Source: Candidatus Woesearchaeota archaeon UBA153 (lineage in GTDB: Archaea > Nanobdellota > Nanobdellia > Woesearchaeales > UBA525). Taken from it: a stretch of DNA of 64,000 bases. The stretch lies in contig DASH01000042.1 of assembly GCA_002503705.1 (NCBI GenBank), positions 25,950 through 89,949 on the forward strand, given 5' to 3'. The translations under genes and the position numbers were made by a program. Positions 1 to 64,000 of the stretch are shown in pieces (position 1 is the first letter of the stretch; each line of letters starts with the position of its first letter). Under the pieces are notes generated by a model that searched no databases, was not told the origin of the DNA, and saw only the letters and a list, made by a program, of their open reading frames with translations.

Positions 1-471
1 ATCAAGGCGGGCGAGCCAGTGCTGTTCGACTTCTTCGCGAAGAGCATGACGAGCGGGTACTGGTTCGACATGAGCCGCACGGTCGTCGTCGGCAAGCCGT
101 CGAATGAATACCGGCGGCTGTGGCGTGCGGTGAAAGAGGCGCAGGACGCCGCGTTGAGGAAAATTCGACCCGGCACGCGATGCGGCGCGCTCAACCAGGC
201 GATTGACGACGTCTTCAAGAAGCGCCGCTACGCGACGACGGACGAAGAAGGGTTTTTGCACAGCGCCGGCCACGGCCTCGGCCTGGAGATTCACGAAGCG
301 CCCACCGTCGGGAACGGGAGCAAGGACGTCCTGAAGGCGGGCATGGTCATCACGATCGAACCCGGCTTGTATTACAAAAAAATCGGAGGTGCACGGCTCG
401 AGAACACACTCTTCGTGACGAAGAACGGCTATAGGGACTTGACGCGATACCCGCGGAGGATGACGCCATGA
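1..471 (+). CDS. M24-family metallopeptidase (Xaa-Pro/methionine aminopeptidase-like), C-terminal part; 5' end lies outside window
   Basis: Frame open from nt 1; HSAGHGLGLEIHEAP M24 metal-binding signature; G.MVITIEPG motif. Confidence 0.6.
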   Translation: MKAGEPVLFDFFAKSMTSGYWFDMSRTVVVGKPSNEYRRLWRAVKEAQDAALRKIRPGTRCGALNQAIDDVFKKRRYATTDEEGFLHSAGHGLGLEIHEAPTVGNGSKDVLKAGMVITIEPGLYYKKIGGARLENTLFVTKNGYRDLTRYPRRMTP

Positions 472-827
472 ACCCGGAGACCATCGAGCTTCTTTGGGAG
501 ACGATCGAGCAGGAACAGGACCTCTTGACCATCGTCGAGGGGAAGAACGACAAGCGCGCGCTCGAACGCCTCGGCTTCCGCAACATCAGAACCCTCGACC
601 GTCCGCTCTACCGGATCATCGAGGAGATTGACGGCGACGAGGTCGCGATTCTCACCGACCTGGACTCGCACGGCCAAGGGCTGTACAAGTATTTCTACCA
701 TGAATGCGCGCGCCGCGGCATCAAGGTGAACAACCGCGTGCGGCAACTCCTGCACTTCACCGACCTGCGCCAGATCGAAGGGCTGGCGAACTACCTGGAA
801 CGGCTCACGCCGATACAGACGCAGTAG
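468..827 (+). CDS. small Toprim-domain protein
   Basis: EGKNDKRAL ... ILTDLDSHG acidic Toprim motifs; 4-bp overlap with upstream gene. Confidence 0.5.
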   Translation: MNPETIELLWETIEQEQDLLTIVEGKNDKRALERLGFRNIRTLDRPLYRIIEEIDGDEVAILTDLDSHGQGLYKYFYHECARRGIKVNNRVRQLLHFTDLRQIEGLANYLERLTPIQTQ

Positions 828-896
828 TCATCGTCCACATTTCCCGCGGACATACGCTGCTCCAGAGCACGCTGTCGACCTTGCACGGCAGATTTC

Positions 897-3116
897 TCAG
901 AACGCCTTCTTCAGCTCCTCGAGGCGGCGCAGCGCCTCGTCGGCGGCGTAGCCGCCATTGCCGTACAATCGCGTCAGCTCGAGGAGCGCCAAGAATTTCG
1001 TGTTGCGCAAGAGGATGACGCGGACGGGGAAGGGGAGGCGCGCGTGCTTGATCGCGGTGACGAGCGCGTCGAACTCGAAACTCGCGGAGAGGCCGAACAT
1101 CGCCGCGTAGAGCGAGCGCAGCTTCCCTCGGGTCGCGTCGCGCAACGCCTCTTCCGGCACGCGTCCTCGCAACGAGCCGATCTCGTACTGCGCTTGCTTG
1201 ACGAGGTCGCCGTACTCTTCGTGACGGTGGACGCGGAAGTGCTTCGCGAACGAGTTCCACCCGAGGAGGAGCGAGTACGTGAGCGAGTCCTCATAGAAGA
1301 AGTGGATGGTCTTGCCGTGCGTGACGAGGAAGACGAGCCGCGACGCGTACACGGCGCGCGCCAAGTAGCCCGCGAAGAGCAAGACGAGGAGGAGCAGCGC
1401 GATGACGACCCCTTTGATGACGCCTGGCTTGTAGTCGCTCCACGCGCACGGCCTGCACGGTCCGTCGCAATCCACGAGCCGTTCCCCCTGGTTTTTCACG
1501 TTGTCGTTGCAGGTTGGGCATGCGTCGCAGGGTCCGCCGCAGTCTGTTTTCTCTTCTCCTTGGTTCTGTTCGCCGTCGTTGCAGGTTGGGCACGCGTCGC
1601 AGGGTCCGCCGCAGTCGACGCCGGTCTCTTTTCCGTTCTTCACGCCGTCCTCGCACGTCACGCCGACGCAGATGCCGCGGAGACACACGGCGCTCTCGCA
1701 CTCGCCGTTGTTCCGGCACCGCATCCCGTCGCCGCACGCCTCGCACACGCCGCCGCAATCGAGATCGCTCTCGTCCTGGTTCTTGACGCCGTCGTTGCAG
1801 GTTGGGCATGCGTCGCAGGGTCCGCCGCAGTCTGTTTTCTCTTCTCCTTGGTTCTGTTCGCCGTCGTTGCAGGTTGGGCACGCGTCGCAGGGTCCGCCGC
1901 AGTCGACGCCGGTCTCTTTTCCGTTCTTCACGCCGTCCTCGCACGTCGCGTCCGGCTCGCACGCCTGCATCGTCGCCGGCTTCTCCGTCTCGTTCGCGCA
2001 CGGAGTCAACGGTATGCAGACGCGTTCCTGATACCCGGGGAAGATGCACTCGCCCCAATCGGTGCAATCCCAACGCGGGACGCACGCTGGTTCGTCGCAC
2101 GCGCCGCAGTCCTTCGGGCAGGAAGCGCACTCTTCCGGCGCGATGCAGATCATGTCGCCGCAATAGTTGTTGCGGACGCCGACAACCGTCTCGTTCAGGA
2201 CCGTGTACTTGACGTTCCGGCTCGTGACGGTCGCGCCGCTCGAATCGGTCGCGGTGTACGCGTGATAGACGACGCCGGGCTCGCCCGCCTTCAGCGTGAA
2301 CAACTCTCCCTCGATGCTCGGCGTGACCGTTGCCCGAGTCATCTTCGTTTCCGGCCTCGGTCCCGTCTCCTCGAGCGTGAACGTCAAGACGCCACGGTCA
2401 GGGTCGAAGAAGTACAGGCTGAGGTTGAGCGTGAACGTCCCGCCGCGCGGCAGGGTGACGTCGATGAACTCCGTCACTTGGACTGGCGCCCGGTTGACAT
2501 TCGCGACGCTCACGTTCCACACGCGCACCGTCGTCAATCCTTCCCGGCTCGTCGCTCGCAGTTCGAGCGTGTGCAGGCCCCCCGCGTTGAAATCTGGATA
2601 ATACAGGTATGACTCGTTCTCCTTGGCGACGTCAACGCCGTCGAGGCGCCACGTGATTGTCGCGTTCTCTGTTTTCGCGGTGAAGAGGAACGGCCTCCCT
2701 TCTCGCGCGGTGACGACGCCGGGCGCGGGCGTCGTCGTCACAATCGGCGGGTGGCGGATCGCGTACTCCGCGACGCTCGTCGCGACGCACCCTCGCGGGG
2801 TGACCGCGTAGAAGAGGATTCTCGCGGTCGACGTCGTCGTTCCCGTCGGGGTGAACGTGAACGCTCCCGTCGTCTCGTCGAACGCGAAGCCCGGCACGCT
2901 GTCGCCGATGAACGTGGCGCCGAGCGTCGCGTCGCTCGTCGTCGTGAACGTGCCGTTCAGCGTGTGGTCGAGCCCGATAACGCTCGTCGCGGGTTCGAGC
3001 GCGATTTTCGGCGCGTCCGCCGGGCCGCAGTACGCGGTCGTCACGGTCGCGACGAGAAGTGTGACGAGGAGACTGAGAATCAGGACGTTGACACTCTTCC
3101 GCACGCGCACGCTCAC
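897..3116 (-). CDS. large type-I membrane surface protein: signal peptide, Ig-like region, about 6 cysteine-rich 28-aa repeats (C.DG..N..E...DCGGPC.AC), TM helix, cytoplasmic tail
   Basis: 739-aa ORF; N-terminal hydrophobic signal; repeated DCGGPCDACPTCNDG units; hydrophobic segment VVIALLLLVLLFAGYLA. Confidence 0.65.
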   Translation of the reverse strand: MSVRVRKSVNVLILSLLVTLLVATVTTAYCGPADAPKIALEPATSVIGLDHTLNGTFTTTSDATLGATFIGDSVPGFAFDETTGAFTFTPTGTTTSTARILFYAVTPRGCVATSVAEYAIRHPPIVTTTPAPGVVTAREGRPFLFTAKTENATITWRLDGVDVAKENESYLYYPDFNAGGLHTLELRATSREGLTTVRVWNVSVANVNRAPVQVTEFIDVTLPRGGTFTLNLSLYFFDPDRGVLTFTLEETGPRPETKMTRATVTPSIEGELFTLKAGEPGVVYHAYTATDSSGATVTSRNVKYTVLNETVVGVRNNYCGDMICIAPEECASCPKDCGACDEPACVPRWDCTDWGECIFPGYQERVCIPLTPCANETEKPATMQACEPDATCEDGVKNGKETGVDCGGPCDACPTCNDGEQNQGEEKTDCGGPCDACPTCNDGVKNQDESDLDCGGVCEACGDGMRCRNNGECESAVCLRGICVGVTCEDGVKNGKETGVDCGGPCDACPTCNDGEQNQGEEKTDCGGPCDACPTCNDNVKNQGERLVDCDGPCRPCAWSDYKPGVIKGVVIALLLLVLLFAGYLARAVYASRLVFLVTHGKTIHFFYEDSLTYSLLLGWNSFAKHFRVHRHEEYGDLVKQAQYEIGSLRGRVPEEALRDATRGKLRSLYAAMFGLSASFEFDALVTAIKHARLPFPVRVILLRNTKFLALLELTRLYGNGGYAADEALRRLEELKKAF
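1501..2090. repeat. near-identical tandem duplication (about 288-bp unit x2, with 84-bp sub-repeats) inside the cysteine-rich repeat gene
   Basis: ORF-track frames 1514-1786 and 1802-2212 begin with the identical 50 aa; frame 1501-2031 shows SLQVGHASQGPPQS repeated four times. Confidence 0.7.
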
Positions 3117-3220
3117 CTCACTAGCCCTCTCTGGAGCAGTCGTTATAAAAATGTGACGAACGGCTCCTCATCGTCGCAGCATTTCGTTCCCGTTTTTGTC
3201 TGGACGCAGTCCAGTCCCGT

Positions 3221-3305
3221 GCTGGCGCGGCAAAAGTCATAGTTGTTCTCAGTCGTACGGACGTACTCGCGAGAACTTTAACGAGAAAAACCGGGCCGCG
3301 CCAGC
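3221..3305. repeat. 85-bp intergenic palindromic element, copy A (GCTGGCGCGGC ... GCCGCGCCAGC), preceded by CTGGACGCAGTCCAG hairpin at 3200-3214
   Basis: Perfect 11-bp terminal inverted repeats; internal AAAAGTCATAGTT and ACGTACTCG motifs shared with copies at 7738, 57546, 61648. Confidence 0.6.
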
Positions 3306-3376
3306 CGAAACCCGCCGTGGCGGGCGTTCATCGTGCAAAGCATCAGTCGCGACCATCTCACCGATGCTCTTCGGCT

Positions 3377-3584
3377 CTTAGGCAAATCGCTTTCGCGTGG
3401 TCGCCAGCAGTTCGCGTCATCGCTTGTTGGACGGCGAGGGCTGCGTTCCCGTGGTCACGGCGACGGAACGTCGCCGGGAAGTTGGGGATGGTTCCCTCCC
3501 CAACTGGAGCGACCCCTCGCAACGCCCTCGCTTGCGGCTCTGCTGACGCTCGCCTGACGCTGGCGACCATCCATTTGCCTAAGA
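3377..3584. ncRNA. candidate structured RNA: nested 11-bp inverted repeats CTTAGGCAAAT/ATTTGCCTAAG and TGGTCGCCAGC/GCTGGCGACCA enclosing about 185 nt with internal hairpins
   Basis: Lies in 520-bp divergent intergenic region; only short, poorly coding-like ORFs overlap it. Confidence 0.2.
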
Positions 3585-3634
3585 GCCATGCTCTTCGCAA
3601 CCTATTTAAACCGTGAAGGCGGTGGGGGAGACGC

Positions 3635-4438
3635 ATGGTCGGCTTCGTCTACCATTTACGGCGTTACTTCTTCCTCGCGAAGGAAGAGTGGCTCGGCGTC
3701 CTCATCACCGCGCTGTTCGCGGGCTTCGCGCTCAGCTTCCGCAACTGGGGCGGCGAGACGTTCGACCTCCTCCTCGGCTTGAAGAATTACGGCATCGAGG
3801 TCGTCGCGTTCTTCCTCCTCTTCCTCCTCCACCTCTCCGCGCAGAAGGCGGTCGGCGTCTACTACGGCATCAAAGTCGTGTATGATAAGTACTTGCTCGG
3901 CCTCATGATCGGGTTGTTCGTCACCTTCCTCAGCTTCGGCTATTGGCCGTTGTTCGTGACCGGGACTCTCGCCTTCACCGCAATCCCGAACCTGCGCGTC
4001 GGCAAGTTCCGCGCGACGCTGCCGAAGAAATGGGAGATCGCCCTCATCGCCGCCGCCGGGCCGTTGGCCTCGTTGCTCGCCATGGTGCCGTTGAACGCGT
4101 TGCACATCGGGACTGGCTTGCCGTTCTTCCACCACTTAATCGGCGTCTGCGCGCTCATCGCGATCTACTCGATGCTGCCCATTCCCGTCTTGCCGACGGC
4201 GAACCCGTACGCCGTCTACATGAGCAGGATTGAGGTGTTGGAAGGCAACCTGCCCGGGTTCGACGTCTTCTACCACTCCGCCGGCATCTACTGCTTGCTC
4301 GTCGGGTTCCTCATCGTCTTCTCCGCGATCGCGTGGTTCTTCAGCCCGAGCACGTGGGCGTTGCTCATCGCGATCATTCTCGGCTGGTGGGCGATGCACT
4401 TGTACGCGAAGACGATCGCGGAACACCGGAACTGGTAG
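3635..4438 (+). CDS. polytopic integral membrane protein, function unknown
   Basis: 267 aa with about 7 hydrophobic helices. Confidence 0.5.
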   Translation: MVGFVYHLRRYFFLAKEEWLGVLITALFAGFALSFRNWGGETFDLLLGLKNYGIEVVAFFLLFLLHLSAQKAVGVYYGIKVVYDKYLLGLMIGLFVTFLSFGYWPLFVTGTLAFTAIPNLRVGKFRATLPKKWEIALIAAAGPLASLLAMVPLNALHIGTGLPFFHHLIGVCALIAIYSMLPIPVLPTANPYAVYMSRIEVLEGNLPGFDVFYHSAGIYCLLVGFLIVFSAIAWFFSPSTWALLIAIILGWWAMHLYAKTIAEHRNW

Positions 4439-4561
4439 TGTTGTGTCTTGAACGCTCTGCATTGTCGCCGTGTTCCCGCCCTTCAGTCTCACTCGTCGAG
4501 CCTTTCCCACGACACGTCGAGCGGCCGGTGACCGCGCGAAAGCGAATTCTCACAAAGCCCT

Positions 4562-4837
4562 TCAGACCAGGCTGTAGAGTCCTTTGAGTATGAGGTAGAC
4601 GCCGAGTATCACGCTCAAGAAGGTGATGTTCCAGAGGAGGGTGAGACACAGGTACCCCGCGATCAAGACGTCGAACTTGGAGACTGGGTCGCTGAGGAAG
4701 AGGAGCCCTTTCATGCCGAGGAAGAGCGCGACGAAGAGGACGATTTTCTGGGGCGCGAGGTGGAGGTTCGCCGTGAGTAAGAGTAACGCCGCGGTGAGGT
4801 CGACGAGGCCGAGGAGTTTGACGAGGAGGCTCACCAT
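4562..4837 (-). CDS. small membrane protein (about 3 TM)
   Basis: 91-aa hydrophobic ORF; AT-rich promoter region downstream (4840-4900). Confidence 0.35.
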   Translation of the reverse strand: MVSLLVKLLGLVDLTAALLLLTANLHLAPQKIVLFVALFLGMKGLLFLSDPVSKFDVLIAGYLCLTLLWNITFLSVILGVYLILKGLYSLV

Positions 4838-4933
4838 GCGCGGCAGTCGGACTTCTTATTTATTGGTTTGGCAAATATAATATTTACCATATGGAATTTA
4901 TTTCTTTTTCAGTTTCTCGTCGGTCACTCGTCG

Positions 4934-4949
4934 AAACATTTATAATTCC
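4934..4949 (+). promoter_or_regulatory. TATA-like box (GAAACATTTATAATTC)
   Basis: AT-rich box about 55 nt upstream of ATG at 5005. Confidence 0.35.
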
Positions 4950-5004
4950 CTATCGTCGGAGAGTGGTCTAACGCGTGGGGTGTCACGCTTCGAGGTGGAT
5001 TGAC

Positions 5005-5229
5005 ATGGCAGAGAAGGTTGCGAAAGTCGGCGTGAAACGCCAACCGGGCTTCCTGTATTTCATCGACAAAGAAGGCGACGTCAGCCGAGCCCCCATGGCT
5101 CGCGGCGGCGTCAAACGCGGCAAGGCCGAGAAGGTCGCGAAGGCCGGCGTCCGGAAGGAGAAGGGCTACCTCTACTTCCTCGACAAGCAAGGCGACGTCT
5201 CGCGCGCCAAGATGGCCCGCGGCCGCTAA
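5005..5229 (+). CDS. small protein made of two about 36-aa repeats (EKVAK.GV....G.LYF.DK.GDVSRA.MARG)
   Basis: Internal direct repeat visible in translation; start chosen at MAEKVAK. Confidence 0.4.
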   Translation: MAEKVAKVGVKRQPGFLYFIDKEGDVSRAPMARGGVKRGKAEKVAKAGVRKEKGYLYFLDKQGDVSRAKMARGR

Positions 5230-5426
5230 AGCTGCACGACAGTAAACGATTTTTGATTCTTCTTATTCTTCCTTCAATTATGTGACTCTCTCATGTGACT
5301 CTCTCATGGCTTGAGTCCGGGGAGGTTCATCGGCACGTACCGTTATAACCATCCTCTGAAAAGGACCAACGTTCAAGCAAAGAAATAAGCGCGTCCGACT
5401 GGGCGCGTTCCACTGGACATCCTCGG

Positions 5427-5441
5427 AAAACCATTATAAAC
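5427..5441 (+). promoter_or_regulatory. BRE/TATA (AAAACCATTATAAAC) for hef; near-leaderless
   Basis: About 22 nt upstream of ATG at 5463. Confidence 0.45.
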
Positions 5442-5462
5442 GTCCCGACCCTCGCAGTACTT

Positions 5463-7673
5463 ATGCTTCGTCCGTCTGTCGAGCCGCGGTTGTACCAGGA
5501 GACGATCTTCGCCACGGCCTCTTTGAAGAACACGTTGGTCGTCTTGCCGACGGGGATGGGGAAGACGTTGATTGCCGAACTGCTCACCGTCCACCGTCTC
5601 GAACACTACACGGGCAGTAAAGTCCTCATCCTCGCGCCGACACGACCATTAGTGCAGCAGCACAAGACGACGTTCAGGAAAGACCTCGCGCTCTCGGAAG
5701 AGGAGGCGGTCATGTTCACGGGGAACGTCTCGCCGGCGAAGCGCGCCGCGTTGTGGAAGAACGCGAAGATCATCTTCAGCACGCCGCAAGGCCTGGAGAA
5801 CGACCTCGTCGGCAGCAAGATCTCGCTGAAAGACGTCTCCTTGCTCGTCTTCGACGAAGCCCACCGGGCGACTGGCGATTACAGTTACGTCTTCATCGCG
5901 GACAGATACAAGAAGGAAGCGACGCACGAGCGTATCCTCGCGCTCACCGCGAGTCCGGGGAGCGACAAGGAGAGCATCGAGCAGGTCTGCAAAGTTCTCC
6001 ACATCGAGGAGATCGAGTCGCGTTCCGCGGAAAGTTCGGACGTCAAGCCGTACATCCAGGACATCGACGTCGAGTACCTCACCGTGCCGATGCCGGCTGA
6101 GTTCAAGGGGGCGCACGCCGCGTTCCAACGCTGCCTGAAGCGAAGATTGGACGATGTCGTCGAGCTCGGCGTCGTCAATCGGCAAGCGCTGCACAACAAG
6201 ACGTTGCTGCTGAAAGCGCAAGCCGGCTTGTACGCGCGCAGCGCGAAGGGCGAGAAGAGCTACGAGGCCTTGAAGACGATGTCGCTGCTCGCGGAGGCGT
6301 TGAAGCTCCAGCATGGCATCGAACTGTTGGAGACGCAAGGCGTCGCTTCGCTCGAGAAGTACTTGGGCAAGCTGCGCGCGGAGGCGACGGCGAAGCAGAG
6401 CAAGGCGGTGCAGAACCTCGTCGCTGACGTCGACTTCAAGGCGGGCGCGGCGCTCGTCGCGTCCTTGAAGGAGGCGAACGTCGAGCACCCGAAGCTGAAG
6501 GCGTTGCAGAAGGCGGTGCTCAGAACGCTGTACGCCGACAAGAATGCCAAGATCATCATCTTCAACCAGTACCGTGACCAGGCGGTGCGCATCAAGCAAG
6601 CGTTGGATGAAATTAATGTCTCTGCGAACATCTTCGTCGGCCAATTGAAGAAAGGCGAGACCGGGATGACCCAGCTGGAGCAGCACCGCATCCTCGAATC
6701 GTTCCGCGCGGGCGAGTTCAGCTGCCTCATCGCGACGAGCGTCGCGGAAGAAGGCCTGGACATCCCGAAGGTGGACGTCGTCCTCTTCTACGAGCCGGTG
6801 CCGAGCGCCATCAGGACGGTGCAGCGTCGGGGACGCACTGGCCGTTTGGAGAAAGGCAAGATCATCATGCTCATCACGGAAGGGACGCGCGACGTCGCGC
6901 ACAAGTGGGCCGCGCACCACAAGGAGAAACGCATGTACCGGGTCTTGAGCGAGGTGAAAGGCACGCTCTCCGGCGAGGGCGAGGAAGTTGAGGCGCAGAC
7001 GACGTTAAACGAAAATAACGAGGAGAACGCCGACGTCATCATCGCCGACCATCGCGAGAAGACGAGCGGCGTCCTCAAGGAGCTCATCGACATGAACGTG
7101 AAGATCGACTTGCGGCAGTTGGACGTCGGCGACTACCGGCTGAGCGACCGCGTCGTCGTCGAGTACAAACGAGTCCCGGACTTCGTCAACAGCATCGTCG
7201 ACGGCCGGTTGCTGCAGCAGTTGCGCGGCCTGCGCAGCTACCCGCGACCGTTGATCATCATCGAGGGGGACGAGGACATCTACAGCGTGCGCAACGTGCA
7301 CCAGAACGCGATCCTCGGCATGCTCGCCGCGATCACCGTCAGCTACAACATCCCGGTCTTGTTCACAAAGACGCCGAAAGAGACTGCGTCGTTGCTCGCG
7401 CTCATCGCGCGGAAGGAGCGCGAGCGCGGGAGCGCGGAGCCGAGCGCGCACACGCAGAAGCCGCTCACCGAGACGGAGCGCCAGGAGTTCATCATTTCCA
7501 GTCTGCCCGGCGTCGGCCCGAGCCTCGCGAAAGCCTTGTTGAAGGAGTTCGGCAGCGTCAAGGGGGTCGTGGACGCGAGCCCGGAGTCGTTGCAGCGCGT
7601 CGACAAGGTCGGCGAGAAGAAAGCCAAAGCGATCCACGACGCGGTGCGCAAGAAGTACGAGCCGAACGCGTAG
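5463..7673 (+). CDS. hef: Hef: SF2 helicase fused to ERCC4/XPF nuclease and HhH2
   Basis: PTGMGKT Walker A, DEAHR box, helicase C motifs QRRGRTGR; C-terminal ERCC4 (DVGDY...IIEGDE) and HhH LPGVGPSLAKALL. Confidence 0.85.
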   Translation: MLRPSVEPRLYQETIFATASLKNTLVVLPTGMGKTLIAELLTVHRLEHYTGSKVLILAPTRPLVQQHKTTFRKDLALSEEEAVMFTGNVSPAKRAALWKNAKIIFSTPQGLENDLVGSKISLKDVSLLVFDEAHRATGDYSYVFIADRYKKEATHERILALTASPGSDKESIEQVCKVLHIEEIESRSAESSDVKPYIQDIDVEYLTVPMPAEFKGAHAAFQRCLKRRLDDVVELGVVNRQALHNKTLLLKAQAGLYARSAKGEKSYEALKTMSLLAEALKLQHGIELLETQGVASLEKYLGKLRAEATAKQSKAVQNLVADVDFKAGAALVASLKEANVEHPKLKALQKAVLRTLYADKNAKIIIFNQYRDQAVRIKQALDEINVSANIFVGQLKKGETGMTQLEQHRILESFRAGEFSCLIATSVAEEGLDIPKVDVVLFYEPVPSAIRTVQRRGRTGRLEKGKIIMLITEGTRDVAHKWAAHHKEKRMYRVLSEVKGTLSGEGEEVEAQTTLNENNEENADVIIADHREKTSGVLKELIDMNVKIDLRQLDVGDYRLSDRVVVEYKRVPDFVNSIVDGRLLQQLRGLRSYPRPLIIIEGDEDIYSVRNVHQNAILGMLAAITVSYNIPVLFTKTPKETASLLALIARKERERGSAEPSAHTQKPLTETERQEFIISSLPGVGPSLAKALLKEFGSVKGVVDASPESLQRVDKVGEKKAKAIHDAVRKKYEPNA

Positions 7674-7737
7674 GGTTGCGCGTTGATGTTTGCTCGTCGT
7701 CAGACGAACGCGAGGCCGCTGCGTCAGCGGGTACGTC

Positions 7738-7822
7738 GCTGGCGCGGCAAAAGTTGTTGTCGTCGTGCGAAAACGTCGAGTACGGAGACGCGCGAAAACG
7801 AGTACTTCCGTGCCGCGCCAGC
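7738..7822. repeat. 85-bp intergenic palindromic element, copy D
   Basis: GCTGGCGCGGCAAAAGTT ... GTGCCGCGCCAGC between hef and primase. Confidence 0.6.
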
Positions 7823-7922
7823 ACGTTCGAGCACTGCTCGACTGGGCAATTGCGGAATCGACTGGACGGCGTCCAGCAGTATCGGCACAACACATAAAAG
7901 CTCTTCGGGGGTTCCTGGGAGG

Positions 7923-9539
7923 ATGGCGAAGCTCGCGATGGATGATCCGTTCTTCTTCGCGAAAGCGCTGCAGTGGTACAAGCGGCGCGACGTCGAAGAA
8001 GCAATCCTCGTGGCGTGCGAGTCGCGTGAGGTTTCGCCGCGGTACGGGCAGGGGTTCGGCAAGCGCCCCGACGCGTTGTTCTATCCCGCGGACGTGCTGA
8101 GCTTCGCGAAGCGGAAGGCGACGAGCTTCCACTGCAGCGAGGAGCGCTGGAGCGACCCGCTCAAGTTGAAGACTGGCGGTTCGCGGAAAGAGCTCGACGA
8201 CCTCCGCGCCGGCTGGGACTTGGTCCTCGACGTGGACTGCCCGTACTGGCTGTTCGCGAAGCTCACCGCGCACTTGTTCGTGCGCGCGTTGGAAGACCAC
8301 GGCATCAAGAGCGTGAGCGTCAAGTTCAGCGGCAGCAAGGGGTTCCACGTCGGCGTGCCGTGGGAAGCGTTCCCGGAACTGCACGGTGACGTCGAGACGC
8401 GGACGTTGTTTCCGGAAGCGCCGCGCGCCATCGCGAAGTACCTCGTCGACTACATCGCCTCGAACCTGATTACGGTGACGGCGAACACGATCGTCTTCGA
8501 CAAGACGCACAAGGTGAGTTATGAGAAATTGAAGGAGGTCACCGGCAAGGACTCGACCGGCCTCTTGAGCGAGTTCTGCAAGCGGTGCAAGACGCGCCAC
8601 GAGCGAGAAGAGCGCTCGAACCTCGCGGTCTTCCTGTGTGGGAGCTGCGGCCACTCGCGCAAGGCCGAACAGGCCGACTACCTCAAGTGCGAGCGGTGCA
8701 ACGGCGTCATGGAACCGCAACCCATCGTCGAATCAGGTCGGTGCGAGCGCTGCGGGAGCACCGAGTTCGAAAGCAAGTTCAACGTGCAGGCCCTCATCGA
8801 GGTCGACACGATCCTCCTCGCCTCGCGTCACTTGTTCCGCACCCCGTATTCGTTGCACGAAAAGAGCGGCCTCGTCAGCGTCGTCATCCCGACAACGAGC
8901 GTCATGACGTTCGAGAAGGAGGACGCGAAGCCGGAAAAAATCACGAGCTTCCCGCGATTCCTGGACGGCACGAAAGCGTCGCGAGCGGAAGGCGCGAAGC
9001 TCCTCGCCGCGGCGATGAGCCAGGCGGCGCTCGCCGAGCAGAAAGCGGAAGGCAAGCGCGAGTTCGCCGTGCCGGAAGAGGCGGTGCCGGAGGATTTGTT
9101 CCCGCCGTGCATGCAGGAGATGCTCACCGGGCTCACCGATGGGAAGAAGCGCGCGTTGTTCGCGCTCACCAACTTCTTCCGCACGTGCGGCTGGGGTCAT
9201 GAGCAGATGTCCGCGCGCCTCGAAGAGTGGAACAAGAAGAATCCGGAGCCGTTGCGCGAAGTCATCCTGAAAGGCCACCTGCGCTACCAGAAGACGCGCA
9301 AAGAGATCGTCCCGCCGCCGAACTGCAAGCGGTTCTACCAAGACTTCGGCGTCTGCCACCCCGACCAGTTCTGCGGCCGCATCAAGAACCCGGCGCAGTA
9401 CGCCAAGTTCAAGGCGGAACTCTTGAGCGCGGAGAAACCCATCGACAAACCGCGCGTGACGCTCACCGACGAGCAGAAAGCGATGCGGAAGGCGTACCGG
9501 GAGAAGAAGAAGCAGGAGAAAGAACCGTCGAATCCTTAA
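7923..9539 (+). CDS. priSL: compact DNA primase fusing PriS catalytic (AEP) domain and PriL Fe-S C-terminal domain
   Basis: GGAGG then ATG at 7923; LVLDVDC and FSGSKGFHV AEP motifs; Cys-rich zinc region; C-terminal FPPCMQ and additional Cys (PriL-CTD Fe-S hallmark). Confidence 0.7.
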   Translation: MAKLAMDDPFFFAKALQWYKRRDVEEAILVACESREVSPRYGQGFGKRPDALFYPADVLSFAKRKATSFHCSEERWSDPLKLKTGGSRKELDDLRAGWDLVLDVDCPYWLFAKLTAHLFVRALEDHGIKSVSVKFSGSKGFHVGVPWEAFPELHGDVETRTLFPEAPRAIAKYLVDYIASNLITVTANTIVFDKTHKVSYEKLKEVTGKDSTGLLSEFCKRCKTRHEREERSNLAVFLCGSCGHSRKAEQADYLKCERCNGVMEPQPIVESGRCERCGSTEFESKFNVQALIEVDTILLASRHLFRTPYSLHEKSGLVSVVIPTTSVMTFEKEDAKPEKITSFPRFLDGTKASRAEGAKLLAAAMSQAALAEQKAEGKREFAVPEEAVPEDLFPPCMQEMLTGLTDGKKRALFALTNFFRTCGWGHEQMSARLEEWNKKNPEPLREVILKGHLRYQKTRKEIVPPPNCKRFYQDFGVCHPDQFCGRIKNPAQYAKFKAELLSAEKPIDKPRVTLTDEQKAMRKAYREKKKQEKEPSNP

Positions 9540-9597
9540 TTTTCTCGTCGAGGAATGCAAAATTTATATAGTGGTGGTCGACGCTCGTTCTCGTTGA

Positions 9598-10155
9598 AGA
9601 CTCGCTCCGGTGTGCCGCGAGCTGCAGCACCAGAAGCAAGTCATCTTGGAGACTTCGGCTGCGGTGTTGAAAGAAAAGAAAGCCTCGGTCGCGTTCACCG
9701 TCGGCACGATGATCGAAGTGCCCCGCGCGGCGCTCACCGCCGACGAGATCGCCGCGGAGGCGGCGTTTTTCAGCTTCGGGACAAATGATTTGACGCAGAT
9801 GACGATGGGATTGTCGCGCGACGACGCCGGCAAGTTCATCCCGAGCTACCTGAAAGAAGGCCTGTTCGAGTACGACCCGTTCCAGCACCTCGACGCGACT
9901 GGCGTCGGCCAGCTCGTCACGATGGCCGTGCAGAAAGGTCGCAGCGTCAAGAAAGACCTGAAAGTCGGCATCTGCGGCGACCCGGCAAGCATCACGTTCT
10001 GCCACGCCGCCGGCCTGGACTACGTCTCGTGCAGCCCGTACCGCGTGCCGATCGCGCGCTTGGCGGCTGCGCACGCGGCAATCAACGCGAGAGTGAAGAA
10101 GTCACATTTTTTATCGTTTTTTCCGGAATCATTTTCCGATATGTCGGATGATTAA
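9598..10155 (+). pseudogene. C-terminal 185-aa remnant of pyruvate phosphate dikinase / PEP-utilising enzyme
   Basis: [10 protein letters not shown] and ICGDPAS motifs of PPDK C-terminal TIM barrel; frame opens immediately after a stop at 9595; missing the about 700-aa N-terminus; overlaps next gene by 74 bp. Confidence 0.5.
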
Positions 10156-10897
10156 GAATGAGGGCCCAACCAATCTTTCTGATTTCTTTTTCTGTTGGAA
10201 AATTCTTGTGGAATGTGAGATCTCTATTGAGTGTGCGGCCCGCGTTGTTTATGAGGTACTCTGCATAAGGTGTTTCTTGCATATACTGGAGGATATTATC
10301 CAGGAATGAGTAGTTGGGGTTGTTACTGTAGATGAGCTCTGTCGCCCTGACGAAATATTCTTCCTCCATATCGCTTTTGGCGATGACACCGAGTGCCGCC
10401 TCTTTCTTTCGAAAGAATAAGTGCCCGTATTCGTGGATGAGCCGGTCTGTCACGATGCTGTCGATGGATGTCGGAACTATCGGGCTTGAAGCGTATCGAG
10501 CGAACTCGGCTTCGTTCGTTCCCGGTGTTTGCACAGCTCTTCGAATGAGCGCGCGCATACGTTCGACTTCAGGTTGATAGACGACAATGATGTCGTGTTC
10601 TGCATAGGCGATGCCGTCGGCCTGTATGTGCCGAAACATCAATTCTAGTCTTTTGTCAGATTTTTTGATGACATATGCCGTTCCCACCACGCGCTCTCCG
10701 AAAAGCTCACACTCTTTACTCATTGGCGCATAATTTTTCGTCGTGATATCGAAGATTTGCTGAAAAGAATCGATTCTCCCATCTTGGTTCGCGGTCACAA
10801 CGACCGCTCCCCGAGGAGAACTTGTTTGCTGGGCGAAGCTCTCTCCAGTTGTTGTCAGTAAGCTTGTGATTGCGATGATGGTACAGAGGCGGTTCAT
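10082..10897 (-). CDS. secreted zinc metallopeptidase-like protein (HExxH...E), low GC
   Basis: N-terminal signal peptide [22 protein letters not shown]; HEYGH with downstream Glu; GC clearly below flanks. Confidence 0.55.
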
Positions 10898-11301
10898 CTC
10901 AACAACCTTGAAAACTTTTCAAAAAATCCGTATTCTTTCCGGTTTTTTTCGGGGAAGCTTCTTTAACACGAACGTCTCTACCCATCCTATGGCTCTTGAG
11001 CGTTCGCTTCGGACTCTCGCACTCACGGTTGCGCTCCTCACTCCGTCCGGCCCGGTTCAGGAATCAGTTCCAAGTAATAACCTTGTCGTTTATTCTTCGC
11101 GTTCGAACTACTGCGTTAGTTATGTCGTCGATGAACGTCTTATCGGGCGTCCAGTCGCGCCACTCCACCCTCTCCAACACACTTCATGGACCGATCCTTT
11201 CGAAGCCTCCACGTCCGCTTTTAGAGAGGAAATCGACACGTACCGCCTCCAGTAGCATTTCTTTTCCCTATTGTCGTCGGAGACTGGCTGTTGCCGGACG
11301 C

Positions 11302-11316
11302 AAAGCTTTATAAAAG
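11302..11316 (+). promoter_or_regulatory. BRE/TATA (AAAGCTTTATAAAAG) about 230 nt upstream of rpl3
   Basis: Canonical archaeal promoter-like box; implies long leader or separate transcript. Confidence 0.5.
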
Positions 11317-11544
11317 ACCTCTTATTCTCGCGAGTTCCCGAACTGCAGGGAAGCACTGCTGGTTGGCTCCACCGGGGCGGCCAGCGCGAAGGCCTGGAAA
11401 GGAATGACGCTTTTCAGTACCGACTCAGACACGGTATTCTGCAAGCGCCACTCCCTCCTGAAAACGGCTTTCCTCATACATTCCTGAGAGCAAGGGAGAC
11501 CAAGCGAGTACGGAAGAAGAGCACGAAACCACGAGTAACGAACG

Positions 11545-12522
11545 ATGGGTAAGCGCGAATCACCTCGGCACGGCAGCATGGGCGTCTGGCCCCGCAAGCG
11601 GGCGAAGAAGCAGACTGCGCGCGTCCGTTCTTGGAACGTGAAAGAGCAAGGCCTCTTGGCGTTCCCCGCGTACAAGGCGCGCATGACGCGCGTCATCGCC
11701 ACCGACACCGGTAAGAACAGCCAGACGAAGGGCGAGACGATTGTCATCCCCGCGACTGTCCTTGAGTGCCCGCCGGTCAAGATCTATAGTGTCCGCGGCT
11801 ACACGAAGGACGCGTACGGCGAGAAGGCCGCCGCGGAAGTCGTCGTCGGCAAGGACAAGCACCTGTGGCGCGCCCTCGTCACGAAGAAGACGGACGAGGA
11901 AGCGTTGAAACAATTCGACCCGAAGAAATTCTCGAGAATCACCGTTGTTCTGCTCACGCAACCGTCCAAGACCGGCATCGGCCAGAAGAAGCCGCAGATT
12001 TTCGAAGCTGGCGTCGGCGGCTCGAACGAGCAAGCGTTGGCGTGGATCAACGACCACGTCGGCAAGGAGATCGCGGTCACCGACGTCTTCAAAGAGGGAG
12101 ACTACGCGGACGCGCACGGCATCACGACCGGTCGCGGATTTCAAGGCCCGGTCAAGCGTTTCGGCATCAGTCTCAAGCCGCACAAGAGCGAGAAAGGCAG
12201 ACGCGCCCCGGCCACCCTCGGCGGTTGGAGCGGTCAGCAACATTTCATGTACCGCGTCGCGCACGCCGGTCAGATGGGGTATCACCGGCGCGTCCAGTTC
12301 AACAACTTCATCCTCAAGATCGGCGACGACCCCGCGTTGGTCAACCCCGCCGGCGGTATCCCGTACTACGGCCTCGTCAAGAACCAGTATGTCGTCGTCA
12401 AGGGCAGTATTCAGGGACCGAAGAAGCGCATGATCACGCTCACGAAGCCGGTCAAGCTGTACGTCAAGGCCTCGTTGCCGACGATCGAGAAGATCAGCGT
12501 TGACTCGCTCCAAAGACGTTAG
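11545..12522 (+). CDS. rpl3: ribosomal protein uL3
   Basis: Archaeal L3 family sequence; first gene of conserved operon. Confidence 0.9.
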   Translation: MGKRESPRHGSMGVWPRKRAKKQTARVRSWNVKEQGLLAFPAYKARMTRVIATDTGKNSQTKGETIVIPATVLECPPVKIYSVRGYTKDAYGEKAAAEVVVGKDKHLWRALVTKKTDEEALKQFDPKKFSRITVVLLTQPSKTGIGQKKPQIFEAGVGGSNEQALAWINDHVGKEIAVTDVFKEGDYADAHGITTGRGFQGPVKRFGISLKPHKSEKGRRAPATLGGWSGQQHFMYRVAHAGQMGYHRRVQFNNFILKIGDDPALVNPAGGIPYYGLVKNQYVVVKGSIQGPKKRMITLTKPVKLYVKASLPTIEKISVDSLQRR

Positions 12523-12546
12523 AAACAACCCTCAGGTGTCCTGTTC

Positions 12547-13524
12547 ATGAAACTCGCGGTGTTCGATGCGAAGAAGGCGCGTACCGGTGACGTCGACCTC
12601 CCGGTCCAGTTCAGCGAGCCGGTCAGGAGCGACTTGATCAAGCGCGCCGTCCACGCCCTTCAAGCGGGCCAGCGCCAGCCGTACGGGAGCGACCCGCGCG
12701 CGGGCAAGCGTTCAAGCTCGAAGGTCTCGCGTCGCCGCCGCAACTACCGCGGCAGTTACGGTCAAGGCATCAGCCGCGTCCCGCGCAAAGTCCTCAACCG
12801 TCGCGGCACGCGCATGTACTTCGTCGGCGCGTTCGCCCCCGGCACGGTCGGCGGCCGTCGCGCGCACCCTCCGAAGGCCGAGAAGGTCTGGGAGGAGAAG
12901 ATCAACGACCGCGAGCGGCGGAAAGCCATCCGGAGCGCGCTCGCGGCCACCGTCGCGAGAGAGCTCGTCACGAAGCGCGGCCACCTCGTCCCGGAAGCGT
13001 ACCCGTTCGCGCTCGACGACTCGTTCGAGCGGCTCGCGAAGACGAAGGAGGTGAAGGCGGCGCTTCGCGCCCTCGGCTTCGAGCAGGAGATGGCGCGCGC
13101 GTCTGTCGTCAACATCAAGGCGGGCAAGGCGTCGATGCGCGGTCGCAAGCGCAAGAAGCCCGTCAGCCTCCTCCTCGTGACCTCGTCGCGTGACGCGAAG
13201 CTCGCGCTCGCCGCGGCGAACCTGCCTGGTTTGACGATCGTTCCTGTCGACGTGCTCAACGCGGAACTCTTGGCGCCGGGCACGCATGCGGGTCGCGCGA
13301 CGCTCTTCACGAATGGCGCGCTCGCGAGAATCGCGAACGAAGGGCTGTATACGGATCATGTCGTCTCGCCCGTCGCGGCGACGGCGAAAGCGACGCCGGT
13401 CAAGGCGGAGAAGAAGAGCGCGGCGAACGCGACGAAAGAGCGCGCGGCGAAAGCCGTTCCCGCGGTGAAGTTGAAAGCGGCTTCCGCTCCGAAACCGAAG
13501 ACGGTGAAGGGTGAGTCGCAATGA
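12547..13524 (+). CDS. rpl4: ribosomal protein uL4 with about 70-aa Lys/Ala-rich C-terminal extension
   Basis: Operon position; L4 family; tail AKATPVKAEKKSAANATKERAAKA. Confidence 0.85.
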   Translation: MKLAVFDAKKARTGDVDLPVQFSEPVRSDLIKRAVHALQAGQRQPYGSDPRAGKRSSSKVSRRRRNYRGSYGQGISRVPRKVLNRRGTRMYFVGAFAPGTVGGRRAHPPKAEKVWEEKINDRERRKAIRSALAATVARELVTKRGHLVPEAYPFALDDSFERLAKTKEVKAALRALGFEQEMARASVVNIKAGKASMRGRKRKKPVSLLLVTSSRDAKLALAAANLPGLTIVPVDVLNAELLAPGTHAGRATLFTNGALARIANEGLYTDHVVSPVAATAKATPVKAEKKSAANATKERAAKAVPAVKLKAASAPKPKTVKGESQ

Positions 13525-13781
13525 ACGACGGCGCGATCATCAAGCACCCGATCAGCTCGGAAAAGACGATTAAGATCATCGAGACGGAGAACTCGCTCGT
13601 CTTCGCCGTCGCGCGCGACGCGACAAAAGCGGCCATCAAGGCCGAGGTGGAGAAATTGTTCGGCGCGAAGGTCGTGAAGGTCCGGACATTGATCCTCCCG
13701 AGCGCGACGAAGCGCGCGGTCGTCCAGTTCAGTCCGGAGACGCCGGCGATCGACGTCGCGACGAAGCTCGGTTTGATGTAA
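13521..13781 (+). CDS. rpl23: ribosomal protein uL23
   Basis: 86 aa; operon position; overlaps rpl4 stop. Confidence 0.85.
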   Translation: MNDGAIIKHPISSEKTIKIIETENSLVFAVARDATKAAIKAEVEKLFGAKVVKVRTLILPSATKRAVVQFSPETPAIDVATKLGLM

Positions 13782-13803
13782 CTATCACAGTCACGGTGCA
13801 ACC

Positions 13804-14505
13804 ATGGGTAAAAATTTAATTCAACAGCGGCGCGGCAAAGGTTCGGTCACGTACCGGCGTCACACGCTCTCCGCGCCCGGCATGGCGCGCGTCGAGAACA
13901 GAGGCGGCGCCACCATCCTCGCGCTCCTCCACTCGCGGTTCCACACCGCGCCGTTGGCGCGCGTCGAGTACGAGGACGGCGCTCCCGGACTCATCATCGC
14001 GCCGGAAGGCGTGCGCGTCGGCCAGCGCGTCCTCATCAGCAGCGACGCCCCCCTCGCGACCGGCAACACGCTCCCCTTGAAGAGCCTCCCGGAAGGGAGC
14101 CTCGTCTATAATATCGAAGCCCAGCCGGGCGACGGCGGCACGTTCGTCCGCGCCTCAGGCGGCGTCGGTCGCATCGTCGGCAAGACGGGCGAGGGCGTCA
14201 TCATCCAGCTCCCGAGCAAGAAGCGCCGCTTGTTCAATCCTGAGTGCAAGGCGACGCTCGGCATCGTCGCGGGCGGCGGCCGCCCGGAGAAACCGTTCCT
14301 CAAGGCGGGCATCAAGTTCCACCGCGTCAAGGCGCGGCACAAGTACTGGCCGATCGTTTCGGGCGCCGCGATGAACGCGGTCGACCACCCGTTCGGCGGC
14401 AAGCGCACCAGCAGGAAAGGCCGGCCGACGATTGCGCCGAAGAACGCGCCGCCGGGCCGCAAGGTCGGCATGATCAGGCCGCGCCACACGGGCCGGAACA
14501 AGTAG
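13804..14505 (+). CDS. rpl2: ribosomal protein uL2
   Basis: GKNLIQQRRGKGS start and HPFGGK motif. Confidence 0.9.
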   Translation: MGKNLIQQRRGKGSVTYRRHTLSAPGMARVENRGGATILALLHSRFHTAPLARVEYEDGAPGLIIAPEGVRVGQRVLISSDAPLATGNTLPLKSLPEGSLVYNIEAQPGDGGTFVRASGGVGRIVGKTGEGVIIQLPSKKRRLFNPECKATLGIVAGGGRPEKPFLKAGIKFHRVKARHKYWPIVSGAAMNAVDHPFGGKRTSRKGRPTIAPKNAPPGRKVGMIRPRHTGRNK

Positions 14506-14569
14506 GGTTCACTGTCGGCGTCAATGTAGGCTTCAAGGTTCAATGCAGGGTTCAACGGAGTGATGATCA

Positions 14570-15019
14570 ATGGCACGCAAAGAGTTCACCTATCGGGGAC
14601 GGACGGCTGACGAGCTGAAGGCGATGAGCCTCGACGAGTTCGCCCTCCTCATGCCGAGCCGCGAACGGCGCAAGGTGAAGCGCGGCTTCACGACTGCGGA
14701 GAAGAGCTTGCTGAAGAAGCTCGCCAAGCGCGACCGCGTCAAGACGCACGCGCGCGAGATGATCGTGCTTCCCAGCATGTTCGGCAAGACCATCCTCGTG
14801 CACAACGGGAAAGAGTACGCCCCTGTCCTGATCAACCCTGAGATGGTCTCGCACCGCCTCGGGATGTTCGCGCTCACGCGCAAGCTCGTCCGCCACTCCG
14901 CGGCCGGCGTCTCGTCGGCGAAAGCGGGCAGCGGCGGCGACTCTGGCAAGTCCGCTTCCGCGGCCAAGCCCGCGGCCGGAGGGGCAGCGCCCGCGAAGGG
15001 CGCCGAGAAGAAGAAGTAA
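14570..15019 (+). CDS. rps19: ribosomal protein uS19 with Ala/Gly/Lys-rich C-terminal tail
   Basis: FTYRGRT...HNGKEY S19 family; operon position. Confidence 0.85.
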   Translation: MARKEFTYRGRTADELKAMSLDEFALLMPSRERRKVKRGFTTAEKSLLKKLAKRDRVKTHAREMIVLPSMFGKTILVHNGKEYAPVLINPEMVSHRLGMFALTRKLVRHSAAGVSSAKAGSGGDSGKSASAAKPAAGGAAPAKGAEKKK

Positions 15020-15047
15020 GTGAGCTGAAAAAAGCACCATCAAAAAC

Positions 15048-15758
15048 GTGAACACTGTGGCCGGATACGCATTCACCAAGTACGACAGCGCCACCATGGC
15101 ACGCGCCGCCGCGCGCGACGCTCCGATCAGCGTCAAGACGAGCGTGGAGATCGCGAAGTGGCTCCGCGGCGCGATGAGCGACAAGGCTGAGCGTTCACTC
15201 AAAGAGGTCATCGCGCTCCGCCGCGCGGTCCCGTTCACGAGAGCGTGCGACCACGTCGGTCACCGTCGCGGCCACCTCGGCCCTGGCAAATATCCCGTCA
15301 AGGCCGCCAGCGTGTTCCTCGCGCTCCTCACGCAGTGCGTGGCGAACGCGGAGAGTAAAGGCCTCGGCACGCCCCTGAAGATCGTTCACCTCGCTGCCCA
15401 GCAAGCGGCGACGCCCGCGCACTATGGGCGCCAGCGCGGCCTCGTGATGAAGCGCGCGCACGTCGAACTCGTCCTCGCCGAGACTGAGGAGAGCAAGCGT
15501 CGCGAGAAGCGCGAGAAGCGCGTGAAGAAAGAGGGAAAGAAGGATTCGGAGAAGAAGGATGCGAAACCGGTCGTCGAGGAGAAACCGCCGGTGAAGGCCG
15601 ACGTGAACGTCAAGGAGACGACGATGCCGAACGAGGAGAAGACTCCGGTCGCGTCGCAACCCGTTGCGGCGAAGCCCGTCACGGCCAAGCCCGCGACTCC
15701 GAAACCGAAAGCCGAATCATTGAAGAAAGCAGAGAAGAAGCCGGAGCCGAAACAATAA
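15048..15758 (+). CDS. rpl22: ribosomal protein uL22 with about 90-aa Lys/Glu/Pro-rich C-terminal extension
   Basis: L22 core plus low-complexity tail KREKREKRVKKEGKKDSEKKDAKP. Confidence 0.8.
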   Translation: MNTVAGYAFTKYDSATMARAAARDAPISVKTSVEIAKWLRGAMSDKAERSLKEVIALRRAVPFTRACDHVGHRRGHLGPGKYPVKAASVFLALLTQCVANAESKGLGTPLKIVHLAAQQAATPAHYGRQRGLVMKRAHVELVLAETEESKRREKREKRVKKEGKKDSEKKDAKPVVEEKPPVKADVNVKETTMPNEEKTPVASQPVAAKPVTAKPATPKPKAESLKKAEKKPEPKQ

Positions 15759-15790
15759 CGGCGCTGAAACAATAAGGATGTGACTGCAGC

Positions 15791-16831
15791 ATGGCGATTG
15801 AGCGGAAATTCGTGGCCCAGAACGTCAAGGAGTTCCGAATCAAACAGTACGTTGGTGAACAGCTCAGCAGGGTCGGCTTGAGCAGCATCAAGCTGCAGCG
15901 AACGCCGCTCGGCGACAAGATCCTCATCCGCGCCTCCCGGCCCGGCCTCGTCGTCGGCCGCGCGGGCAGCAATATCCAGAAGCTCACTGAGGCGTTGAAG
16001 ACCGAGTTCAACCTCGAGAACCCTCAGATTGAAATCGAGGAAGTGCAGAACTTCGCGCTCGACGCGAACATCATCGCGGAGATGATCGCCAACTCGCTCG
16101 AGCGCTTCGGCAGCGCGCGCTTCAAGGGCGTCGGCCACAAGGCCTTGCAGGACGTCATGAACGCGGGCGCGATGGGCGTCGAGATACTCCTGAGCGGCAA
16201 GATTCCCAGCCAGCGCGCGAAGACGTGGCGCTTCTATCAGGGCTACCTGAAGAAGTGCGGTGATGTCGCCGTCGTCTGGGTGGATGTCGCGTACAAGACC
16301 GCGGTCCTCAAGACCGGTGTCGTCGGCATCAAGGTGTCGATCATGCCGCCGGACACGAAACTCCCCGACACGATCCTCGTCAAGCAGCCCGACCCCGCCA
16401 CGCTTGAAGAGGTGACGGGTGCGGAAGCGGCGCTCCTCGAGACTGGGGTGCAAGAAGGCCTCGATGGCCTCGAAGGCGTGGATGGCGTGGAAGGTTCGGC
16501 AGAGACTGGCGCCGGAGAGGCGAAAGGGAAGGCCCGCCGTAAGCAAGGCGGCGCTGACTCGGATGAGAAGAAGTCGCGCGCTCCGCGCAAGAAGAGAGAG
16601 GCGAAGACGGGCGAAAAGAAAGACGAGAAGAAAGATGACCTGAAGAAAGATGACGCGAAGAAAGCTGAAAACAAGGGCGAGAAACAGGAAGTGAGCGACG
16701 AGGTCGCTGAGGATGTTGCTGCCGCCGCTGGTGCCTCGGTGCCGAGCGCGCCGACGGGCGACGCCGAACCTGACGCTCAAGAACCTGACGCTCAAGAACC
16801 TGAACTCAGCGTTCAGAAAACCGAGAACTGA
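15791..16831 (+). CDS. rps3: ribosomal protein uS3 with about 130-aa acidic/basic low-complexity C-terminal extension
   Basis: KH domain and S3-C region; tail with EPDAQEPDAQEPE repeats. Confidence 0.85.
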   Translation: MAIERKFVAQNVKEFRIKQYVGEQLSRVGLSSIKLQRTPLGDKILIRASRPGLVVGRAGSNIQKLTEALKTEFNLENPQIEIEEVQNFALDANIIAEMIANSLERFGSARFKGVGHKALQDVMNAGAMGVEILLSGKIPSQRAKTWRFYQGYLKKCGDVAVVWVDVAYKTAVLKTGVVGIKVSIMPPDTKLPDTILVKQPDPATLEEVTGAEAALLETGVQEGLDGLEGVDGVEGSAETGAGEAKGKARRKQGGADSDEKKSRAPRKKREAKTGEKKDEKKDDLKKDDAKKAENKGEKQEVSDEVAEDVAAAAGASVPSAPTGDAEPDAQEPDAQEPELSVQKTEN

Positions 16832-16836
16832 TACTC

Positions 16837-17040
16837 ATGGTTTCCCAGCGATACGTCGAGCTGAAGAAGAAGACCTCGAGCGAACTCGAGAAGGAGCTCG
16901 CCACGACCAAGCTCGAGCTCATCAAGATTTCCGCGCAGCTCTCGACCGGAGCGGCCGCCAAAGAGGCGGGCAAGTTGCGCACGTTGAAGAAGAAGGTCGC
17001 GCGGATTAAGACGCTCCAGACCGCGCAAGAACGGAAGTAA
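16837..17040 (+). CDS. rpl29: ribosomal protein uL29
   Basis: 67 aa, coiled-coil; operon position. Confidence 0.8.
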   Translation: MVSQRYVELKKKTSSELEKELATTKLELIKISAQLSTGAAAKEAGKLRTLKKKVARIKTLQTAQERK

Positions 17041-17089
17041 AACGAGAACAAACGAGAACAAGTGTGACACTCGGAGGATACTGCTGAAG

Positions 17090-17437
17090 ATGACGACGGT
17101 GTGCACCACGTGCGGGCTCCCGAAGGACCTCTGCGTCTGCGACCAGATCGCGCGCGAGAGCCAACGGATTACCGTCATGATCGAGCGGAAGAAGTTCGGC
17201 AAGGCGTACACCACGGTCACCGGCATCAATGAACACGAAGTCGATATGGGCGAGTTGGCGAAGAAGCTGAAGAACAAGCTCGCGTGCGGCGGGACTGGGA
17301 AAGACGGCGTGATCGCCCTGCAAGGGGACCACCTGCGCTCGGTCAAGGACGCGCTTGTCGAGCTCGGTTTCAGCGCCGACACGATTGATGTGCAGCAGGA
17401 CCGGCGGCAAGGGCCGCGTCCTTACGGCCGTCGATGA
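17090..17437 (+). CDS. sui1: translation initiation factor SUI1/eIF1 homolog with N-terminal zinc ribbon
   Basis: CTTCGLPKDLCVC plus SUI1 fold motifs (KFGKAYTTVTGI, LACGGTGKDG). Confidence 0.8.
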   Translation: MTTVCTTCGLPKDLCVCDQIARESQRITVMIERKKFGKAYTTVTGINEHEVDMGELAKKLKNKLACGGTGKDGVIALQGDHLRSVKDALVELGFSADTIDVQQDRRQGPRPYGRR

Positions 17438-17498
17438 AAGGATGACAGGACGAAAGAACGATCACCGGATGAACACGAACAAACGGACGATGTGATGC

Positions 17499-17855
17499 AT
17501 GATGGCAGCCAAGAAAGCAAGTGAAACGCGCGCGAAAACCGCGACAGCGAGCGCGCAGACCGGGACTGCGCCCCGCGCTCCGAACGTTGCGGGCGCTCGG
17601 TACACGACGCACGGGCGCACGTTCACTGGTACGGTGACGAGCGACCGGATGTACCGGACGGTGACGGTCGCGTGGGAGCGCCGCCACTTCGTCCCGAAGT
17701 ACCAGCGGTACGAGCGCCGGTACAGCAAGGTGAAAGCGCACAATCCTGTCGAGATTGACGCGAAGGTCGGCGACCTCGTCACCATCAAGGAGACGCGGCC
17801 GATCAGCAAGACGAAGAACTTCATCGTCATCAAGAAGCATGAGCGCGCGCAATGA
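17499..17855 (+). CDS. rps17: ribosomal protein uS17
   Basis: S17 family; operon position. Confidence 0.85.
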   Translation: MMAAKKASETRAKTATASAQTGTAPRAPNVAGARYTTHGRTFTGTVTSDRMYRTVTVAWERRHFVPKYQRYERRYSKVKAHNPVEIDAKVGDLVTIKETRPISKTKNFIVIKKHERAQ

Positions 17856-17902
17856 TGTCAGCGTAGGGCAGTGTAGACGCAAAATTCCCTGTGTGAAACA
17901 AG

Positions 17903-18304
17903 ATGAAAGCGATTAAAGCGAACATGACGCGGGCGATCCCAGTCGGATCCTATCTTCCGACGTGCGACAACTCCGGCGCGAAGCTCATCAAGATCTTCAC
18001 TGTCGTCGGCATGAAGACGCGCAAAGGGCGCTACCCTGCCGCGGGCATCGGCGACCTCGTCATGGCGAGCGTGAAGAAAGGGCGGCCGGAGATGCGCAAG
18101 CAGGTCGTCTTCGCCGTCATCGTCCGTCAACGCCAACCGTTCCAACGCCCGGACGGTACGCGCGTCAAATTCGAAGACAACGCCGCGGTCGTCCTGAAAG
18201 ACGACAAGGGCAACCCGAAAGGGACGATTTTCAAAGGGCCGATTGCGAAGGAAGCGTGCATCCGCTGGCCGGGCGTCGCGAAGATCGCCGGCGTCGTCCT
18301 GTAG
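17903..18304 (+). CDS. rpl14: ribosomal protein uL14
   Basis: L14 family; 133 aa. Confidence 0.9.
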   Translation: MKAIKANMTRAIPVGSYLPTCDNSGAKLIKIFTVVGMKTRKGRYPAAGIGDLVMASVKKGRPEMRKQVVFAVIVRQRQPFQRPDGTRVKFEDNAAVVLKDDKGNPKGTIFKGPIAKEACIRWPGVAKIAGVVL

Positions 18305-18330
18305 GAAGAAAGATGGTGATGTGAACACTC

Positions 18331-18717
18331 ATGAAATCAAAGTTCAGCACGGCGTGGAAGTCGAGCATCAGGCCTCGCAAGCAGCGCAAGTACGTCTACA
18401 ACGCGCCGCTCCACCTCCGCGCCGGCCAACTCCACGTCCACTTGTCGAAAGAGTTGCGGCAGAAGTACGGCGTCCGCGCCCTGCGCGTCAGGGTCGGCGA
18501 CACCGTCAAAGTCTCGCGCGGCACGCACAAGGGCAAGGAAGGCAAGGTTGAGCGTATCGAGATGAAGCGGTGCCGCGTCATCGTCGACAAGGTCGAAGTG
18601 AAGAAGCTGCAAGGCGGCGTCGCCAAGTACCCGTTGCAACCGTCAAACCTGCTCCTCACGGGCCTCGCGCACGACAAGCGACGGTTCCCCGTCAAGAAAG
18701 AAGAGAAGAAGCAATGA
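18331..18717 (+). CDS. rpl24: ribosomal protein uL24 (KOW)
   Basis: KOW motif VRVGDTVKVSRGTHKGKEGKV. Confidence 0.85.
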   Translation: MKSKFSTAWKSSIRPRKQRKYVYNAPLHLRAGQLHVHLSKELRQKYGVRALRVRVGDTVKVSRGTHKGKEGKVERIEMKRCRVIVDKVEVKKLQGGVAKYPLQPSNLLLTGLAHDKRRFPVKKEEKKQ

Positions 18718-18732
18718 GGCATTGATGTTCCC

Positions 18733-19437
18733 ATGGTCAAGCGTCACTTGAAACGGATCAACGCGCCCCGCACGTGGAGCCTCGCGCGAAAGGAGCGTAC
18801 GTTCACCATCCGCCCGCATCCGGGCGCGCAGCCCTTGGCCGCGACGTTGCCCCTGAGCCTCTTCCTCAACATGGTCGGCGCGAGCGCGTCGATGCGCAGC
18901 ACGAAATACGTGCTCAACCACCAGGACGTCCTCGTGAACGGTCGTCGCGAACGGCGTCCGGAAGCCGCCGTGGGGCTGTTCGACGTCGTCAGCTTCCCCC
19001 TCACGAAGAGCACGTTCCGCCTCACGATTAACACGCGTGACACGCTCGTCGCGATTCCCGTGACCGGCAAGGACGCGACGACGATTCCCTCCAAGATCCT
19101 CAGCAAGACGGTCTTGTCGGGCGGCAAGCTCCAAGTCGGCTGTCACAACGGCCGTACCCTCCTCACGACGGAGACGTACGCTGTCGGCGACACGCTCCTC
19201 CTCGGGCTTGACAACAACGTCTTGGGGCACGAGCCGCTCGCGCCGGGAGCGACAGTCTTCCTGACGGGCGGCAAGCACGTCGGCACGACCGGCGTCCTCG
19301 TCGGCATCCAGGACGGCAAGGCCACCGTGACGGTGAGCGGCGCTCAGAACGCCGCCGGCGGCACGGTGGAGACTGCGCAGCGCCACGTCTTCGTCCTCGG
19401 TAAGGAGAAGGCCGCGGTCAAGGTGGCGGCGGAATAA
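18733..19437 (+). CDS. rps4e: ribosomal protein eS4
   Basis: MVKRHLKRINAPRTW start typical of S4e. Confidence 0.9.
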   Translation: MVKRHLKRINAPRTWSLARKERTFTIRPHPGAQPLAATLPLSLFLNMVGASASMRSTKYVLNHQDVLVNGRRERRPEAAVGLFDVVSFPLTKSTFRLTINTRDTLVAIPVTGKDATTIPSKILSKTVLSGGKLQVGCHNGRTLLTTETYAVGDTLLLGLDNNVLGHEPLAPGATVFLTGGKHVGTTGVLVGIQDGKATVTVSGAQNAAGGTVETAQRHVFVLGKEKAAVKVAAE

Positions 19438-19481
19438 AGTACCCAGCAGAGCATGGAGAGCAGAATCACAGAAAACAACGG

Positions 19482-20003
19482 TTGATCCTCATGAATCCGA
19501 TGCGTACCATCCGAGTCGAGAAGCTCACCCTGAACATCGGGGCTGGCAAGGACCAGGCGAAGCTCGACAAGGGCGAGAAGCTGATCAAGTTCATCACTGG
19601 CGTCGCGCCGGTCAAGACGAAGACGCAAGAGCGCATCCCCGGTTGGGGCTTGCGTCCCGGACTCCCGATCGGCGTCAAGCTCACCTTGCGTGGCAGCGAC
19701 GTCCTCAAGCTCATCCCGCGGCTCCTCGCCGCGAAAGGCAACAAGTTGCAGCCGAGCAACATCGACGAGGCGGGCAACGTGAGCTTCGGCATTCCCGAGT
19801 ATATCGACATCGACGGCATCCAGTACAATCCGGAGATCGGCATCCTCGGCTTGCAGGCGTGCCTCACGCTCGAACGCCCCGGCTACCGGGTCAAGCGCCG
19901 CCGTTGCAAGAACGTCAAACCGGGCAAGCGTCACCGGCTCACTCGCGAGGAAGCGATGGAGTTCATGACGAGCACGTTCAAGACGAAGTTTGAAGAGGAG
20001 TGA
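19482..20003 (+). CDS. rpl5: ribosomal protein uL5
   Basis: L5 family; operon position. Confidence 0.9.
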
Positions 20004-20023
20004 GAGGAGTACGAGGAGTCCGC

Positions 20024-20254
20024 ATGACAACGTCCCAACACACCAAGGTCCTCAAGCAGATCGGCAAGAAGCCGGGAACGCACGCCAAGTACCTCAAGCA
20101 CAACGTCCCGAAAGCTCGGGCGTTCGGCGCGCAGACGCACCGGTGCAAATTGTGCGGGAACATGCGCGGCCACATCGGCCGGTATGGTTTGCACTTGTGC
20201 CGCCGTTGCTTCCGGCAGTATGCGACCCAGCTCGGGTTCAAGAAGTACAGTTGA
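20024..20254 (+). CDS. rps14: ribosomal protein uS14 (zinc-binding type Z) with short N-terminal extension
   Basis: [24 protein letters not shown] zinc motif; start chosen at MTTSQ. Confidence 0.75.
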
Positions 20255-20309
20255 AGACGCACAACGCACACGCAGTGCATGATGAGAAACTGAAACGAGG
20301 AGATGCACG

Positions 20310-20702
20310 ATGTCCATGAACGATCCTTTGGCGAACGTCCTCAGCGCAATCATGAACGCGGAGCGCCGCGGCGGCCGTGAAGTCGTCACGAAGCACAACT
20401 CCACGCTCCTGCGCAAGGTGCTCGACCTGCTCGTCGCGGAAGGTTACCTCGCCGGGTACAGCGTCGCGCCAGCGTCGAGCGGCGACACGCTCACGATCAA
20501 GCTCGTCGGGAAGATCAACAAGGTCGGCGTGGTCAAGCCGCGCTATCAGATCGGCAAGTCGGAGTACGTCCGCTTCGAGAAGCGGTTCCTGCCCGCGCGC
20601 GGGTTCGGCGTCCTCCTCATCAGCACGAATAAGGGGTTGCTGACGCACGAGCAGGCGAAGGCGCTCGGCGTGGGCGGCACGCTCATCAGCTACTGTTACT
20701 GA
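20310..20702 (+). CDS. rps8: ribosomal protein uS8
   Basis: MNDPLANVLSAIMNAERRG start typical of S8. Confidence 0.9.
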   Translation: MSMNDPLANVLSAIMNAERRGGREVVTKHNSTLLRKVLDLLVAEGYLAGYSVAPASSGDTLTIKLVGKINKVGVVKPRYQIGKSEYVRFEKRFLPARGFGVLLISTNKGLLTHEQAKALGVGGTLISYCY

Positions 20703-20781
20703 GCGCGAGGATTGCACAAGAATCGCACGAGGAACGTCCACACGAGGAACGTACACGGTTCGTACCAGGATTGATGTTCAC

Positions 20782-21336
20782 ATGGAAGCCAAAAATTTCG
20801 ACGAACGCATCGAGCTCCCCGCGGGAGTCGTCGCAACGTATGATGAAAAGACGGGCGTCTTGGCCGTGACGGGCCCGAAGGGCTGCGTCTCCAAGGTCAT
20901 CGCCGACCCTCGCGTCGCGATGGGCGTCACCGACGGCGCCGTCACGTTCCTGACGAAGAAGGCGACGATGCGCGAGAAGAAGCTCTTGTACGCGTTCGTC
21001 GCGCACGCGAAGAACTTGGTGCGCGGCGCGACGCAAGGGTACACGTACACGCTGAAGATTTGCAGCGGCCACTTTCCCATGGCGGTGAGCGTCAAGGGCG
21101 ACGTGTTCGAGATCAAGAATTTCATCGGTGAGAAAGTGCCGCGGACGCTGAAGCTCAAGCAGGGCGCGACCGTCAAGGTCGACGGCGAGCGCGTCGTCGT
21201 GACGGGAACGGACAAGGAGATCGTCGGCCAGACTGCCGCGGATATCGAGCAGTTGAGCCGCCGCCCCGGTTTCGACACGCGTATCTTCCAAGACGGCATT
21301 TTCATCATCGACAAGGACGGCAAGAAGGTCGTCTGA
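20782..21336 (+). CDS. rpl6: ribosomal protein uL6
   Basis: L6 family; operon position. Confidence 0.9.
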   Translation: MEAKNFDERIELPAGVVATYDEKTGVLAVTGPKGCVSKVIADPRVAMGVTDGAVTFLTKKATMREKKLLYAFVAHAKNLVRGATQGYTYTLKICSGHFPMAVSVKGDVFEIKNFIGEKVPRTLKLKQGATVKVDGERVVVTGTDKEIVGQTAADIEQLSRRPGFDTRIFQDGIFIIDKDGKKVV

Positions 21337-21378
21337 ACAACACAGCATGTGCAGGACAAGAACAAACCGTGATGTACC

Positions 21379-22017
21379 ATGGCGTTGAATGATTCCCTCG
21401 CGATCCGACGGCGGATGAAGGGCCGCAAGCCCGCGTTCCTCCGACAGGACGCGCACAAGAAAGTCAAGCTGACCCCATCGTGGCGCAAGCCGAAAGGTTC
21501 GGACAGCAAGATGCGCGTCCGCAAGCGCGGCTACAACACGCCCGTCTCGCGCGGCTACGGTGCGCCTCTCGAGGCGCGCGGCCTTCACGCGAGCGGCTTG
21601 CAGCCAGTGCTCGTCGCGACAGTCGCCGAGCTCGACCGCTTGGACGTGAAGCGCGACGGCGCAGTCCTCAAGCGCACAATCGGCGGCAAGCTTCGCGAGA
21701 CGCTTCTCGCGCACGCCGCGACGAAGAAGATCACTGTTTTGAACGTGAAGACGGACGCCGCCGCGGTCGCGGCGAAGTTCGCCGAGCGGAAGGCGCTGAA
21801 GGCGAAGCGGCACGACGCGAAGGCCACCAAGGCCGCCGAGCGCGAGAAGAAGGAGAAGAAGACGCTCGAAGAGAAGACGACGACTCCGGGCGCGGCGCGC
21901 GCGTCGTCGTCAGAGTCCGAGCCGGACGTTCAGAGCACGGTGCAGACGACGGAAGAGACTGCGCACGAGAAGGAAGAGAGAGAAGAGAAGCAGAAAGTCC
22001 TGACGAAACGGACGTAA
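21379..22017 (+). CDS. rpl32e: ribosomal protein eL32 with about 90-aa Lys/Ala/Glu-rich C-terminal extension
   Basis: L32e core (KPAFLRQDAHKK...WRKPKG) plus tail. Confidence 0.8.
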   Translation: MALNDSLAIRRRMKGRKPAFLRQDAHKKVKLTPSWRKPKGSDSKMRVRKRGYNTPVSRGYGAPLEARGLHASGLQPVLVATVAELDRLDVKRDGAVLKRTIGGKLRETLLAHAATKKITVLNVKTDAAAVAAKFAERKALKAKRHDAKATKAAEREKKEKKTLEEKTTTPGAARASSSESEPDVQSTVQTTEETAHEKEEREEKQKVLTKRT

Positions 22018-22052
22018 CAACAGCGAATCATTGACTTGCAAGGTGCACTCGG

Positions 22053-22517
22053 ATGAAACTCGACACGCAACGGCGCATCGCGGCCTCGCTCCTCAAATGC
22101 GGCTCTGACAGGGTCGTCTTCGATCCCGCACGGGCGAACGACATCAAGGAAGCGATCACCAAGTCGGACATGCGCCTCCTCATCAGCGACGGCATCGTCC
22201 GCGCGCGTCCCGTTGCGGGCGTGAGCAAGGCGCGCGCGCGCAAGATCAAGGCGCAGAAGCGGAAAGGCCTCCGTCGCGGTCACGGCAGCAAGAAAGGGAC
22301 GCCGAACGCGTCGCTCGACGGCAAGACGCGCTGGGTCGCCGCGGTGCGCAGCCAGCGCGCGTTCATCCAGGAGTTGCGCGAGAAAGGCCTCTTGTCGCCT
22401 TCGACGTTCCGCGACGTCTACCGGAAGAGCAAGGGCGGTTTTTTCAGGAGTCAACGCCACATCAAGCTCTACCTCGACGATCGTCGCTTGTGGCAGGCGC
22501 CGGCGAAGAAACTATGA
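22053..22517 (+). CDS. rpl19e: ribosomal protein eL19
   Basis: MKLDTQRRIAASLLKCG start typical of L19e. Confidence 0.85.
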   Translation: MKLDTQRRIAASLLKCGSDRVVFDPARANDIKEAITKSDMRLLISDGIVRARPVAGVSKARARKIKAQKRKGLRRGHGSKKGTPNASLDGKTRWVAAVRSQRAFIQELREKGLLSPSTFRDVYRKSKGGFFRSQRHIKLYLDDRRLWQAPAKKL

Positions 22518-22595
22518 GTGAAGAAGAAGTGAAGACGCGACAGACACGTCCACCCGCAGACACGAAAAGACACGCATGAACAGAGTTGATGATCC

Positions 22596-23234
22596 ATGAC
22601 TGGCACACGACACGTCCTCCCCTACCATCGGAAACGCGAAGGGAAGACGAACTATAAGAAACGGCTCGCGCTCCTCAAATCCGGAGTCCCCCGGCTCGTC
22701 ATTCGCCGGAGCAACAAGCACCTCCTCCTCCAGCTCGTCATGTACCAGCCTGACGGGGACAAGGTCCTCGCGACGCTCTCGAGCAAGACGCTCGCCAAGC
22801 ACGGCTGGACGCACAGCACCAAGTCCATCCCGGCAGCGTACCTTGCCGGTCGCTTGTTCGCGAAACAGCTCGTCGAGCAACGCCGCACGAACGCAATCCT
22901 CGACCTCGGGTTCCAGAAGCACCGTCCGGGCACGAGAATCTGCGCGGCGCTCCAAGGCGTCGTCGACGGCGGTGTCGCCATTCCCGTCGGCGCGGAAATC
23001 TTCCCGCCCGGCGACCGGATCAACGGCGCGCACTTGACGACGGCGAAACCCGGTGAGGTCGCCGAGGTCGCGAAGAAGCTCGGCGTCACGTTACCCGCGG
23101 CGACTCCCGCCCCGAAGAAAGAGGCGAAGCACGACGCCGCGCCCGCGAAGGGCAAGGACGGCAAGCCCGCGCCCGCGGCGCAGAAACCGAAAGGCGAGAA
23201 GAAAGCCGACGGTAAAAAACCCGTCGATTCGTGA
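22596..23234 (+). CDS. rpl18: ribosomal protein uL18 with Lys/Ala/Pro-rich C-terminal tail
   Basis: L18 family; tail PAPKKEAKHDAAPAKGKDGKPAPAAQKPKGEKK. Confidence 0.8.
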   Translation: MTGTRHVLPYHRKREGKTNYKKRLALLKSGVPRLVIRRSNKHLLLQLVMYQPDGDKVLATLSSKTLAKHGWTHSTKSIPAAYLAGRLFAKQLVEQRRTNAILDLGFQKHRPGTRICAALQGVVDGGVAIPVGAEIFPPGDRINGAHLTTAKPGEVAEVAKKLGVTLPAATPAPKKEAKHDAAPAKGKDGKPAPAAQKPKGEKKADGKKPVDS

Positions 23235-23257
23235 AAATCAGTGAAGGTTGATACTCC

Positions 23258-24124
23258 ATGGCACGCAGAGAAGCACGGAAGGAGAGCGTCGTGAGCGCGA
23301 ACCTCGACAACTGGCACCCGAAGACCGAGCTTGGGCGCCAAGTCAAGGCGAAGGAGATCCTCGACATCGACGAAATCCTTGATAGTGGTCGCACCATCCT
23401 CGAGCCGGAAATCATCGACATACTCCTCCCGAACTTGGAAGCCGACCTCTTGTTGATCGGCCAAGCGAAGGGCAAGTTCGGCGGCGGCCAGCGTCGCACG
23501 TTCCGCCAGACGCAGAAGAAGACGATGGAGGGGAACAAACCGAAGTTCTCCTGTCTCGTCGTCATCGGCGACAAGAACGGCCACGTCGGTTTCGGCCTCG
23601 GTAAGGCGAAAGAGACGATGCCGGCGCGCGAGAAAGCCGTCCGGAAAGCCAAGCTCAACCTGTTCAAGATCCGTCGCGGCACGGGCTCGTGGGAAGACGC
23701 GAGCAGCGAACCGCACTCCATCCCGTTCAGCGTGACCGGCAAGACGGGCAGCGTCCTCATCAAGCTCATCCCCGCGCCGAAAGGCAAGGGGCTCGTCGTC
23801 GAGAAAGAGGCGGCGAAAGCCTTAGTCTTGGCCGGCATCAAGAACGTCTGGAGCAAGACGTACGGCCAGACGAAGAACAAAGTCAATTTCATCCGAGCGC
23901 TCGAGCTCGCGTTGCGCAACTTGAGCACGACGAAAGTGCCGGACAAAATGGTGGAGAAGCTCGCCATCGCGGACGGCAGCGTCAAGAAGAGCGAGGACGC
24001 GAGCGTTGACTCGTCCGAAGAGGCCGCGGCCGCCTCCTCCGCGAGCGAACCGAAGCGCGCTGAACGCCGCCCTGTCCGCCGCGTTCGCGGTCCGAAGAAG
24101 GAGACGAAAGAGAAGAAAGAGTGA
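23258..24124 (+). CDS. rps5: ribosomal protein uS5 with about 60-aa acidic/basic C-terminal extension
   Basis: S5 dsRBD and C-terminal domain; tail. Confidence 0.85.
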   Translation: MARREARKESVVSANLDNWHPKTELGRQVKAKEILDIDEILDSGRTILEPEIIDILLPNLEADLLLIGQAKGKFGGGQRRTFRQTQKKTMEGNKPKFSCLVVIGDKNGHVGFGLGKAKETMPAREKAVRKAKLNLFKIRRGTGSWEDASSEPHSIPFSVTGKTGSVLIKLIPAPKGKGLVVEKEAAKALVLAGIKNVWSKTYGQTKNKVNFIRALELALRNLSTTKVPDKMVEKLAIADGSVKKSEDASVDSSEEAAAASSASEPKRAERRPVRRVRGPKKETKEKKE

Positions 24125-24135
24125 GTTGATTCCTG

Positions 24136-24669
24136 ATGCCTGAAGCGAAAACGAGTACGAAGTCGACGGTGAAATCCACCGTGACGGCGAGCAGAACGCA
24201 GGGCGGCGCGACAGTTGCGCGCAGCGCTCCGAAAGCTGCTGCCAAACCGAGCGTTCCACGAACTGTTGTCGCGCCTCAAGCCCCCAGCGCCGAGAATGCC
24301 GGTCTCATCGCGGCGGTCCGCGTCCGCGGCGAAGAGGGCATCAAGACGGAGATCCGACTCGCGCTCCAATGCCTGCGCCTCCAACGCTCGAACGTCTGCG
24401 TCCTCATCCCTGACACGAAGCTCTGGCGTGGGCAACTGCGCAAGTGCAAAGACTACATCACGTACGGCTTGATCACGAACGAGACGAAACAATTGCTTGA
24501 AGAGAAGCGCGGCGTCAAGAAAGCCGACGGCACGCTCAAGCCGTTCTACCGTCTCAACCCGCCCCGTCACGGCTTCGGCCGGAAAGGCGTGAAGAAGGCG
24601 TTCACCGAAGGTGGCGCGCTCGGTGAGCGCGGCGCGAAGATGGACGACCTCATCCGGCGGATGGTCTGA
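24136..24669 (+). CDS. rpl30: ribosomal protein uL30
   Basis: IAAVRVRGEEGIKTEIRLALQCLRLQRSNVCVL L30 ferredoxin-like signature. Confidence 0.8.
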   Translation: MPEAKTSTKSTVKSTVTASRTQGGATVARSAPKAAAKPSVPRTVVAPQAPSAENAGLIAAVRVRGEEGIKTEIRLALQCLRLQRSNVCVLIPDTKLWRGQLRKCKDYITYGLITNETKQLLEEKRGVKKADGTLKPFYRLNPPRHGFGRKGVKKAFTEGGALGERGAKMDDLIRRMV

Positions 24670-24685
24670 ACATGAGGGATGCTCA

Positions 24686-25180
24686 ATGAGTCTCAAACGA
24701 CGCAAGAAGAACACCCGCCAGCGCGGCAGCACGTCGCACGGTTGGGGCGCGATGAAGAAGCACCGCGGCGCCGGCCACCGAGGCGGCCGCGGCAACGCGG
24801 GCTCCGGAAAGAGAGGCGACGCGAAGAAGCCTTCCTATTGGAAGATTAAGAACTTCTCCGGCAAGCACGGGTTCACGTCGAAACGGCCCGCGGTCGGCTT
24901 CGTCATGAACGCGGGGCACTTGTCGAGCATGATCGACACGCTCGTCACGCAAGGCCTCGCCGAGAAGAGCGGGAAGGGGTACGCGGTCGACCTCGAGAAA
25001 TTGCGCATCGAGCGGTTGCTCGGCGGCGGCATCGTCAACGTCGCGATGGACGTGACGGTCGAACGCGCGTCGCCCTCAGCGATCGAGAAGATCGAGAAGG
25101 CGGGCGGCAAAGTCACCGTGACGGCGGAACCGGAAGCGGAAAGCGACGACGCAGAAGCGCCCGTGGCTGACGAAGCGTAA
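24686..25180 (+). CDS. rpl15: ribosomal protein uL15
   Basis: Gly/Arg-rich N-terminus KHRGAGHRGGRGNAG typical of L15; start chosen at MSLKRRKK. Confidence 0.8.
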   Translation: MSLKRRKKNTRQRGSTSHGWGAMKKHRGAGHRGGRGNAGSGKRGDAKKPSYWKIKNFSGKHGFTSKRPAVGFVMNAGHLSSMIDTLVTQGLAEKSGKGYAVDLEKLRIERLLGGGIVNVAMDVTVERASPSAIEKIEKAGGKVTVTAEPEAESDDAEAPVADEA

Positions 25181-25210
25181 AACCCTCTTTTCTTCTCTCA
25201 ATCACCTATC

Positions 25211-25225
25211 AAAGCTTTTATAAAT
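25211..25225 (+). promoter_or_regulatory. BRE/TATA (AAAGCTTTTATAAAT) upstream of secY
   Basis: Canonical box 30 nt after rpl15 stop. Confidence 0.5.
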
Positions 25226-25395
25226 CGTTGGTGTGCTCTCTCGCTGCTGGGCGCGTGTTGAGCATCTTCGAAACGCTCGATGCGAGTGTCGCAGGTCCTG
25301 CGTCCCCGGAGGGGGCGTCCCCCCGCGACGGACTCGTCGTCGTTTCCGAGGGCGTTTCGACTTGAGGATGCTCAACACGGAGTCGGGGTTAGGGT

Positions 25396-26736
25396 ATGGC
25401 GTTCATCGATAGCATCCTGAACAACCTTCCGGAAGTCAAGGCGCCGACGGAGAAGCGTCTCGGCTTCAAGGAGAAGTTGAAGTGGACGCTCATCGTCCTC
25501 GTCCTCTACTTCGTTCTCGGCTTGATTCCGCTCTTCGGCCTCGGCCCGAGCGCGCTGCAGCAGTTCGAATTCCTCGAGATGGTGCTCGGCGCGTCGTTCG
25601 GCAGCATCATCACCCTCGGTATCGGTCCCATCGTGACCGCCAGTATCGTCTTGCAGTTGTTGAACGGCTCGGGCATCGTCAAGTTCGACTTGACTAGCCA
25701 TGAGGGGAAGGCGCGCTTTCAAGGCATCCAGAAGCTCTTGAGCGTCGGCTTCGTCATCTTGGAAGGCATCATCTACGTCATCACGGGAGGCTTGTCGCCG
25801 ATGGCGGGCATCCCCGCGTGGTTCCTCGTCTTCCAATTGTTCCTCGGCGGCGTCCTCATCATGCTCATGGACGAGGTCGTCACCAAGTGGGGCTTCGGCT
25901 CCGGCATCTCCTTGTTCATCGCCGCGGGCGTCTCGAAGGGGATTTTCGTCACCCTCTTCAGTCCGTTCAAAGAGCAGGTCGCGGGCGCGTCGACGAGCGA
26001 GTACAGCGTCGGCCGCTTCTTCCAGCTCTTCCAATCGTTGAGCGCGAGCGACATGACGACGTTCATGGTCGCCGCGTCCATCATCCTCGCGACGATCGTC
26101 GTCTTCCTCGTCGTCGTGTACACGCAAGCGATGAAGGTCGAGATTCCCTTGAGCTTCGGCCGGATCCGCGGGCAAGGCATGCGGTGGCCGTTGAACTTCT
26201 TCTACACGAGCAACATCCCCGTCATCCTCGTCGCCGCGTTGTTGGCGAACATCCAATTGCTGGGGCGGCTCATCCCGAAGCTGTCGTGGATCACGCCGCT
26301 CGTCAACCAGCCGAACATCGTCCAGAAGATCATCACGAGCAGTTTCGGCTGGACTGATTTCTTCACCGCGCTCCTGTACATCCTCATCTTCATGACGGGC
26401 AGCCTCATCTTCGGCCTCTTCTGGGTCCAGACGGCAGGCCTCGACCCGCGTTCGCAAGCGCGCAACATCATGAGGTCCGGGCTGCAAATCCCCGGCTTCC
26501 GGAAGGACGAGCGCGTCCTGGAGCGGATGCTCTCCCGGTACATCTGGCCCTTGAGCGTCGTCGGCAGCCTCGCCGTCGGCCTCCTCGCCGCCGTCGCGGA
26601 CTTGACGGGTGCGCTCGGCACTGGTACCGGTATCTTGCTGACCGTCATGATCGTCTACCACTTGTACCAGACGATCGCGCAACAGCACATGATGGACATG
26701 AACCCGATGATGCGCAAGTTCATGGGTGAGCGGTGA
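25396..26736 (+). CDS. secY: protein translocase SecY
   Basis: 446 aa, 10 TM; SecY family motifs. Confidence 0.9.
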   Translation: MAFIDSILNNLPEVKAPTEKRLGFKEKLKWTLIVLVLYFVLGLIPLFGLGPSALQQFEFLEMVLGASFGSIITLGIGPIVTASIVLQLLNGSGIVKFDLTSHEGKARFQGIQKLLSVGFVILEGIIYVITGGLSPMAGIPAWFLVFQLFLGGVLIMLMDEVVTKWGFGSGISLFIAAGVSKGIFVTLFSPFKEQVAGASTSEYSVGRFFQLFQSLSASDMTTFMVAASIILATIVVFLVVVYTQAMKVEIPLSFGRIRGQGMRWPLNFFYTSNIPVILVAALLANIQLLGRLIPKLSWITPLVNQPNIVQKIITSSFGWTDFFTALLYILIFMTGSLIFGLFWVQTAGLDPRSQARNIMRSGLQIPGFRKDERVLERMLSRYIWPLSVVGSLAVGLLAAVADLTGALGTGTGILLTVMIVYHLYQTIAQQHMMDMNPMMRKFMGER

Positions 26737-26742
26737 ACGGCT

Positions 26743-27501
26743 ATGCTCTTCGGCTTCTTGTTCACGTGGCCGCCGTTCTGGGCGATCCTCCTCGTCTCGT
26801 TCGTCATCACGCTCTCGACGACGTTGTTGTATAAATATACGACGAACCAGGCGCGGATGCGTGAGCTGAAGAAGACGGTGAAGGAGTACCAGGAGAAGAT
26901 CAAGAAGTCTCGCGACAAGCCGGAGAAGATGATGAAGCTCCAGCAGGAGGCGATGCAGTACAACCTCGAGTTGATGAAGCACAGCTTCAAGCCGACCTTG
27001 TACACGATGATCCCGTTGCTGTTGCTCTTCGTCTGGCTGAACGCGCACATGGCGTACCAGCCGTTGCTGCCCGATCAAGAGTTCACGCTCACGGCGACGT
27101 ACGCCGACGGCGTCACCGGAACGACAAACCTCTCTCTCCTCCCGGAAGGCTTGACGTTGCTTTCGAACGCGACCGCGCTCGTCACGATTCCTCCCGGCGA
27201 GAAAGGAGGGGTGGTGGAGTGGACGTTGCGCGGGAGCGCTGGCGCGTACAAGGCCATCGTCACGTTCGCGGGTTCGCACGTCGAGAAAGAGTTCGAGATC
27301 ACCTCCGAGCCTGGTCATTACGACGCGCCGTTGCAGACATACAAAGGCGGCGTGAAGTCCATCCTCGTCGGCAACAAGCCCACCCGCCCGTTCGGCGAGT
27401 CGTTCAACCTCTTCGGCTGGCACCCTGGCTGGATCGCCGCGTACATCCTCACGAGCATCGCGTTGAGCATGCTCTTCCGGAAAGCGTTCAACGTCGTGTG
27501 A
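26743..27501 (+). CDS. DUF106 (EMC3/TMCO1-like) membrane protein
   Basis: 3 TM with coiled-coil linker; conserved position after secY in archaea. Confidence 0.7.
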   Translation: MLFGFLFTWPPFWAILLVSFVITLSTTLLYKYTTNQARMRELKKTVKEYQEKIKKSRDKPEKMMKLQQEAMQYNLELMKHSFKPTLYTMIPLLLLFVWLNAHMAYQPLLPDQEFTLTATYADGVTGTTNLSLLPEGLTLLSNATALVTIPPGEKGGVVEWTLRGSAGAYKAIVTFAGSHVEKEFEITSEPGHYDAPLQTYKGGVKSILVGNKPTRPFGESFNLFGWHPGWIAAYILTSIALSMLFRKAFNVV

Positions 27502-27666
27502 AAAGAAGCGGTTTTTGTTTTCTCAATGAACGCCGTTACCGTCCTTAAGGGCGAACACCTACGACGTTTTATGCAAGGCGACAAGGGGGACGCCCCACCC
27601 GGGGAATGTCGCCCTACGGACGAAGAAGCGGGTGTGAGCAGGACGGTAACGGCGCAGAATAGTTCT

Positions 27667-28044
27667 TCAGAGATAACCGTCTTGCTTGAGCGACTCGACC
27701 ACTTGTTTCGTGACGTCAGAAAGAGGATATGCTCTCGTCTTCTCATACGTCGCATAGGCGGCGTCCGAGATTTCCGCTTGCGGCTTTCCTAGGTTCTGCA
27801 GTTCAGCGAAATAGACGTCGACGTTGATGCCGTCGCCGGCGAAGGGAGCGATGCCTTGGAATGCCTTGTAGAACCGACAGTTGGTGACTTTTCCTTCTTC
27901 GATCTCTTCCGAGACCTCTCGGACGAGACAACCAAGGTCGGACTCTTCCGGTTTCCCGCCCGGGAGAATCCAGACGGTCTTCTTCTGGACGAGAAGGAGC
28001 TCTTTCTTATCGTTGATGATTGCCGCACTGACGACTAGTCGCAT
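27667..28044 (-). CDS. NUDIX hydrolase (low GC); ORF extends to 28185 but likely start is MRLVVSA
   Basis: Nudix box GGKPEESDLGCLVREVSEEIEEG. Confidence 0.65.
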   Translation of the reverse strand: MRLVVSAAIINDKKELLLVQKKTVWILPGGKPEESDLGCLVREVSEEIEEGKVTNCRFYKAFQGIAPFAGDGINVDVYFAELQNLGKPQAEISDAAYATYEKTRAYPLSDVTKQVVESLKQDGYL

Positions 28045-28184
28045 GATGCTCGGGAGTGTGTTCTTCAGATATAAACACATAATATTGCCCATATAGAAAA
28101 TAATATCTTTTCCTTTCCAGTTATCTTTATAAACACCTCGTCGTTCTCGGACGTCACGCTTGGCAGCGGAGAACGTGAAGTACA

Positions 28185-28451
28185 ATGGTTCGTGGAATGT
28201 TCAAGAGCGGACGGTTCAGTCGCGTCCACGTGAAAGTCCCGGGCGGCAGGACAGTCCTCCGCTTCAAGGAGAAGACGCCGAAACAACCGCATTGCGGCGA
28301 GTGCGGCAAGCCTTTGCCGGGCATCCCGCGCATGTCGCGCGTCGAAGCAACGCACGCGTCCAAGTCGAGCAAGCGGCCGCAACGTCCGTTCGGCGGCGTG
28401 CTCTGCAGTGCGTGCACGCGGAAGCGGCTCGTCGCGAAAGCGCGAGTCTAA
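28185..28451 (+). CDS. rpl34e: ribosomal protein eL34
   Basis: VPGGRTVLRFKEKTPKQPHCGECGKPLPGIPR and C..C pair matches L34e zinc-ribbon pattern. Confidence 0.8.
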   Translation: MVRGMFKSGRFSRVHVKVPGGRTVLRFKEKTPKQPHCGECGKPLPGIPRMSRVEATHASKSSKRPQRPFGGVLCSACTRKRLVAKARV

Positions 28452-28539
28452 AATTTTTTCACAATCCAAAACAGCAGGCCTCTCGCGGGTTGCGGCGACG
28501 CGCCCGAATTCTCGAGAGGGAAACGCGAGGAGATGAACC

Positions 28540-28980
28540 ATGGCATTGTTTGAAGTCGGAAGAGTCTGTGTCAAGATCGCCGGCCGCGACGCGGGCGAGC
28601 GCTGCGTCATCGTCGAAGTCCTCGACGCGCACACCGTGCTCGTTGACGGCGCGACGCGCCGGCGCAAGTGCAACGTCAAGCACTTAGAGCCGTTGGCGGA
28701 GACGCTCGACGTGAAGAAAGGAGCGACGCACGACGCGGTCGCGAAGGCGTTCACGGCGCTCGGCGTCGACGTGAAAGAGTCCAAGCCGCGGAAGGCGACG
28801 ACGAAGCCGCGCCACGCGCACAAAGCGAAAGCAGACGCCGGTGAACAGAGCGCGGTCGGTCAGCCCGTCAAGGCGAAAGCGCCGAAGGCGGAGAAGCCGA
28901 AAGCCGAACCTGCCAAAGCGCCGAAGGCTGAGAAGGCGGACGCTCCCAAGAAGAAAGTCGCGGCGAAGAAGACGGAGTGA
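28540..28980 (+). CDS. rpl14e: ribosomal protein eL14 (KOW) with Lys/Ala-rich C-terminal extension
   Basis: EVGRVCVKIAGRDAGERCVIVEV KOW motif; tail KAKAPKAEKPKAEPAKAPKAEK. Confidence 0.8.
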   Translation: MALFEVGRVCVKIAGRDAGERCVIVEVLDAHTVLVDGATRRRKCNVKHLEPLAETLDVKKGATHDAVAKAFTALGVDVKESKPRKATTKPRHAHKAKADAGEQSAVGQPVKAKAPKAEKPKAEPAKAPKAEKADAPKKKVAAKKTE

Positions 28981-29064
28981 GTTCGAGAAATAAAAGTATT
29001 TTTTAGAAATATTTTTTCTTATAGTTATGCGTTATTTCTTTTTTTCAAGAAATTCAATGACGCT
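28981..29064. terminator. AT-rich convergent intergenic region with oligo-T tracts
   Basis: Several T5-T7 runs on both strands between rpl14e (+) and pheT (-). Confidence 0.4.
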
Positions 29065-30726
29065 CTACGCTTTCTTCCGCAGCACGTCGTACAGAACAGT
29101 CAGGTTCAGCTCGAACACCGCGGTCGGCATGCCGAGTTTGTTCGCGTCGAGGACTTTCGGGTCGAGCTCGCCGCAATACGCGACGTCGACGCCGGCGACG
29201 CTGACGCGCGCGACGCGGCCCGGGATGAACGAGGCGTGCTCGGTCTCCTTGTACGTCGGCGTCACGCCGAAACTGGCGAAGAGCGAGTCGAGCAGTTGCC
29301 GGATGCGCGTATAGTCCGCTTCCTCGCCAGACACTGCCGCAGCAATCCTGAACATCTCGTTCACGCCGGTTTCCGTCTTCTCTCGTGACTTCGTGAAGAC
29401 CTTGCCAATCTCGAAGATCGTCTGCGGGTACTCGTGACGCTTGTTGCGGCCGAGCGTGTCGACGAGCGAGGGCGTGAGCCACGCGCGCAACGAGTCGTAG
29501 CCCTCGCTCACGCTGCTCTTGAGCGTGATGACGTCGAGTTCGAGGTTCATGCGTTTCGTCTGCAACTCCTTGCTGATGAGATGGTAGTTCTTCACTTCGA
29601 GGAGTCCGTGCCCGACGAGGCGCTCGCGCACTTTCGCCGCGAAAATTTCGAACGGCGCTTCGCGCGCTATCGTCGCGACGTTCGGCAGGATTTCCGGGAT
29701 GTGCTCGAAGCCGTACGCGATCGCGATGTCCTCGGCGAAGTCCGCTTGGTGCAAGATATCGGTGCGGTACGCGGGAATAGAGACGACTCCTTTCTCGTAC
29801 CCGTAACCCATCTTCTCGAAGAGAGTCTTCACCGTCTTTTCGTTCAAGTCGAGGCCGAGGAGCGTGTTGATATATTTCACGTCCGCTTTCATCTTCCGCG
29901 GCTCGAGCACCGGAGAGGTTACCTTCTTGGTCGGGTACTCGAGTTCGACGCTGGAGATCTCGCCGCCCATGTCTGCGAACGCCGTGACGATCATGGCGAG
30001 GCACTCTTCCAGGATGCGCTCGTCGAAGCCGGAACACTCGATGAAGACCTCCGTCGTCTTCTCCGTGATTTTGCCCGTCAACTCGCTGTTGATGATCGGC
30101 GTGAACGACATGATGTTGCCCTTCGCGTCGAGGAAGCACGCGTAGCGAGACAATCCCGCGACGAGGCTCGCGTAGTCCTTCCCTTTCGGGTGCGCTTCCA
30201 GTATTTCTTGCGCCGTCATCGCCTTTTTCGCTTCTAACGGTTGGAACTTCACGTCGGCAGGCTTCAACCCTTTGAACGTGATGGGGAACGCGATGTGCTC
30301 CATCGGGTAGATGCCAATGGCTGCTCGTTTCCGGTTTCGGCCGAACGTGACGTGCAGTTTCTCTTGGATTTGGATGATCTCTTTCAGCTTCTCGTCGTTG
30401 ATTTTCAGCTTCGTGACGATGGCGCATCGCGTGTGCGGCCTGCACTCCTCGACGCTCTTGTCCACGATGACCTTCTTGCCGCTCTTCTTGACTTTGTACT
30501 CTTGCAGTCCGGGTTTCGCGCCGATGAAGCTGGCGAGCGCGCGGCTGAACCCTTGCTGGCTGAGCAGGTCCGGTCGGTTCGGGAAGATCTCGACGTGGAT
30601 GTCGTCATTCTCGATGCCTTCGAGCGCGGTGCCGAGCATGCCGATACGGTCTTTCAGCTGGTCGTCCGAGAGTCTCTTCCCGAGCGTCTTCAGCAGCTCT
30701 TTCTTACTGATGCTGATGGTCGGCAT
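29065..30726 (-). CDS. pheT: phenylalanine--tRNA ligase beta subunit (archaeal type)
   Basis: 553 aa; adjacent and co-directional with pheS; B3/4 and B5 domain-like regions. Confidence 0.85.
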   Translation of the reverse strand: MPTISISKKELLKTLGKRLSDDQLKDRIGMLGTALEGIENDDIHVEIFPNRPDLLSQQGFSRALASFIGAKPGLQEYKVKKSGKKVIVDKSVEECRPHTRCAIVTKLKINDEKLKEIIQIQEKLHVTFGRNRKRAAIGIYPMEHIAFPITFKGLKPADVKFQPLEAKKAMTAQEILEAHPKGKDYASLVAGLSRYACFLDAKGNIMSFTPIINSELTGKITEKTTEVFIECSGFDERILEECLAMIVTAFADMGGEISSVELEYPTKKVTSPVLEPRKMKADVKYINTLLGLDLNEKTVKTLFEKMGYGYEKGVVSIPAYRTDILHQADFAEDIAIAYGFEHIPEILPNVATIAREAPFEIFAAKVRERLVGHGLLEVKNYHLISKELQTKRMNLELDVITLKSSVSEGYDSLRAWLTPSLVDTLGRNKRHEYPQTIFEIGKVFTKSREKTETGVNEMFRIAAAVSGEEADYTRIRQLLDSLFASFGVTPTYKETEHASFIPGRVARVSVAGVDVAYCGELDPKVLDANKLGMPTAVFELNLTVLYDVLRKKA

Positions 30727-32286
30727 TTATCTCATCCACGTCTTCATGTTCTTCAACTGTTCCAAATCGTTATTGTACAACACGCGAATATCATCCAATT
30801 GGTAGTGGCGCATGATGGTGCGCTCCATGCCGATCCCCCACGCGAGCACGGGGATTTCCTTGCCGATGAGCGTCTTCGTGACTTCTGGCCTGAAGATCCC
30901 GGCGCCGCCGAGCTCGACCCAGCAGTTGCGCGCGTCGTCCCAGACGTCCACTTCCGCGCTCGGCTCAGTGTACGGGAAGTGCGCCGGTCGGATTCTCACG
31001 TCAGAGAAGCCCATCTTGCCGAAGAACGCGCGCAAGTAACCCTTCAAGTGTTGGAAGTTCGCGCTCTCATCGACGACGATGCCTTCGACTTGGTGGAGCT
31101 CGAACAAGTGCTTCCAGTCCAACGCTTCGTTCCGGTAGATCGTGCTGACGCTGAAATACTTGCCGGGCATCTTGGCCTTGCCTTGCCGGATCGCGTCGAG
31201 CGTGTGCGCGCTCAGCACGGTCGTGTGCGTGCGCAGGAGGAGTTTCGCGCTCTCTTCGTCGTTGAACGGCGCGCGCCAGCCGAGACTGCCCGTCGTGCCG
31301 CCGTGCTCGTGCGCCGCTTTGACTGCGGGAAGCACCTCTTTCGGCAGCACTCCTTTCTCGGGATTCGCTAAGTAGAACGTGTCTTGCATCTCGCGCGCGG
31401 GGTGGTCTTGCGGGACGAACAACGCGTCCAAGTCCCAAAAAGCCGTCTGGACGTGGTCGCCTTCCATCTCCTCGAACCCCATGTCGAGCCAGACCCGCTT
31501 GATGTCCGCGATCGCGTCGTTCACGAAGTGCGCCTTGCCGCCCGTCTTCTTCGGCACGTTGATCGCGACGTTGTACGGGCGGAACTTCTTCTTTCTCCAC
31601 GAGCCGTCGCTCAACATCTGTGGCGTCAATCGTTCTTCGTACGCGGTCGTCGCTTCCTTCGTCTTCGTCACGTCTTTGCCGAGCGGCGTGAGAACGTATT
31701 TCTTGTCGCGGCGCTTCAGCAAGGCCGCGTACCCTTGGCGTTTCAGCAAGTCTTGCACGCCGAGCTTCGTTCGCTCGTCGAGCTTCGCGAGGCGCAGCTT
31801 CCACTCAGTCTTTCCCGCCGCGGCCAACGCCCGCTTCGCGAGCGGCTCGTCCAAGACGAGGCCGTCCACCCACGTGAACTTCGGCTTGCCGTCTTTCGTG
31901 GTGCCGAACGGGACGTGCAACCGTTTGAGCGCGCCGATGACCGCGCCGGTCGCGTCCTTGTCGTACGCGGGGAGGATGTTCTTCAGGTCATCAACGAGGA
32001 CTTCTTTCTGGCGTTGCAAGGCCCACAACGCGTGCTCTTCCGGCAACCCGTTCAGGAAGGCTTGTTTGCCTTTCTCCGTCACCGCGAGCACGTCCTCTTC
32101 GACGCTCTCCAGCTTGACGCACGCCTTGCCTTCCAGCCATTGCAGCGCTCGCGTCGCCTCGACGTCTTGTAGTTTGGACTCGATGGCGAGGTCTGACAAC
32201 AATCCTGAGTCTTTCAGGTGCGGGAGGACTTTCCGCTCGAGCGGGTGCAAGCCCATCGCGATCTTCCGCGCTTCGTCAGACGCCAT
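30727..32286 (-). CDS. pheS: phenylalanine--tRNA ligase alpha subunit (archaeal type, N-terminal winged-helix repeats)
   Basis: Class II aaRS motifs (FRPE, GAGIFRPEV-like, GIGMER). Confidence 0.9.
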   Translation of the reverse strand: MASDEARKIAMGLHPLERKVLPHLKDSGLLSDLAIESKLQDVEATRALQWLEGKACVKLESVEEDVLAVTEKGKQAFLNGLPEEHALWALQRQKEVLVDDLKNILPAYDKDATGAVIGALKRLHVPFGTTKDGKPKFTWVDGLVLDEPLAKRALAAAGKTEWKLRLAKLDERTKLGVQDLLKRQGYAALLKRRDKKYVLTPLGKDVTKTKEATTAYEERLTPQMLSDGSWRKKKFRPYNVAINVPKKTGGKAHFVNDAIADIKRVWLDMGFEEMEGDHVQTAFWDLDALFVPQDHPAREMQDTFYLANPEKGVLPKEVLPAVKAAHEHGGTTGSLGWRAPFNDEESAKLLLRTHTTVLSAHTLDAIRQGKAKMPGKYFSVSTIYRNEALDWKHLFELHQVEGIVVDESANFQHLKGYLRAFFGKMGFSDVRIRPAHFPYTEPSAEVDVWDDARNCWVELGGAGIFRPEVTKTLIGKEIPVLAWGIGMERTIMRHYQLDDIRVLYNNDLEQLKNMKTWMR

Positions 32287-32594
32287 GTCGGTCTCGTCGC
32301 CGAGACGCTTTTATATTATTTCTGGTTTACGAGTCCTTTGCGAGGTTTTTGCTTCACGACTCGAACTCATGAGAACAACGAATTATTTACAATATGGTCA
32401 TTATATTGCTTTAATTCTCACGAGAACCACACGTCAGCATCGAGAAAAACTCCACACCTCGCGCAGAGCAACTCTCAGGTACTATCGCATAACGGCAACA
32501 CAACCAGAATATTTTTAAAGTAGTCACCGCTTATCGAAACTAAAAAGGGGTGATTTCCCGGACAGCGGGATCCCTGTGAGGGGGTTGAAGGACA

Positions 32595-33401
32595 ATGATA
32601 GTCAGAGACGAATTTCTGAGCAAGCTCAGAAGGTATTTCGGACTGAACCTCTATGAGGTCAAGATCTGGACCGCGCTCCTCAGCCGGGGCGTCAGCACCG
32701 CCGGCGAGCTCAGCGACATCGCAAACGTGCCGCGCTCGCGCTCGTACGACGTTCTCGAAAGCCTCGAGAAGAAGGGCTTCATCGTGATGAAGATCGGCAA
32801 GCCGATCAAGTACATCGCCGTGCCGCCCGAAGAGGTCGTGGAACGCGTGAAGAAGAACGTCCACAACGACGCGAAGGAACGCGTCACGCGCCTGGACGAC
32901 CTGAAGAAGACGGACGTCATCAATGAGTTGCGCAACCTGCACACGCAAGGCGTCGAGCTCGTCGAGCCGACCGACCTGACGGGAGCGCTCAAGGGCAGGC
33001 ACAACCTCTACAACCACTTGGAGCTCACGATCCGTGGCGCGGAGAAGACCGTCACGATCATCACGACTTCCGGCGGCATGCTCCGCAAGGTCGAGGGCTT
33101 GAAGCCGGTCTTCGAGGAGGTCGCGAAGCGCGGCGTCAAGGTTCGCATCGCCGCTCCCCTCTCGAAAGAGACGAAAGAGGCGGAGAAGGAGCTCAAGGGC
33201 GTCGCGGAAGTGCGCGACTGCAAGACGAAGGCGCGCTTCGTCGTCGTCGACGGCAAGGAGGTCGTCTTCATGCTGATGGACGACGCGGACGTCCACCCGA
33301 CGTACGACATCGGCATCTGGATCAACACGCCCTTCTTCGCCGCCGCGCTCGAAGAGCTCTTCGAGCTCGCGTGGAAAGAGATGAAGAAGATTAAAGCGTA
33401 A
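32595..33401 (+). CDS. TrmB-family transcriptional regulator
   Basis: N-terminal wHTH LYEVKIWTALLSRGVSTAGELSDIANVPRSRSYDVLESLEKKGFI; TrmB C-terminal domain. Confidence 0.75.
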   Translation: MIVRDEFLSKLRRYFGLNLYEVKIWTALLSRGVSTAGELSDIANVPRSRSYDVLESLEKKGFIVMKIGKPIKYIAVPPEEVVERVKKNVHNDAKERVTRLDDLKKTDVINELRNLHTQGVELVEPTDLTGALKGRHNLYNHLELTIRGAEKTVTIITTSGGMLRKVEGLKPVFEEVAKRGVKVRIAAPLSKETKEAEKELKGVAEVRDCKTKARFVVVDGKEVVFMLMDDADVHPTYDIGIWINTPFFAAALEELFELAWKEMKKIKA

Positions 33402-33443
33402 GGAACTTCAGAAAACTTTTTTCTAACAATTCTTTTTTCTCGT

Positions 33444-34943
33444 TTATCGCTTCTCAACCCAGAATCTGATGTACGTTCCCATCGCTGAGCCGCCTTGGTG
33501 GACGGAACGGTCCTCTCGAAGGATGTGGAAACCCGTTCGTTCGAGGAGACTTCGCGCGTCCTCCGCGGTGTAGTGATGGAAGTAGAGCGTCACGCCCTCG
33601 CGCTCGGCGAGCTCTCCACCGTCGCCCTCCTTGAGCGTGAGGAATGCGATACCGCTCGATTTCAGGACGCGTTGCCACTCTTGTAAAGCCCGTTCCGCTT
33701 CCGTCGGTCGCGAGTGGACGAGGACTGCGCACGCCCAGAGCCCATCGAACTCATTCTCGGGGAACGGCAAAGAATCTATGGTCGCGATAACAATCCTTCC
33801 GTCGGGAACTCTCCGCTTCGCCTCGACGACGAATTTCTTCTCCCGGTCGACGCCGGCGACATCGTATCCTCGCTTCGCGAAACTGGCGAGGTCGCGGCCG
33901 TTCCCGCAACCGACGTCGAGAATCTTGCCTCGAGGAACGTAATGGCGGAAATAGTCTATTTCCGCTTCCATCGTGTACGTGTCGTACTTCTTGATGAGTC
34001 GTTCCGCGTTGCGGGAATAAAACTTCTCGACGATCTCAGACGGTTTTTTCAGAACGACGTAAAACTCCTCATCACCGATGGCGAACTTCTCGAACGCCCA
34101 AGCTTTTCGTCTCACGAGCTTCTCGAACCACGCGCGGCGCTCGTGCTTGATCGTCTTGCCGCCGCCGAGGCTCTTCGTCGGGAACGAGACGACGAGCCAC
34201 TTCGCGGGGATGGAATCGAGGACTTTCCCGCTGATGTTCCGTTTCGCCTCCTCGAGCGTGTCGAGGAGCTTGAAGAGGAAGGCGACGTCCGCGAGGTCCT
34301 TGTTCGAGATGACGGGCAACGTGTCGTGGTGCTTCACCAAGTCGAGCGGGAAGACCTCGCCATCGATGCCTTCAATCTGGAAGAATCGTTTCACGTCGTC
34401 GAGCTGCGTGCTCGGCAAATCGGAAGCGAGATAGAGTGGTTTGCATCCCAGGAATGCGTAGCTGTACGGGTTCGCGCCGCACCCGAGATCGAGAACGACG
34501 CGAGGAACGCCCGTTATACTAAATATCTTCGCGTAGATTTCCTTGTAATATGAAATTCGTTCTTTCGAGCTCTGGTGGAGTAGGAGGAGCTTTTTGATGA
34601 GTTCCGCGTCATGCGGTCTCTTCTCGAGCTCGTCAAGGAGTTTTCCGCGCCCTTTCTTCTCGTCCAGGTCGAAGACGCCGTAGACGCTCCGCAACTCGGC
34701 GCGGACGAGCTTCTTGAGCTCTTCAAATTCCGAACTCCGCGAGAACTCCTTGAACGACTTAGAGTTTTTTACTTTTTCTTTTAACTTCTTGTTCTGTTGC
34801 AGAATTTTTTCTATTTTTTCCTGGACGAACTTGTCGTCGAGCGTCGACAGTTCTCGTTTCGCTTTAATCCCCGCGACGATGTTTGGGATCATGTGTACAC
34901 CATTGCAACCATCATGGCCGCGAAGCGATTGGACGCCCGCCAC
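33444..34943 (-). CDS. two-domain methyltransferase: N-terminal FmrO/RmtB/ArmA-family 16S rRNA (guanine1405-N7) methyltransferase-like domain fused to C-terminal class I SAM methyltransferase
   Basis: VLDLGCGANPYS and VVSFPTKSLGGG motifs as in aminoglycoside-resistance 16S MTases; second domain ILDVGCGNGRDLASFAKRGYDVAGVD; N-terminal half lower GC. Confidence 0.6.
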   Translation of the reverse strand: MAGVQSLRGHDGCNGVHMIPNIVAGIKAKRELSTLDDKFVQEKIEKILQQNKKLKEKVKNSKSFKEFSRSSEFEELKKLVRAELRSVYGVFDLDEKKGRGKLLDELEKRPHDAELIKKLLLLHQSSKERISYYKEIYAKIFSITGVPRVVLDLGCGANPYSYAFLGCKPLYLASDLPSTQLDDVKRFFQIEGIDGEVFPLDLVKHHDTLPVISNKDLADVAFLFKLLDTLEEAKRNISGKVLDSIPAKWLVVSFPTKSLGGGKTIKHERRAWFEKLVRRKAWAFEKFAIGDEEFYVVLKKPSEIVEKFYSRNAERLIKKYDTYTMEAEIDYFRHYVPRGKILDVGCGNGRDLASFAKRGYDVAGVDREKKFVVEAKRRVPDGRIVIATIDSLPFPENEFDGLWACAVLVHSRPTEAERALQEWQRVLKSSGIAFLTLKEGDGGELAEREGVTLYFHHYTAEDARSLLERTGFHILREDRSVHQGGSAMGTYIRFWVEKR

Positions 34944-35064
34944 CGGCGGGTTCTCGCTGGCGCGGCACGGATTTCCTCGTCCGTGTGCGTCGCGTTCTCG
35001 TGCGACTTCGCACTTTGACTATGACTCTTTGCCGCGCCAGCACGGGACTGCGCTACGCGCGCAG

Positions 35065-36108
35065 CTACCATCGTTTCACGGCGACGACGCCGCCGAAGTG
35101 CTCAATCTTGGACGCCGCTTCGCTCGCGGAGAGCACGTGGACTTCGCCACGGACGCTCTCGCACTGGCGCAGCAGCGCTTCGAGCTTCGCGGACGCTTCC
35201 GGACTCTCGGTTCGCGACCGGCCGATGGCCGCCTCCGTGACGAGCAGGAACGCCACGTTCGCGCTCGCGATGGCTTCGCTGATGTCGAGCGGCCCGTACG
35301 CGAGCAACCCTTTTGACAACGCCGCCACCGCTTGTTCGACGAGGCTCATCTCGCGCAGCGTGGAGTTCTCCTTGATGACGCGCTCGACCTCCGGACGGTT
35401 CAACAGTTCGCGGATCGCGGTCTTCTCGACCGCGCTGATCGACGTCAGGATGGTCTTCTTCTTCAACGCGGGCGGCAACTCCTTGTCCACGTACTCTTTC
35501 CAGAACGCGGGCGCGCCCGCGATGATGCTCGTGAACTTGATGCGCTCGTCCCGCGCGGAGATCTCGGTGACGATCTCCTTGAAGAACGCGGCGCTCTTCT
35601 TCTCATCCACTGCCTTCTTCGGCACGTCGCCTTTCAAGCGGGCGACCTCTTCGATGCCGCGTTTCGTGACCGTGTAGAGTTTCGCCTCCTCGCGGTCGAA
35701 CAACACGACGAGGATGGCTGGCTCGTTCTTCGTGGACTCTTCAAGCTTCGCGATGAGATACGACGGCCACGACGCCTTCCGCAACGTCACTTCCTCGCCA
35801 GGCTCGAGACCGAACGAGTGGTGCTCGCCGCGCGGGATGTCTTCAGGACCGTCGATGATAGTGCCGAGGACTCGTAACGACGAGCCGTCCGGCGCGTACT
35901 CAGTCTTCTCCACCTTGATGGCGAGCCGGATTCTGCGTTTCGAAACTGATCCTTTCTCATCTGTCTTGCCGACCTTCACCTTCCGCTCGGTGCTCCCTTC
36001 CAGCTCGTCGCCCGGCGCGATGATGGAGCGCAAGGTCCAGACGTCGTCCGCAGTCTCCACTCTCAGACGCACTTCGCCGTCCCGCCAATCCTTCTTGAAT
36101 AAACGCAT
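35065..36108 (-). CDS. pelA: Pelota/Dom34 (mRNA surveillance)
   Basis: MRLFKKDWRDGEVRLRVETADDVW start typical of aPelota; eRF1-like domains. Confidence 0.85.
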   Translation of the reverse strand: MRLFKKDWRDGEVRLRVETADDVWTLRSIIAPGDELEGSTERKVKVGKTDEKGSVSKRRIRLAIKVEKTEYAPDGSSLRVLGTIIDGPEDIPRGEHHSFGLEPGEEVTLRKASWPSYLIAKLEESTKNEPAILVVLFDREEAKLYTVTKRGIEEVARLKGDVPKKAVDEKKSAAFFKEIVTEISARDERIKFTSIIAGAPAFWKEYVDKELPPALKKKTILTSISAVEKTAIRELLNRPEVERVIKENSTLREMSLVEQAVAALSKGLLAYGPLDISEAIASANVAFLLVTEAAIGRSRTESPEASAKLEALLRQCESVRGEVHVLSASEAASKIEHFGGVVAVKRW

Positions 36109-36390
36109 GATATTTTCCTCGTCAACCTATTTCTCGTTCTGCGCCGGTACCGGCTTCGCGCCCGCACCGTCCTGCTCGCTCTCCGTTGAGAACGTGGTGT
36201 GCGGTTCCCCCCGGACGGGGCGTGGTCGGGCACACCCCTCCCAGGTCGCTCCGAGGCGTCGCGACCGTCCCCCACCGCAACCGCTTCTTGTACCGCTTCC
36301 GTCGCTCGCCCTTAAGGACGGTGCCGGCGCTCAAGCAGTTGTTTTCAGGTTCTCTACCGTCGAAGACTCTCTCGAGGGAAAAGAGAAACC

Positions 36391-36402
36391 TTTATATATA
36401 AA
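36391..36402 (+). promoter_or_regulatory. TATA box (TTTATATATAAA) for surface-protein gene cluster
   Basis: About 20 nt upstream of ATG 36422. Confidence 0.5.
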
Positions 36403-36421
36403 TCTTTGTGGGGTGAGAGGT

Positions 36422-37621
36422 ATGCGGCGTCGTGGTCAAGAGTTCCGGATGAGTTCTCCGCTCGTCGTCCTCCTCATCGCCGTCGTCATCATCCTCTACA
36501 TCCTCTTCCTCCCTCCCGCGGAGCGGGAAGCGCTCCTGACCGGCACGACCACGCCTGGCGGCGGTTCTTCAGGGGGCGGCGTTCTGACTCCTGGCGGCGC
36601 CGGCGTCGTCGTCATGGATAAGTACCTCGGCACGCTCTTGCCGCAGTCGAGCGGCAGCGTCGAGCACGCCATCCCGACGACCACAGTCTTCACGAGCACG
36701 AACACGGAAGAGGTCAAGTTCGTCGACAGCATGGGCGTCTCGCGCAGCGCGTTCTCGCGCCAAGACGCCACGCTCACGTTCAACGTCGAACTCGGCGTGG
36801 CGAAGAACCACTTGTTGACGTTCAACGTGGACGAGTACGGCGGCCCCCTCACCATCTCGCTGAACGACCAACCAATCTTCAGCAGGGAGATCACGACGCG
36901 TTCGCCCGCGCCAATCACGCTCCCGCAAGAACTCCTCAAACCGCAGAACACGCTCACGTTCACCGCCGGCACGCCCGGCTGGGCGTTCTGGAAGTCGAAC
37001 ACGTACTCGTTGCGCAACGTCCTCGTCAGCGCAGACGTGACGCGGTACGACAACGCCGCGGCGGAACAACACTTCACGATCACGCCCGCCGAGCACGAGA
37101 AGCTCGAGACCGCGAAGCTCGAGTTCGTCCCCGAGTGCGACGCGAAGAAGACGGGACGGCTCAGCATCACGCTGAACGGCAACCTCCTCTACGCGGGCTA
37201 TATGGACTGCGGCATCCTCACCCGGCAAGAGGTCGCGAAAGAGTCCCTCGTCATCGGCGACAACCGCATCGGGTTCACGAGTGGCTCGGGCGGCTACACC
37301 ATCGACCGGATCAAGCTCGTCTCGACGCTCAAAGAGCAAGACTACCCCGTCTTGTACTTCAACCTGCCGCCCGACCTGTTCCAGCAGGCGAACGTCTTCG
37401 CCGGCCGCGTCGTCCTCACGCTCCGCTTCAGCGAAGGAAACACGCTCAAGACGGGCAGCATCGTCGTGAACGGCTTCCAAGACAGCTTCCAGACGGACAG
37501 CTACTACTACCAAGCGACCCTCGACCCGAACATCCTCGTCCCGAACGCGAACTCGATCCAAGTCATCCCGGTCGGCGGCGCGCTGCACATCCCCGAAGTC
37601 CGCATCGAGATGCTCGGGTGA
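36422..37621 (+). CDS. membrane-anchored secreted protein (N-terminal TM/signal, Gly/Thr linker, about 330-aa ectodomain)
   Basis: In-frame ATG after TATA; hydrophobic LVVLLIAVVIILYILFL; the 36406-36621 track ORF is out of frame. Confidence 0.6.
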   Translation: MRRRGQEFRMSSPLVVLLIAVVIILYILFLPPAEREALLTGTTTPGGGSSGGGVLTPGGAGVVVMDKYLGTLLPQSSGSVEHAIPTTTVFTSTNTEEVKFVDSMGVSRSAFSRQDATLTFNVELGVAKNHLLTFNVDEYGGPLTISLNDQPIFSREITTRSPAPITLPQELLKPQNTLTFTAGTPGWAFWKSNTYSLRNVLVSADVTRYDNAAAEQHFTITPAEHEKLETAKLEFVPECDAKKTGRLSITLNGNLLYAGYMDCGILTRQEVAKESLVIGDNRIGFTSGSGGYTIDRIKLVSTLKEQDYPVLYFNLPPDLFQQANVFAGRVVLTLRFSEGNTLKTGSIVVNGFQDSFQTDSYYYQATLDPNILVPNANSIQVIPVGGALHIPEVRIEMLG

Positions 37622-37687
37622 GACGAGTGGGCGGCAGCGAAGAGTCGCACCGCCGTCCACGGAGCGAGAAGAGAGTGAGAGTTCTCC

Positions 37688-39619
37688 ATGGCTGACGACT
37701 TCAAAGACAAACTCCGCGGTCTGCACGAAGAGTTGCGTGTCATCGAGCTCGAGATTGAATCCCGCAAGGTCGCGGGCGAACCGTTCGACGACCTCTCCCG
37801 TCTTGAAGCCGAGAAACGGAAAGAGATTGCGGCCCATGTGAAGAGCGGCCGGAGCAGCAAGAAGTACAAAGACGGTTTCAAAGACTATTCAAAACTGAAA
37901 GAAGAAGTCCTCGCCGCCGTCGTCCCGGAAGCGGCGGTCGCCTTGGCGGCGAAAGAACGCCTCGGCCTCGGCGGTGGCGATGACGGCAGGGACGCGGGCG
38001 ATGGCGATGGTGGTGAAGAGTCCGGTCCGGGCGCCTTGCAGAAGTTCAAGGATGGCTACCGGAGAGCCGACCAGGGCTTCCGTCAAGCGCAGCGGAACGT
38101 CGCAATCGGCGTGAAGAAAAGCGTCGACTTCATGGACCATCACGCGCACGCGTGGATCTTCGCGCTCGTCTGCCTCCTCGTTCACGCGTACGACGCGAGC
38201 ACCGGGTTCAATCGAGGCGGCAGCAACCTGCTCCTCATGATCACCGCGTACACGTTCATCGCCCTGTACGCGGCCTTGTTCTATTACAACACCGGCTTCA
38301 CGACGGCGAGCGGACGGTTCTTCGTTCTGAGTCTCATCGCCGTCTGCCTGCCGCTCCTCAGGCTCCTCCCGTACTTCAACAAGCTCGATTTCCTCATCTT
38401 TATCCTTACCTTCCTTCCTGTCTGGTTCCTCTACGTCAGCTTCCACGCAGAGAAGAACAAATGGCTCCAATGGACTGGCAAGATCATCGTCTTCGTGCTC
38501 ATCATCATCGCGTTCATCCTCCTCCTCGGTTCGATGAGCATGCCGGACATCTTCACGAGCGGCGACACGGGCGCGATGATGGGCGTCTCGCTCCGCCACT
38601 CGTTCGAGGATATCGGCGCAGCGTGGAGCCGTATCAAGGAGCGTTTCGTCGAAGGCGGCGTCTTCTGCTGGAGCTGCTGGCGTCAGCGTCTCAACTCGAC
38701 GTTCAACCCGTACGCGCAGTTCTACACTGGCGAGGTTGAGCAGAATAAGGAGGCGCCGCTCGGCGTTTACATCACCAAGCTCGAACCGCTCTACCCGACC
38801 GTGTACCTCAGCACTGGCGTCAATCCTGTCACGATGGGTCGCATCGAGGCGAAGACGTTCGTGCCGGGCGGCGTGATCGTCAACCCGAGTTGTCGTCTCG
38901 AGAAGCCGGGCAAGCCCGCCATCCTGGGCAGGGCGGACCCGGAAGGTCCGATGCAGGTCAACTACAATCTCGTCAGCGATGTCATCTGCACGTACGACCT
39001 CCCTGACGACGCGTTGACCGGCCAGTATGACGCGACGCTCGGCCTCTCGTTCGACTTCCAAACGTGGGCGTACATCACGAACACGTTCGTCGCGCAAAGC
39101 CTCATCCAGAACTATCTCATCCAAGACCGGGACGTGAACCGTGAGCTCGCGATTGACAAGACGACGAGCGCGGTCTACACGAGCGGTCCGGTCGCGTTGG
39201 GCATCAGCGCGGACTCACAGCCGATCGCGATTAACCCCGACGCGAAAGACGAGAACTACATCCAGCAACGCTTCGGGTTCACGCTCACGAACCGTTGGAG
39301 CCAAGGGGAGATCCAGGAGGTACGGGAGGCGAAAGTCATCGTGCCAGCGCCGTTCTTGCTGAAGGACTGCCTGCCGACCAAACCCGCCGTGAAGCAGATT
39401 CCTGAGAACAAGACGACGATCTACACGTTCTCTCGCGACGGGCTGCAGTTCGACAGCCAGTACGATTACCGCACCGTGACGTGCAAGCTCGCCCTCGACA
39501 GCAAAGAGGCGGCCGAAGAAGTCCTCGCGTTCGGCGAGAAGACGCCCGTCACGTTCGTCGTCCTCACGACGTACACCTACCAGTTGGAGAAGAAGACGCG
39601 GTTCCGCGTCGAGAAGTGA
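37688..39619 (+). CDS. polytopic membrane protein: cytoplasmic coiled-coil N-terminus, about 5 TM, about 340-aa extracellular beta-rich domain
   Basis: 643 aa; 66-bp gap from upstream gene; C-terminal segment resembles C-termini of the next three genes. Confidence 0.6.
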   Translation: MADDFKDKLRGLHEELRVIELEIESRKVAGEPFDDLSRLEAEKRKEIAAHVKSGRSSKKYKDGFKDYSKLKEEVLAAVVPEAAVALAAKERLGLGGGDDGRDAGDGDGGEESGPGALQKFKDGYRRADQGFRQAQRNVAIGVKKSVDFMDHHAHAWIFALVCLLVHAYDASTGFNRGGSNLLLMITAYTFIALYAALFYYNTGFTTASGRFFVLSLIAVCLPLLRLLPYFNKLDFLIFILTFLPVWFLYVSFHAEKNKWLQWTGKIIVFVLIIIAFILLLGSMSMPDIFTSGDTGAMMGVSLRHSFEDIGAAWSRIKERFVEGGVFCWSCWRQRLNSTFNPYAQFYTGEVEQNKEAPLGVYITKLEPLYPTVYLSTGVNPVTMGRIEAKTFVPGGVIVNPSCRLEKPGKPAILGRADPEGPMQVNYNLVSDVICTYDLPDDALTGQYDATLGLSFDFQTWAYITNTFVAQSLIQNYLIQDRDVNRELAIDKTTSAVYTSGPVALGISADSQPIAINPDAKDENYIQQRFGFTLTNRWSQGEIQEVREAKVIVPAPFLLKDCLPTKPAVKQIPENKTTIYTFSRDGLQFDSQYDYRTVTCKLALDSKEAAEEVLAFGEKTPVTFVVLTTYTYQLEKKTRFRVEK

Positions 39620-39625
39620 CTACTC

Positions 39626-40900
39626 ATGACCCGCAACACCACTCGCTCGAAAACCACTAGTTTCGTCTTCCTCCTCGTCCTCTGCGCCGCGCTCTTCCTG
39701 CTCGTCGCGTGCAACAACAACCCGTACTCTGTCAACTACCACACGGGCGACGACGGTCTCACGCTCGCGTTCACGTACGACACGCCGCCGAAGATGGTGT
39801 ATGAAGGCTCGGACGTCGCCCTCGCCGTCGAACTCTTCAATCGCGGCGCCGCGGACGTCGACTATCGCGACATCATCTTCACGCTCACCGGCGACCCGTT
39901 CTACGTGCTGACGACGATGGACTCGTCGTGGCAGACCGGTCCGCCGGCTCCTGAAGAGCTGAACAAAGACCTCCTGCACGGGAAGAGTCCTGGCTACCCG
40001 GAAGGCGAGTCGCTCGTCCTCGAGCCGACGATGACGGTCAAGCGCATCCAAGGCTTGCGCGAACAGCCGACGACGCAGCTCTACGCGAGCGTCTGCTACC
40101 CGTACGAGAGCACGCTCGGCACGAGCGTCTGCGTCGACTCGAACTCGTTCAGCGCGAACCGGCAACGCCAAGTCTGCAGCGCTGAGACGATGACGTTCCG
40201 CAGCCAAGGCGGCCCGGTCGCGATCACGAGCGTCGAGAACTTGCCCACGCCAATCCGCGTCCCCGCGGAAGGAGGTCGCGGCTTTTACGACATCGTCCAG
40301 CCGCGCTTCATCCTCCACGTGGAGAACGTCGGCACCGGCACCGTCTTGATGCCGCCGCCCACGACGCGTGAGGAGCAGGTCGCGGCGTGCGCGCTCCGCG
40401 TGCCGAAAGAGAAGCTCGGCATGGTTTTCGTGAACGCAACCTTGAGCAACCTCTCCCTCGAGTGCTCGCCGAACCCGTTGCTTCTCCGAGACGACAAGGG
40501 ATATACGAGTTGCACGCTTCCGAAAGAGCAGGTGGGCGCGGTCGCGACGGCGAACTACCTCTCCACGTTCACCGCGACGGTCGGGTACCTCTACCGCGAC
40601 GGCATCGCCGCCGACATCGTGATCGAACGCCTTCCCGAAACGTTGCGTTCTGAAGACGCGACGTACGCGGAACGAGACCAGACGCCCGGGTATGTGAACG
40701 GCATCCCTCGGTGCGAGTACTGCAGCGGCGGAAACCGCAACGATCCCGCGTGCGCGGGCTGGCCGGCCGACGTGAACCAGACCGCGCTCTTCTCGTGCAC
40801 GTGCGGCGAGAAGGAGTGCTTGAAGAAGAGCAAGGACGGGAAGTGCGTCTTCGGCGGCTCCTGGTGCCCCGGCACGAACTACTGCTGCGTCGCCGGTTGA
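39626..40900 (+). CDS. lipoprotein-type secreted protein with two CARDB-like beta-sandwich domains and C-terminal 10-Cys knot
   Basis: Signal plus LLVAC lipobox-like; V.L.N.G motifs; VC.D...NR..VC block shared with 41018 and 42394 genes. Confidence 0.65.
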   Translation: MTRNTTRSKTTSFVFLLVLCAALFLLVACNNNPYSVNYHTGDDGLTLAFTYDTPPKMVYEGSDVALAVELFNRGAADVDYRDIIFTLTGDPFYVLTTMDSSWQTGPPAPEELNKDLLHGKSPGYPEGESLVLEPTMTVKRIQGLREQPTTQLYASVCYPYESTLGTSVCVDSNSFSANRQRQVCSAETMTFRSQGGPVAITSVENLPTPIRVPAEGGRGFYDIVQPRFILHVENVGTGTVLMPPPTTREEQVAACALRVPKEKLGMVFVNATLSNLSLECSPNPLLLRDDKGYTSCTLPKEQVGAVATANYLSTFTATVGYLYRDGIAADIVIERLPETLRSEDATYAERDQTPGYVNGIPRCEYCSGGNRNDPACAGWPADVNQTALFSCTCGEKECLKKSKDGKCVFGGSWCPGTNYCCVAG

Positions 40901-41017
40901 GTTGGTTGCGCTCGCAGCGTTCGCATTCCCGCTCATTCCCTGAGAACTCCAGAGGGGTTTCTCAGAGGAGTTCACCGTCAAAAAGTTTAAAAACCACGAG
41001 GTTGGAGGAGACCATAT

Positions 41018-42286
41018 ATGAGACGACCGTCTGCGCGAGTCCTGGCTTTGTTGGCGCTCCTCGCGCTCGTCACGCTCTTCCTCGCGGGCTGCGGCGGTTT
41101 CAGAGGGAACGAGAACCAGTACTACAATGCTGAACGGGCCAAGTATTACCAAGGGTATGACGGCGTGAACGCGCGGTTCGACCAAGTCCCGCAGAAACTC
41201 TTCTACTACGGGAACGCCGAGGCGAGCGCGGCGAACGACTTCCCTCTCAGCGTCGCGGTGTTGAACAAAGGCGCGAGCTACACGCGCGGCGCCGTCTTCC
41301 TCAGCGGGTACGACCCGAACCTCATCCAGTTCGATGAAGTCCCGATCGCGTTGAGCTATCCGGGAGCGTGCTCCTTGCGCATCGGCGACTGGAGCCTCAA
41401 CAAGTTCGGCATGATGGTCCAGTGCGGCGACTCGTTCTCGTGGCGCGGCCACGAGGGTAACTGGCTGGAGAGTATCAGCGTGCACGGCAAGACGTGGTTC
41501 AAAGGAACTCCGTTGGAGAACCTCCTCGTGGACTTCACGAGCAACAACCGCGGCGACTCCATCACGTTCAACTGGGACGCTTGGACATTCGAGGCTCGCG
41601 AGCACGGCATCGCGCTCATCGCCATCCTCGCCGGCCTCAGCTTCCGCGCCTTCCTCGGCCAAGAATACCTGCTCGCGGGCGACACGTACGACTATCCCGG
41701 CGGCGAGATGGACTATATCGAGTATCACGGCCACATCGCGAACTGGCCGCAAGGAACGGACGACATCCAACAGACGTTCCTGCTGACGAACTGCTACATG
41801 TACACGACGTTCGCCGCGCCCTTAGTCTGCATCGACCCGCAACCGTACAGCGAGAACCGGAAAGTCTGCACTCCCTCCGTCGCGACGTGGAAGTCCGGCC
41901 AAGGAGCGCCCGTCTCCATCAGCAGGATCACGCAGGAGAACACGCCGCGCACCGCGGTCTTCCACATTGAAGTGACGAACAGCGGCGGCGGCACGGTCTT
42001 CGACGCCGGCTCGCTCGAGAAGTGCAGTCCGTACTATCCCGGCGGCGCGAAGTCGAACGACTTGAACGCCATCTGGATTGGCGAAGTGCGCATCGGCGAC
42101 CGCCTCCTCCAGTGCACGCCGGAGAACTACATCCGCCTACAAGGGAACAGGGCGAGCTTCACCTGCGTCTACCCGATCGAGTACGCGGAGCTGAACAGCG
42201 CGTACCAGACCCCGCTCGTCATCGAGCTCTGGTACGGCTACTCGACGACGACGCAACGGAACGTCCTCGTCAAGCGCGTCTCGTGA
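41018..42286 (+). CDS. lipoprotein-type secreted protein, paralog of 39626 and 42394 genes
   Basis: Signal plus LAGC lipobox; shared motifs LQGNR, VTNSGGGTV, VCIDPQPYSENRKVC. Confidence 0.65.
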   Translation: MRRPSARVLALLALLALVTLFLAGCGGFRGNENQYYNAERAKYYQGYDGVNARFDQVPQKLFYYGNAEASAANDFPLSVAVLNKGASYTRGAVFLSGYDPNLIQFDEVPIALSYPGACSLRIGDWSLNKFGMMVQCGDSFSWRGHEGNWLESISVHGKTWFKGTPLENLLVDFTSNNRGDSITFNWDAWTFEAREHGIALIAILAGLSFRAFLGQEYLLAGDTYDYPGGEMDYIEYHGHIANWPQGTDDIQQTFLLTNCYMYTTFAAPLVCIDPQPYSENRKVCTPSVATWKSGQGAPVSISRITQENTPRTAVFHIEVTNSGGGTVFDAGSLEKCSPYYPGGAKSNDLNAIWIGEVRIGDRLLQCTPENYIRLQGNRASFTCVYPIEYAELNSAYQTPLVIELWYGYSTTTQRNVLVKRVS

Positions 42287-42297
42287 GCCGCGAAACG

Positions 42298-42313
42298 CCC
42301 GCTCGCGAGCGGG
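42298..42313 (+). terminator. perfect GC hairpin CCCGCTCGCGAGCGGG followed by A-rich tract
   Basis: 11 nt after stop of 41018-42286 gene. Confidence 0.4.
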
Positions 42314-42393
42314 AAAAACGAAACGCTTGAAACTTGAAAAACACTTGAAAACTTGAACGTCCGTCACAGGACGATCCCGGAGGTCGACAAACC

Positions 42394-43377
42394 ATGAACC
42401 AGCGCAACACCATCATCGTCTTCATCGCCATCACGGCCTTGCTCGTCGCCGCGTGCGGCGGCCCTCAAGCGCGGAACGACCGCACCGTCTCGTTCATCGG
42501 CGGGAACGGCGGCGTGAACATCGGCCTTATCAACGGCGTCCCGCCGGCAGCGGTCTATGATGGCGGCAGGATGGACTTCGGCGTCGGCGTCGTCCTCGAG
42601 AACGTCGGCGAGTCCGACCTCGGCCCGACGACGGACAATCCGTTCGCGCGCGTCAGCCTGGAAGGGTTCCTTCCCGCAGCGTTCGGCATGACGCCCGCGC
42701 AGATGTCGCAAGACCTCGACCGGCCCCTGCTCGGCGCGCACAAGAACTTCGACGGCAGCATCCTGCCCGGGCAGATGCACAACCTCGTCTTCTCCCCGCT
42801 CAACTATCGGGAGCGCTTGCAAGGGAACAGGGTCTACACGTTCCTCATCAAGTTCTGCTACGACTACGAGAGCATCGCCACCGTCCCGATCTGCTTCAAG
42901 AACAGCATGATCGAGAACGTGCAGGACGCGCAGATCTGCACGCTCACCGGCGAGAAGTACCCGCAGAATAGCGGCGCGCCGTTGCACGTGACAAGCGTCG
43001 TCCAGAACCCGCTCGCCCCGTACAAGGTCATGGTGAACTTCGTCATCGAGCACGCGGGCACGGGAGAGTTCTACGGCCGCACCGCCGGCGAGACGTGCGA
43101 CCCGACGATCACCAACTCGAACAAGTACCGGGTGGACGTCGCAGTGTCGAGCGAAGACCCGGGGTTGAACATCCAGTGCAGCACGCTCGGCGGCGACGCG
43201 GCTGGCACGATCACGATGTTCCAAGGCGCCCCGCAGACGGTGACGTGCACGCTCACCGGGGACGCGGCGAGCGCGTCGCGCATCTACACTGACTTGTTGA
43301 CGGTCAACCTGCAGTACCGCTACGGCGAGTCGATCGCCCAGCCGATCGTCATCAACGCCGTGGGCAGCGCGGATTAG
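42394..43377 (+). CDS. lipoprotein-type secreted protein, paralog of 39626 and 41018 genes
   Basis: Signal plus VAAC lipobox; LQGNRVYTF, VIEHAGTGEF, QICT...NSGAPL motifs. Confidence 0.65.
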   Translation: MNQRNTIIVFIAITALLVAACGGPQARNDRTVSFIGGNGGVNIGLINGVPPAAVYDGGRMDFGVGVVLENVGESDLGPTTDNPFARVSLEGFLPAAFGMTPAQMSQDLDRPLLGAHKNFDGSILPGQMHNLVFSPLNYRERLQGNRVYTFLIKFCYDYESIATVPICFKNSMIENVQDAQICTLTGEKYPQNSGAPLHVTSVVQNPLAPYKVMVNFVIEHAGTGEFYGRTAGETCDPTITNSNKYRVDVAVSSEDPGLNIQCSTLGGDAAGTITMFQGAPQTVTCTLTGDAASASRIYTDLLTVNLQYRYGESIAQPIVINAVGSAD

Positions 43378-43454
43378 AGCTTCGAAAAACGTTTTTCAAG
43401 AACTCTTTTTTCTTCTCATTCCTTCGAGAAGCGTTCAAGACTGCTTGTTCGCGT

Positions 43455-44078
43455 TTATTTGTCGGCGAGGAAAAGCGGTTCGATCGTCGCGTCCCGGCGT
43501 ATGAGCCGTTCCACGTTGGCGGGCGCGAGCAGCGTCTTGTTTCCTCGTGCGTCCTTGTATTCGATGCCTTTGTTGCGCAAGCTCTCGCTGATCTTCGCCA
43601 CGAGGAAAGCGCGTTCCTTAGTCAATCGCTCGACTTCTTCCCGGTTGAGCAGTTCGTCGACGAGGCCTGGCTGGCACGACTCGATGACTGGCTCCAGCGC
43701 GTTGAAGAACCCTTTGATGCATCGCGTGTAGTCTTCTTCTGTCGCGAGCGGGAGCGTCATCCACAGTTCGCCGACCTTGTGCTCTGGCGCGGGACCGTGG
43801 ATGTGCACCTGGACGTGCGGGCCGCCGTGCCGCTCGTCATGGTGATGCTCGATGAGGAACTCCCGCTGGAACACCTGCTCTGCCAGGTGCCGTTTGTGCT
43901 CGAACTTGAGCGTGAAGCGGACGGTGTGGTTCTCGTTCAGGCTCTGCTGGCCGCGCATCGCCAACGACGCCGTGTAGTCTTCATCCTTGACCGTGACGCT
44001 GCCCGCCGTCCCGGTCGAGACCAGGTTCTCTTGGTTGAAGAACGGCAGGAACTCCTGGATGTTGAGGAATGGCTTCAT
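43455..44078 (-). CDS. hypothetical protein with His-rich segment (HHHDERHGGPHVQVHIHGP)
   Basis: 207-aa ORF, 4-bp overlap with upstream gene. Confidence 0.45.
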   Translation of the reverse strand: MKPFLNIQEFLPFFNQENLVSTGTAGSVTVKDEDYTASLAMRGQQSLNENHTVRFTLKFEHKRHLAEQVFQREFLIEHHHDERHGGPHVQVHIHGPAPEHKVGELWMTLPLATEEDYTRCIKGFFNALEPVIESCQPGLVDELLNREEVERLTKERAFLVAKISESLRNKGIEYKDARGNKTLLAPANVERLIRRDATIEPLFLADK

Positions 44079-44626
44079 GGGTGGATGCCGAGCTTGATGA
44101 GCTCGAACTCGACGTCGTGTTCGTACGCGCGGTCGAGGCCGAGATTATGAAGTTTCCGCTTCCACCACCCGAGATCCAAGACGTGTTTCTCTTGGATCCT
44201 GAAGAGCGGGTCGACGTGTGCCCTGATGATGTCCGCGAGGATGTTGAGGTACTCTTTCGCCATCGTCTTCGCGTCAGCGTACTTCTCCGTCAGCTTCCGC
44301 TCGCCGCCTTTGTAGATGACTTTCGTGTACGCGATGCGGAATTGGAACTCCATCGGAATCTGTGATGGCGGCACGGCGTATACGTACTCAATCTTGCTGT
44401 CGCCGAACACGGAGACTGACGCTCTCTTCTTCTCATCGCTGATGGTGAGTCTGTTCTCCGTTGCCACTTCACGATATTGTCGGGCCAGCGTGACGAGCTT
44501 CTTGATGATGTCGTCGTACGTGTCTTTCCTTTCACCGAATTCGTCCAGTAAGTCTTTCGTCCCTTTCTTGATCCACAGCGTCGTGGGCTGCATCTGGAGT
44601 TCTACGGCGTCTTTCATGACGATCAC
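44075..44626 (-). CDS. hypothetical protein
   Basis: 183-aa ORF co-directional, AT-rich promoter region at 44630-44725. Confidence 0.45.
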   Translation of the reverse strand: MIVMKDAVELQMQPTTLWIKKGTKDLLDEFGERKDTYDDIIKKLVTLARQYREVATENRLTISDEKKRASVSVFGDSKIEYVYAVPPSQIPMEFQFRIAYTKVIYKGGERKLTEKYADAKTMAKEYLNILADIIRAHVDPLFRIQEKHVLDLGWWKRKLHNLGLDRAYEHDVEFELIKLGIHP

Positions 44627-44727
44627 CTTCGTTTCTATAGATACTATAGAGGCAATAGTTTTAAAAGTTTTCCCTTGATATAGATTTTTTCCATACAGAA
44701 AAGATTATCGAAAGAGAGAAGTCCTCG

Positions 44728-45375
44728 GTGCGCCGTCTCGCGGCTGGCGTCGGTTTTCTCGGCTTCCGGATGTTCCCGCGCCACCGTCTCCTGCACCGGA
44801 AGAACCTGCGTCGCTTCGAAAAACGATTGTGGACGTTCAGAGAACGATACGAACAGGGAGATCTCGAGCGCGAGAAAATCGTCGAGTCGTTCGAGGGCTG
44901 GCTTTCGTACGCGGCGAACGCTGACACATACAAGTACCGTCGCCACGCGACGCGGCTCTTCAACACCTCGTTCCCCGCTCGGCCGAACGTGACCGTCTCG
45001 AATCCGCGGAAGCGCGAGAACTTCCTCAAGAAGATGGCTGCCGCGTCCATGCCGTTCAGCAGGCTCAAGACGCGGCAGCTCTTCCTGCGGGGAATGAGCA
45101 TCGAGGAAATCGCGCGTCGTCGCGGCTTCACGGAAGGCACGATATGGAATCATCTCTGTTTGCTCATTGAGCATCGTCAGCTCCCACTTTGGCGTGTGCT
45201 GCCAAAAGAGAAGATTGACGCGATACTGCCGCACGTCGCATCACCGGACGACCAGCTCGCCGATATAAGAACACGTCTTCGAGACGACCGACGCGAGCAT
45301 ATAACGTTCGATGAAATCTCCCGCGTCCTCGCTCACCTTCGGAGCCGGCCGAAGGAGCGGCGCACTCTTCAATGA
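44728..45375 (+). CDS. DGR-type reverse-transcriptase thumb-region homolog (no fingers/palm) fused to sigma-70 region-4-like HTH
   Basis: GFLGFRMFPRHRLLHRKNLRRFEKRL and SFEGWLSYAANADTYKYRR resemble the FLGYRI.P.H.LLRK / SW.GHA..ADT block after YxDD in DGR RTs; HTH RGMSIEEIARRRGFTEGTIWNHL. Confidence 0.45.
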   Translation: MRRLAAGVGFLGFRMFPRHRLLHRKNLRRFEKRLWTFRERYEQGDLEREKIVESFEGWLSYAANADTYKYRRHATRLFNTSFPARPNVTVSNPRKRENFLKKMAAASMPFSRLKTRQLFLRGMSIEEIARRRGFTEGTIWNHLCLLIEHRQLPLWRVLPKEKIDAILPHVASPDDQLADIRTRLRDDRREHITFDEISRVLAHLRSRPKERRTLQ

Positions 45376-45444
45376 GCGAGCGCTTCGGTATCCGGGCCGG
45401 CGTTCGCTGACGCGGCAGCCAGAATCTTTCGAGCCAAGACGAAT

Positions 45445-45786
45445 TCACTGCTTCTCTTTCAAGATGATCGGCTTGTTCGGGCTCGTCGCGAGGTCGAAGA
45501 GGAGGATGGCGAAGATGGCGATGGTCGTCAAGATCGTGTTGAGCCTGCTCTCGAGCATCGTGATGAGCAGCGTGTTCAGGATCGCGGCGAGGACGATGAG
45601 CGAGCCGTTCAGGTAGTCTTGGCGTCGCGTGAAGACCCATCCGGCGTACCCGGCGAGGACGACGGTGACGACGAGGAGCGCGCTCTCGGGAAGGATGTGT
45701 GGGATGAGCGCGTAGTACGCCCACAGGCAGACGAGGAGGAAGAACCGGAACGGCATCCAGCCCGAATAATCCTTGTGACGCGTCAT
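45445..45786 (-). CDS. small membrane protein (3 TM)
   Basis: 113-aa hydrophobic ORF. Confidence 0.4.
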   Translation of the reverse strand: MTRHKDYSGWMPFRFFLLVCLWAYYALIPHILPESALLVVTVVLAGYAGWVFTRRQDYLNGSLIVLAAILNTLLITMLESRLNTILTTIAIFAILLFDLATSPNKPIILKEKQ

Positions 45787-45899
45787 AACGCCCTGAGAAC
45801 TGCACCACGGGTTAATAAACGTTTTTCTTCACACGAGTCGGGCAGTCTGAAGCGAGCGTCGTCGCAACCATTAAAAATAGCCTTCTCTCAACGAGTCGT

Positions 45900-46982
45900 A
45901 TGAGGCTCCAGCCAATCGACCGAGAGGTACTCCTCAAGCTCGTCAAGGAGCGCAGTCCAGTCCTGCCTCTCGATTTGAAACGCGCCCTCAATCAAGGCGA
46001 CAGCCTCCTCTTGGGCGCGATGTTGAGCGAACTGGTGGCGCGCAAGCTCGTGAAGATTACGCACGTCAAGCTCGGGGGGAGCCCCTACTACTACGACCCG
46101 GAGAAGCCGGAGTCCATCGAGAAGGCCGCCTCGAATTTGAACGAGAAGGACTACCGGACGTACAACCTGCTCAAGGAGTCGAAGGTCCTCCGGGATGATG
46201 AGCATGACGCGTTGACGAGAGTGTCGTTGCGCAACATCAAGGATTATGCTATCAATGTTCCCTTCACGACGCCTGACGGCGTCCAGCTCTCCTTTTGGCG
46301 GTACTACCTCGTCACGGAAGCCGAAGCCGTACCGCTCATCCGGCAACGGCTCGGGATTGATGGCGCGGCGACGCCACCACCGGCCGCGACTCTCGTGACG
46401 CCGCAACCCCTCACGAGCGCGACATCGTCGCCAATTCCTTCAACAGCAAGTCCGCCTCCAACGTCGTTAACCCCCTCTGCAACGTCAGTAACTCCTCCTT
46501 CGCCGCCGTCGCCGAGCGTGGCGGTTGCTGACGTCACAACAGCTCCCGCTCCCGCGAAGCCGAAACGGCAATCACGGAAGAAGAGCGTCGCGGCGACCGC
46601 GGGCGCTCCCGTGACGGGAACCGCGGCCATCCTCGGCGTCCAGCAGACATTACCGTCCGCCGAGCCGGTCGAGGATAACTTCTACGGCCACGTCAAGCGC
46701 GTCCTCGAAGAGAGAGGCGCGAGAGTCCTTGAAGGGAAGGTCGTCAAGAAAGAGGCCGAGCTCGACCTGCTCATCGAATTACAGACGCCGTTCGGCCCCA
46801 CGGCGTATTATTGCAAGGCGAAGTCGAAGAAGAAGAGCTCTGAAGCCGACGTGATCGCGGCGAAGCTGGAAGGGAACACGCGCCACCTGCCCGTCCTCTA
46901 TCTGTCGAACGGTGAGGTCGCGAAGAAAGCGCTCGACCTGCTCTCGACGACGTGTAAAGGCATGCTTATCGGGAAGGTCTAG
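45900..46982 (+). CDS. wHTH domain / Pro-Thr-Ser-rich linker / PD-(D/E)xK (Hjc-like) nuclease-fold domain protein
   Basis: N-terminal winged helix; about 90-aa PTS-rich low complexity; C-terminal E...ELDLLIEL...YYCKAK pattern. Confidence 0.5.
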   Translation: MRLQPIDREVLLKLVKERSPVLPLDLKRALNQGDSLLLGAMLSELVARKLVKITHVKLGGSPYYYDPEKPESIEKAASNLNEKDYRTYNLLKESKVLRDDEHDALTRVSLRNIKDYAINVPFTTPDGVQLSFWRYYLVTEAEAVPLIRQRLGIDGAATPPPAATLVTPQPLTSATSSPIPSTASPPPTSLTPSATSVTPPSPPSPSVAVADVTTAPAPAKPKRQSRKKSVAATAGAPVTGTAAILGVQQTLPSAEPVEDNFYGHVKRVLEERGARVLEGKVVKKEAELDLLIELQTPFGPTAYYCKAKSKKKSSEADVIAAKLEGNTRHLPVLYLSNGEVAKKALDLLSTTCKGMLIGKV

Positions 46983-47754
46983 AACTGAACGGGAGGACGG
47001 GACATTTTTTGTTCTGTCCGGTGGCGAGGGACTCGCGGTATTCCGGAAAGGTGACGATGTCGCCCAAGCCTTTCTTCTCTTCCGAGGCCGCTCCCGGCCA
47101 GATTTTCATGCGTACGTAGTCGAAGCCGATCTGGATGACGTTCTGGAATGGAAAGAGCGCTCGGAAGATCGCGGGCGCTTCTTTGTCGATGCAGTTCCTC
47201 TCCACTGGAAGGAACGCGTACGCTCCTCGTTGTTCTTTCACGAACATGGCGAGGTAGTCGTGCCATCGCGTTCCTTTCCGTCGGATCTCCTCGCAGGTGA
47301 CGTGCGCGCTGCCGAGCTCGCGCGCGAGCGCGGTGCCGTCTTCGTGCGTCCACTCGAAAGAGAACTTGCTCTTGAGATGTTCTTCCAGCCATGGTTCGAG
47401 CAGTCCGTGATCGAGGAGGAGGCTGTACTGTTGGCCGACGTACGCGTGCAGGTCGTATGTCGTGTTGCGGCGTAACGCGATCCCTCCCTCGACGCTGTAG
47501 AAGAGGATGTCCGCGACAGTCTCTTCGAGATCTTTGTTCGTCGGGAGTTCTCGGGCTTCGCCACCGTGCTTCGCTGCTGGTTCGATGATGCGCGCGTTCT
47601 GGCCGAAACCGTGGATGACGAGACGTCGGACGTTTTCGCGACCGAAGTGTTCGCGTATGGCGCGATACCAGGTGATCGCTTCGGGCGAGAGGTCGGCGTG
47701 GTAGAGGAGGTTGACGCGTGGCGGGTTCTCTTCTCCAGAGACGACAGTGCCCAT
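46966..47754 (-). CDS. hypothetical protein
   Basis: 262-aa ORF with coding-like composition; no recognised motif. Confidence 0.4.
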   Translation of the reverse strand: MGTVVSGEENPPRVNLLYHADLSPEAITWYRAIREHFGRENVRRLVIHGFGQNARIIEPAAKHGGEARELPTNKDLEETVADILFYSVEGGIALRRNTTYDLHAYVGQQYSLLLDHGLLEPWLEEHLKSKFSFEWTHEDGTALARELGSAHVTCEEIRRKGTRWHDYLAMFVKEQRGAYAFLPVERNCIDKEAPAIFRALFPFQNVIQIGFDYVRMKIWPGAASEEKKGLGDIVTFPEYRESLATGQNKKCPVLPFSSRPSR

Positions 47755-47844
47755 GTTACCACTTGTGAATGAGTATTGATTTATATCTCTTTCGTCTCCC
47801 GACTTCCCGCAACCCTTTTAAGTGTTGCGCTCTCCTCGCAGAGG

Positions 47845-48879
47845 ATGGGCGTCGCGATCACCGAACTCCTCGAAGGCAAGGAGATATCCATCGAAGACTT
47901 GCGCGGCAAGATCCTCGCCGTCGACGCGTTCAACATGCTCTACCAGTTCCTCACGACGATCAGGATGCAGGACGGCACGCCGTTGCGCGACAGCAAGGGC
48001 AACGTGACGAGCCACCTCATCGGCCTCTTCTCGAGGACGACGGCGTTGATGGCGGACGGCGTCAAGCTCGCCTTCGTCTTCGACGGGGAGCCGCCAGCGT
48101 TGAAGAAAAAAGAACGGGAACGCCGCGCCGCCGTAAAAGCAGAAGCCCTCCTGCATCTGAAGAGCGCGGAAGCGCGCGAAGACGTCGCGGAGATGAAGAA
48201 ATACGCCGGACGCACCGCCACCCTCTCCCCCGAGATGGTCGACGAGGCGAAACAACTCCTGCGCGCGCTCGGCATCCCCGTCCTCCAGGCGCCGAGCGAA
48301 GGAGAAGCGCAAGCGGCGCACGTCTGCGCGAGAGGCGACGCGTACGCCGTCGTTTCGCAGGACGCGGACAGCTTCCTCTTCGGCGCGCCGCGCGTCGTGA
48401 AGAACCTCAACCTTTCGGGCAAGCGGAAGAAGACGAGCGCGCTCGCGTACGAGACCATCCATCCAGAACTCCTGAGCCTCGACGACAGCCTGAAAGCGCT
48501 CAACCTGACGCGCGACCAGCTCATCGTCCTCGCGCTCCTCGTCGGCACCGACTACAATCGGGAAGGCATCCGCGGCATCGGGCCGAAGAAAGCCCTCAAG
48601 CTCTTGGAAGCGCACGGCGCTGACTTTGCCGCGCTCTTCGACGCGGTCTCGTGGAGCGAACACTACCCGGACTTGCCGTGGAAGGTCCTGGTCGAAACAT
48701 TCAAAAAGATGCCGGTCACGGACGAGTACGCGCTCTCCTGGGCGAAACCGGACGCGGCCGCGTTGCGCGAACTCCTCGTCGTCCAGCACGACTTCAGCGA
48801 GGAACGAGTCGCCGCCGCGCTCGCCAAGCTCGGCGCGAGCGCCGCGGCGCAACAGCGAGGTCTCGGAGAGTTCCTGTAA
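47845..48879 (+). CDS. fen: flap endonuclease FEN-1
   Basis: MGV start, XPG-N (LAVDAFNMLYQF) and XPG-I (GEAQAA) plus H3TH motifs. Confidence 0.85.
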   Translation: MGVAITELLEGKEISIEDLRGKILAVDAFNMLYQFLTTIRMQDGTPLRDSKGNVTSHLIGLFSRTTALMADGVKLAFVFDGEPPALKKKERERRAAVKAEALLHLKSAEAREDVAEMKKYAGRTATLSPEMVDEAKQLLRALGIPVLQAPSEGEAQAAHVCARGDAYAVVSQDADSFLFGAPRVVKNLNLSGKRKKTSALAYETIHPELLSLDDSLKALNLTRDQLIVLALLVGTDYNREGIRGIGPKKALKLLEAHGADFAALFDAVSWSEHYPDLPWKVLVETFKKMPVTDEYALSWAKPDAAALRELLVVQHDFSEERVAAALAKLGASAAAQQRGLGEFL

Positions 48880-48896
48880 GAACGGTGTCGTACGAA

Positions 48897-49793
48897 ATGC
48901 ACTCGTGGATCGTCTTCAGCATCATCTCGGCGCTCCTCGTCGCCGCCACCTCGATTCTCGAGAAGCAGATGCTGCTGGAGAAGCACGCGATGCAGTTCTC
49001 CGCCTCCCTCGCCGTCGTCAACGCGCTCCTCACCGCGCCCTTCCTCTTCTTCGTCGAGTGGGAGCGCATCACGCCCTCCCTCTTCGCCTTCCTCTTCATC
49101 CTCGCGGTCATCCTCGCGACCGGCTTCTTCTTCACCGCGCGCGGCGTCCGGCACTCGCCCCTCTCCATCTCCGCCCCGCTCATCTCCCTCAAACCAGCGG
49201 TCACGGCGATCATCGCGTTCCTCCTCCTCGGCGAGTCGCTCTCCCTCCTTGCCGTCCTCGGCCTCCTCCTCATCGTCGTCGGCGTCGCGGTGCTCGAACA
49301 CCATCACGGCGTCACCTTCCTCCGCGACCTGCGCGAGATTGCCAGCGCAGTCCACGTCCGCTACCTCGTCGGCGCGCTCCTCCTCTTCGGCGCGTGCATG
49401 GTGGGCGAGCGCTACCTCTTCGCGCCCCTCGCGTCCGGCGGCCTCGCGTTCCCCGTCCTCCACTACCTCGCCATCGTCAACGTCCTGGCCGCGATCATCT
49501 CAATGCTCTACCTCGCCTTCTTCCACCACGCGTGGCGCGACCTGAAATCCTGCCTCTCCTCCTCCTGGCTGCCCATCGTCATCATCGGACTCTTGACGGT
49601 CGCGATGCGGCTGAGCCACGGGTTCGCCCTCTCGTTCCCGAACGGCAAGGCGGGCCTCGTCTCGAGCATCAAGTACACGGCGGCGATCTTCATCACGTTC
49701 GTCGGCGGCGAGCTCTTCCACGAAGAGCACGTCTGGCGGCGGCTCGCCGCCTCGGCGTTCATCGTCGTCGGCGTCGTCCTCATCATCCTCTGA
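48897..49793 (+). CDS. EamA/DMT-family transporter
   Basis: 10 TM, duplicated EamA halves; start chosen at MHSWIVF. Confidence 0.65.
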   Translation: MHSWIVFSIISALLVAATSILEKQMLLEKHAMQFSASLAVVNALLTAPFLFFVEWERITPSLFAFLFILAVILATGFFFTARGVRHSPLSISAPLISLKPAVTAIIAFLLLGESLSLLAVLGLLLIVVGVAVLEHHHGVTFLRDLREIASAVHVRYLVGALLLFGACMVGERYLFAPLASGGLAFPVLHYLAIVNVLAAIISMLYLAFFHHAWRDLKSCLSSSWLPIVIIGLLTVAMRLSHGFALSFPNGKAGLVSSIKYTAAIFITFVGGELFHEEHVWRRLAASAFIVVGVVLIIL

Positions 49794-49838
49794 GACGACA
49801 GGCAACTTTTTAACTTCCGTCATTTCCCTCTCGTCGTC

Positions 49839-50861
49839 ATGGTCCTGTGCGCGAAAGCGAAACTCTCGGATGCGCAACGCGTGAAGCGCGAGCTCGTCGA
49901 GCACCACGCCGGCTTGGATGGTTGGCGCTCCGTGAAGGACGCGACGCACATCTACTATCCTGTCGCGAAGAAGTTCCCGACGGCACACGCGACGTTCGTC
50001 GAGCATGACGCGCGTGCGGTCCCGAACAAAGGCGACTTGAAAGAGCGGTTGCGCGGCGCGTTGACCGACGAGGAGCTTTCACGGCTCGCGAAGAGCTACG
50101 ACCTCGTCGGCACGATCGCCATCATCGAGATTGACCCGTCGCTCGAGGCGAAAGAGCGCGTCATCGCGGCAGCAGTCCTCGAGAAGAACCCTGCCGTGAC
50201 GACGGTGGTGAAGAAAGGCGGCGGCCACGAGGGCGAACTGCGCTTGCAGCGCACCGTCTTCCTCGCGGGCGAGGAGACGCGCGAGACGATCGTGACGGAG
50301 AACGGCGTCAGGCTGCGGGTCAACGTCGACGAGGTGTACTATTCCGTCCGGACCGCGTCGGAACGGTTGCGCGTCGCCGAGCAGGTGCGCGCGGGCGAGC
50401 GCGTCCTCGTCATGTTCTCGGGCGTCGCGCCGTACTGCGTCGTCATCGCGAAGCGGACGAAGGCCGCCGAGGTCGTCGGCATCGAGTTGAATGAAAAAGG
50501 CCACGCGCTCGGCGTCGAGAACGTCCGGCTGAACAAGCTGAAGAACGTCGTGCTCATCAACGATGACGTCCGGCACGCCGCGCCCGTCCTCGCGGAACGA
50601 GGAATTTCATTCGACAGGATTGTCATGCCCTTGCCGCACACCGGCAGCGACTTCCTCGATGAGGCGTTCGCCGTGTCGCATCCCGGGACGATGATTCATT
50701 TGTACGACTTCGAGAAGGAAGGCGAGTTCGACCAGGCGGCCGCGAAGGCCGAGGCCGGCGCCCAGCGGAACAAACGTCAGATTAAAATCTTGCGCGTCGT
50801 CGCGTGCGGCCAGCACTCCCCGCGGCTCTACCGCGTCTGCGCGGACTTCGAAGTCCTGTGA
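49839..50861 (+). CDS. trm5: Trm5/Taw2-like (Met-10+) SAM-dependent tRNA methyltransferase
   Basis: VLVMFSGVAPY and NDDVR class I MTase motifs in Trm5 arrangement. Confidence 0.7.
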   Translation: MVLCAKAKLSDAQRVKRELVEHHAGLDGWRSVKDATHIYYPVAKKFPTAHATFVEHDARAVPNKGDLKERLRGALTDEELSRLAKSYDLVGTIAIIEIDPSLEAKERVIAAAVLEKNPAVTTVVKKGGGHEGELRLQRTVFLAGEETRETIVTENGVRLRVNVDEVYYSVRTASERLRVAEQVRAGERVLVMFSGVAPYCVVIAKRTKAAEVVGIELNEKGHALGVENVRLNKLKNVVLINDDVRHAAPVLAERGISFDRIVMPLPHTGSDFLDEAFAVSHPGTMIHLYDFEKEGEFDQAAAKAEAGAQRNKRQIKILRVVACGQHSPRLYRVCADFEVL

Positions 50862-51547
50862 GAGTTCTCTTCGCCCTCGTCCTCGCGTTGCCACCGCGAG
50901 AGCTCCTTCTTCGCCGCCTCAATGTCTCTCTTCGAGTACTTGCCGCTCTTCACGAACGCGTCGTACTCTTCCCGAGAGACCTTGCCGTCCTTGAGCATCT
51001 TGCGTAGCTCGCGCTTCGCCTCGTCGGAGATCTGCAGCGACTCGACCTTCCCCGTACGGACTTCGCGGAGGTACTTCTCAATCTTCCGCTGCAAGAAATC
51101 AAGATTCGCTTCGTCCAGGTGGCCTTTTGCGTACTCCTGTTCGAGTTTCTTCTGCAGCAAGAGAAGTTTCGCTTCGCTCTTCGACGGCGCGTCGTCGTAC
51201 TCGGCGTGCGCGTCGTTAATCTCCTTCAAGTACCCGCCGACCTTGTTGCGTCGGCGATGGTTGAGCCACCAGCCGACTACGGCGCCGAGGATTGCGATGA
51301 TGCCGATAATCGCGCCAACCATGTCCCAATTCGTGTCGCTCGACGTCCCTCCCGATCCCGTGTTGTTGATGACGATCGGCGTCACGCCGATCGGCGTCGG
51401 AAAAGTTTCCGTTCCGGCGTTCGTCTCCGGCTTCTCTTTTCCCGGTGGCGTCGTCGGCTTCGCCGCGAGCGTGAACGCGAGGACGAGAAGCATGATGGCG
51501 AGAAGAGCGAGGAGTGTGACGATACGGCGGACTGTTTTGCGCGTCAT
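50828..51547 (-). CDS. bitopic membrane protein with Thr/Gly-rich ectodomain and cytoplasmic SHOCT-like coiled-coil C-terminus
   Basis: GGAGG-ATG at 51547; two TM; KVSREEYDAFVKSG SHOCT-like motif. Confidence 0.5.
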   Translation of the reverse strand: MTRKTVRRIVTLLALLAIMLLVLAFTLAAKPTTPPGKEKPETNAGTETFPTPIGVTPIVINNTGSGGTSSDTNWDMVGAIIGIIAILGAVVGWWLNHRRRNKVGGYLKEINDAHAEYDDAPSKSEAKLLLLQKKLEQEYAKGHLDEANLDFLQRKIEKYLREVRTGKVESLQISDEAKRELRKMLKDGKVSREEYDAFVKSGKYSKRDIEAAKKELSRWQREDEGEENSHRTSKSAQTR

Positions 51548-51589
51548 GCCTCCCTTCAAGAATTCGCGATTTAAAATTGTTCTGGAAAA

Positions 51590-51740
51590 GGCGACGTTCC
51601 GGGGCCGAACCCCGCATCCCGCGGACTGAACGCTCGCGCTCTGAACCCCGTCGTGGCCGTTCCCCGCGTTCTGTATCCTGTTCGTTCCGCTCCCCGCGTT
51701 CCGAACCCAGTAGGTAAGTCGCCCCGCTCGGCAGTTACTC
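51590..51740. repeat. four degenerate about 30-bp direct repeats (minus-strand reading GGGTTCRGAACGCGGGGA-like)
   Basis: Visible as GF(G/R)TRG peptide repeats in ORF 51571-51753. Confidence 0.45.
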
Positions 51741-51813
51741 CACCAGCCATCATCCCCGAAGGGCGTGGCTCGGGTGTTCACCTCCTCATCGCGGGGCGAA
51801 GTTGCGGAACGCG

Positions 51814-51829
51814 AAAGCCTATAAAAAAC
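51814..51829 (+). promoter_or_regulatory. TATA-like box (GAAAGCCTATAAAAAAC)
   Basis: Second promoter-like box 180 nt upstream of pan. Confidence 0.35.
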
Positions 51830-51870
51830 TACTTGCCCCTCTGCGGCGTCACTCTCGGTGAGCCGCTCTC

Positions 51871-51935
51871 CGTTTTTCCTCTTCGCTCCTCGTTTTTCCT
51901 CACTCCCTTGTTTTTCCTCGCCACCCCCTTTTTCC
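51871..51935. repeat. three copies of CGTTTTTCCTC in tandem degenerate 19-bp units
   Basis: Direct reading. Confidence 0.5.
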
Positions 51936-51949
51936 CGTCGTTTTCGACT

Positions 51950-51964
51950 AAAGATTTATATACC
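51950..51964 (+). promoter_or_regulatory. BRE/TATA (AAAGATTTATATACC) for pan
   Basis: About 35 nt upstream of ATG 51997. Confidence 0.5.
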
Positions 51965-51996
51965 TCCGGTCCGTTTCTCTGGCCTCTTCCGAGGGT

Positions 51997-53154
51997 ATGA
52001 TGGTGAAAGAGGAGCTCGATAAGGCGGTCTATTCCTACAGTTCGACAAGCGAGAGCAACGAGCTGGAGGAGGAGAACAAGCTCTTGCGCGAGACCGTCGA
52101 CCAGTTGCGCAACGAGGTCGAGAAGTTCAAACGGCCCGCCTTGCTCGTCGCGGAGGTCGGCGACGTCGTCTGGAAGCACGAGCGCCGTTACATCGTCATC
52201 AAGGTGCCGAACGGGAACATGTTCTACGTCGAAGTCGCGGATGGCATCGGCGACTTGGTGCCGGGCGAGAGCGTCCTCGTCGAGCAGAAGAACCTGACGG
52301 TCGTCGAGAAAGTCTCGAGCACGAAGCGCTTCCCCGTCGAGCAGTTCGTCATCCTCGAGAAACCGACGGTCACGTGGCAGGAAGTCGGCGGCTTGCAGCA
52401 GCAGATCGAGGAGTTGAAAGAGGTCATCGAGTTGCCGCTCAAGAGTCCTGAGTTGTTCAAGAAGGTCGGCATCACGCCGCCGAAAGGGATCTTGCTGTAC
52501 GGCCCTCCCGGTACGGGGAAGACGCTGCTCGCGAAAGCGGTCGCGCACAGCACGAACAGCACGTTCATCGAAGTCGTCGGCTCGGAGTTGGTGCAGAAGT
52601 TCATCGGCGAGGGCGCGAAGCTCGTCAAGGAGATCTTCCAGCTCGCGCGCGACAAGGCGCCGTCCATCATCTTCATCGACGAGCTCGACGCGCTCGCGTC
52701 GAAACGCGTCGACATGGGCACTTCGGGAGAGCGCGAGGTGCAGCGCACGTTCATGCAGTTGCTCGCGGAGATTGACGGCTTCAAGAGTCTCGGCAACGTC
52801 AAGCTCATCGGGTGTACCAATCGTCGGGACATTCTCGACGAGGCGGTCATCCGTCCGGGACGCTTGGACCGTCTGATTGAGGTGCCGCACCCGTCGAAGG
52901 AGGGCTTGCGGGAGATCTTCAAGATCCACACGCGTACCATGAAATTGGAGCGGAAGGCGGACACGGAGAAGATTCTCGACAAGATGGTGAACTTCAGCGG
53001 CGCGGAGGTCAAGGCGGCGGTGACTGAAGCCGGTTATTTCGCCATCCGCGCGAACCGCACCATCGTCAAAGAGTCGGATTTCTTCAAGGCGATCGTCAAG
53101 GTGCGTCGTTCGGAAGAGAATGAAGGCAAGGACTACATCGGGATGTTCGGGTAG
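51997..53154 (+). CDS. pan: proteasome-activating nucleotidase PAN (AAA+ ATPase)
   Basis: N-terminal coiled coil, GPPGTGKT Walker A, DELD Walker B, SRS region. Confidence 0.9.
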   Translation: MMVKEELDKAVYSYSSTSESNELEEENKLLRETVDQLRNEVEKFKRPALLVAEVGDVVWKHERRYIVIKVPNGNMFYVEVADGIGDLVPGESVLVEQKNLTVVEKVSSTKRFPVEQFVILEKPTVTWQEVGGLQQQIEELKEVIELPLKSPELFKKVGITPPKGILLYGPPGTGKTLLAKAVAHSTNSTFIEVVGSELVQKFIGEGAKLVKEIFQLARDKAPSIIFIDELDALASKRVDMGTSGEREVQRTFMQLLAEIDGFKSLGNVKLIGCTNRRDILDEAVIRPGRLDRLIEVPHPSKEGLREIFKIHTRTMKLERKADTEKILDKMVNFSGAEVKAAVTEAGYFAIRANRTIVKESDFFKAIVKVRRSEENEGKDYIGMFG

Positions 53155-53241
53155 AACGCTCTTTCTCTCGTCTTCGGAACGAAAAGATTTAAATATCCGG
53201 CCTGCGTCGGCTCCGTTATCAAAATCGCGTGGTGATTCATC

Positions 53242-53505
53242 ATGGGTGAAGAGGAGAAGAAGCTCTCGCGTCAAATCATCGGGAAGACCGTCGTGAGCAA
53301 GACGGGCAAGCGCTTCGGCGAGGTCGGCGATGTCATCTTCGAGACGAGCAGCGGCGAGTTGATCCACATCGTCTTGCGCAACCCGACGCCGTACACGGAG
53401 AAGCTCGACCTGGAACGCTCCAAGGACGGCGAGCAGTTGATCCCGTTCTCGGCTGTCATGGCGATGGGCGACTTCCTCGTCGTGGCTGAAGAGGATATCG
53501 TGTAA
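53242..53505 (+). CDS. PRC-barrel domain protein
   Basis: 87 aa, IGKTVVSKTGKRFGEVGDVIFE PRC-barrel pattern. Confidence 0.6.
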   Translation: MGEEEKKLSRQIIGKTVVSKTGKRFGEVGDVIFETSSGELIHIVLRNPTPYTEKLDLERSKDGEQLIPFSAVMAMGDFLVVAEEDIV

Positions 53506-53625
53506 AAGTTCTTTTTTTTGGAAATAATATTTTCTATATAGAACATATTTCTCTTCGACGGAAACGAAAGCTTTAAATATGATATAATCACTACCCGGTA
53601 ATAACATAATTGCGGGGTACTCCTC

Positions 53626-53994
53626 ATGAAGAAATTCCTCCTGTGCGCAATGCTCGTGCTCGCCGCGCTCATCGCGCTCCCGAGCGTCCTCTCGTACGGC
53701 TACTACGGCTACGCCTACCCGAACCAGCAATACTGGAACGCCGAGACGCGCATGGGCGCGTACGGCAGCTCGTTCGGCTACGCGCAAGGCATGTACGACT
53801 ACGTCAGTCCCCCGATCGCGCTCACCGGCCTCGGCCACCAATACTCCGTGAGCAATGTCCGCGACGCGGTCTACCCGCAATACCCGGTCACGCACTTCTC
53901 GAACGCCTACCGGCCGTATTACGGCTACCCGTACCGCAGCTACGGCAACCCCGCGTGGGAAGCCTACCGCTGGGGCACGTGGAACGCGCGCTGA
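53626..53994 (+). CDS. small secreted Tyr/Gly-rich protein
   Basis: Signal peptide MKKFLLCAMLVLAALIALPSVLS; 20 Tyr in 100 mature residues; strong AT-rich promoter upstream. Confidence 0.5.
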   Translation: MKKFLLCAMLVLAALIALPSVLSYGYYGYAYPNQQYWNAETRMGAYGSSFGYAQGMYDYVSPPIALTGLGHQYSVSNVRDAVYPQYPVTHFSNAYRPYYGYPYRSYGNPAWEAYRWGTWNAR

Positions 53995-54059
53995 GACGTG
54001 AACGAAAATTTTTTCTTTACTCTCCTCTTCACTCTCCTTCAACCCGACAGTGAAAGCTC

Positions 54060-54551
54060 ATGAACGACCACCCAGCAACGGAATCGCCGATTCGATGGTA
54101 TGACGTGAACGGGTTTGTCAAGACCGGTATCTTCTCTGCATCCGGGCTCTCCGTCATCCAACTCTACCTCGACCCGAAAGGAACAGCGCGGCCGTTCCTC
54201 GGCATCGGGATGGGCGCGTTGAAGAACGGCTTCCTGCTTGAGCAGATGCTCAACGACCCCTTCCTCAACCCAGCACGGCAACGTCCCGAGATGCTCCGCT
54301 TTCGTGACGGCCACACGCACCCGAGTCGTTTCGGCTCGTGGTACTACGCGCCCGGCATGGGCACGATAACGATTCTCGGCGAGAAGATACAGAAAATACT
54401 CTTGAACGGTGAGAGTCTCGACTACGCGGCTGGCATCGACGCCCAACACCTCGAGAAGCTCTCCTGCTTCTTACCGGGGTACGAGGTCAGTCGTCCTCGA
54501 GACACGCTGACGCTCTTCCTCGTCCCGAAACCGCGCGCTCTCGAGCGATGA
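54060..54551 (+). CDS. hypothetical protein
   Basis: 163-aa ORF, coding-like composition. Confidence 0.4.
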   Translation: MNDHPATESPIRWYDVNGFVKTGIFSASGLSVIQLYLDPKGTARPFLGIGMGALKNGFLLEQMLNDPFLNPARQRPEMLRFRDGHTHPSRFGSWYYAPGMGTITILGEKIQKILLNGESLDYAAGIDAQHLEKLSCFLPGYEVSRPRDTLTLFLVPKPRALER

Positions 54552-54631
54552 TCGTTCGTGACCTCTTCAGGCGAAGCGCGGCCAGCGTTTCCACGCGCTT
54601 GGTCCTCGCGCGACAGCGTCTTCAGAATTGC

Positions 54632-55597
54632 TCATCGTTGCAACGTCAGCGTGAAGCTCGCGAGCAACGCTTCCAGTTGGAGGTACTCGTCAGCGCCTTC
54701 CACCATGCGGAACTCCGCTTCGCCGCACGACTTCACCAGTTCGAGCTTCTTGCGGTCGTCGACGCCGGACAATTGCCAGCACGCGGCTTGCAACTGCTTG
54801 ATGATGTCCGTGCCGCTCAAGCCGTACTCGAGCATGACGGTGAGCAGGATTTTCTTCGCGCCGGGGAAGTCTCCCTGCTTCGCGTGCTCCAAGAGCTGCG
54901 CGACCTCTTTCGGCTTCGCGTAGCTCGCGATGGAGTAGACGACGTCTTCCGTGATCTTCTTCTCTAAAGCTGCGCACGCTTGCAGCAGGTTCTCGACGCG
55001 GCGCACGTCGCCGTTGCTGACGAGGAATAACGCTTCTTCCGCTTTCGCGTCCACGTGGAGGCCTTCGTCTTTCGCGATCTTCTCGATGATGTGCGCGATC
55101 TCCTCGCGCGCCAACGGCTTGAACCGGAAGACGGTGCATCTGCTCTGGATCGGGTCGATGATCTTGCTGCTGTAGTTGCAGCTGAGGATGAAACGACAGG
55201 TTTGCGTGTAGTTCTCCATCGTGCGGCGCAACGCTTGCTGCGCCTCTTTCGTTAAGGCGTCGCACTCGTCGAGGTAGATGATCTTGAACGGCACGTCGCC
55301 GATCGCTCTCGTGCGCGCGAAGTCCTTGACTTTGTTCCTGACGACGTCGATGCCGCGCTCGTCGCTCGCGTTCAGCTCTAAGAAGTTGCCGCGCCACTCG
55401 TCGCCGTACATCTGCCGCGCGATGACGAGGCTCAACGTTGTCTTGCCGATGCCCGCCGGGCCCGCGAACAAGAGGTGGGGCATGTTGCCTTGCTTGACGA
55501 ACGCCTCGACCTTCGAGACGACGTCCTTCTGCCCTTTGACCTCCTTGAACGTCTTCGGCCGGTACTTCTCAGTCCAGATGCTGCTCTCCCCGATCAT
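54632..55597 (-). CDS. rfcS: replication factor C small subunit
   Basis: EKYRPK, GPAGIGKTT Walker A, DECD, SRC motif region. Confidence 0.9.
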   Translation of the reverse strand: MIGESSIWTEKYRPKTFKEVKGQKDVVSKVEAFVKQGNMPHLLFAGPAGIGKTTLSLVIARQMYGDEWRGNFLELNASDERGIDVVRNKVKDFARTRAIGDVPFKIIYLDECDALTKEAQQALRRTMENYTQTCRFILSCNYSSKIIDPIQSRCTVFRFKPLAREEIAHIIEKIAKDEGLHVDAKAEEALFLVSNGDVRRVENLLQACAALEKKITEDVVYSIASYAKPKEVAQLLEHAKQGDFPGAKKILLTVMLEYGLSGTDIIKQLQAACWQLSGVDDRKKLELVKSCGEAEFRMVEGADEYLQLEALLASFTLTLQR

Positions 55598-55688
55598 GGT
55601 TTCCCGGAATCGGCGAGAGGTTTAAAAAATGGATGGTGGACGTCCATCACATTCACGAGTCTCATTCGTGAGTTTCGCATCGCGTGGT

Positions 55689-56771
55689 TCATACGGTAAC
55701 GGTCGTCTCCGTTCGGGTTTTTCCACCACTTTGCAAATACTGTTGAATGAGTTGTAGGAATTCTTTGGAATCCGCAAAGTAATTCAGGTACGCTTTTCTC
55801 AGTTCTTCCACCGATTTCGCGCCGACGAGCACAACATCCTTGTTCGGATTACGGTTCTGCAATCTTTCAGCTTCTACGTAGTGTTCTGTGGCAATCGGTT
55901 CCTGTTCGAGCGGGTAACCTCGAATGCTGAGTTTTTCATTCCCTTCCGTCACATCGAGCTCGAGGAGGAAGAACTGGAGCTCTTTGATTTTCGGCTCTAT
56001 CGCTTTCAGAGCATCCGACCAGCCCGTCATCTTTGAGATTATCTTCAGATGACTCACTTTCTCCTTGACTCTTTCGTAAAGTTCGACGTCATCGGTCGGC
56101 GTATCGGGAACTGGTGGTTGCCCTTCCATTCTCGCGAATACCGAACTAATTAACTTGAAGAAATCTTTCCATTCTTGCTCTCCTTCGTTGGACTTGATGG
56201 CCTGGTCAGTGAATAAGTCGACGATTTCGATGGAGGTGGCCCACGCGTGCTGTATCTTCGACCTTATTTGCAACTCGACCTGTAGGCCATCGTAGGTTGT
56301 GATTTTGTCGCTTTTGTATTTGTACACTAAATGTATGCCGCGATACCCGTCATTTTTCGGTTCTTTGATATAGTCTTTTTCTCGTACGCGTTTGTGTTTG
56401 AGACCTCTGCTTTTCTTATAGACGTTGCTCAGAGCATACGCTTTTGCTACGTCCTGCATGACTGCCCTGCATCCCGCGATATCTTGCATCTGCGACAGGC
56501 TCATGGATTTTGTCTGCGTCCTCTGTAGCTTTTTCAGTATGGATGGCACTCTCTTGAGTCGTTGGACGACGAGTGCAGAACTATCGATTTTTTTTGATTC
56601 TCTTCTGAGTCTGACTTGAAAGGTATTCATGGGATAGCTATGGGACGACCGCCAATTACTGAGAATGTTCAGCGCGTTATCCGTCTGTTCTTCGGTAGAT
56701 TGCGGATCAGTTAAAATGTGCCCCGCTTTATCTACTTGTGATCTCCCGTACTCGGGTTTTGTCCAGGTCAT
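55689..56771 (-). CDS. RelA/SpoT nucleotidyltransferase-domain protein (small alarmone synthetase / toxSAS-like) with about 170-aa C-terminal domain of unknown function; low GC
   Basis: DIAGCRAV, YRGIHLV and ELQIRSKIQHAWA synthetase motifs; GC about 45% vs about 62% flanks. Confidence 0.65.
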   Translation of the reverse strand: MTWTKPEYGRSQVDKAGHILTDPQSTEEQTDNALNILSNWRSSHSYPMNTFQVRLRRESKKIDSSALVVQRLKRVPSILKKLQRTQTKSMSLSQMQDIAGCRAVMQDVAKAYALSNVYKKSRGLKHKRVREKDYIKEPKNDGYRGIHLVYKYKSDKITTYDGLQVELQIRSKIQHAWATSIEIVDLFTDQAIKSNEGEQEWKDFFKLISSVFARMEGQPPVPDTPTDDVELYERVKEKVSHLKIISKMTGWSDALKAIEPKIKELQFFLLELDVTEGNEKLSIRGYPLEQEPIATEHYVEAERLQNRNPNKDVVLVGAKSVEELRKAYLNYFADSKEFLQLIQQYLQSGGKTRTETTVTV

Positions 56772-56805
56772 GGATGAACGATGACATCAAGGCTTTATAT
56801 ATTTT

Positions 56806-56917
56806 TGCATGCGAAAGTGTTTTACGCATGCAAAGATGCACTATTTATGCATGCGTATATGGATTAGCATGCGGACTCAATCCGCATGCGATAATAATTT
56901 TCGCATGCAGGCCCTCG
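56806..56917. promoter_or_regulatory. array of six GCATGC cores (mostly CGCATGCG palindromes) spaced 17-29 bp, just upstream of RelA/SpoT-domain gene TATA (about 56790-56803)
   Basis: GCATGC at 56806, 56825, 56848, 56866, 56883, 56912. Confidence 0.5.
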
Positions 56918-57082
56918 AGATTAACTCGTTCAAAGTTTGTTCCGATGGCGGCATTCTCTCAGCAAACCCTTCTGAGGAACGCATATGATTTCGTATGAGT
57001 TTTTATTCCTTTCGGGTGATAAGGAATCTTTTTAAGGGGGACTTACCGGGTTTTCTTTCTTCGCAGTGATGGTCGGTCCATA

Positions 57083-57544
57083 GTGTCACAGTTACCTCGT
57101 CCGGACCCGCAGCCGTATGAAGGCGTTCTGCACATTCACCGACCTTCTCCTCGAGCGCCCACTCGCGACTCCCCGCTCCTCGCCGAGCCGGAACCGCTCG
57201 TCCTCTCATTCCAGGCCTCGTTCGGGTATCGCGGCGTCTCCTACTCAGTCAAGTATGGCGATGACATGGCGCGGCCGTACGTCACGGTGGCCACGCGCGG
57301 CTGCGCGGACATGGTCGATTACTTCTCCGTCGTGAAACAGCTGGAACTGCTCGGCAAAGGTTACGAGGACAACCTGGCGCGCACCGACACGCAAGACGGC
57401 ATCCGCGGCGTCATCCGGTTCCACGACGCGCTCTCGCAGAGCGGAATCGAGTCGTTCTTAGGCGAGACTCGGGGCTTGGAGAAACTGAGAAAAGAAGTGA
57501 AGTATTTCGGCAACCTGTACGCGTTCCCGGAAGTGCGCGGTTAA
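57083..57544 (+). CDS. hypothetical protein (start uncertain)
   Basis: 153-aa ORF divergent from the RelA/SpoT islet. Confidence 0.35.
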   Translation: MSQLPRPDPQPYEGVLHIHRPSPRAPTRDSPLLAEPEPLVLSFQASFGYRGVSYSVKYGDDMARPYVTVATRGCADMVDYFSVVKQLELLGKGYEDNLARTDTQDGIRGVIRFHDALSQSGIESFLGETRGLEKLRKEVKYFGNLYAFPEVRG

Positions 57545-57545
57545 G

Positions 57546-57633
57546 GCTGGCGCGGCCAAAGTTATAGTTTTCGTTCTTCAGTGCACGAACGTACTCGCAT
57601 GCACTTGTACGAGGAGATCCGTGCCGCGTCAGC
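57546..57633. repeat. 88-bp intergenic palindromic element, copy B
   Basis: GCTGGCGCGGCCAAAGTTATAGTT ... GTGCCGCGTCAGC starting 2 nt after stop codon. Confidence 0.55.
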
Positions 57634-57663
57634 ACGAGACGAGCCATGCTCGGCGAAGAACTC

Positions 57664-58275
57664 TTACGGTCGTTCCCACGAAACTTGGTAGTACGTCACG
57701 TCGCCTTCCTCGTCGACGATGCCGAGGAGCAGGTGCTTCTTCGTGCTGTGCGCGACCCTGTTCTTTGCGGAGAAGTCGTGCCACGTCAACGATTGGCTCT
57801 CGTGGATCGGGTAGAGAATCCACTTCGCGTGGTCCTCGCCGGGCTTGACGCCGCGCTCGTACACTCGGAAATCCGCGCCGAACTTCAACGCGGTCTTGAC
57901 GATATAGCCGCGGTTGCGCATGTCCCGGAAGACCAAGTATTTCGTCCAGAAGCTCTTCTGCGCCTGCTTGGCTTTTCGGATGAAGGTTTGGATGGGAACT
58001 TCCTTGTTGCGCGGCGTGACGATCTTGAGCTTCTCCTTCTCTGCGAGGTAGAGCGCTTCGTAGAGGCTCAACTGGATTCGGCCGCTGCCGTCGGGTTCGC
58101 CGAGCCTGCTCTGACTGTAGAAGTCTCTCGCGCCGTCGCTGTTCTCCGTCAAGACCTGATCGTGGCCGAGGACTGCAAGGACGACGTCTTTGCGCTTCGG
58201 CTCGTTCGCCGGAGTCGCCGTCACGCTTCCCGTCGTGGTCGTCACGGTCGCTTTCTTCACGCTCTTCTTCGCCAT
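57664..58275 (-). CDS. endA: tRNA-splicing endonuclease subunit (EndA) with Lys/Thr-rich N-terminal extension
   Basis: Catalytic C-terminal domain GADFRVYERG...HAKWIL...HSTKKHLLLGIV. Confidence 0.75.
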   Translation of the reverse strand: MAKKSVKKATVTTTTGSVTATPANEPKRKDVVLAVLGHDQVLTENSDGARDFYSQSRLGEPDGSGRIQLSLYEALYLAEKEKLKIVTPRNKEVPIQTFIRKAKQAQKSFWTKYLVFRDMRNRGYIVKTALKFGADFRVYERGVKPGEDHAKWILYPIHESQSLTWHDFSAKNRVAHSTKKHLLLGIVDEEGDVTYYQVSWERP

Positions 58276-58378
58276 CCGCTTTCGGGTCGCGGCGAGGTTT
58301 TTATAGTTACGGATGAATATTTATTTTCTATATGGTAATAAGTCGGTTTTAAATAACGCCGCGCGTTCCTCGGACGTC

Positions 58379-59290
58379 ATGACTCTCGAGATCACCTTCC
58401 TCGGTACCAGTTCGATGGTCCCGACGAAGGAGCGGAACGTGCAGGCCATCCTGCTCGACTACAACGGCGAACTCTTGCTCTTCGACTGCGGCGAAGGAAC
58501 TCAGAGGCAGATGAACATCGCCGGGTTCAGCAGAGCCAGAGTCAAGAAGGTCTTCCTCACACACTGGCATGGCGACCACGTGGGAGGGCTCATCAGCCTC
58601 ATCCAGACGATCTTCAACGGCGAGTACCACGACACGCTGCACGTCTACGGTCCGAAAGGGACGAAGCTCCGCCTCGAGCACTTGCGGAAGAGCGTCGACT
58701 TCGAGAACGAGATACGTCTTGAAGTGCACGAGCTCAACCCGGAACCGCGCGAGATTATCACCGCCTACGAAGGCGAGGAGTACCTAGTCGAGTGCACGCC
58801 GATGCGCCACGGCACGCCGACGATCGCGTACGCGTTCGTCGAGAAAGACAAGCGTCGCGTCGACATGGCCGCGGCGGCGAAGCACGGCTTGAAGACCGGT
58901 CCGCTCGTCGGCAAGCTGCAGCGCGGCGAGACCGTCGAGTTCAAGGGCAAGACGATTACCGCCGAAGAGGTCACGTACGTGCGCACGGGCAAGAAGGTCG
59001 CGCTCATCCCGGACACGACACTGAACGACGCCGCACCGCTCCTCGCGGAGAACGCGGACGTCATGATCTGCGAGTCGACGTACGGCGGCGAGCACGAGGA
59101 GAAGGCCGCCGAGTACAAGCACTTGACGGCAGCGCAAGCCGCGCTCATCGCCCAACAAGCCGGCGTGAAACGCCTCATCCTCACGCATTTCAGCCAGCGC
59201 TACACGAGCGTCAACCACCTCTTAGACGAAGCGAGAACCCACCACCCGAACGTCGAACTCGCGCACGACTTCTACCGGGTTACGGTCTGA
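58379..59290 (+). CDS. rnz: ribonuclease Z (tRNA 3' processing, metallo-beta-lactamase)
   Basis: LTHWHGDHVGG and tRNase Z exosite region; start chosen at MTLEITFLGT. Confidence 0.85.
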   Translation: MTLEITFLGTSSMVPTKERNVQAILLDYNGELLLFDCGEGTQRQMNIAGFSRARVKKVFLTHWHGDHVGGLISLIQTIFNGEYHDTLHVYGPKGTKLRLEHLRKSVDFENEIRLEVHELNPEPREIITAYEGEEYLVECTPMRHGTPTIAYAFVEKDKRRVDMAAAAKHGLKTGPLVGKLQRGETVEFKGKTITAEEVTYVRTGKKVALIPDTTLNDAAPLLAENADVMICESTYGGEHEEKAAEYKHLTAAQAALIAQQAGVKRLILTHFSQRYTSVNHLLDEARTHHPNVELAHDFYRVTV

Positions 59291-59294
59291 CGAT

Positions 59295-59960
59295 TCACTC
59301 GAGCGTTATCTTGCCTTCGAGCTCCGCTTGCCGGACGAAGTACGAGAACGCGAGCAGATGCGGGAGCGCTCGCGACGACCGGACGACTTTCGGGTCGTCG
59401 AAGAAGTCCAAGTAGAGACCGACGGCGAGGCACGCATCGTCCGCGAGCATCAGGACTCGCGACGCATCCGCTCCCCGCTGGCGTTCAAGCTCTCGCTCCG
59501 CGATCTCGCCAATCGTGCCGAGCGGGTACTCGGGTTTGAGGTACTTATCGACGACGCGCGCCGTCCGCACGGAGAGCTTCGGCTCCTGCGTGGCGAGCGC
59601 CACGTCCCGCAAGATGGCGACGTCACGACGGCTCGTCGCGACGTCTTCTGTGGAGTTCTCCGTGAGGAACGCGTACACCGCCTTGTTGCGGAACGTCCGG
59701 ATGAGGAGACGCGCCCTGCCGGCGAGGTCGCCGTCGCTCGCTTCGAGCGTCGGGTTGAGCTCGTTCGCGAGCGCGAGGAGGACGACGGTGTCGTTGAGGT
59801 ACGGTGCATACGCTTTTCCCGCCGCGGCGACCATGGTCGGCGGCACGCTCGCGAGCAGATTCTCGAACACGAGACGGTCCAAGCCGTCACGGTACTGTTT
59901 GTTGTATGCTGCAGCGATCTTCTCGACTGTCGGCGGTTGTCTCATGCGATGATTACCCAA
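59295..59960 (-). CDS. hypothetical protein
   Basis: 221-aa ORF. Confidence 0.35.
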   Translation of the reverse strand: MGNHRMRQPPTVEKIAAAYNKQYRDGLDRLVFENLLASVPPTMVAAAGKAYAPYLNDTVVLLALANELNPTLEASDGDLAGRARLLIRTFRNKAVYAFLTENSTEDVATSRRDVAILRDVALATQEPKLSVRTARVVDKYLKPEYPLGTIGEIAERELERQRGADASRVLMLADDACLAVGLYLDFFDDPKVVRSSRALPHLLAFSYFVRQAELEGKITLE

Positions 59961-59963
59961 GGT

Positions 59964-61553
59964 TCACGCTTGTCGTTCACGTTGTCTCGTCCGCAGCTCC
60001 GTGTACTCTTTCACGCCTTTGCCCGTCGGGTACTGGCCGTTCGTGCACGCCATGCACAACTTCTCCGCTGGTAAGCCGATCGCTTGGTACAGGCCGCGGT
60101 GCGAGATGTAGTTGACCGAGTCGGCGTAGACGTGCTGCGCGATCGCCGGCATGTTCGCGCCCAGCTTGTGCGCGATCAGCTCTTCGTACTGCGGCGTGTC
60201 AATCCCATAGGGGCACGGGAAGAGGATTGGCGGGAAGCCGATGAACGCGTGGATCTCGCGCGCTCCCAACTCGCGGAGCCGAGCGTTCACGTACCGCATC
60301 GTGTCCGCGCGGACGATGCTGTCGTCCACGACGGCGACGCGCCGACCGTCCACTTGGCTCTTGATGAACTCGTACTTCAACCGGAGCGCGGCCTGTCGTC
60401 TTTCCGGGCTGCGCTCTTGGAAGACCCTTTTGGAAAAATGCGGGTTCTTGATGACTCCCTCGCCGTGCGGGGTGATGAGGCCGTTCCGGGCCATCTCGAC
60501 GATTTCGCGGCCAGCAATGCTCGGACCGATGGCGGCGTACCGCAGGAAGTCGTCGAAGTTGAGTCCGGTCATCGCGTCAGCGAACCCTTTTGCGATGGGC
60601 CGCGGCGAGTCGGGGATGGGCATGACGAGATCAATCTTGCCCTGGAACTCAGGGTGCTCTTTCGCGAGCTGGTGACCAATCGCGATACGCGCGTCGTACA
60701 CGCTCACACCTTCCAGCTTGCTCGCGACGTTGGCGAAGTACGGGTACTCAAACGCGCAGTGCGCCTCGCCCTTCTTGTTGATCATGAGGTGGTGCTTGTT
60801 CAGCTCGAAGTCGATAAAGATCGCCTCTCCAGCGCTCACCGCGTGGCTGGGGCCGAAACCACCGATTGCGTGGAACGCGGTCGGTTCTGACGCGAACGCG
60901 TACGTCGAGCTTCCGTCTTCTTCCTTGCGTTCCGACCAGACGAGCGGCCTGATGCCGTACGGGTCGCGCACCGCCATGAGTCCTTGACCGTCGATGATTG
61001 TGAGGAACGAGTACGCGCCGTTCACGAAGAGCGGCGAGTCCTTGTCCATGAGCTCGTGGAGTGCCGGTCTGAGGCGGCGGTGGATGTACGCTTTCGTGTC
61101 CGTTGTCGTCGCCTCGTGCTGTCTGAGCCCTTGGCCGAGCGCGCCGAGCAAGAGTTCAACGTCGCACGTCGTGTTCAGGCTCCACTCGTGGCCGCGCAAG
61201 CTTTTCTCGAGCGTGACGAGGTTGGCGACTTGGCCGTTATGGCAGCCGACGATACCCGGTCTGGTGATGCGCAGGGGTTGGATGTCTCGGGTCACGTCGT
61301 CCCCGCTCGTCGCGTACCGGTTGTGGCCGATTGCGAGCGTGACTGGCGAGTCGCCGTACTTCCTGAAGAACTCTTCTGTGTATGTCTCGCTTGCGGGCTT
61401 GGCCTCGTTGATGAGCGGTACGAAGCGACGATGCTCGACACTATACCCCGCGATGCCCGTGGACTCTTTCCCCCGGTTCTCGAGCGCGAGCAAGCCTTGC
61501 ACGACCTTGTCTAAGACTGGCCGTCGGCTGATGACTCCGATAACCCCGCACAT
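59964..61553 (-). CDS. purF: amidophosphoribosyltransferase-like (class II glutamine amidotransferase + PRTase)
   Basis: MCGVIGV Ntn start; C-terminal PRPP motif VAVVDDSIVRADT. Confidence 0.7.
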   Translation of the reverse strand: MCGVIGVISRRPVLDKVVQGLLALENRGKESTGIAGYSVEHRRFVPLINEAKPASETYTEEFFRKYGDSPVTLAIGHNRYATSGDDVTRDIQPLRITRPGIVGCHNGQVANLVTLEKSLRGHEWSLNTTCDVELLLGALGQGLRQHEATTTDTKAYIHRRLRPALHELMDKDSPLFVNGAYSFLTIIDGQGLMAVRDPYGIRPLVWSERKEEDGSSTYAFASEPTAFHAIGGFGPSHAVSAGEAIFIDFELNKHHLMINKKGEAHCAFEYPYFANVASKLEGVSVYDARIAIGHQLAKEHPEFQGKIDLVMPIPDSPRPIAKGFADAMTGLNFDDFLRYAAIGPSIAGREIVEMARNGLITPHGEGVIKNPHFSKRVFQERSPERRQAALRLKYEFIKSQVDGRRVAVVDDSIVRADTMRYVNARLRELGAREIHAFIGFPPILFPCPYGIDTPQYEELIAHKLGANMPAIAQHVYADSVNYISHRGLYQAIGLPAEKLCMACTNGQYPTGKGVKEYTELRTRQRERQA

Positions 61554-61647
61554 GACGTCTGAGAATAAAGCGCCTCTTAAAAGTGTTTCTCTCCCGGAGT
61601 GCTCACTCTAGTTTGTCGAGCATGGCGCGGTCAGCGTGTCGTGTTCG

Positions 61648-61811
61648 CTGGACGCAGTCCAGTTAGTGTTGGCGCGTCCCGGATTGTCTCGTTCATCAGG
61701 AGTTTCTCGTTCTCGCGCGTTTCGCAGTTCTCGTCCGTCGTGTTTTTCTCGTCGAAAAACAGCGTCGTCCGTACGATTCGTGCCAAGACTATGAATTCCT
61801 GCCGCGCCAGC
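61648..61811. repeat. longer degenerate copy (C) of the intergenic palindromic element, beginning with CTGGACGCAGTCCAG hairpin
   Basis: TTGGCGCG left arm ... TGCCGCGCCAGC right arm; same hairpin as copy A. Confidence 0.45.
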
Positions 61812-61847
61812 CAGTACCCGTCTGACGACGGGCCGAAGTCTGCGGGC

Positions 61848-62066
61848 TTATTTCCCCGCGAGCTTGACGTCGTCCGCTTTGACGGTGCGTCGGCCAGCGT
61901 GCTGCATGAGCGTGACCGCTTTGACGGCGAGCGCGTCAGCGTGCGACTCCAAGATTTCCCGGAAGGCTTCCTGGGCGTCCTTGCCGACTCTCGGCGCGCC
62001 CGCGCGCTTCAACAACTTCTCCATGCCGAGAAGGGACAGGATTGGTTCTTTCGCCATGATGGTCAC
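61848..62066 (-). CDS. archaeal histone (HMf-like)
   Basis: 72 aa histone fold; KDAQEAFREILE...LMQHAGRRTVKADDVKLA. Confidence 0.8.
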   Translation of the reverse strand: MTIMAKEPILSLLGMEKLLKRAGAPRVGKDAQEAFREILESHADALAVKAVTLMQHAGRRTVKADDVKLAGK

Positions 62067-62190
62067 CTCGAACTACGAAAAAGGAATTATTACGAGTTTA
62101 TTAATTTTCACCCGTATTATAACTCTTTCTTAACCAGCCACTGGTCACGTTCGCCTAACGTTTAAATACCGCTTCGTCTTCGAGCAAGTC

Positions 62191-62574
62191 ATGAGCGCGA
62201 AATCCCGAGGCATCAGCGGCGAGCGAGACTTGATTCACAAGTTCTGGGCCGAAGGCTGGGCGAGCCTCCGCGTCGCCGGCTCGGGCAGCAGCCAGTATCC
62301 TTCTCCTGACGTTCTCGCGTCGAATAACGTGCGCAAGCTCGCCATCGAGGCGAAGATCACGACCGCGACGAGCAAGAACTTCCCGAAGGAAGAAATAGAA
62401 TCGTTGCGTTTCTTCGCGGAGAAGTTCGGCGCGGAGCCGTGGATCGCCATCCGGTTCTACCGCGAGCCGTGGAAGTTCTACACCCTCGAAGACCTGCACG
62501 CGACGCCGGGCGGCTTCAGCGTCCGTCAAGAAGACAAGGACAAGGGCTTATCGTTCGAAGAATTGATTGCGTAA
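62191..62574 (+). CDS. hjc: Holliday-junction resolvase Hjc
   Basis: GERDLIHKFWAEGW, SGSS, PDVLA, IEAK catalytic pattern. Confidence 0.8.
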   Translation: MSAKSRGISGERDLIHKFWAEGWASLRVAGSGSSQYPSPDVLASNNVRKLAIEAKITTATSKNFPKEEIESLRFFAEKFGAEPWIAIRFYREPWKFYTLEDLHATPGGFSVRQEDKDKGLSFEELIA

Positions 62575-62589
62575 GAGTTTCTGCAATCT

Positions 62590-63201
62590 TTATCGTACGA
62601 GCCGCGCCGTCTTCGGGTCGAAGAGGAACGCGTCTTTCTCGTCGAACCAGCCGCAGCGGAAGCTGTCGAGCGGCAAGTTCGTCCGTTGGCTGAGCATGAC
62701 GGCGTACGCGTAGACTTGGAGCGCCGCGTGCTTCTCTTTCGCCGCGTTCGGCTTGTAGTCCCACACCCATACCTTGCCGTCGTCGACGCGCAAGACGTCG
62801 ATGTGGCCGCTCAACGGCCCCGGCTCGTCGCAGTGCGTCATGAGCTCGTGCTCGTGCATGTCCAGCCACAACGGCACCTCGACGGCCAAGCTCTTCGTGT
62901 CGCGCTCGAGCATGTGCATCTCGACCGTGCTGTGGCGGCTCATCGTGCGCGGCGCGTGTGCGCGCTTCGCGAGCGAGCACACTTCATGGCCGCGCGCGTC
63001 CTTCACGTCCGCGATCAAGGGCACGCGCAGCTTGCTCGACCGCGGCCCGGTCAGGAATTTCTCGTCGGGACAGTTCGTGAAGACGTCGTCCAAGAACAGT
63101 TTCAACGGCGCCAAGCCGTTATCACAGAGTCGTTCACTCTTGTCTTCGTGCAGGCGATAGTGGTACCACCAGCCGTGACTGAACGATTTATGCTTGATCA
63201 A
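62590..63201 (-). CDS. PD-(D/E)xK nuclease of RecB/Cas4-like superfamily
   Basis: HIDVLRVDDGKVWVWDYKP and QVYAYAV motifs (motif II, III, QhxxY). Confidence 0.5.
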   Translation of the reverse strand: MIKHKSFSHGWWYHYRLHEDKSERLCDNGLAPLKLFLDDVFTNCPDEKFLTGPRSSKLRVPLIADVKDARGHEVCSLAKRAHAPRTMSRHSTVEMHMLERDTKSLAVEVPLWLDMHEHELMTHCDEPGPLSGHIDVLRVDDGKVWVWDYKPNAAKEKHAALQVYAYAVMLSQRTNLPLDSFRCGWFDEKDAFLFDPKTARLVR

Positions 63202-63253
63202 GATGCGAGAATGGGTAAAGGGATTCTTTAAATGGTTTTAGTTCTGAAAACGC

Positions 63254-63487
63254 CTATCTGCGCTTCAGCTTCCTCTCGATCTCGCGCTCTTCGCGTTCAA
63301 TCTTCCGCTCCTCGACGATAATCTTCTCGGCGAGCATCTCGATGTGCTTGTCGATGCGCGCGACGCGGCGCTCCATGATGACGAGGATGCGCAAGCTGTA
63401 GACGATCGCGGCGAGCGTGCCGATGATGACTGCCAGGATGACTGTGTCCAATGCCATGGGAAAAACCACCTCTCTTATCGAGTGCAA
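63254..63487 (-). CDS. small TM plus coiled-coil protein
   Basis: 77 aa: hydrophobic N-terminus, charged ERKIEREEREIERK tail. Confidence 0.4.
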   Translation of the reverse strand: MHSIREVVFPMALDTVILAVIIGTLAAIVYSLRILVIMERRVARIDKHIEMLAEKIIVEERKIEREEREIERKLKRR

Positions 63488-63502
63488 CGACGACGCGACT
63501 AT

Positions 63503-63937
63503 TTAAAGGTTTTCCCTCTTGGACGTCACGTGCATGAGCGTGCGGAGCGTTTGGACGCCGCGGTCTGCGAGCTGCCGGACGCGTTCCCGGCTCATCCCGC
63601 CGTACCGGTCGCCAATCTCCTCCAGCGTCAGCCCGAACTCGTTCGCGTAGTGGAGGGTGATAATCTCGCGGACGCGTTCATCCTTAATCCGAGGCACGAA
63701 CCGTCCGAAGACGCGTTCTGCGTCGAGCGTTCGATTCAAGTGCTGTTCGAGCTGGAGGGTCCTCGGGTCGGGAATCACGTCTGTGTACGTGTGTCTTTCC
63801 GGATGGTCGTACTTCCCGCCGACGACGTCGTCGAACGAGAGAATCTTCGGGTGGAGCATCTGCAGGATGTGTCTCTCGTGCTTCTCCTTCTTCGCCGTCG
63901 CGGCATCCTTCATCTCTCGCTTGCTCCGTTCATACAT
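63503..63937 (-). CDS. protein with C-terminal sigma-70 region-4-like HTH; N-terminus may extend beyond window end
   Basis: VREIITLHYANEFGLTLEEIGDRYGGMSRERVRQLADRGVQTLR. Confidence 0.45.
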   Translation of the reverse strand: MYERSKREMKDAATAKKEKHERHILQMLHPKILSFDDVVGGKYDHPERHTYTDVIPDPRTLQLEQHLNRTLDAERVFGRFVPRIKDERVREIITLHYANEFGLTLEEIGDRYGGMSRERVRQLADRGVQTLRTLMHVTSKRENL

Positions 63938-64000
63938 CTTGTCGTACGCATCTCGTGGGAGCGGGATGTACTTCGCCTCGTTCCGGACGGTGCGGTGGCA

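Follow-up and report, generated by a model that had tools for sequence, protein, structure and literature searches.

A composite extragenic palindrome family, possibly REP/REPIN- or BIME-like, in the genome of a Candidatus Woesearchaeota archaeon

The window analysed here, a stretch of 64,000 nucleotides with a G+C content of about 60% from Candidatus Woesearchaeota archaeon UBA153, a DPANN archaeon with a small genome, holds five full copies of a short non-coding element, three on the plus strand (c1, c2 and c3) and two on the minus strand (c4 and c5). About 13% of the window is intergenic, and every copy lies inside that fraction, 4–27 kb from the next one, in mixed orientation and among ribosomal, replication and tRNA-synthetase genes. 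Copy c1 (3221..3305, +; 85 nt), whose 11-bp terminal inverted repeats (TIRs) are perfect, occupies a divergent intergenic region. Copy c2 (7738..7822, +; 85 nt) is located between hef and a fused primase gene and is co-oriented with both. Copy c3 (57546..57633, +; 88 nt) is found in a convergent region, where it starts 1 nt past a stop codon and adjoins a tRNA-splicing endonuclease gene. The two minus-strand copies are each co-oriented with both of their neighbours, c4 (34956..35041, −; 86 nt) between aRF1-like and rRNA methyltransferase genes, and c5 (61668..61811, −), a long variant of 144 nt, between the histone gene and purF. A first-pass annotation of this DNA had reported four copies in the 64 kb, all of them intergenic. 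All four are present where it placed them and are indeed intergenic, c4 being a fifth copy that it missed; its long copy at 61648–61811 is real, but the core begins at 61668 and positions 61648–61662 belong to a flanking hairpin.

Counted over both strands, the window contains eight exact occurrences of the 11-mer GCTGGCGCGGC, against 0.20 expected, and this number was reached in 0 of 100 dinucleotide-preserving shuffles. All eight occurrences (8/8) are element termini. With up to one mismatch allowed, the window contains 16 matches vs 4.5 expected. A profile built from the copies matched exactly the five window copies and no other site (nhmmer), with E-values of 1e-18 to 1e-22 for the four short copies and two partial matches for the long copy c5. 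The profile also distinguishes the strands, giving 62–75 bits in the forward and 5–21 bits in the reverse direction.

The nearest named relatives of the window Hef protein are found in Candidatus Woesearchaeota / Nanoarchaeota MAGs, at identities of no more than 68%. Just beyond the window end, in an extension through purF (L125), lies a sixth copy (c6, L125:790-877), from which a Dus gene takes its final 8 codons and its stop. Orthologues of Ga0172379 proteins led to two more contigs of the window organism: L126 (13.4 kb) carries two canonical and two decayed copies, and L128 (14.4 kb) carries no canonical copy. The eight canonical copies of the window, c6 and L126 lie in about 99 kb, which corresponds to about 80 copies per Mb. 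A specific two-ended pattern search recovered another four (L119, L120 and two in L121) on three short JGI contigs of Ga0172379, a lineage that shares with the window organism 88% identity in a PUA protein, 82% in a tRNA methyltransferase and 82–84% in DNA. The first-pass annotation would have been contradicted by a lack of further copies together with alignments that fail outside the 11-mer; instead, there are copies outside the window (c6, the L126 pair and the four in Ga0172379), and the alignments hold for ~14 nt inside each 11-mer. The family is absent from GCA_014874255.1 and GCA_028279755.1 (L122–L124; Hef 66–67% identical), and at least one of these two relatives has its own, different intergenic repeats (L122). 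In viral contigs the right-end pattern had 0 matches and the left-end pattern 9 chance matches, with no full element.

The core of the element is an imperfect hairpin of 82–89 nt, or 144 nt in c5, bounded by GCTGGCGCGGC and GCCGCGCCAGC, which form the 11-bp TIRs. These repeats are perfect in 3 of the 5 window copies and have at most two changes in the other two; the right 11-mer of c3 contains a single C-to-T change, giving a G.T pair, and that of c5 contains two substitutions. The element has GCTGGCGCGGCAAAAGTCATAGT at its left end and, at its right end, ACGAG-N5-CCGKGCCGCGCCAGC, a motif with six occurrences vs 0.5 expected, five of the six inside elements. About 25 nt are conserved at each end, and the middle is variable yet self-complementary. 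Because the subterminal ~14 nt of the two sides, although conserved, are asymmetric and mutually non-complementary, the element has polarity. Interior identity among paralogues is 55–82% when c5 is excluded (c5 vs others 40–45%). In the first 10 copies, collected before the L126 pair, the left 11-mer has 0 substitutions in 110 positions and the right 11-mer 5 in 110; each of the two L126 copies has one left-end change, which brings the left 11-mer to 2 substitutions over 12 copies.

Internal motifs were also compared. One of the two shared motifs named in the first-pass annotation, AAAAGTYATAGTT, is indeed family-wide, and the other, ACGTACTCG, is restricted to a subfamily (c1, c3 and the A copy of L121). 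Extra ACGAGAA-like motifs are seen in long copies, c5 included.

Nearly all cores are accompanied by a small GC hairpin on either flank. A perfect GC-rich hairpin with a stem of 5–6 bp and a loop of 3–5 nt is located 4–7 nt from the core in 15 of 20 flanks; within 25 nt of the core this is 15/20 against a background of 6.3% per 25-mer (binomial P=1.2e-14). Copy c1 has CTGGAC-GCA-GTCCAG on the left (3200..3214), 6 nt from the core, and CCCGC-CGTG-GCGGG on the right (3311..3324), followed by CGTTC. Copy c2 has CCGCTG-CGT-CAGCGG on the left (7716..7730), TCGAGC-ACT-GCTCGA on the right (7827..7841) and an extra mini-hairpin of CTGGAC type (CTGGACGGCGTCCAG; 7862..7876) 40 nt to the right. The right mini-hairpin of c3 is CGAGC-CAT-GCTCG (57640..57652). 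In element orientation, c4 has CTGCGC-GCGTA-GCGCAG on the left (35048..35064), with a spacer TCCCGT common to c1, and on the right (34936..34950) CCCGCC-NNN-GGCGGG, which matches c1's right hairpin in type, and c5 has CCCGTC-GTCA-GACGGG on the left (61817..61832) and on the right (61648..61662) a CTGGAC-type hairpin identical in sequence to that at 3200. A loose CGTYC follows some right hairpins only.

At least seven stem types are represented (CTGGAC, CCCGCC, CCGGGC, CGAGC, CCGCGC, CCCGAC/CCCGTC and CCGCTG), and one type may occur on either side of the core. The stems differ in sequence between copies, and pairing is kept throughout. The CTGGACGCAGTCCAG hairpin that the first-pass annotation had noticed at two copies, of CTGGAC type, occurs at 3200, again at 61648 and in variant form at 7862, and represents one case of this general rule. 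A hairpin-rich intergenic background as the source of the flank hairpins is ruled out by the overall density of short GC hairpins, which is 3.2 per kb in intergenic vs 4.4 per kb in coding DNA, and insertion of the core into a pre-existing palindrome is ruled out by left and right flanks that are mutually non-complementary. The composite of hairpin, core and hairpin has a length of about 125–135 nt, folds as three independent hairpins and can occupy a whole intergenic spacer, for example the 121-nt spacer of c4 and the 119-nt spacer of c3.

Every copy folds into a single long hairpin on either strand, about equally well (z-scores of −2.6 to −6.5 for the window copies). In the consensus structure of 11 copies, 93% of cells are paired. 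The covariation analysis proposed by the first-pass annotation gave, for the same 11-copy alignment, a score of 0.156 compared to 0.093 in shuffles, none of 500 shuffles reaching 0.156, and three interior pairs are changed on both sides. Four of six substitutions in the terminal stem yield G.U on the forward strand, an excess (4 vs 2) that is not significant, and strand asymmetry used as a test of RNA vs DNA (folding energies; G.T vs A.C changes) gave no clear bias. Rfam returned no match at gathering thresholds and, at E up to 5, three unrelated weak matches, none on the element; ARAGORN found no tRNA. When read directly, the cores contain neither RUGAUGA/CUGA boxes nor a CUGAUGA core, and an ANA box is not consistently present 3' of the stem. 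Candidates discarded by such reading, each for want of the boxes or the geometry, include the tRNA-like cloverleaf, hammerhead, C/D box, H/ACA, K-turn, bulge-helix-bulge and retron msr/msd.

The loci fall into three types of gene arrangement. Four lie between same-direction genes (c2, c4, c5 and the B copy of L126/L121), and in 4/4 the element is co-oriented with the genes, a sample (n=4) with too few members to carry weight. Four lie between convergent genes (c3, c6, the A copy of L126/L121, and L120) and four in divergent promoter regions (c1, L119 and the decayed L126 copies at about 9.2 kb and 12.5 kb). The L119 copy is placed upstream of both TATA-like boxes. Since some copies are found in divergent regions (c1, L119) and others at the 3' ends of genes, no single transcript-level role fits all of them. 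Copies c1 and c2 flank a block of about 4.4 kb (3635–7673, from a 267-aa gene to hef), which is inverted relative to the orthologous gene for a 707/739-aa surface protein in comparison with both relatives, and in two other assemblies of the same population window position 3373, 67 nt from c1, is joined to a different neighbour. In these cases elements sit at rearrangement or assembly breakpoints, of which they need not be the cause.

Evidence on mobility and on conservation in place comes from element boundaries and from orthologous loci. In an alignment of the flanks of 10 copies, none has a direct repeat of at least 2 nt at the core boundary, so that the target-site duplications which the first-pass annotation suggested looking for are absent at 10/10 copies. 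No transposase (Y1/HUH or DDE) appears among the Pfam matches for the genes of the window, L125, L126 and L128, which amount to ~100 kb or about 10% of a genome. Near-identical paralogues were not found among the copies, no pair exceeding 82% interior identity.

Contig L121 can be aligned collinearly with L126 along 1331 nt (84% identity), and two elements, A and B, occupy matching sites in both. Core A is identical at 87/89 positions (98%), together with 32 identical flanking nucleotides including the right hairpin, and core B at 76/86 (88%). The two flanking coding sequences show 86–87% identity, fourfold-degenerate sites 72% (98/136) and other intergenic DNA 25–70%, with indels. Both cores are conserved above the fourfold-site rate (P=1e-10 for core A, P=2e-4 for core B). 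Identity is also high (0.90–0.95) in the 3' part of the PUA gene beside core A, and the conservation of this core could reflect a recombination tract between the two lineages. A third comparable locus has a canonical copy in Ga0172379 (L120) and is rearranged, not empty, in the window organism (L128), where the arms are swapped into GCCGCGCCAG, 49 nt and GCTGGCGCGG, adjoining a truncated left-end copy. The copy is kept at two of these three orthologous loci. No clean pair of filled and empty sites was seen among the loci compared, and past mobility is therefore deduced from the dispersal of the copies only; the two decayed copies of L126 indicate that not all copies are maintained. As judged from these alignments, purifying selection in place is shown for the termini and for at least two whole cores (A and B), and the family is, by the same reckoning, old and mostly stable, with some turnover.

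Several explanations of the family have to be weighed. A chance resemblance among GC-rich inverted repeats, or an artefact of assembly, has practically no probability left and is already refuted. A bare pair of 11-mers at 50–80 nt spacing does arise in high-GC bacteria, where the loose pattern GCTGGCGCGGC-N{50,80}-GCCGCGCCAGC gave at least 114 single chance matches in genome contigs, but these bacterial loci, used as a negative control, have no nhmmer match to the element profile, the present copies align over their full length, and the window has 8 exact 11-mers vs 0.2 expected. The same copies recur in assemblies made independently (ENA, Logan and JGI), the window sequence being found also in ERZ27315072, ERZ27315071, SRR5037086 and 3300001580. 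A classical MITE, i.e., an internal deletion derivative of an IS, mobilised in trans by cut-and-paste through a DDE transposase that reads the 11-bp TIRs, is quite unlikely. Such an origin would agree with the perfect TIRs, small size and dispersed intergenic copies, with size variants of 82–144 nt beside decayed copies, with a locus that differs between lineages (canonical in L120, scrambled in L128), with copies abutting or overlapping gene ends (c3, c6) and with the inverted block bracketed by c1 and c2; a high MITE density is also on record for a Woesearchaea genome (PMC11602168). It is opposed by target-site duplications at 0/10 copies, by paralogues with interiors at most 82% identical and termini nearly invariant, by orthologous copies that are kept and conserved above the neutral rate, and by the lack of a transposase in about 100 kb of the organism (Pfam). 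Moreover, the structured flanks are homologous between copies, hence the unit reaches beyond the inverted repeats. The MITE-like mobile palindromes of the first-pass annotation are thus not upheld in the strict sense, given the missing duplications, near-identical copies and transposase (~100 kb) and the retained orthologous copies.

The other two alternatives accept a selected element and differ in the molecule that is read. Paralogous small structured RNAs or cis-acting RNA modules, with ends serving for processing or protein binding and a locus-specific interior for specificity, are unlikely, although interiors that differ between paralogues and are conserved between orthologues, oriented and asymmetric subterminal motifs, co-orientation at 4/4 copies between same-direction genes (c2, c4, c5, L126B), forward-strand G.U products of 4/6 terminal-stem substitutions, and covarying flank hairpins all point in this direction. 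No TATA-like promoter is seen upstream in the flanks read, c3 begins 1 nt after a stop codon and other copies abut or overlap stop codons, the two strands fold about equally well, and the G.U excess (4 vs 2) is not significant. Rfam has no match even at E up to 5, C/D boxes, ACA box and K-turn are missing from the cores on direct reading, and decayed copies occur. Besides, what is conserved is alike in every copy and what varies is no more than self-complementary; a guide RNA would be built the other way round. From the small structured RNAs of the first-pass annotation the single long hairpin in each copy is retained and the independent gene is disfavoured, as the flanks read contain no promoter, both strands fold about equally well and copies abut or overlap stop codons. 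Duplex or extruded DNA sites for a sequence-specific protein, such as a recombinase acting on attC-like folded sites, an architecture or insulator protein, or a topoisomerase, are unlikely in their turn. IHF and gyrase act at bacterial BIMEs. A protein of this type would account for the conservation of the left 11-mer beyond the needs of pairing (0 substitutions in the first 10 copies, 2 in 12), for the attC-like layout over 82–144 nt, in which the ends are conserved, the subterminal bases asymmetric and unpaired, and the palindromic centre variable, and for copies in divergent promoter regions, outside any obvious transcript. It would also fit the synteny breakpoints (block 3635–7673 between c1 and c2, inverted vs two relatives), the swapped arms at the L128 locus and the disagreement of same-population assemblies 67 nt from c1, though the last may be an artefact. 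The attC core sites RYYYAAC/GTTRRRY are however missing, the copies are kilobases apart, in mixed orientation and among housekeeping genes, with no cassette arrays, no integrase or recombinase is encoded in the sequence covered (~100 kb), and DNA binding leaves the conservation of the whole interior of core A unexplained.

A structured, selected element is favoured because of the conservation between orthologues and the covarying flank hairpins, and a REP/REPIN-like element is preferred to a jumping MITE because the copies are old and conserved. With about even confidence, and by analogy, the copies may be described as lineage-specific, non-coding, non-autonomous repetitive extragenic palindromes, whose nearest counterparts would be bacterial REP/REPIN doublets, BIME mosaics and Rickettsia palindromic elements (RPEs); in short, a composite extragenic palindrome family, REP/REPIN- or BIME-like and not a classical MITE. 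The unit consists of a mini-hairpin, a spacer of 4–7 nt, the core of 82–89 nt, a spacer and a second mini-hairpin; within the core, an 11-bp stem formed by the termini is followed by subterminal loops that are asymmetric and conserved, and then by an interior that varies but is self-complementary. Such units may have spread in the past via a hairpin-forming single-stranded intermediate, the route of REP-RAYT and IS200/IS605-type elements, which leaves no target-site duplication. The nearly invariant 11-mer would then be the recognition site of a putative sequence-specific protein. Today the retained copies would serve as structured punctuation between genes, acting when co-transcribed as possible transcript 3'-end or intercistronic stem-loops, or alternatively as extruded DNA hairpins, and the host would preserve copies because of this punctuation role. 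As counterpoints to the REP reading, the GTAG/CGTC tags are missing, the mini-hairpins vary while the adjacent 11-mer is conserved, and Pfam detects no cognate enzyme in ~100 kb of the organism.

A further-reaching reading is more speculative. At rather low probability, the family is perhaps a REPIN-like 'resident replicator', which would be the first such counterpart in archaea, or, just as well, a class of conserved and structured intergenic modules in DPANN that is new. In either case the 11-mer of the triple-hairpin unit would be read by a dedicated single-copy protein, a Y1/HUH enzyme or a novel one, and copies with locus-specific interiors would be selected for shaping transcript ends or chromosome structure in a genome that otherwise contains very little regulatory DNA.

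Elements of the REP/REPIN type have been described from bacteria only. DPANN genomes are tiny, so that each retained non-coding base needs explaining, and at two loci the cores described here are conserved to a degree equal to or above that of neighbouring protein genes. Elements that fill whole spacers, keep the 11-mer while their interiors drift and are conserved at two loci are therefore candidates for a resident genetic element or a new archaeal cis-acting structural signal. The family also marks synteny and assembly breakpoints, which is relevant to the building of DPANN MAGs. If it represents an ordinary decayed repeat family, its value lies mainly in annotation.

Among known systems, prokaryotic MITEs such as Correia/NEMIS of Neisseria, ERIC/IRU of enterobacteria, and the archaeal MITEs of Sulfolobus and Haloquadratum resemble the present family in forming dispersed families of short, non-coding, intergenic elements with TIRs and a hairpin fold. 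High MITE density in reduced genomes, including DPANN, is another point of likeness (PMC11602168; PMC10969869). In an automated census based on detection of TIRs and target-site duplications, archaeal MITE density is highest in DPANN and includes a Woesearchaea genome at 105 per Mb; the architecture of the present family is not described in the accessible part of this census (PMC11602168). The present family differs from MITEs in having no target-site duplication and no related IS in ~100 kb, and in its old diverged copies, selectively maintained ends and hairpin modules outside the repeats. In PATEs derived from IS200/IS605, subterminal hairpins of conserved sequence are read by TnpA and TIRs are lacking; this type is ruled out by the seven or more flank stem sequences and by the inverted repeats on the core. 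The attC sites of integrons, such as the repeats of Vibrio cholerae, are imperfect palindromes of 57–141 nt in species-specific families, and share with the present cores the conserved ends, asymmetric unpaired bases and variable self-complementary centre. The R''/R' sites (RYYYAAC ... GTTRRRY) are however missing here, where the termini read GCTGG.../...CCAGC, and the copies do not form promoterless cassette arrays but lie in mixed orientation among essential genes, with no IntI in the sequence covered.

RPEs are palindromic repeats of 100–150 nt in a reduced genome, where they are of ancient origin and have been kept at orthologous positions. They belong to bacteria, and insertion in frame within genes is frequent; sometimes they contribute codons, much as Dus owes its last 8 codons and its stop to c6. 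They have no sequence relation to the present family, and no flanking mini-hairpin architecture is known in them.

REPINs and BIMEs of Proteobacteria are extragenic palindromes of about 100 nt that are mobilised or maintained by RAYTs (Y1/HUH) (bioRxiv 10.1101/2021.07.10.451892; PMC3733652), and REPINs were 'not detected in archaea' (bioRxiv 10.1101/2021.07.10.451892). The present elements differ from them in the absence of a GTAG/CGTC tag and, in ~100 kb, of a RAYT. In REPs the short palindrome itself is conserved, whereas here a non-palindromic 11-mer is conserved and the adjacent mini-hairpins vary, and the paralogues are far more diverged than a REPIN population around its master sequence. 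The likeness lies in inverted conserved ends around a variable spacer, a long hairpin fold, the lack of target-site duplication, a copy number of tens to hundreds, vertical inheritance with persistence at orthologous sites, and mosaics with other short palindromic modules. New in the archaeal family are the composite of three hairpins, the covariation of the flank hairpins and the conservation between orthologues.

The block at window 3635-7673, which comprises a 267-aa gene, genes of 91 and 74 aa, and hef, has copies c1 and c2 of the palindromic repeat on its two sides; compared with two relatives (loci L122 and L123), its orientation is reversed with respect to the orthologous 707/739-aa surface-protein gene. 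In both relatives the gene following hef is this surface-protein gene and not the primase. The window primase is a fused PriS-PriL protein, encoded by one 538-aa ORF (7923-9539) that matches both the small-subunit (PF01896) and large-subunit (PF04104) families.

An alternative junction was found close to c1. Contigs from the same population in ENA and Logan (L116:1-178; L117:1-28) diverge from the window at 3372/3373: in them, the reverse complement of window 3373-3550 directly abuts the sequence upstream of the M24 peptidase gene, which precedes window position 1. The ENA contig k141_553375 begins at window 3447. This reflects either an inversion, in a fraction of the population, of the segment that runs from about -740 to 3372 and includes c1, or a false join 67 nt from c1 in one of the assemblies. 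ENA contigs also end within the neighboring 739-aa ORF (897-3116, minus strand), which has no match in Pfam, at the region of a 218-nt direct repeat (1445-1662 and 1733-1950, 90% identical) that codes for repeated Cys-rich modules, CGGPCxxCPxCxDGxxNQxE.

Rearranged and decayed elements are present on further contigs of the window organism. At L128:4445-4572, a site orthologous to that of the canonical copy in the related Ga0172379 lineage (L120), the order of the 10-mers is swapped: GCCGCGCCAG is followed by 49 nt with two mini-hairpins and then by GCTGGCGCGG, after which a left-end fragment extends as far as the next gene's stop codon. This arrangement looks like the junction of two tandem elements that are missing their outer halves. 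On L126, approximately 100 nt separate a decayed copy from a downstream tRNA gene, which was recognized by eye (12440-12577 and 12683-12760 for the copy and the tRNA gene region); the tRNA-proximal part of the copy is an intact left end with a CCGGGC-type hairpin, and its right end is degenerate. In the 64-kb window, by contrast, ARAGORN detects no tRNA.

Other palindromes are present in the window. A long hairpin of about 125 nt (25255-25382; -71.9 kcal/mol, z -5.9 on folding), distinct from the c1-c5 repeat, is situated in the spacer that separates secY from the last ribosomal-protein gene (24611-25180). It has terminal arms GTTGAGCATC.../...GATGCTCAAC with GC mini-hairpins inside, and has no match in Rfam. 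Upstream of a gene with a RelA_SpoT domain (55689-56771, minus strand) there is a cluster of GCATGC-containing palindromes at 56806-56909 (arms 56806-56831 and 56884-56909; 9-bp hairpin 56867-56889), a possible operator-like site; the presence of a RelA/SpoT homologue in a DPANN archaeon is notable in its own right.

Several ribosomal proteins of the window, L4 (325 aa), L22 (236 aa) and S3 (346 aa), are unusually long, and their region (12547-16831) is rich in GAAGAA-type repeats of Lys/Glu codons. Pfam gives no match for five large ORFs in a row at 35714-43377 (635, 643, 424, 422, and 327 aa), and a 398-aa archaeal protein (63503-64000, continuing at L125:6855-8051 past the window end) has a Sigma70_r4 (PF04545) helix-turn-helix domain.

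The relative GCA_014874255.1 (L122, 64% GC) has intergenic repeat modules of its own, for example CTCAGTCGCTCTCYGAGCTCCTGATCCT and CATGCTCGCCGCCGTCAATCGYGCCAAGGCGACGA, which are situated in spacers that are unusually long, at 250-490 nt (L122:7640-7740, 8741-8783, 9740-9900, and 17660-17860), and are unrelated to the window family.

Follow-up and report, generated by a model that had tools for sequence, protein, structure and literature searches.

The open reading frame (ORF) at positions 7923..9539 on the forward strand of the window (the whole 64-kb stretch of DNA that we analysed) encodes, with a probability of about 0.9, the sole cellular replicative primase of a Woesearchaeota-type (DPANN cluster 2) archaeon. 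The enzyme would be a monomer in which a PriS domain is tethered by a short helical linker to the C-terminal Fe-S domain of PriL (PriL-CTD). This interpretation draws on the domain content of the protein, the conservation of its residues, its family membership and its chromosomal context, from which we infer its enzymatic activity, its metal content and the role of an insert between motifs II and III.

The gene is a single uninterrupted frame that begins with an ATG at position 7923, ends with a stop codon at 9537-9539 and encodes 538 amino acids (aa); an identical protein (P0001) is present in NCBI, ENA and Logan. A longer frame starting at the TTG codon at position 7683 was considered and rejected. 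The N-terminal extension that it would add is rich in Arg and is not seen in homologues, and this start is unlikely because the closest homologues also begin with MAKLAMDD and are 530-546 aa long, and because a TATA-like octamer (ACATAAAA, 7892..7899, forward strand), read from the sequence, is located 31 nt 5' of the ATG at 7923. The same distance between octamer and start is found at many other genes of the window, and AT-rich octamers are present at -30 to -36 in about 12 of 23 sampled genes, in DNA that is 62% GC. The ACATAAAA box, a putative promoter, probably drives a leaderless or near-leaderless primase transcript. Scans of the 64-kb window for tRNAs and Rfam families returned no matches.

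The original prediction held that this ORF contains AEP catalytic motifs followed by a PriL-CTD-like segment with FPPCM and three further Cys residues, and both parts of this claim were borne out by Pfam models matching over their curated cut-offs. PF01896 (DNA_primase_S) matches aa 109-224 with 34.5 bits (cut-off 26.8), and PF04104 (DNA_primase_lrg) matches aa 377-471 with 25.3 bits, only 3 bits over its cut-off of 22.4 and covering only profile positions 89-191 of 266. The N-terminal part of the AEP (PriS) catalytic domain (aa 1-185, 7923..8477, forward strand), recognised by PF01896, the AlphaFold2 (AF2) model and Foldseek, holds an invariant SFH70xSEE block, motif I (DLVLDVD, aa 99-105, 8217..8237) and motif II (SGSKGFH, aa 136-142, 8328..8348), both on the same strand. 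D103 and D105, the predicted metal-binding aspartates of motif I, are invariant in 78 of 78 sequences, as are S136, K139 and H142 of motif II. The C-terminal part of the domain (aa 286-350, 8778..8972, forward strand) was recognised by its invariant residues and by phmmer, which aligns this block to PriS of human and S. solfataricus; it contains motif III (EVD295, RH303 and R306-TPYSLH), in which D295, H303 and R306 are invariant. The 78 aligned members thus show no variation at any of the eight catalytic residues checked and, given this family conservation, the matches to catalytic and PriL-type motifs are not due to chance. The AF2 model of the primase has a pLDDT of 88, and a Foldseek search with it recovered PriS and Prim-Pol structures with E values from 4e-7 to 1e-4, including Prim-PolC (6sa1, 3.7e-7), human Pri1 (6r4s, 2e-6) and the P. 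furiosus primase (1g71, 2e-5).

Motifs II and III are separated by a lineage-specific insert of ~100 aa (aa 186-285, 8478..8777, forward strand), which was defined from the alignment and the AF2 model as containing beta-strands, a helix and two zinc ribbons, and which is missing in the short family members of 394-425 aa, as seen both in the alignment and in their two-stretch matches. The insert carries four CxxC pairs (C219/222, C239/242, C256/259 and C274/277; nt 8577-8753) that would form two zinc-binding ribbons. The number of Cys residues in this region is eight or nine in 62 of the 78 sequences, seven in 8, four or five in 6 and none in 2. AF2 predicts beta-hairpins here with pLDDT 77-92, and a profile comparison gives weak similarity (E 0.04-0.4) to the zinc ribbons of eL43, eS27 and COG2888. 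In the 1g71 and 4rr2 structures, the zinc knuckle of canonical PriS follows motif I. This knuckle, or stem, is positioned by the active site, right after the motif (PMC4434180), but the corresponding segment of the present protein (aa 106-135), with one helix and one strand, lacks this feature: the gap between D105 and S136 is only 30 residues long and contains a single Cys (C106). The Zn region that had been proposed for this ORF exists as four CxxC pairs, but from its sequence it is an insert with a double zinc ribbon, located after motif II and before motif III, and is distinct from the classical PriS zinc knuckle. A limited literature search found no published description of this insert.

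Downstream of the PriS fold, an interdomain linker (aa 351-385, 8973..9077, forward strand) is poorly conserved in alignments and contains a helix in the AF2 model at aa 358-378. This helix of 21 residues and a loop are all that part the PriS fold from FPPC, leaving no room for a PriL N-terminal domain; the layout is the same in all aligned members. The loss of that domain, which had been deduced from the 538-aa length, is thereby upheld. The PriL-CTD (4Fe-4S) domain (aa 386-495, 9078..9407, forward strand) comprises FPPC396M (aa 393-397), K408-K-R410..F413, PPNC468, C478, C484 and a terminal IKNPxQY block. Its assignment is based on PF04104, on joint conservation of the Cys residues, and on a match between the family profile and P. 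abyssi PriL (9f26_B, E = 2.3e-7) that extends over the FPPC and PPNC..C..C..NP..Y blocks. C396, C468, C478 and C484 are all present in 74 of the 78 sequences, and the exceptions lose them as a set. The existence of some natural relatives that lack all four bears on the long-running question of what purpose the primase [4Fe-4S] cluster serves. NCBIfam PriL models match with E 1e-7, yet the scores are far under the equivalog cut-offs, and those of the PriS models are also missed widely, as expected for a divergent fused form. The model of this domain has a pLDDT of 92, and a Foldseek search of the PDB placed yeast p58C and S. solfataricus PriX on top with non-significant scores (E 0.6-2.5, TM about 0.4). 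The protein ends in a basic tail (aa 496-538, 9408..9536, forward strand) with a helix in the AF2 model at aa 516-533 and the conserved motif (R/K)xxLT(D/E)EQKxMR+x(Y/F)RE+KK. Long Woesearchaeota-type forms have this tail (17 of 77 loci), as do many of the homologues that we fetched; short forms lack it.

More than 3,872 homologues share this length and architecture. They fall into 655 clusters at 50% identity, 302 of which score E < 1e-30, and are encoded in at least 587 GTDB species genomes. Proteins of Woesearchaeota and Nanoarchaeota metagenome-assembled genomes (MAGs) are the closest, with 43-69% identity across 90-100% of the length. Most of the top 80 genomes are labelled as MAGs of Woesearchaeota, Nanoarchaeota or Nanobdellota, and the others have different or generic labels. 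By sequence, the gene is a member of the known monomeric PriS-PriL (NEQ395) family of DPANN cluster 2 and Undinarchaeota. The fusion is a shared derived character of Nanoarchaeota, Woesearchaeota, other DPANN cluster 2 archaea and Undinarchaeota (PMC3914693, PMC7414124, bioRxiv 10.64898/2026.06.17.729505), in agreement with the suggestion that it is known from Nanoarchaeum-like and DPANN lineages and can serve as a lineage marker, and its members take the place of PriS/PriL throughout cluster 2 DPANN (PMC7414124). The present gene is useful mainly in that capacity: its presence assigns the contig to Undinarchaeota or DPANN cluster 2, a choice that sequence similarity narrows to Woesearchaeota. 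It adds nothing new on primase biology, because earlier work has already described the family, shown where it occurs and characterised one member biochemically; its modest added value is to document that the common Woesearchaeota form has a double zinc-ribbon insert and a basic tail that the minimal NEQ395 lacks, and that some natural relatives are devoid of all four Fe-S cysteines.

That one member, NEQ395 of Nanoarchaeum equitans, is a biochemically characterised monomeric primase and the only one in the family for which PriL-CTD-dependent RNA primase activity is known (PMC10250227). A double mutant of its D87 and D89 is dead, and D194, H202 and R205 are all essential (PMC10250227). D103/D105 of the present protein correspond in spacing to D87/D89, S136/K139/H142 to S119/K122/H125 and D295/H303/R306 to D194/H202/R205, with identical intervals (D-x-D; S-x2-K-x2-H; D-x7-H-x2-R). 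The PriL-type residues likewise match the spacing of C289/C364/C376/C384 and R301/R303/F306 of NEQ395, with R/K at +12, R at +14 and F at +17 from the first Cys in both proteins. This mapping relies on published spacing and family conservation and not on direct alignment; none of eight short family representatives compared with the published residue numbering of NEQ395 matched it. Judged in this way, all residues that are catalytically essential in NEQ395 appear to be kept here at matching spacing.

By homology with NEQ395 and the heterodimeric primases, we propose a mechanism in which D103, D105 and D295 would hold two catalytic metals and S136, K139, H142, H303 and R306 would bind the elongating rNTP. 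The PriL-CTD module, through K408, R410 and F413, would bind the template as well as the initiating nucleotide and the primer's 5'-triphosphate end, which would make de novo dinucleotide synthesis possible. The CTD would then remain at the primer 5' end during extension by the PriS domain and, with one module held in place while the other extends, the linker would cap primers at roughly 9 nt. The [4Fe-4S] cluster, putatively ligated by C396, C468, C478 and C484, may have a structural or regulatory role, and the double zinc-ribbon insert may stand in for the absent canonical zinc knuckle and probably aids binding of the ssDNA template.

The chromosomal surroundings bear on whether the gene instead belongs to an integrated plasmid or virus and encodes a primase-polymerase like PolpTN2 of pTN2 or ORF904 of pRN1. 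Fusion of PriS to a PriL-like domain is described from archaeal plasmids (PMC3973330), the whole family has been proposed to stem originally from a mobile element (bioRxiv 10.64898/2026.06.17.729505), and directly downstream of the primase, at 9540-11544, there is an insertion-like 2-kb patch with a PPDK fragment and a lower-GC ORF. However, the gene is located between Hef upstream and an rpl3-rpl4-rpl2...SecY operon downstream; genes for FEN1 and the RFC small subunit are close by, and the Hef-primase-rpl3 arrangement is kept in dozens of species (Hef is present at 23 and L3 at 33 of 80 related loci). The GC content of the primase gene (0.62) equals that of its flanks, no integrase, helicase or Rep genes adjoin it, tblastn found no match to it in 50,697 phage or 72,556 plasmid records, and Raymann et al. 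noted that the pTN2 fusion and the nanoarchaeal primases have no sequence similarity (PMC3914693). Conserved synteny and the lack of phage and plasmid matches identify a vertically inherited chromosomal gene and not mobile-element cargo; a mobile origin for the present-day gene is largely refuted, and we regard it as highly improbable. We regard it as extremely unlikely that the fusion is an artefact, produced when an assembly or frameshift error joined neighbouring priS and priL genes or when the ORF was mis-called. Split versions do exist, as one nanohaloarchaeon has a short primase encoded by two adjacent genes (PMC3914693), but uninterrupted frames of this architecture and length recur across thousands of independent assemblies, the linker keeps the frame and is predicted to be helical, GC3 is maintained at 0.84 through the whole frame, and no sequence is available to encode a PriL N-terminal domain.

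A chromosomal AEP could also function mainly in repair, translesion synthesis or repriming, as PrimPol-like enzymes do, with replication primed otherwise, for example by DnaG/Toprim. Consistent with such a function, the repair enzymes Prim-PolC and LigD-Pol are among the top Foldseek matches, the protein has a weak match to PF21686 (LigD_Prim-Pol), the neighbouring gene encodes the repair helicase-nuclease Hef, and a small ORF at 435-827 has a Toprim domain with a Pfam match below cut-off. That ORF, however, encodes only 130 aa, and there is strong evidence that archaeal DnaG has a role in RNA metabolism and not in replication (PMC3914693). The PriL-CTD module is the hallmark of de novo priming, NEQ395 acts as an efficient RNA primase with a strong preference for rNTPs and is the only AEP of its genome (PMC10250227), and a family that replaces PriS/PriL in all cluster 2 DPANN is hard to reconcile with a mainly repair-related function, which we consider very unlikely. 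In the 64-kb window, no second PriS or PriL was found by Pfam searches of 40 ORFs or by domain HMMs run against the six-frame translation; the C-terminal region, for its part, resembles PriL-CTD, and the original prediction was not refuted. These results favour the replicative primase reading of the gene.

For the Woesearchaeota-type long form of this primase, the insert and tail can be considered jointly. It is possible, though we advance it only tentatively, that in this form a double zinc-ribbon module placed between motifs II and III took over from the canonical AEP zinc knuckle, that a conserved basic helix was added at the C-terminus, and that the module could set the template-sequence specificity of initiation, like the zinc-binding domain of bacterial DnaG or T7 gp4. 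If so, the natural occurrence of 0, 1 or 2 ribbons in one family would offer a ready series for testing how zinc modules tune AEP priming.

Among known systems, the primase most closely resembles the NEQ395 family ('Nanostetteria' fused PriS-PriL), with which it shares the single-chain order of PriS domain, helical linker and PriL-CTD, the absence of the PriL N-terminal domain and the four Fe-S cysteines. Both genes are chromosomal and encode what is apparently the only AEP present (in our case, within the 64-kb window). The present protein is longer than NEQ395 (538 versus 393 aa), it has the zinc-ribbon insert of ~100 aa between motifs II and III, which are 153 rather than 69 residues apart, and its basic tail of ~43 aa past the last conserved block has no counterpart in NEQ395. 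The predicted linker helix is 21 residues long, versus 30 in NEQ395 (251-280), in which its length tunes primer length (PMC10250227). The present gene, known here from sequence alone, comes from a high-GC (62%) Woesearchaeota-type genome.

Canonical heterodimeric PriS and PriL (P. abyssi 9f26/9f28, S. solfataricus 1zt2, human 4rr2) share with this protein the AEP fold and motifs I-III, the PriL-CTD with its FPPC...C...C...C Fe-S signature and NP..Y block, and, presumably, a mechanism of initiation in which the initiating NTP is held by the CTD. They are encoded by two genes instead of one ORF, and in place of the PriL N-terminal domain that docks onto PriS the present protein has a covalent linker. 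It also lacks the canonical zinc knuckle after motif I, and between motifs II and III, where a helical subdomain interrupts the prim fold of canonical enzymes (PMC4434180), it has the zinc-ribbon module instead. Plasmid and viral fusions of PriS to a helix bundle (PolpTN2 of pTN2, ORF904 of pRN1 and RepB' of RSF1010) are also monomeric AEPs with a covalently linked helical initiation domain, and RepB' has a long linker helix too. These proteins have no detectable sequence similarity to the NEQ395-type family (PMC3914693), in general do not have the four-Cys Fe-S signature of PriL and are frequently joined to helicase or polymerase modules, and they reside on mobile elements, whereas the gene described here has core chromosomal synteny.

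The primase is encoded by a single open reading frame on the forward strand, beginning with an ATG at 7923 and ending with a stop codon at 9537-9539, and is 538 aa long. An upstream TTG at 7683, which would add 80 Arg-rich residues, was rejected as an alternative start because the closest homologues, 530-546 aa in length, share the N-terminus MAKLAMDD. A TATA-like octamer (ACATAAAA, 7892-7899, forward strand) lies 31 nt ahead of the ATG, and on the strength of the homologues and of this spacing, which recurs at other genes, we accepted 7923 as the start. The most AT-rich upstream octamer lies 30-36 nt before the start codon in approximately 12 of 23 genes sampled, and AT-rich, TATA-like octamers occur at this distance from many start codons (e.g., 3603-3610, 5433-5440, 7892-7899, 40986-40993 and 45870-45877). 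In a window with 62% GC, this spacing suggests that transcripts are mostly leaderless.

The original prediction placed the catalytic motifs of an archaeo-eukaryotic primase (AEP) and a PriL-CTD-like segment in the same reading frame, and all of the motifs it described are present: motif I (DLVLD103VD105), motif II (S136GSK139GFH142), motif III (EVD295...RH303LFR306TPYSLH) and a PriL-type segment containing FPPC396M followed by C468, C478 and C484. Pfam analysis likewise bore out both domains in one chain, with DNA_primase_S (PF01896) at aa 109-224 (34.5 bits, cut-off 26.8) and DNA_primase_lrg (PF04104) at aa 377-471 (25.3 bits, cut-off 22.4). NCBIfam PriS and PriL models match the corresponding halves with E values down to 1e-7, yet far under their equivalog cut-offs. 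Only ~35 residues, including a predicted helix (aa 358-378), separate the PriS fold from FPPC, so that the protein has no PriL N-terminal domain at all, as had been proposed from its length.

An AlphaFold2 model built from a 37-sequence alignment (mean pLDDT 88.3) matched M. smegmatis Prim-PolC (6sa1, 3.7e-7), human Pri1 (6r4s, 2e-6), P. furiosus primase (1g71, 2e-5) and P. abyssi PriS (9f28_A, 2.5e-5) in a Foldseek search of the PDB, all of them AEP catalytic subunits. Modelled on its own, the segment aa 375-538 is all-helical (pLDDT 92.3); its best PDB matches, the yeast p58C Fe-S domain and S. solfataricus PriX, are non-significant (E 0.6-2.5, TM ~0.4), and its best viral matches, to baculovirus LEF-2, PriCT-1 and Prim_Pol proteins, are also weak. 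Because these matches are weak, our assignment of the C-terminal module as a PriL-CTD relies mainly on sequence: the Pfam match, a match of the family profile to P. abyssi PriL (9f26_B, E = 2.3e-7) in which the FPPC and PPNC..C..C..NP..Y blocks align, and the joint conservation of the four Cys residues.

A Cys-rich zinc region is also present, as predicted, but it is distinct from the zinc knuckle of canonical PriS. In the P. furiosus and human structures, the knuckle lies just past motif I. The canonical PriS knuckle adjoins the active site, directly after motif I (PMC4434180), whereas the window primase has just 30 residues between D105 and S136, one of them Cys, and eight Cys instead lie between motifs II and III in an insert of ~100 residues (aa 186-285), arranged as four CxxC pairs from C219 to C277. 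The AlphaFold2 model folds the insert into beta-hairpins typical of two zinc ribbons, and the family profile is weakly similar to the eL43, eS27 and COG2888 zinc ribbons (E 0.04-0.4). Short family members (394-425 aa) are entirely without the insert, and many matches of ~400-480 aa in the representative search align in two stretches that skip query residues ~183-283. Among 78 closer sequences, the spacer contains eight or nine Cys in 62, seven in 8, four or five in 6 and none in 2. By this comparison, the insert is lineage-specific. The short forms also lack a basic, predicted helical C-terminal tail (9408-9536, forward strand, aa 496-538), which has no Pfam match; its motif, (R/K)xxLT(D/E)EQKxMR+x(Y/F)RE+KK, is shared by 17 of 77 related loci and by many fetched homologues.

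The fusion was said to be known from Nanoarchaeum-like and DPANN lineages, and exactly such a family has been described (PMC3914693, PMC10250227, bioRxiv 10.64898/2026.06.17.729505). PriS-PriL fusions were reported in Nanoarchaeota, Parvarchaeota and Nanohaloarchaea (Iyer 2005; Raymann 2014, PMC3914693), and the 2026 preprint treats the fused primase as a synapomorphy of a clade it calls "Nanostetteria" (bioRxiv 10.64898/2026.06.17.729505). More than 3,872 significant homologues were recovered from a collection of 5.8 billion proteins. The 120 best are 43-69% identical to the query over 79-100% of its length (nearly all at least 89%) and nearly all 490-590 aa long, and those with a name belong to MAGs of Woesearchaeota or Nanoarchaeota. 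When 1.84 billion representatives were scanned exhaustively with HMMER, 655 clusters at 50% identity emerged (302 with E < 1e-30), and at least 587 GTDB species genomes encode a relative. Public databases already contain the identical protein, without a name. Most of the top 80 GTDB loci are labelled Woesearchaeota, Nanoarchaeota or Nanobdellota; the rest, labelled uncultured Methanosarcinales, generic "archaeon" or, once, Alphaproteobacteria, are evidently mislabelled bins. Mislabelling or contamination probably accounts for the MAGs in which loci L059 (Alphaproteobacteria, DASPMU010000108), L003, L009-L011 and others ("uncultured Methanosarcinales", many of them TPA bins) carry a DPANN-type primase, a point that the 2026 preprint makes about such bins as well (bioRxiv 10.64898/2026.06.17.729505). 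The window primase is an ordinary orthologue of the published family, useful in practice chiefly for placing the contig taxonomically. The only mildly novel angle is that the Woesearchaeota-type long form has a double zinc-ribbon insert and a C-terminal tail that are undescribed in the papers searched.

Some homologues have unusual features. In one protein (P0027) and three related loci (L052, L061 and L078), all four Fe-S Cys are replaced together (e.g., FPPS...PPNY...V/E...T/E), while every catalytic residue and K409/R410 are kept. Judged by sequence, these appear to be natural cluster-free primases within a family reported as the sole primase of its lineages, and they bear on the debate over the role of the primase [4Fe-4S] cluster. 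Two longer homologues look like intein-containing versions: P0171 (883 aa), in which motif II is interrupted by ~470 aa with HN at the end (KFS|...HN|SGNKGFH), and P0209 (1019 aa), which has a similar insert after motif III (RTPYS|...HN|SLHEKTG).

Immediately upstream of the primase is a 736-aa Hef helicase-nuclease (5463-7673) with DEAD, Helicase_C, ERCC4 and HhH domains, and downstream is an rpl3-rpl4-rpl2-rpl22-rps3...rps5-SecY cluster. Among 80 related loci with 3-kb flanks, Hef is directly upstream in 23 and rpl3 is downstream in 33. The window also encodes both PheRS subunits, an eRF1/Pelota-family protein, FEN1, an RFC small subunit and a tRNA-splicing endonuclease, among others. The primase had no tblastn match in 50,697 phage and 72,556 plasmid records. 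A separate priL gene elsewhere, together with a C-terminal region unlike PriL-CTD, would have spoken against the fusion, and none of 40 other ORFs in the 64-kb window has a PriS or PriL Pfam match; family-built domain HMMs, run on all six reading frames of the window, likewise picked out the primase and nothing else. Because of this synteny, the lack of phage and plasmid matches and the absence of any other PriS or PriL, we conclude that the primase is a vertically inherited chromosomal gene and the only AEP within the 64-kb window.

These data also weigh against other explanations, which even taken together we consider improbable. The synteny, the composition and the lack of plasmid or phage relatives in the records searched contradict a mobile-element primase. 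A fusion generated during assembly is contradicted by the same architecture in thousands of independent cases, and the PriL-CTD module, together with published evidence that these lineages have no other primase, makes a PrimPol restricted to repair unlikely.

Other features of the window deserve mention. The primase-rpl3 gap (9540-11544) is 2 kb, compared with ~0.4-1.8 kb in the relatives checked. It contains a 181-aa C-terminal fragment of a PEP-utilising enzyme or PPDK (9610-10155, forward strand; PF02896 positions 147-291 of 293), overlapped by a 271-aa ORF in a lower-GC (0.53) patch (10082-10897, reverse strand) with no Pfam match and no counterpart in the 80 related loci, and its content looks like a gene remnant or insertion. 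Five successive large ORFs (635, 643, 424, 422 and 327 aa; 35714-43377, forward strand) have coding-like GC3, and neither they nor a 739-aa ORF (897-3116, reverse strand) match Pfam at E <= 0.001. In the 288-aa ribosomal protein uS5 (23258-24124, forward strand), the Pfam N-terminal domain begins as late as residue 83; large uS5 insertions are reported to be a marker of the monomeric-primase clade (bioRxiv 10.64898/2026.06.17.729505). A 360-aa protein with a RelA/SpoT nucleotidyltransferase domain (PF04607, 68.8 bits; 55689-56771, reverse strand) adjoins the RFC small subunit in this archaeal genome. An ORF at 435-827 (forward strand) has sub-threshold Toprim matches (PF01751, 21.3 bits; PF13662, 20.3 bits) and, at 130 aa, is too small for a DnaG-type primase.

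The characterised reference for the family is NEQ395 of N. equitans, a monomeric enzyme that starts primers of ~9 nt at triplets whose middle base is thymidine (ATA preferred), depends on its PriL domain to initiate but not to extend, and in vitro can do without its Fe-S cluster (PMC10250227). Mapped by spacing and conservation, with the published numbering in place of a direct sequence alignment, NEQ395 D87 and D89 correspond to D103 and D105 (offset +16), S119, K122 and H125 to S136, K139 and H142 (+17), D194, H202 and R205 to D295, H303 and R306 (+101), C289, R301, R303 and F306 to C396, K408, R410 and F413 (+107), and C364, C376 and C384 to C468, C478 and C484 (+104, +102 and +100). An alignment of 78 family members shows no variation at R410 or at any of the eight catalytic residues, only K or R at position 408, and F413 in 75 of the sequences. 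The PriS module would catalyze two-metal phosphoryl transfer via D103, D105 and D295, and the tethered PriL-CTD would serve as the initiation site via K408, R410 and F413 and stay on the primer 5' end, with the [4Fe-4S] cluster having a putative structural or regulatory role. The insert, which occupies the position of an unrelated helical subdomain in canonical PriS, most plausibly contacts the single-stranded DNA template. By analogy with NEQ395, in which linker deletions show that linker length limits primer length (PMC10250227), the length of the linker may likewise bound that of the primer in the window enzyme.

Follow-up and report, generated by a model that had tools for sequence, protein, structure and literature searches.

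A gene on the minus strand of the window (the whole stretch of DNA analyzed, 64,000 nucleotides of a contig from Candidatus Woesearchaeota archaeon UBA153) encodes two methyltransferase domains in one polypeptide, of which the N-terminal one truly belongs to the FmrO/Arm family, as judged by its sequence, key residues, and predicted fold. The Arm/Rmt family has been known for little other than causing pan-aminoglycoside resistance. We think it probable that this protein is instead an intrinsic small-subunit (SSU) rRNA m7G methyltransferase, belonging to a vertically inherited DPANN clade and carrying an accessory fused domain. Direct observations of Pfam-level membership, conserved residues, predicted fold, distribution, synteny, rarity of the fusion, and a swap between strains underlie this proposal.

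Residues 1-283 belong to a DPANN-archaeal (Woesearchaeota/Nanoarchaeota) FmrO/Arm clade encoded among translation and SSU-biogenesis genes. In the mechanism that we propose, the basic helical N-terminal domain would dock on the assembled 30S subunit, and a guanine atop helix 44, most probably the G1405 equivalent, would be flipped out and then methylated by SAM. Such a modification would presumably be constitutive, with insensitivity to 4,6-disubstituted deoxystreptamine aminoglycosides arising as a by-product and not as the selected function. The C-terminal domain probably entered a variable slot between the FmrO and TrmB-like genes and joined the FmrO reading frame in one sub-clade; repeated losses and replacements, some of them between strains, would have followed.

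The fusion gene and its FmrO-family domain

The features of the gene are as follows, with residues numbered from the ATG.

33444..34892, minus strand: fusion gene FmrO-methyltransferase, 482 codons from the ATG at 34892, with a TAA stop at 33444-33446
34893..34943, minus strand: 5' extension to a GTG, 17 codons, probably untranslated
34563..34892, minus strand: basic helical N-terminal domain, residues 1-110 (pI 9.7; all-helical in the model, pLDDT >90)
34671..34691, minus strand: segment R68-S-V-Y-G-V-F74, aligned without gaps (VRxxLHxxxGxY versus VRAELRSVYGVF)
34557..34577, minus strand: HQSSKER motif, residues 106-112, with H, S, E, and R invariant in both alignments
34044..34562, minus strand: FmrO catalytic Rossmann-fold domain, residues 111-283 (Pfam FmrO and NCBIfam Rmt-generic matches)
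34458..34499, minus strand: SAM-binding motif I of the FmrO domain, VVLDLGCGANPYSY, residues 132-145, with D135, C138, N141, and P142 invariant
34269..34271, minus strand: Lys208, the counterpart of RmtC Lys204, catalytic and universally conserved
33447..34043, minus strand: C-terminal class I SAM-dependent methyltransferase domain, residues 284-482, accessory and variable
33885..33923, minus strand: SAM-binding motif I of the C-terminal domain, ILDVGCGNGRDLA, residues 324-336, with G328, G332, and D334 invariant in 10 fused proteins

The open reading frame is real, running uninterrupted on the minus strand over 33444..34943 (499 aa counted from the GTG in the list of open reading frames). To judge by the sequence, translation most likely begins at the ATG at 34892 and not at the GTG at 34943. 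When the 499-aa product starting at the GTG was looked up as an exact sequence, no match was returned, which favors the ATG, and the public gene call (P0001) is 482 aa long and identical to the ATG-start product. The N termini of the homologues all align to this ATG, the 17-residue extension has a counterpart in no homologue aligned, and GGTG lies 6 nt upstream.

The original prediction had named an FmrO-type domain in an archaeal host on the basis of several motifs. The host is indeed an archaeon, and the motifs are all found: VVLDLGCGANPYSY at 132-145, FLFKLLDTLEE at 205-215, SFPTKSLGGG at 236-245, AWFE at 254-257, and ILDVGCGNGRDLA at 324-336. Profile searches match the N-terminal part to Pfam FmrO (PF07091; E 3.8e-28, 99 bits versus a threshold of 27) over profile positions 30-252 of 255 and the C-terminal part to Methyltransf_11/25 (E ~1e-21); the FmrO similarity extends far past the generic GxGxG motif. 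Among solved structures, the top matches by sequence are RmtC, Sgm, RmtB, RmtF, and ArmA. The relationship is nevertheless distant, with only 23-29% identity to RmtB, RmtC, RmtE, RmtF, and ArmA in the alignment. The score against NCBIfam Rmt-generic (NF000466) is 130.8 bits, under the curated Rmt equivalog cut-off of 250, and the named Rmt subfamilies in NCBIfam give 38-67 bits versus cut-offs of 500-550.

Enzymes of the Arm/Rmt/FmrO family (Sgm, RmtB, RmtC, RmtF, and ArmA; PF07091) consist of a Rossmann domain preceded by an N-terminal domain that is basic and helical. An AlphaFold model of the fusion protein (pLDDT 95.4, pTM 0.90) predicts the same helical N-terminal and Rossmann catalytic domains as in Sgm, RmtB, and RmtC, and Foldseek returns a TM score of 0.84 to Sgm, on which the fold superposes, N-terminal domain included, at 2.4 A over 250 residues. 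Residues 1-110 correspond to the N1/N2 30S-docking domain of Rmt/Sgm and are covered by both the Sgm and the RmtB fold matches. Within the N1 subdomain, the archaeal clade carries a helix-forming insertion of ~20 residues.

Conservation of individual residues points the same way: 14 alignment columns of the catalytic domain show no variation among the bacterial Rmt/ArmA sequences and the archaeal clade. The window protein shares with the family HxSxxER, DLGCGxNP, the ribose-binding Asp, the Lys of RmtC K204, and the aromatic residue of RmtC Y60. The HQSSKER motif has as its counterpart in Sgm the cofactor-binding residues His102, Ser104, Thr105, and Arg108 (PMC2896518). With Sgm His102, Ser104, Arg108, Asp156, and Asp182 and RmtC Ser107 and Asp160 as references, the cofactor residues H106, S108, R112, D135, D158, and D184 are present here and vary little or not at all within the clade. 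In RmtC, Lys204 touches N7 of the flipped G1405, and Tyr60 is an aromatic stacking between SAM and G1405 (PMC10288597); Phe74 stands at the Tyr60 position, so that the aromatic is kept.

Among the features that set the window protein apart from Arm/Rmt/FmrO enzymes are the N1 insertion, the second methyltransferase domain, and the replacement of His54. In RmtC this histidine, in the N1 subdomain, is near-universal and essential (PMC10288597); its position is Arg68 here and is Arg in all but one of the aligned archaeal sequences. Other docking or "pincer" residues also differ from RmtC, with Lys20/Tyr21 replaced by Glu/Leu, Arg211 by Glu, and Arg241 by Gly. Because these residues and the N1 insertion differ, a different target nucleotide or RNA is possible, and the FmrO-like domain could have been retargeted to another rRNA nucleotide, another RNA (tRNA, for example), or a pre-30S particle that is still immature, in place of G1405 in the mature 30S subunit. 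The divergence of the recognition domain and the variability of the "pincer" loop residues are in keeping with retargeting, as is the proximity, in some genomes, of pre-30S maturation genes (RIO kinase, KH/Dim2-like) to FmrO. Husain et al. likewise left open the orthodox function of the archaeal relative NEQ545 (PMC2896518). The contacts to the flipped guanine and SAM are, however, retained (K208, F74, and the NP motif), and the superposition on Sgm takes in the whole fold, including the N-terminal domain. Moreover, the surface formed by helix 44 and helix 45 differs very little from bacteria to archaea. The residue through which RmtC binds helix 45, Arg50 (PMC10288597), is R64 here and invariant in the archaeal clade. 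On balance, retargeting seems unlikely to us.

Gene neighborhood, distribution, and base composition

The neighboring features are these.

35065..36108, minus strand: Pelota, a ribosome-rescue factor and conserved upstream neighbor (Pfam eRF1_1/2/3)
34956..35041, strand not assigned: 86-nt hairpin repeat element whose 12-nt arms are perfect, an insertion within the 172-nt spacer that separates the fusion gene from Pelota
32595..33401, plus strand: TrmB/TrmBL2-like DNA-binding protein, conserved downstream neighbor (NCBIfam TrmBL2, 76.7 bits, under the cut-off)
29065..32286, minus strand: beta (29065-30726) and alpha (30727-32286) subunits of phenylalanyl-tRNA synthetase (PheRS), in a syntenic, conserved neighborhood (Pfam)

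The host is one of the tiny, symbiotic DPANN archaea, and this branch of the family belongs to that group. FmrO relatives occur in at least 579 species-representative genomes, and the best 80 relative-bearing genomes are all metagenome-assembled genomes of DPANN or unclassified archaea. Of 80 loci, about 20-25 retain the order Pelota-FmrO-TrmB-PheRS, including some with FmrO identity as low as 33%. Among 78 related loci, 21 have Pelota upstream of FmrO, and in relatives a single nucleotide separates the Pelota stop from the FmrO start, according to independent JGI gene calls; in this genome, the inserted hairpin repeat parts the two genes, so that any operon coupling here would be putative. 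A KH (KRR1/PNO1-type) gene immediately precedes FmrO at 10 other loci, where genes for RIO kinase and aIF1A lie farther upstream. Rfam and tRNA scans of the window detected no RNA genes.

This setting bears on the origin and role of the gene. The original prediction described an aminoglycoside-resistance-type gene, a dedicated m7G1405 methyltransferase acquired from bacteria by horizontal transfer and possibly serving as defense against antibiotic-producing neighbors. Family membership, together with the retained catalytic Lys and aromatic residue, is compatible with such a role, and the family members characterized by experiment are resistance enzymes only. Husain et al. also placed the archaeal NEQ545 closer to the pathogen group than to the producer group (PMC2896518). 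In addition, the GNAT gene found beside FmrO in a sister strain has weak, sub-threshold similarity to AAC(6'). We examined this GNAT as possible evidence of a resistance island and rejected it, as its matches to AAC(6'), RimI, and others are all far under their cut-offs.

Other evidence runs against dedicated resistance. Whereas Arm/Rmt/FmrO genes reside on plasmids and transposons and in producer clusters, the archaeal clade has a chromosomal housekeeping context; at this locus, no mobile element, plasmid, or aminoglycoside cluster was found, and the gene is flanked by Pelota, TrmB-like, and PheRS genes. The breadth of the clade and the persistence of Pelota/PheRS synteny across deep divergence also weigh against it, as do the low identity to Rmt/ArmA, the score below the NCBI Rmt cut-off, and the replacement of a histidine essential to RmtC. 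By analogy, distant grm-like and npmA-like genes of CPR bacteria produced no MIC shift in E. coli.

The original prediction had held that the N-terminal half is AT-richer than the host average and had seen in this a sign of transfer. This holds for total GC of the first ~110 codons (0.49) only; the dip is located at second codon positions (GC2 0.236, with 19% Lys) and is thus explained by lysine-rich amino acid composition. GC3 is 0.742 in the FmrO domain and 0.709 in the C-terminal domain, with a window gene mean of 0.841, so that both halves are equally and mildly under the mean. Whole-gene GC3 (0.728) is 2.1 sd below the mean of the window's genes, a value that could be taken to favor a foreign origin. 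In relatives, however, GC3 of the FmrO domain equals that of the neighboring genes, and the compositionally foreign part is the C-terminal domain, which is AT-rich relative to the host (GC3 0.345 versus ~0.58 at locus L089 and 0.459 versus ~0.70 at locus L008).

Taken with the DPANN-wide distribution and the conserved gene order, these values leave horizontal acquisition from bacteria unsupported, and the label "aminoglycoside-resistance-type" is, as worded, likewise unsupported for a protein far below the Rmt equivalog cut-off that lacks His54 and sits in a housekeeping translation context. We regard a dedicated resistance gene obtained from bacteria as improbable. Between the two roles that had been offered, intrinsic rRNA modification fits better than dedicated defense, although selection by aminoglycoside producers in the community may be compatible with the conserved housekeeping context.

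Archaeal members of the Arm family

Archaeal membership in the family is not new: in 2010, Husain et al. (PMC2896518) described NEQ545 of Nanoarchaeum equitans as the "first archaeal ortholog" among Arm enzymes. It is similarly a strongly diverged DPANN member with conserved catalytic motifs and a divergent N-terminal domain (PMC2896518). By description only, NEQ545 differs in being single-domain with one N-terminal helix fewer, whereas the window protein has an extra insertion and a fused methyltransferase. That 2010 paper on Sgm was the only literature found on FmrO/Arm enzymes or m7G1405 in archaea, and the literature searched yielded no report of m7G at the G1405 equivalent of archaeal rRNA. 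A large, syntenic, and apparently housekeeping DPANN clade offers a concrete, testable case for intrinsic m7G in helix 44. There is also a practical warning: DPANN FmrO genes already receive the label "16S rRNA (guanine(1405)-N(7))-methyltransferase" from automated pipelines, and in resistome surveys they would be counted as resistance genes.

The C-terminal domain and its variable slot

The in-frame fusion to a Methyltransf_11/25 domain, as first proposed, is both real and unusual. Fused proteins occur at 1 of 80 genome loci and among 3 of the 150 top cluster representatives (50% identity). They fall within one sub-clade, interspersed with unfused proteins, in a neighbor-joining tree that has no support values and gives coarse placement. 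The 10 fused proteins are 38-51% identical overall, share one common junction, and all match Pfam FmrO. The C-terminal domain has an above-threshold HMM match, a GxGxG motif I, and an acidic residue ending strand 2; the ribose-binding D349 is, like the motif I residues, invariant in 10 of 10. Any activity of this domain would be that of a putative methyltransferase, as suggested by these features.

The fusion could in principle be an artefact, whether of misassembly or of a frameshift merging two genes, or a decaying pseudogene. In favor of this are the C-terminal domain's odd composition in relatives and the closeness of an unfused and a fused protein (P0016 and P0067) that fall in one 90% cluster. 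This pair differs, however, by a clean replacement of ~0.8-1 kb with no frameshift. The identical 482-aa product is also present on a second, independent assembly (a Logan contig), the gene is free of stop codons and frameshifts throughout its 1449 nt, and the model is confident across the junction between the domains (pLDDT 94-97), as it is overall. The common junction in divergent proteins with intact motif I and ribose-binding Asp, together with the clean replacement, leads us to reject an origin by misassembly or frameshift, and we consider artefact or decay highly improbable.

The accessory nature of the domain in what we take to be an intrinsic SSU enzyme is apparent from comparison of close strains. 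Loci L087 and L089 are 99.7-99.9% identical in both flanks and differ from approximately FmrO codon 276 to the TrmB gene, with NUDIX and GNAT genes in the slot of one and the fused methyltransferase in that of the other. At its far end this slot is bounded by the TrmB-like gene, whose product is 70-90% identical from one related locus to another. The C-terminal domain also evolves faster, with a mean pairwise identity of 0.36 versus 0.55 for the FmrO domain.

Possible functions of the C-terminal domain were sought among its relatives. Used alone as a query, it finds 7 distant stand-alone relatives with at most 41% identity over partial lengths; the sole near-full-length one is 36% identical. 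The gene contexts of the two best stand-alone relatives are uninformative, and one of these relatives is bacterial. Other relatives, all stand-alone, are RPA2492 (3e23), Q8PUK2_METMA (3sm3), B. thuringiensis 3l8d, and NCBIfam DVU_1556; scores against these small methyltransferase families are under the cut-offs (74 versus 155 bits). As sub-cut-off, stand-alone proteins without an assigned substrate, these small class I relatives transfer no function. Structural neighbors are mostly uncharacterized or small-molecule methyltransferases, and the pI of the domain, from 6.2 to 9.6 across fused proteins, does not discriminate between RNA and a small molecule as substrate.

A precedent for such an architecture exists in E. 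coli, where RlmKL (YcbY) naturally combines in one protein two 23S rRNA methyltransferases, which make m7G2069 and m2G2445 at neighboring sites. The window protein may be analogous in joining an m7G-type rRNA methyltransferase to a second class I SAM methyltransferase in one polypeptide; it differs in that no specific homology is detectable and the second domain is dispensable between strains. A bolder proposal would be that ribosomes of Woesearchaeota/Nanoarchaeota constitutively carry m7G at the G1405 equivalent by way of the vertical Arm/FmrO clade and that in this sub-clade the tethered methyltransferase adds another methyl group to the SSU in the manner of RlmKL; we give this combination a low probability. 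If it is true, a mark associated with clinical resistance would be an ancient housekeeping modification of a whole archaeal lineage. The exchange of the methyltransferase for NUDIX and GNAT genes at one fixed breakpoint presents a variable slot that both makes and destroys a domain fusion.

Family membership of the window protein

The uninterrupted open reading frame that holds the fusion gene (33444..34943, minus strand) runs for 499 codons from a GTG. The public call for this sequence, P0001, begins at ATG 34892 and encodes 482 aa, and it was found again on a Logan contig of an independent assembly; exact look-up of the 499-aa GTG-start product gave no match. Because the starts of all homologues coincide with this ATG in alignments, and GGTG lies 6 nt 5' of it, residues are numbered from ATG 34892.

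The original prediction was of an aminoglycoside-resistance-type 16S rRNA methyltransferase, possibly acquired from bacteria and fused to a second SAM-methyltransferase. Every motif that it quoted was located in the protein, and both domain assignments hold: Pfam FmrO (PF07091) matches significantly over nearly the whole profile (E 3.8e-28, 99 bits, gathering score 27), as do Methyltransf_11 and Methyltransf_25 on residues 324-417 (E about 1e-21). The closest solved structures by sequence are RmtC, Sgm, RmtB, RmtF, and ArmA, and an AlphaFold model with 64 homologues as input is very confident (pLDDT 95.4, pTM 0.90). Key residues were compared in an alignment with authentic RmtB, RmtC, RmtE, RmtF, and ArmA from plasmid records, with roles taken from the cryo-EM study of the RmtC-30S complex (PMC10288597) and from the Sgm paper (PMC2896518).

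RmtC features and their counterparts in the window protein
HxSxxER motif, DLGCGxNP motif, ribose-binding Asp: present, conserved
Catalytic Lys204: K208, conserved
Aromatic Tyr60: F74, conserved
Arg50 (helix 45 binding): R64, conserved
His54 (essential, near-universal): Arg68, replaced
Lys20 and Tyr21: Glu and Leu, replaced
"Pincer" residues Arg211 and Arg241: Glu and Gly, not kept
N1 subdomain: insertion of about 20 additional residues

Arg occupies the His54 position almost throughout the archaeal clade, and the NCBIfam Rmt equivalog model scores the window protein at 131 bits against a cut-off of 250. Judged by sequence, this pattern of conserved and replaced residues and the sub-cut-off score argue that the FmrO domain is a family member in the evolutionary sense and not a certified resistance enzyme. 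Retargeting to another nucleotide or RNA, to be weighed with the replaced residues on one side and the conserved catalytic and helix 45-binding residues on the other, is in our view unlikely. We lean instead toward a small-subunit rRNA guanine-N7 methyltransferase with an accessory fused methyltransferase. The putative modification would be an intrinsic role of the DPANN clade, and the predicted target of the window enzyme is helix 44, probably at the G1405 equivalent.

A probably inherited gene of DPANN archaea

The fusion gene has the following flanks, with PheRS alpha and beta beyond the TrmB-like gene.

35065-36108: Pelota
32595-33401, plus strand: TrmB/TrmBL2-like gene

This order (Pelota, FmrO, TrmB-like, PheRS) is seen again at about 20-25 of 80 genome loci and persists at FmrO identity as low as 33%; independent JGI gene calls in relatives put 1 nt between the stop of Pelota and the start of FmrO. 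At 10 other DPANN loci (L039, L040, L048, and about 7 more), FmrO lies directly 3' of a two-KH-domain gene of the KRR1/PNO1 (Dim2) type, and RIO kinase and aIF1A lie beyond it on the 5' side; together they form a neighborhood for small-subunit maturation and initiation. The surroundings of FmrO are those of an inherited ribosome-associated gene, not of a resistance island.

Bacterial acquisition had been proposed from an AT-rich N-terminal half. The first 110 codons do have a low total GC (0.49), which is due to a GC2 of 0.236 and 19% lysine. GC3 is 0.742 in the FmrO domain and 0.709 in the C-terminal domain. With other window genes at a mean GC3 of 0.841 (sd 0.053), the whole fusion gene is about 2 sd low. 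In relatives, FmrO-domain GC3 is that of the neighbors (0.564 in locus L087 and 0.576 in L089; neighbors span 0.56-0.64), and a strong AT shift marks the C-terminal methyltransferase (0.345 in L089, 0.459 in L008), so the compositional signal points to the C-terminal domain rather than the FmrO domain and does not support acquisition of the latter from bacteria. A 2026 preprint reports no MIC change in E. coli from distant grm-like and npmA-like CPR bacterial genes, and family membership alone therefore does not predict resistance. A dedicated resistance gene from bacteria would suit the FmrO match; with the low Rmt score, Arg68 in place of His54, and the ribosome-associated context against that label, we think it quite unlikely.

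Arm-family members in archaea have been known since 2010 and are already annotated by pipelines. NEQ545 of Nanoarchaeum equitans was then called "the first archaeal ortholog," with a divergent N-terminal domain and a function unassigned at that date (PMC2896518); our literature search found no later work on it. A word-indexed search returned relatives with a single domain (about 50, 275-315 aa) as well as about 10 with the fusion, a full HMMER scan of a library clustered at 50% identity gave 189 matches at E <= 1e-30, and a further scan, with each GTDB species represented by one genome, confirmed at least 579 relatives. Among the best 80 of these, many records are titled "uncultured Methanosarcinales" and one "Methanobacteriota"; all other titles are Woesearchaeota, Nanoarchaeota, Nanoarchaeia, Nanobdellati (the DPANN kingdom), or plain "archaeon." How large the DPANN clade is, and its housekeeping context, are a more valuable lead than the fusion and open the hypothesis of a native m7G1405-type modification to direct testing.

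L009, L010, L014, L015, L019, L020, and other TPA loci are MAG records under the titles "uncultured Methanosarcinales archaeon" or "Methanobacteriota archaeon," yet they have the DPANN-type Pelota-FmrO-TrmB-PheRS order with a TrmB-like gene that is 75-80% identical; for several of the oddly labeled records among the best 80, the range is 70-80%. Their labels therefore look wrong or unreliable. Across DPANN loci the TrmB/TrmBL2-like protein is 70-90% identical, compared with only 36-60% for PheRS alpha and 33-55% for FmrO, a remarkably high level of conservation, which is what one would expect of an abundant chromatin-type protein such as TrmBL2. Upstream of Pelota and divergent from it (about 36400-37621, plus strand) is a protein of ~400 aa, conserved across DPANN loci, with an N-terminal membrane anchor and no Pfam domain; in 19 related loci a homologue sits at position -2 or -3.

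The fusion and its variable slot

The Methyltransf_11-like fusion was rightly called unusual, being present in 3 of the 150 best representatives of the 189 matches (P0001, P0002, and P0017). The junction (...FYVVLKDP / xxxY...) is common to ten fused proteins, which also conserve the SAM-binding residues of the second domain. The fusion is genuine and probably arose once; an artefact is highly improbable. An FmrO-domain neighbor-joining tree, which carries no support values, places the fused proteins in a single sub-clade with unfused ones among them. The FmrO domain averages 0.55 in pairwise identity and the C-terminal domain 0.36. Their distance matrices agree only in part (Mantel r 0.59), and P0004 and P0008, as a pair, are 71% identical in the former domain versus 34% in the latter.

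Most informative is the comparison of two strains, L087 and L089. Their flanks are 99.7-99.9% identical on both sides, and the loci differ from about FmrO codon 276, a breakpoint inside the FmrO 3' end, up to the TrmB gene.

L087: 295-aa FmrO, then NUDIX and GNAT genes (differing segment 6828-7799)
L089: 481-aa fusion (differing segment 3643-4397, the fused methyltransferase domain)
L090 (a further relative): unrelated 140-aa ORF at the corresponding position

Given these differences in cargo, the FmrO-TrmB interval is a slot with variable content, in which the second methyltransferase is accessory. The cargo is AT-rich, with GC3 of 0.25 (GNAT) and 0.35 (methyltransferase domain) versus about 0.58 in neighbors. 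Family matches of the C-terminal domain are all sub-threshold (DVU_1556, TehB, CpaM, and BioC), its stand-alone relatives are distant, and its pI is uninformative as to substrate. In the literature searched, neither the fused architecture nor its exchange between strains appears to have been described.

Hairpin repeats and other window genes

An intergenic hairpin family of ~86 nt has perfect 12-nt terminal inverted arms (GCTGGCGCGGCA ... TGCCGCGCCAGC) with 62-63 nt between them, and arm matches in the window number 10 against 0.96 expected by chance.

3221-3305: copy
7738-7822: copy
34956-35041: copy between Pelota and the fusion gene
57546-57633: copy
Near 45406 and 61800: half copies

Relatives have no spacer between Pelota and FmrO, and the RNA of the window spacer has a folding z of -3.5; the element could be a MITE/REP-like repeat or terminator-like. 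Elsewhere, two ORFs, 10082-10897 and 55689-56771 (both minus strand), have GC 0.47 and GC3 of about 0.54, against a window gene average of 0.84, and are candidates for recently acquired genes.
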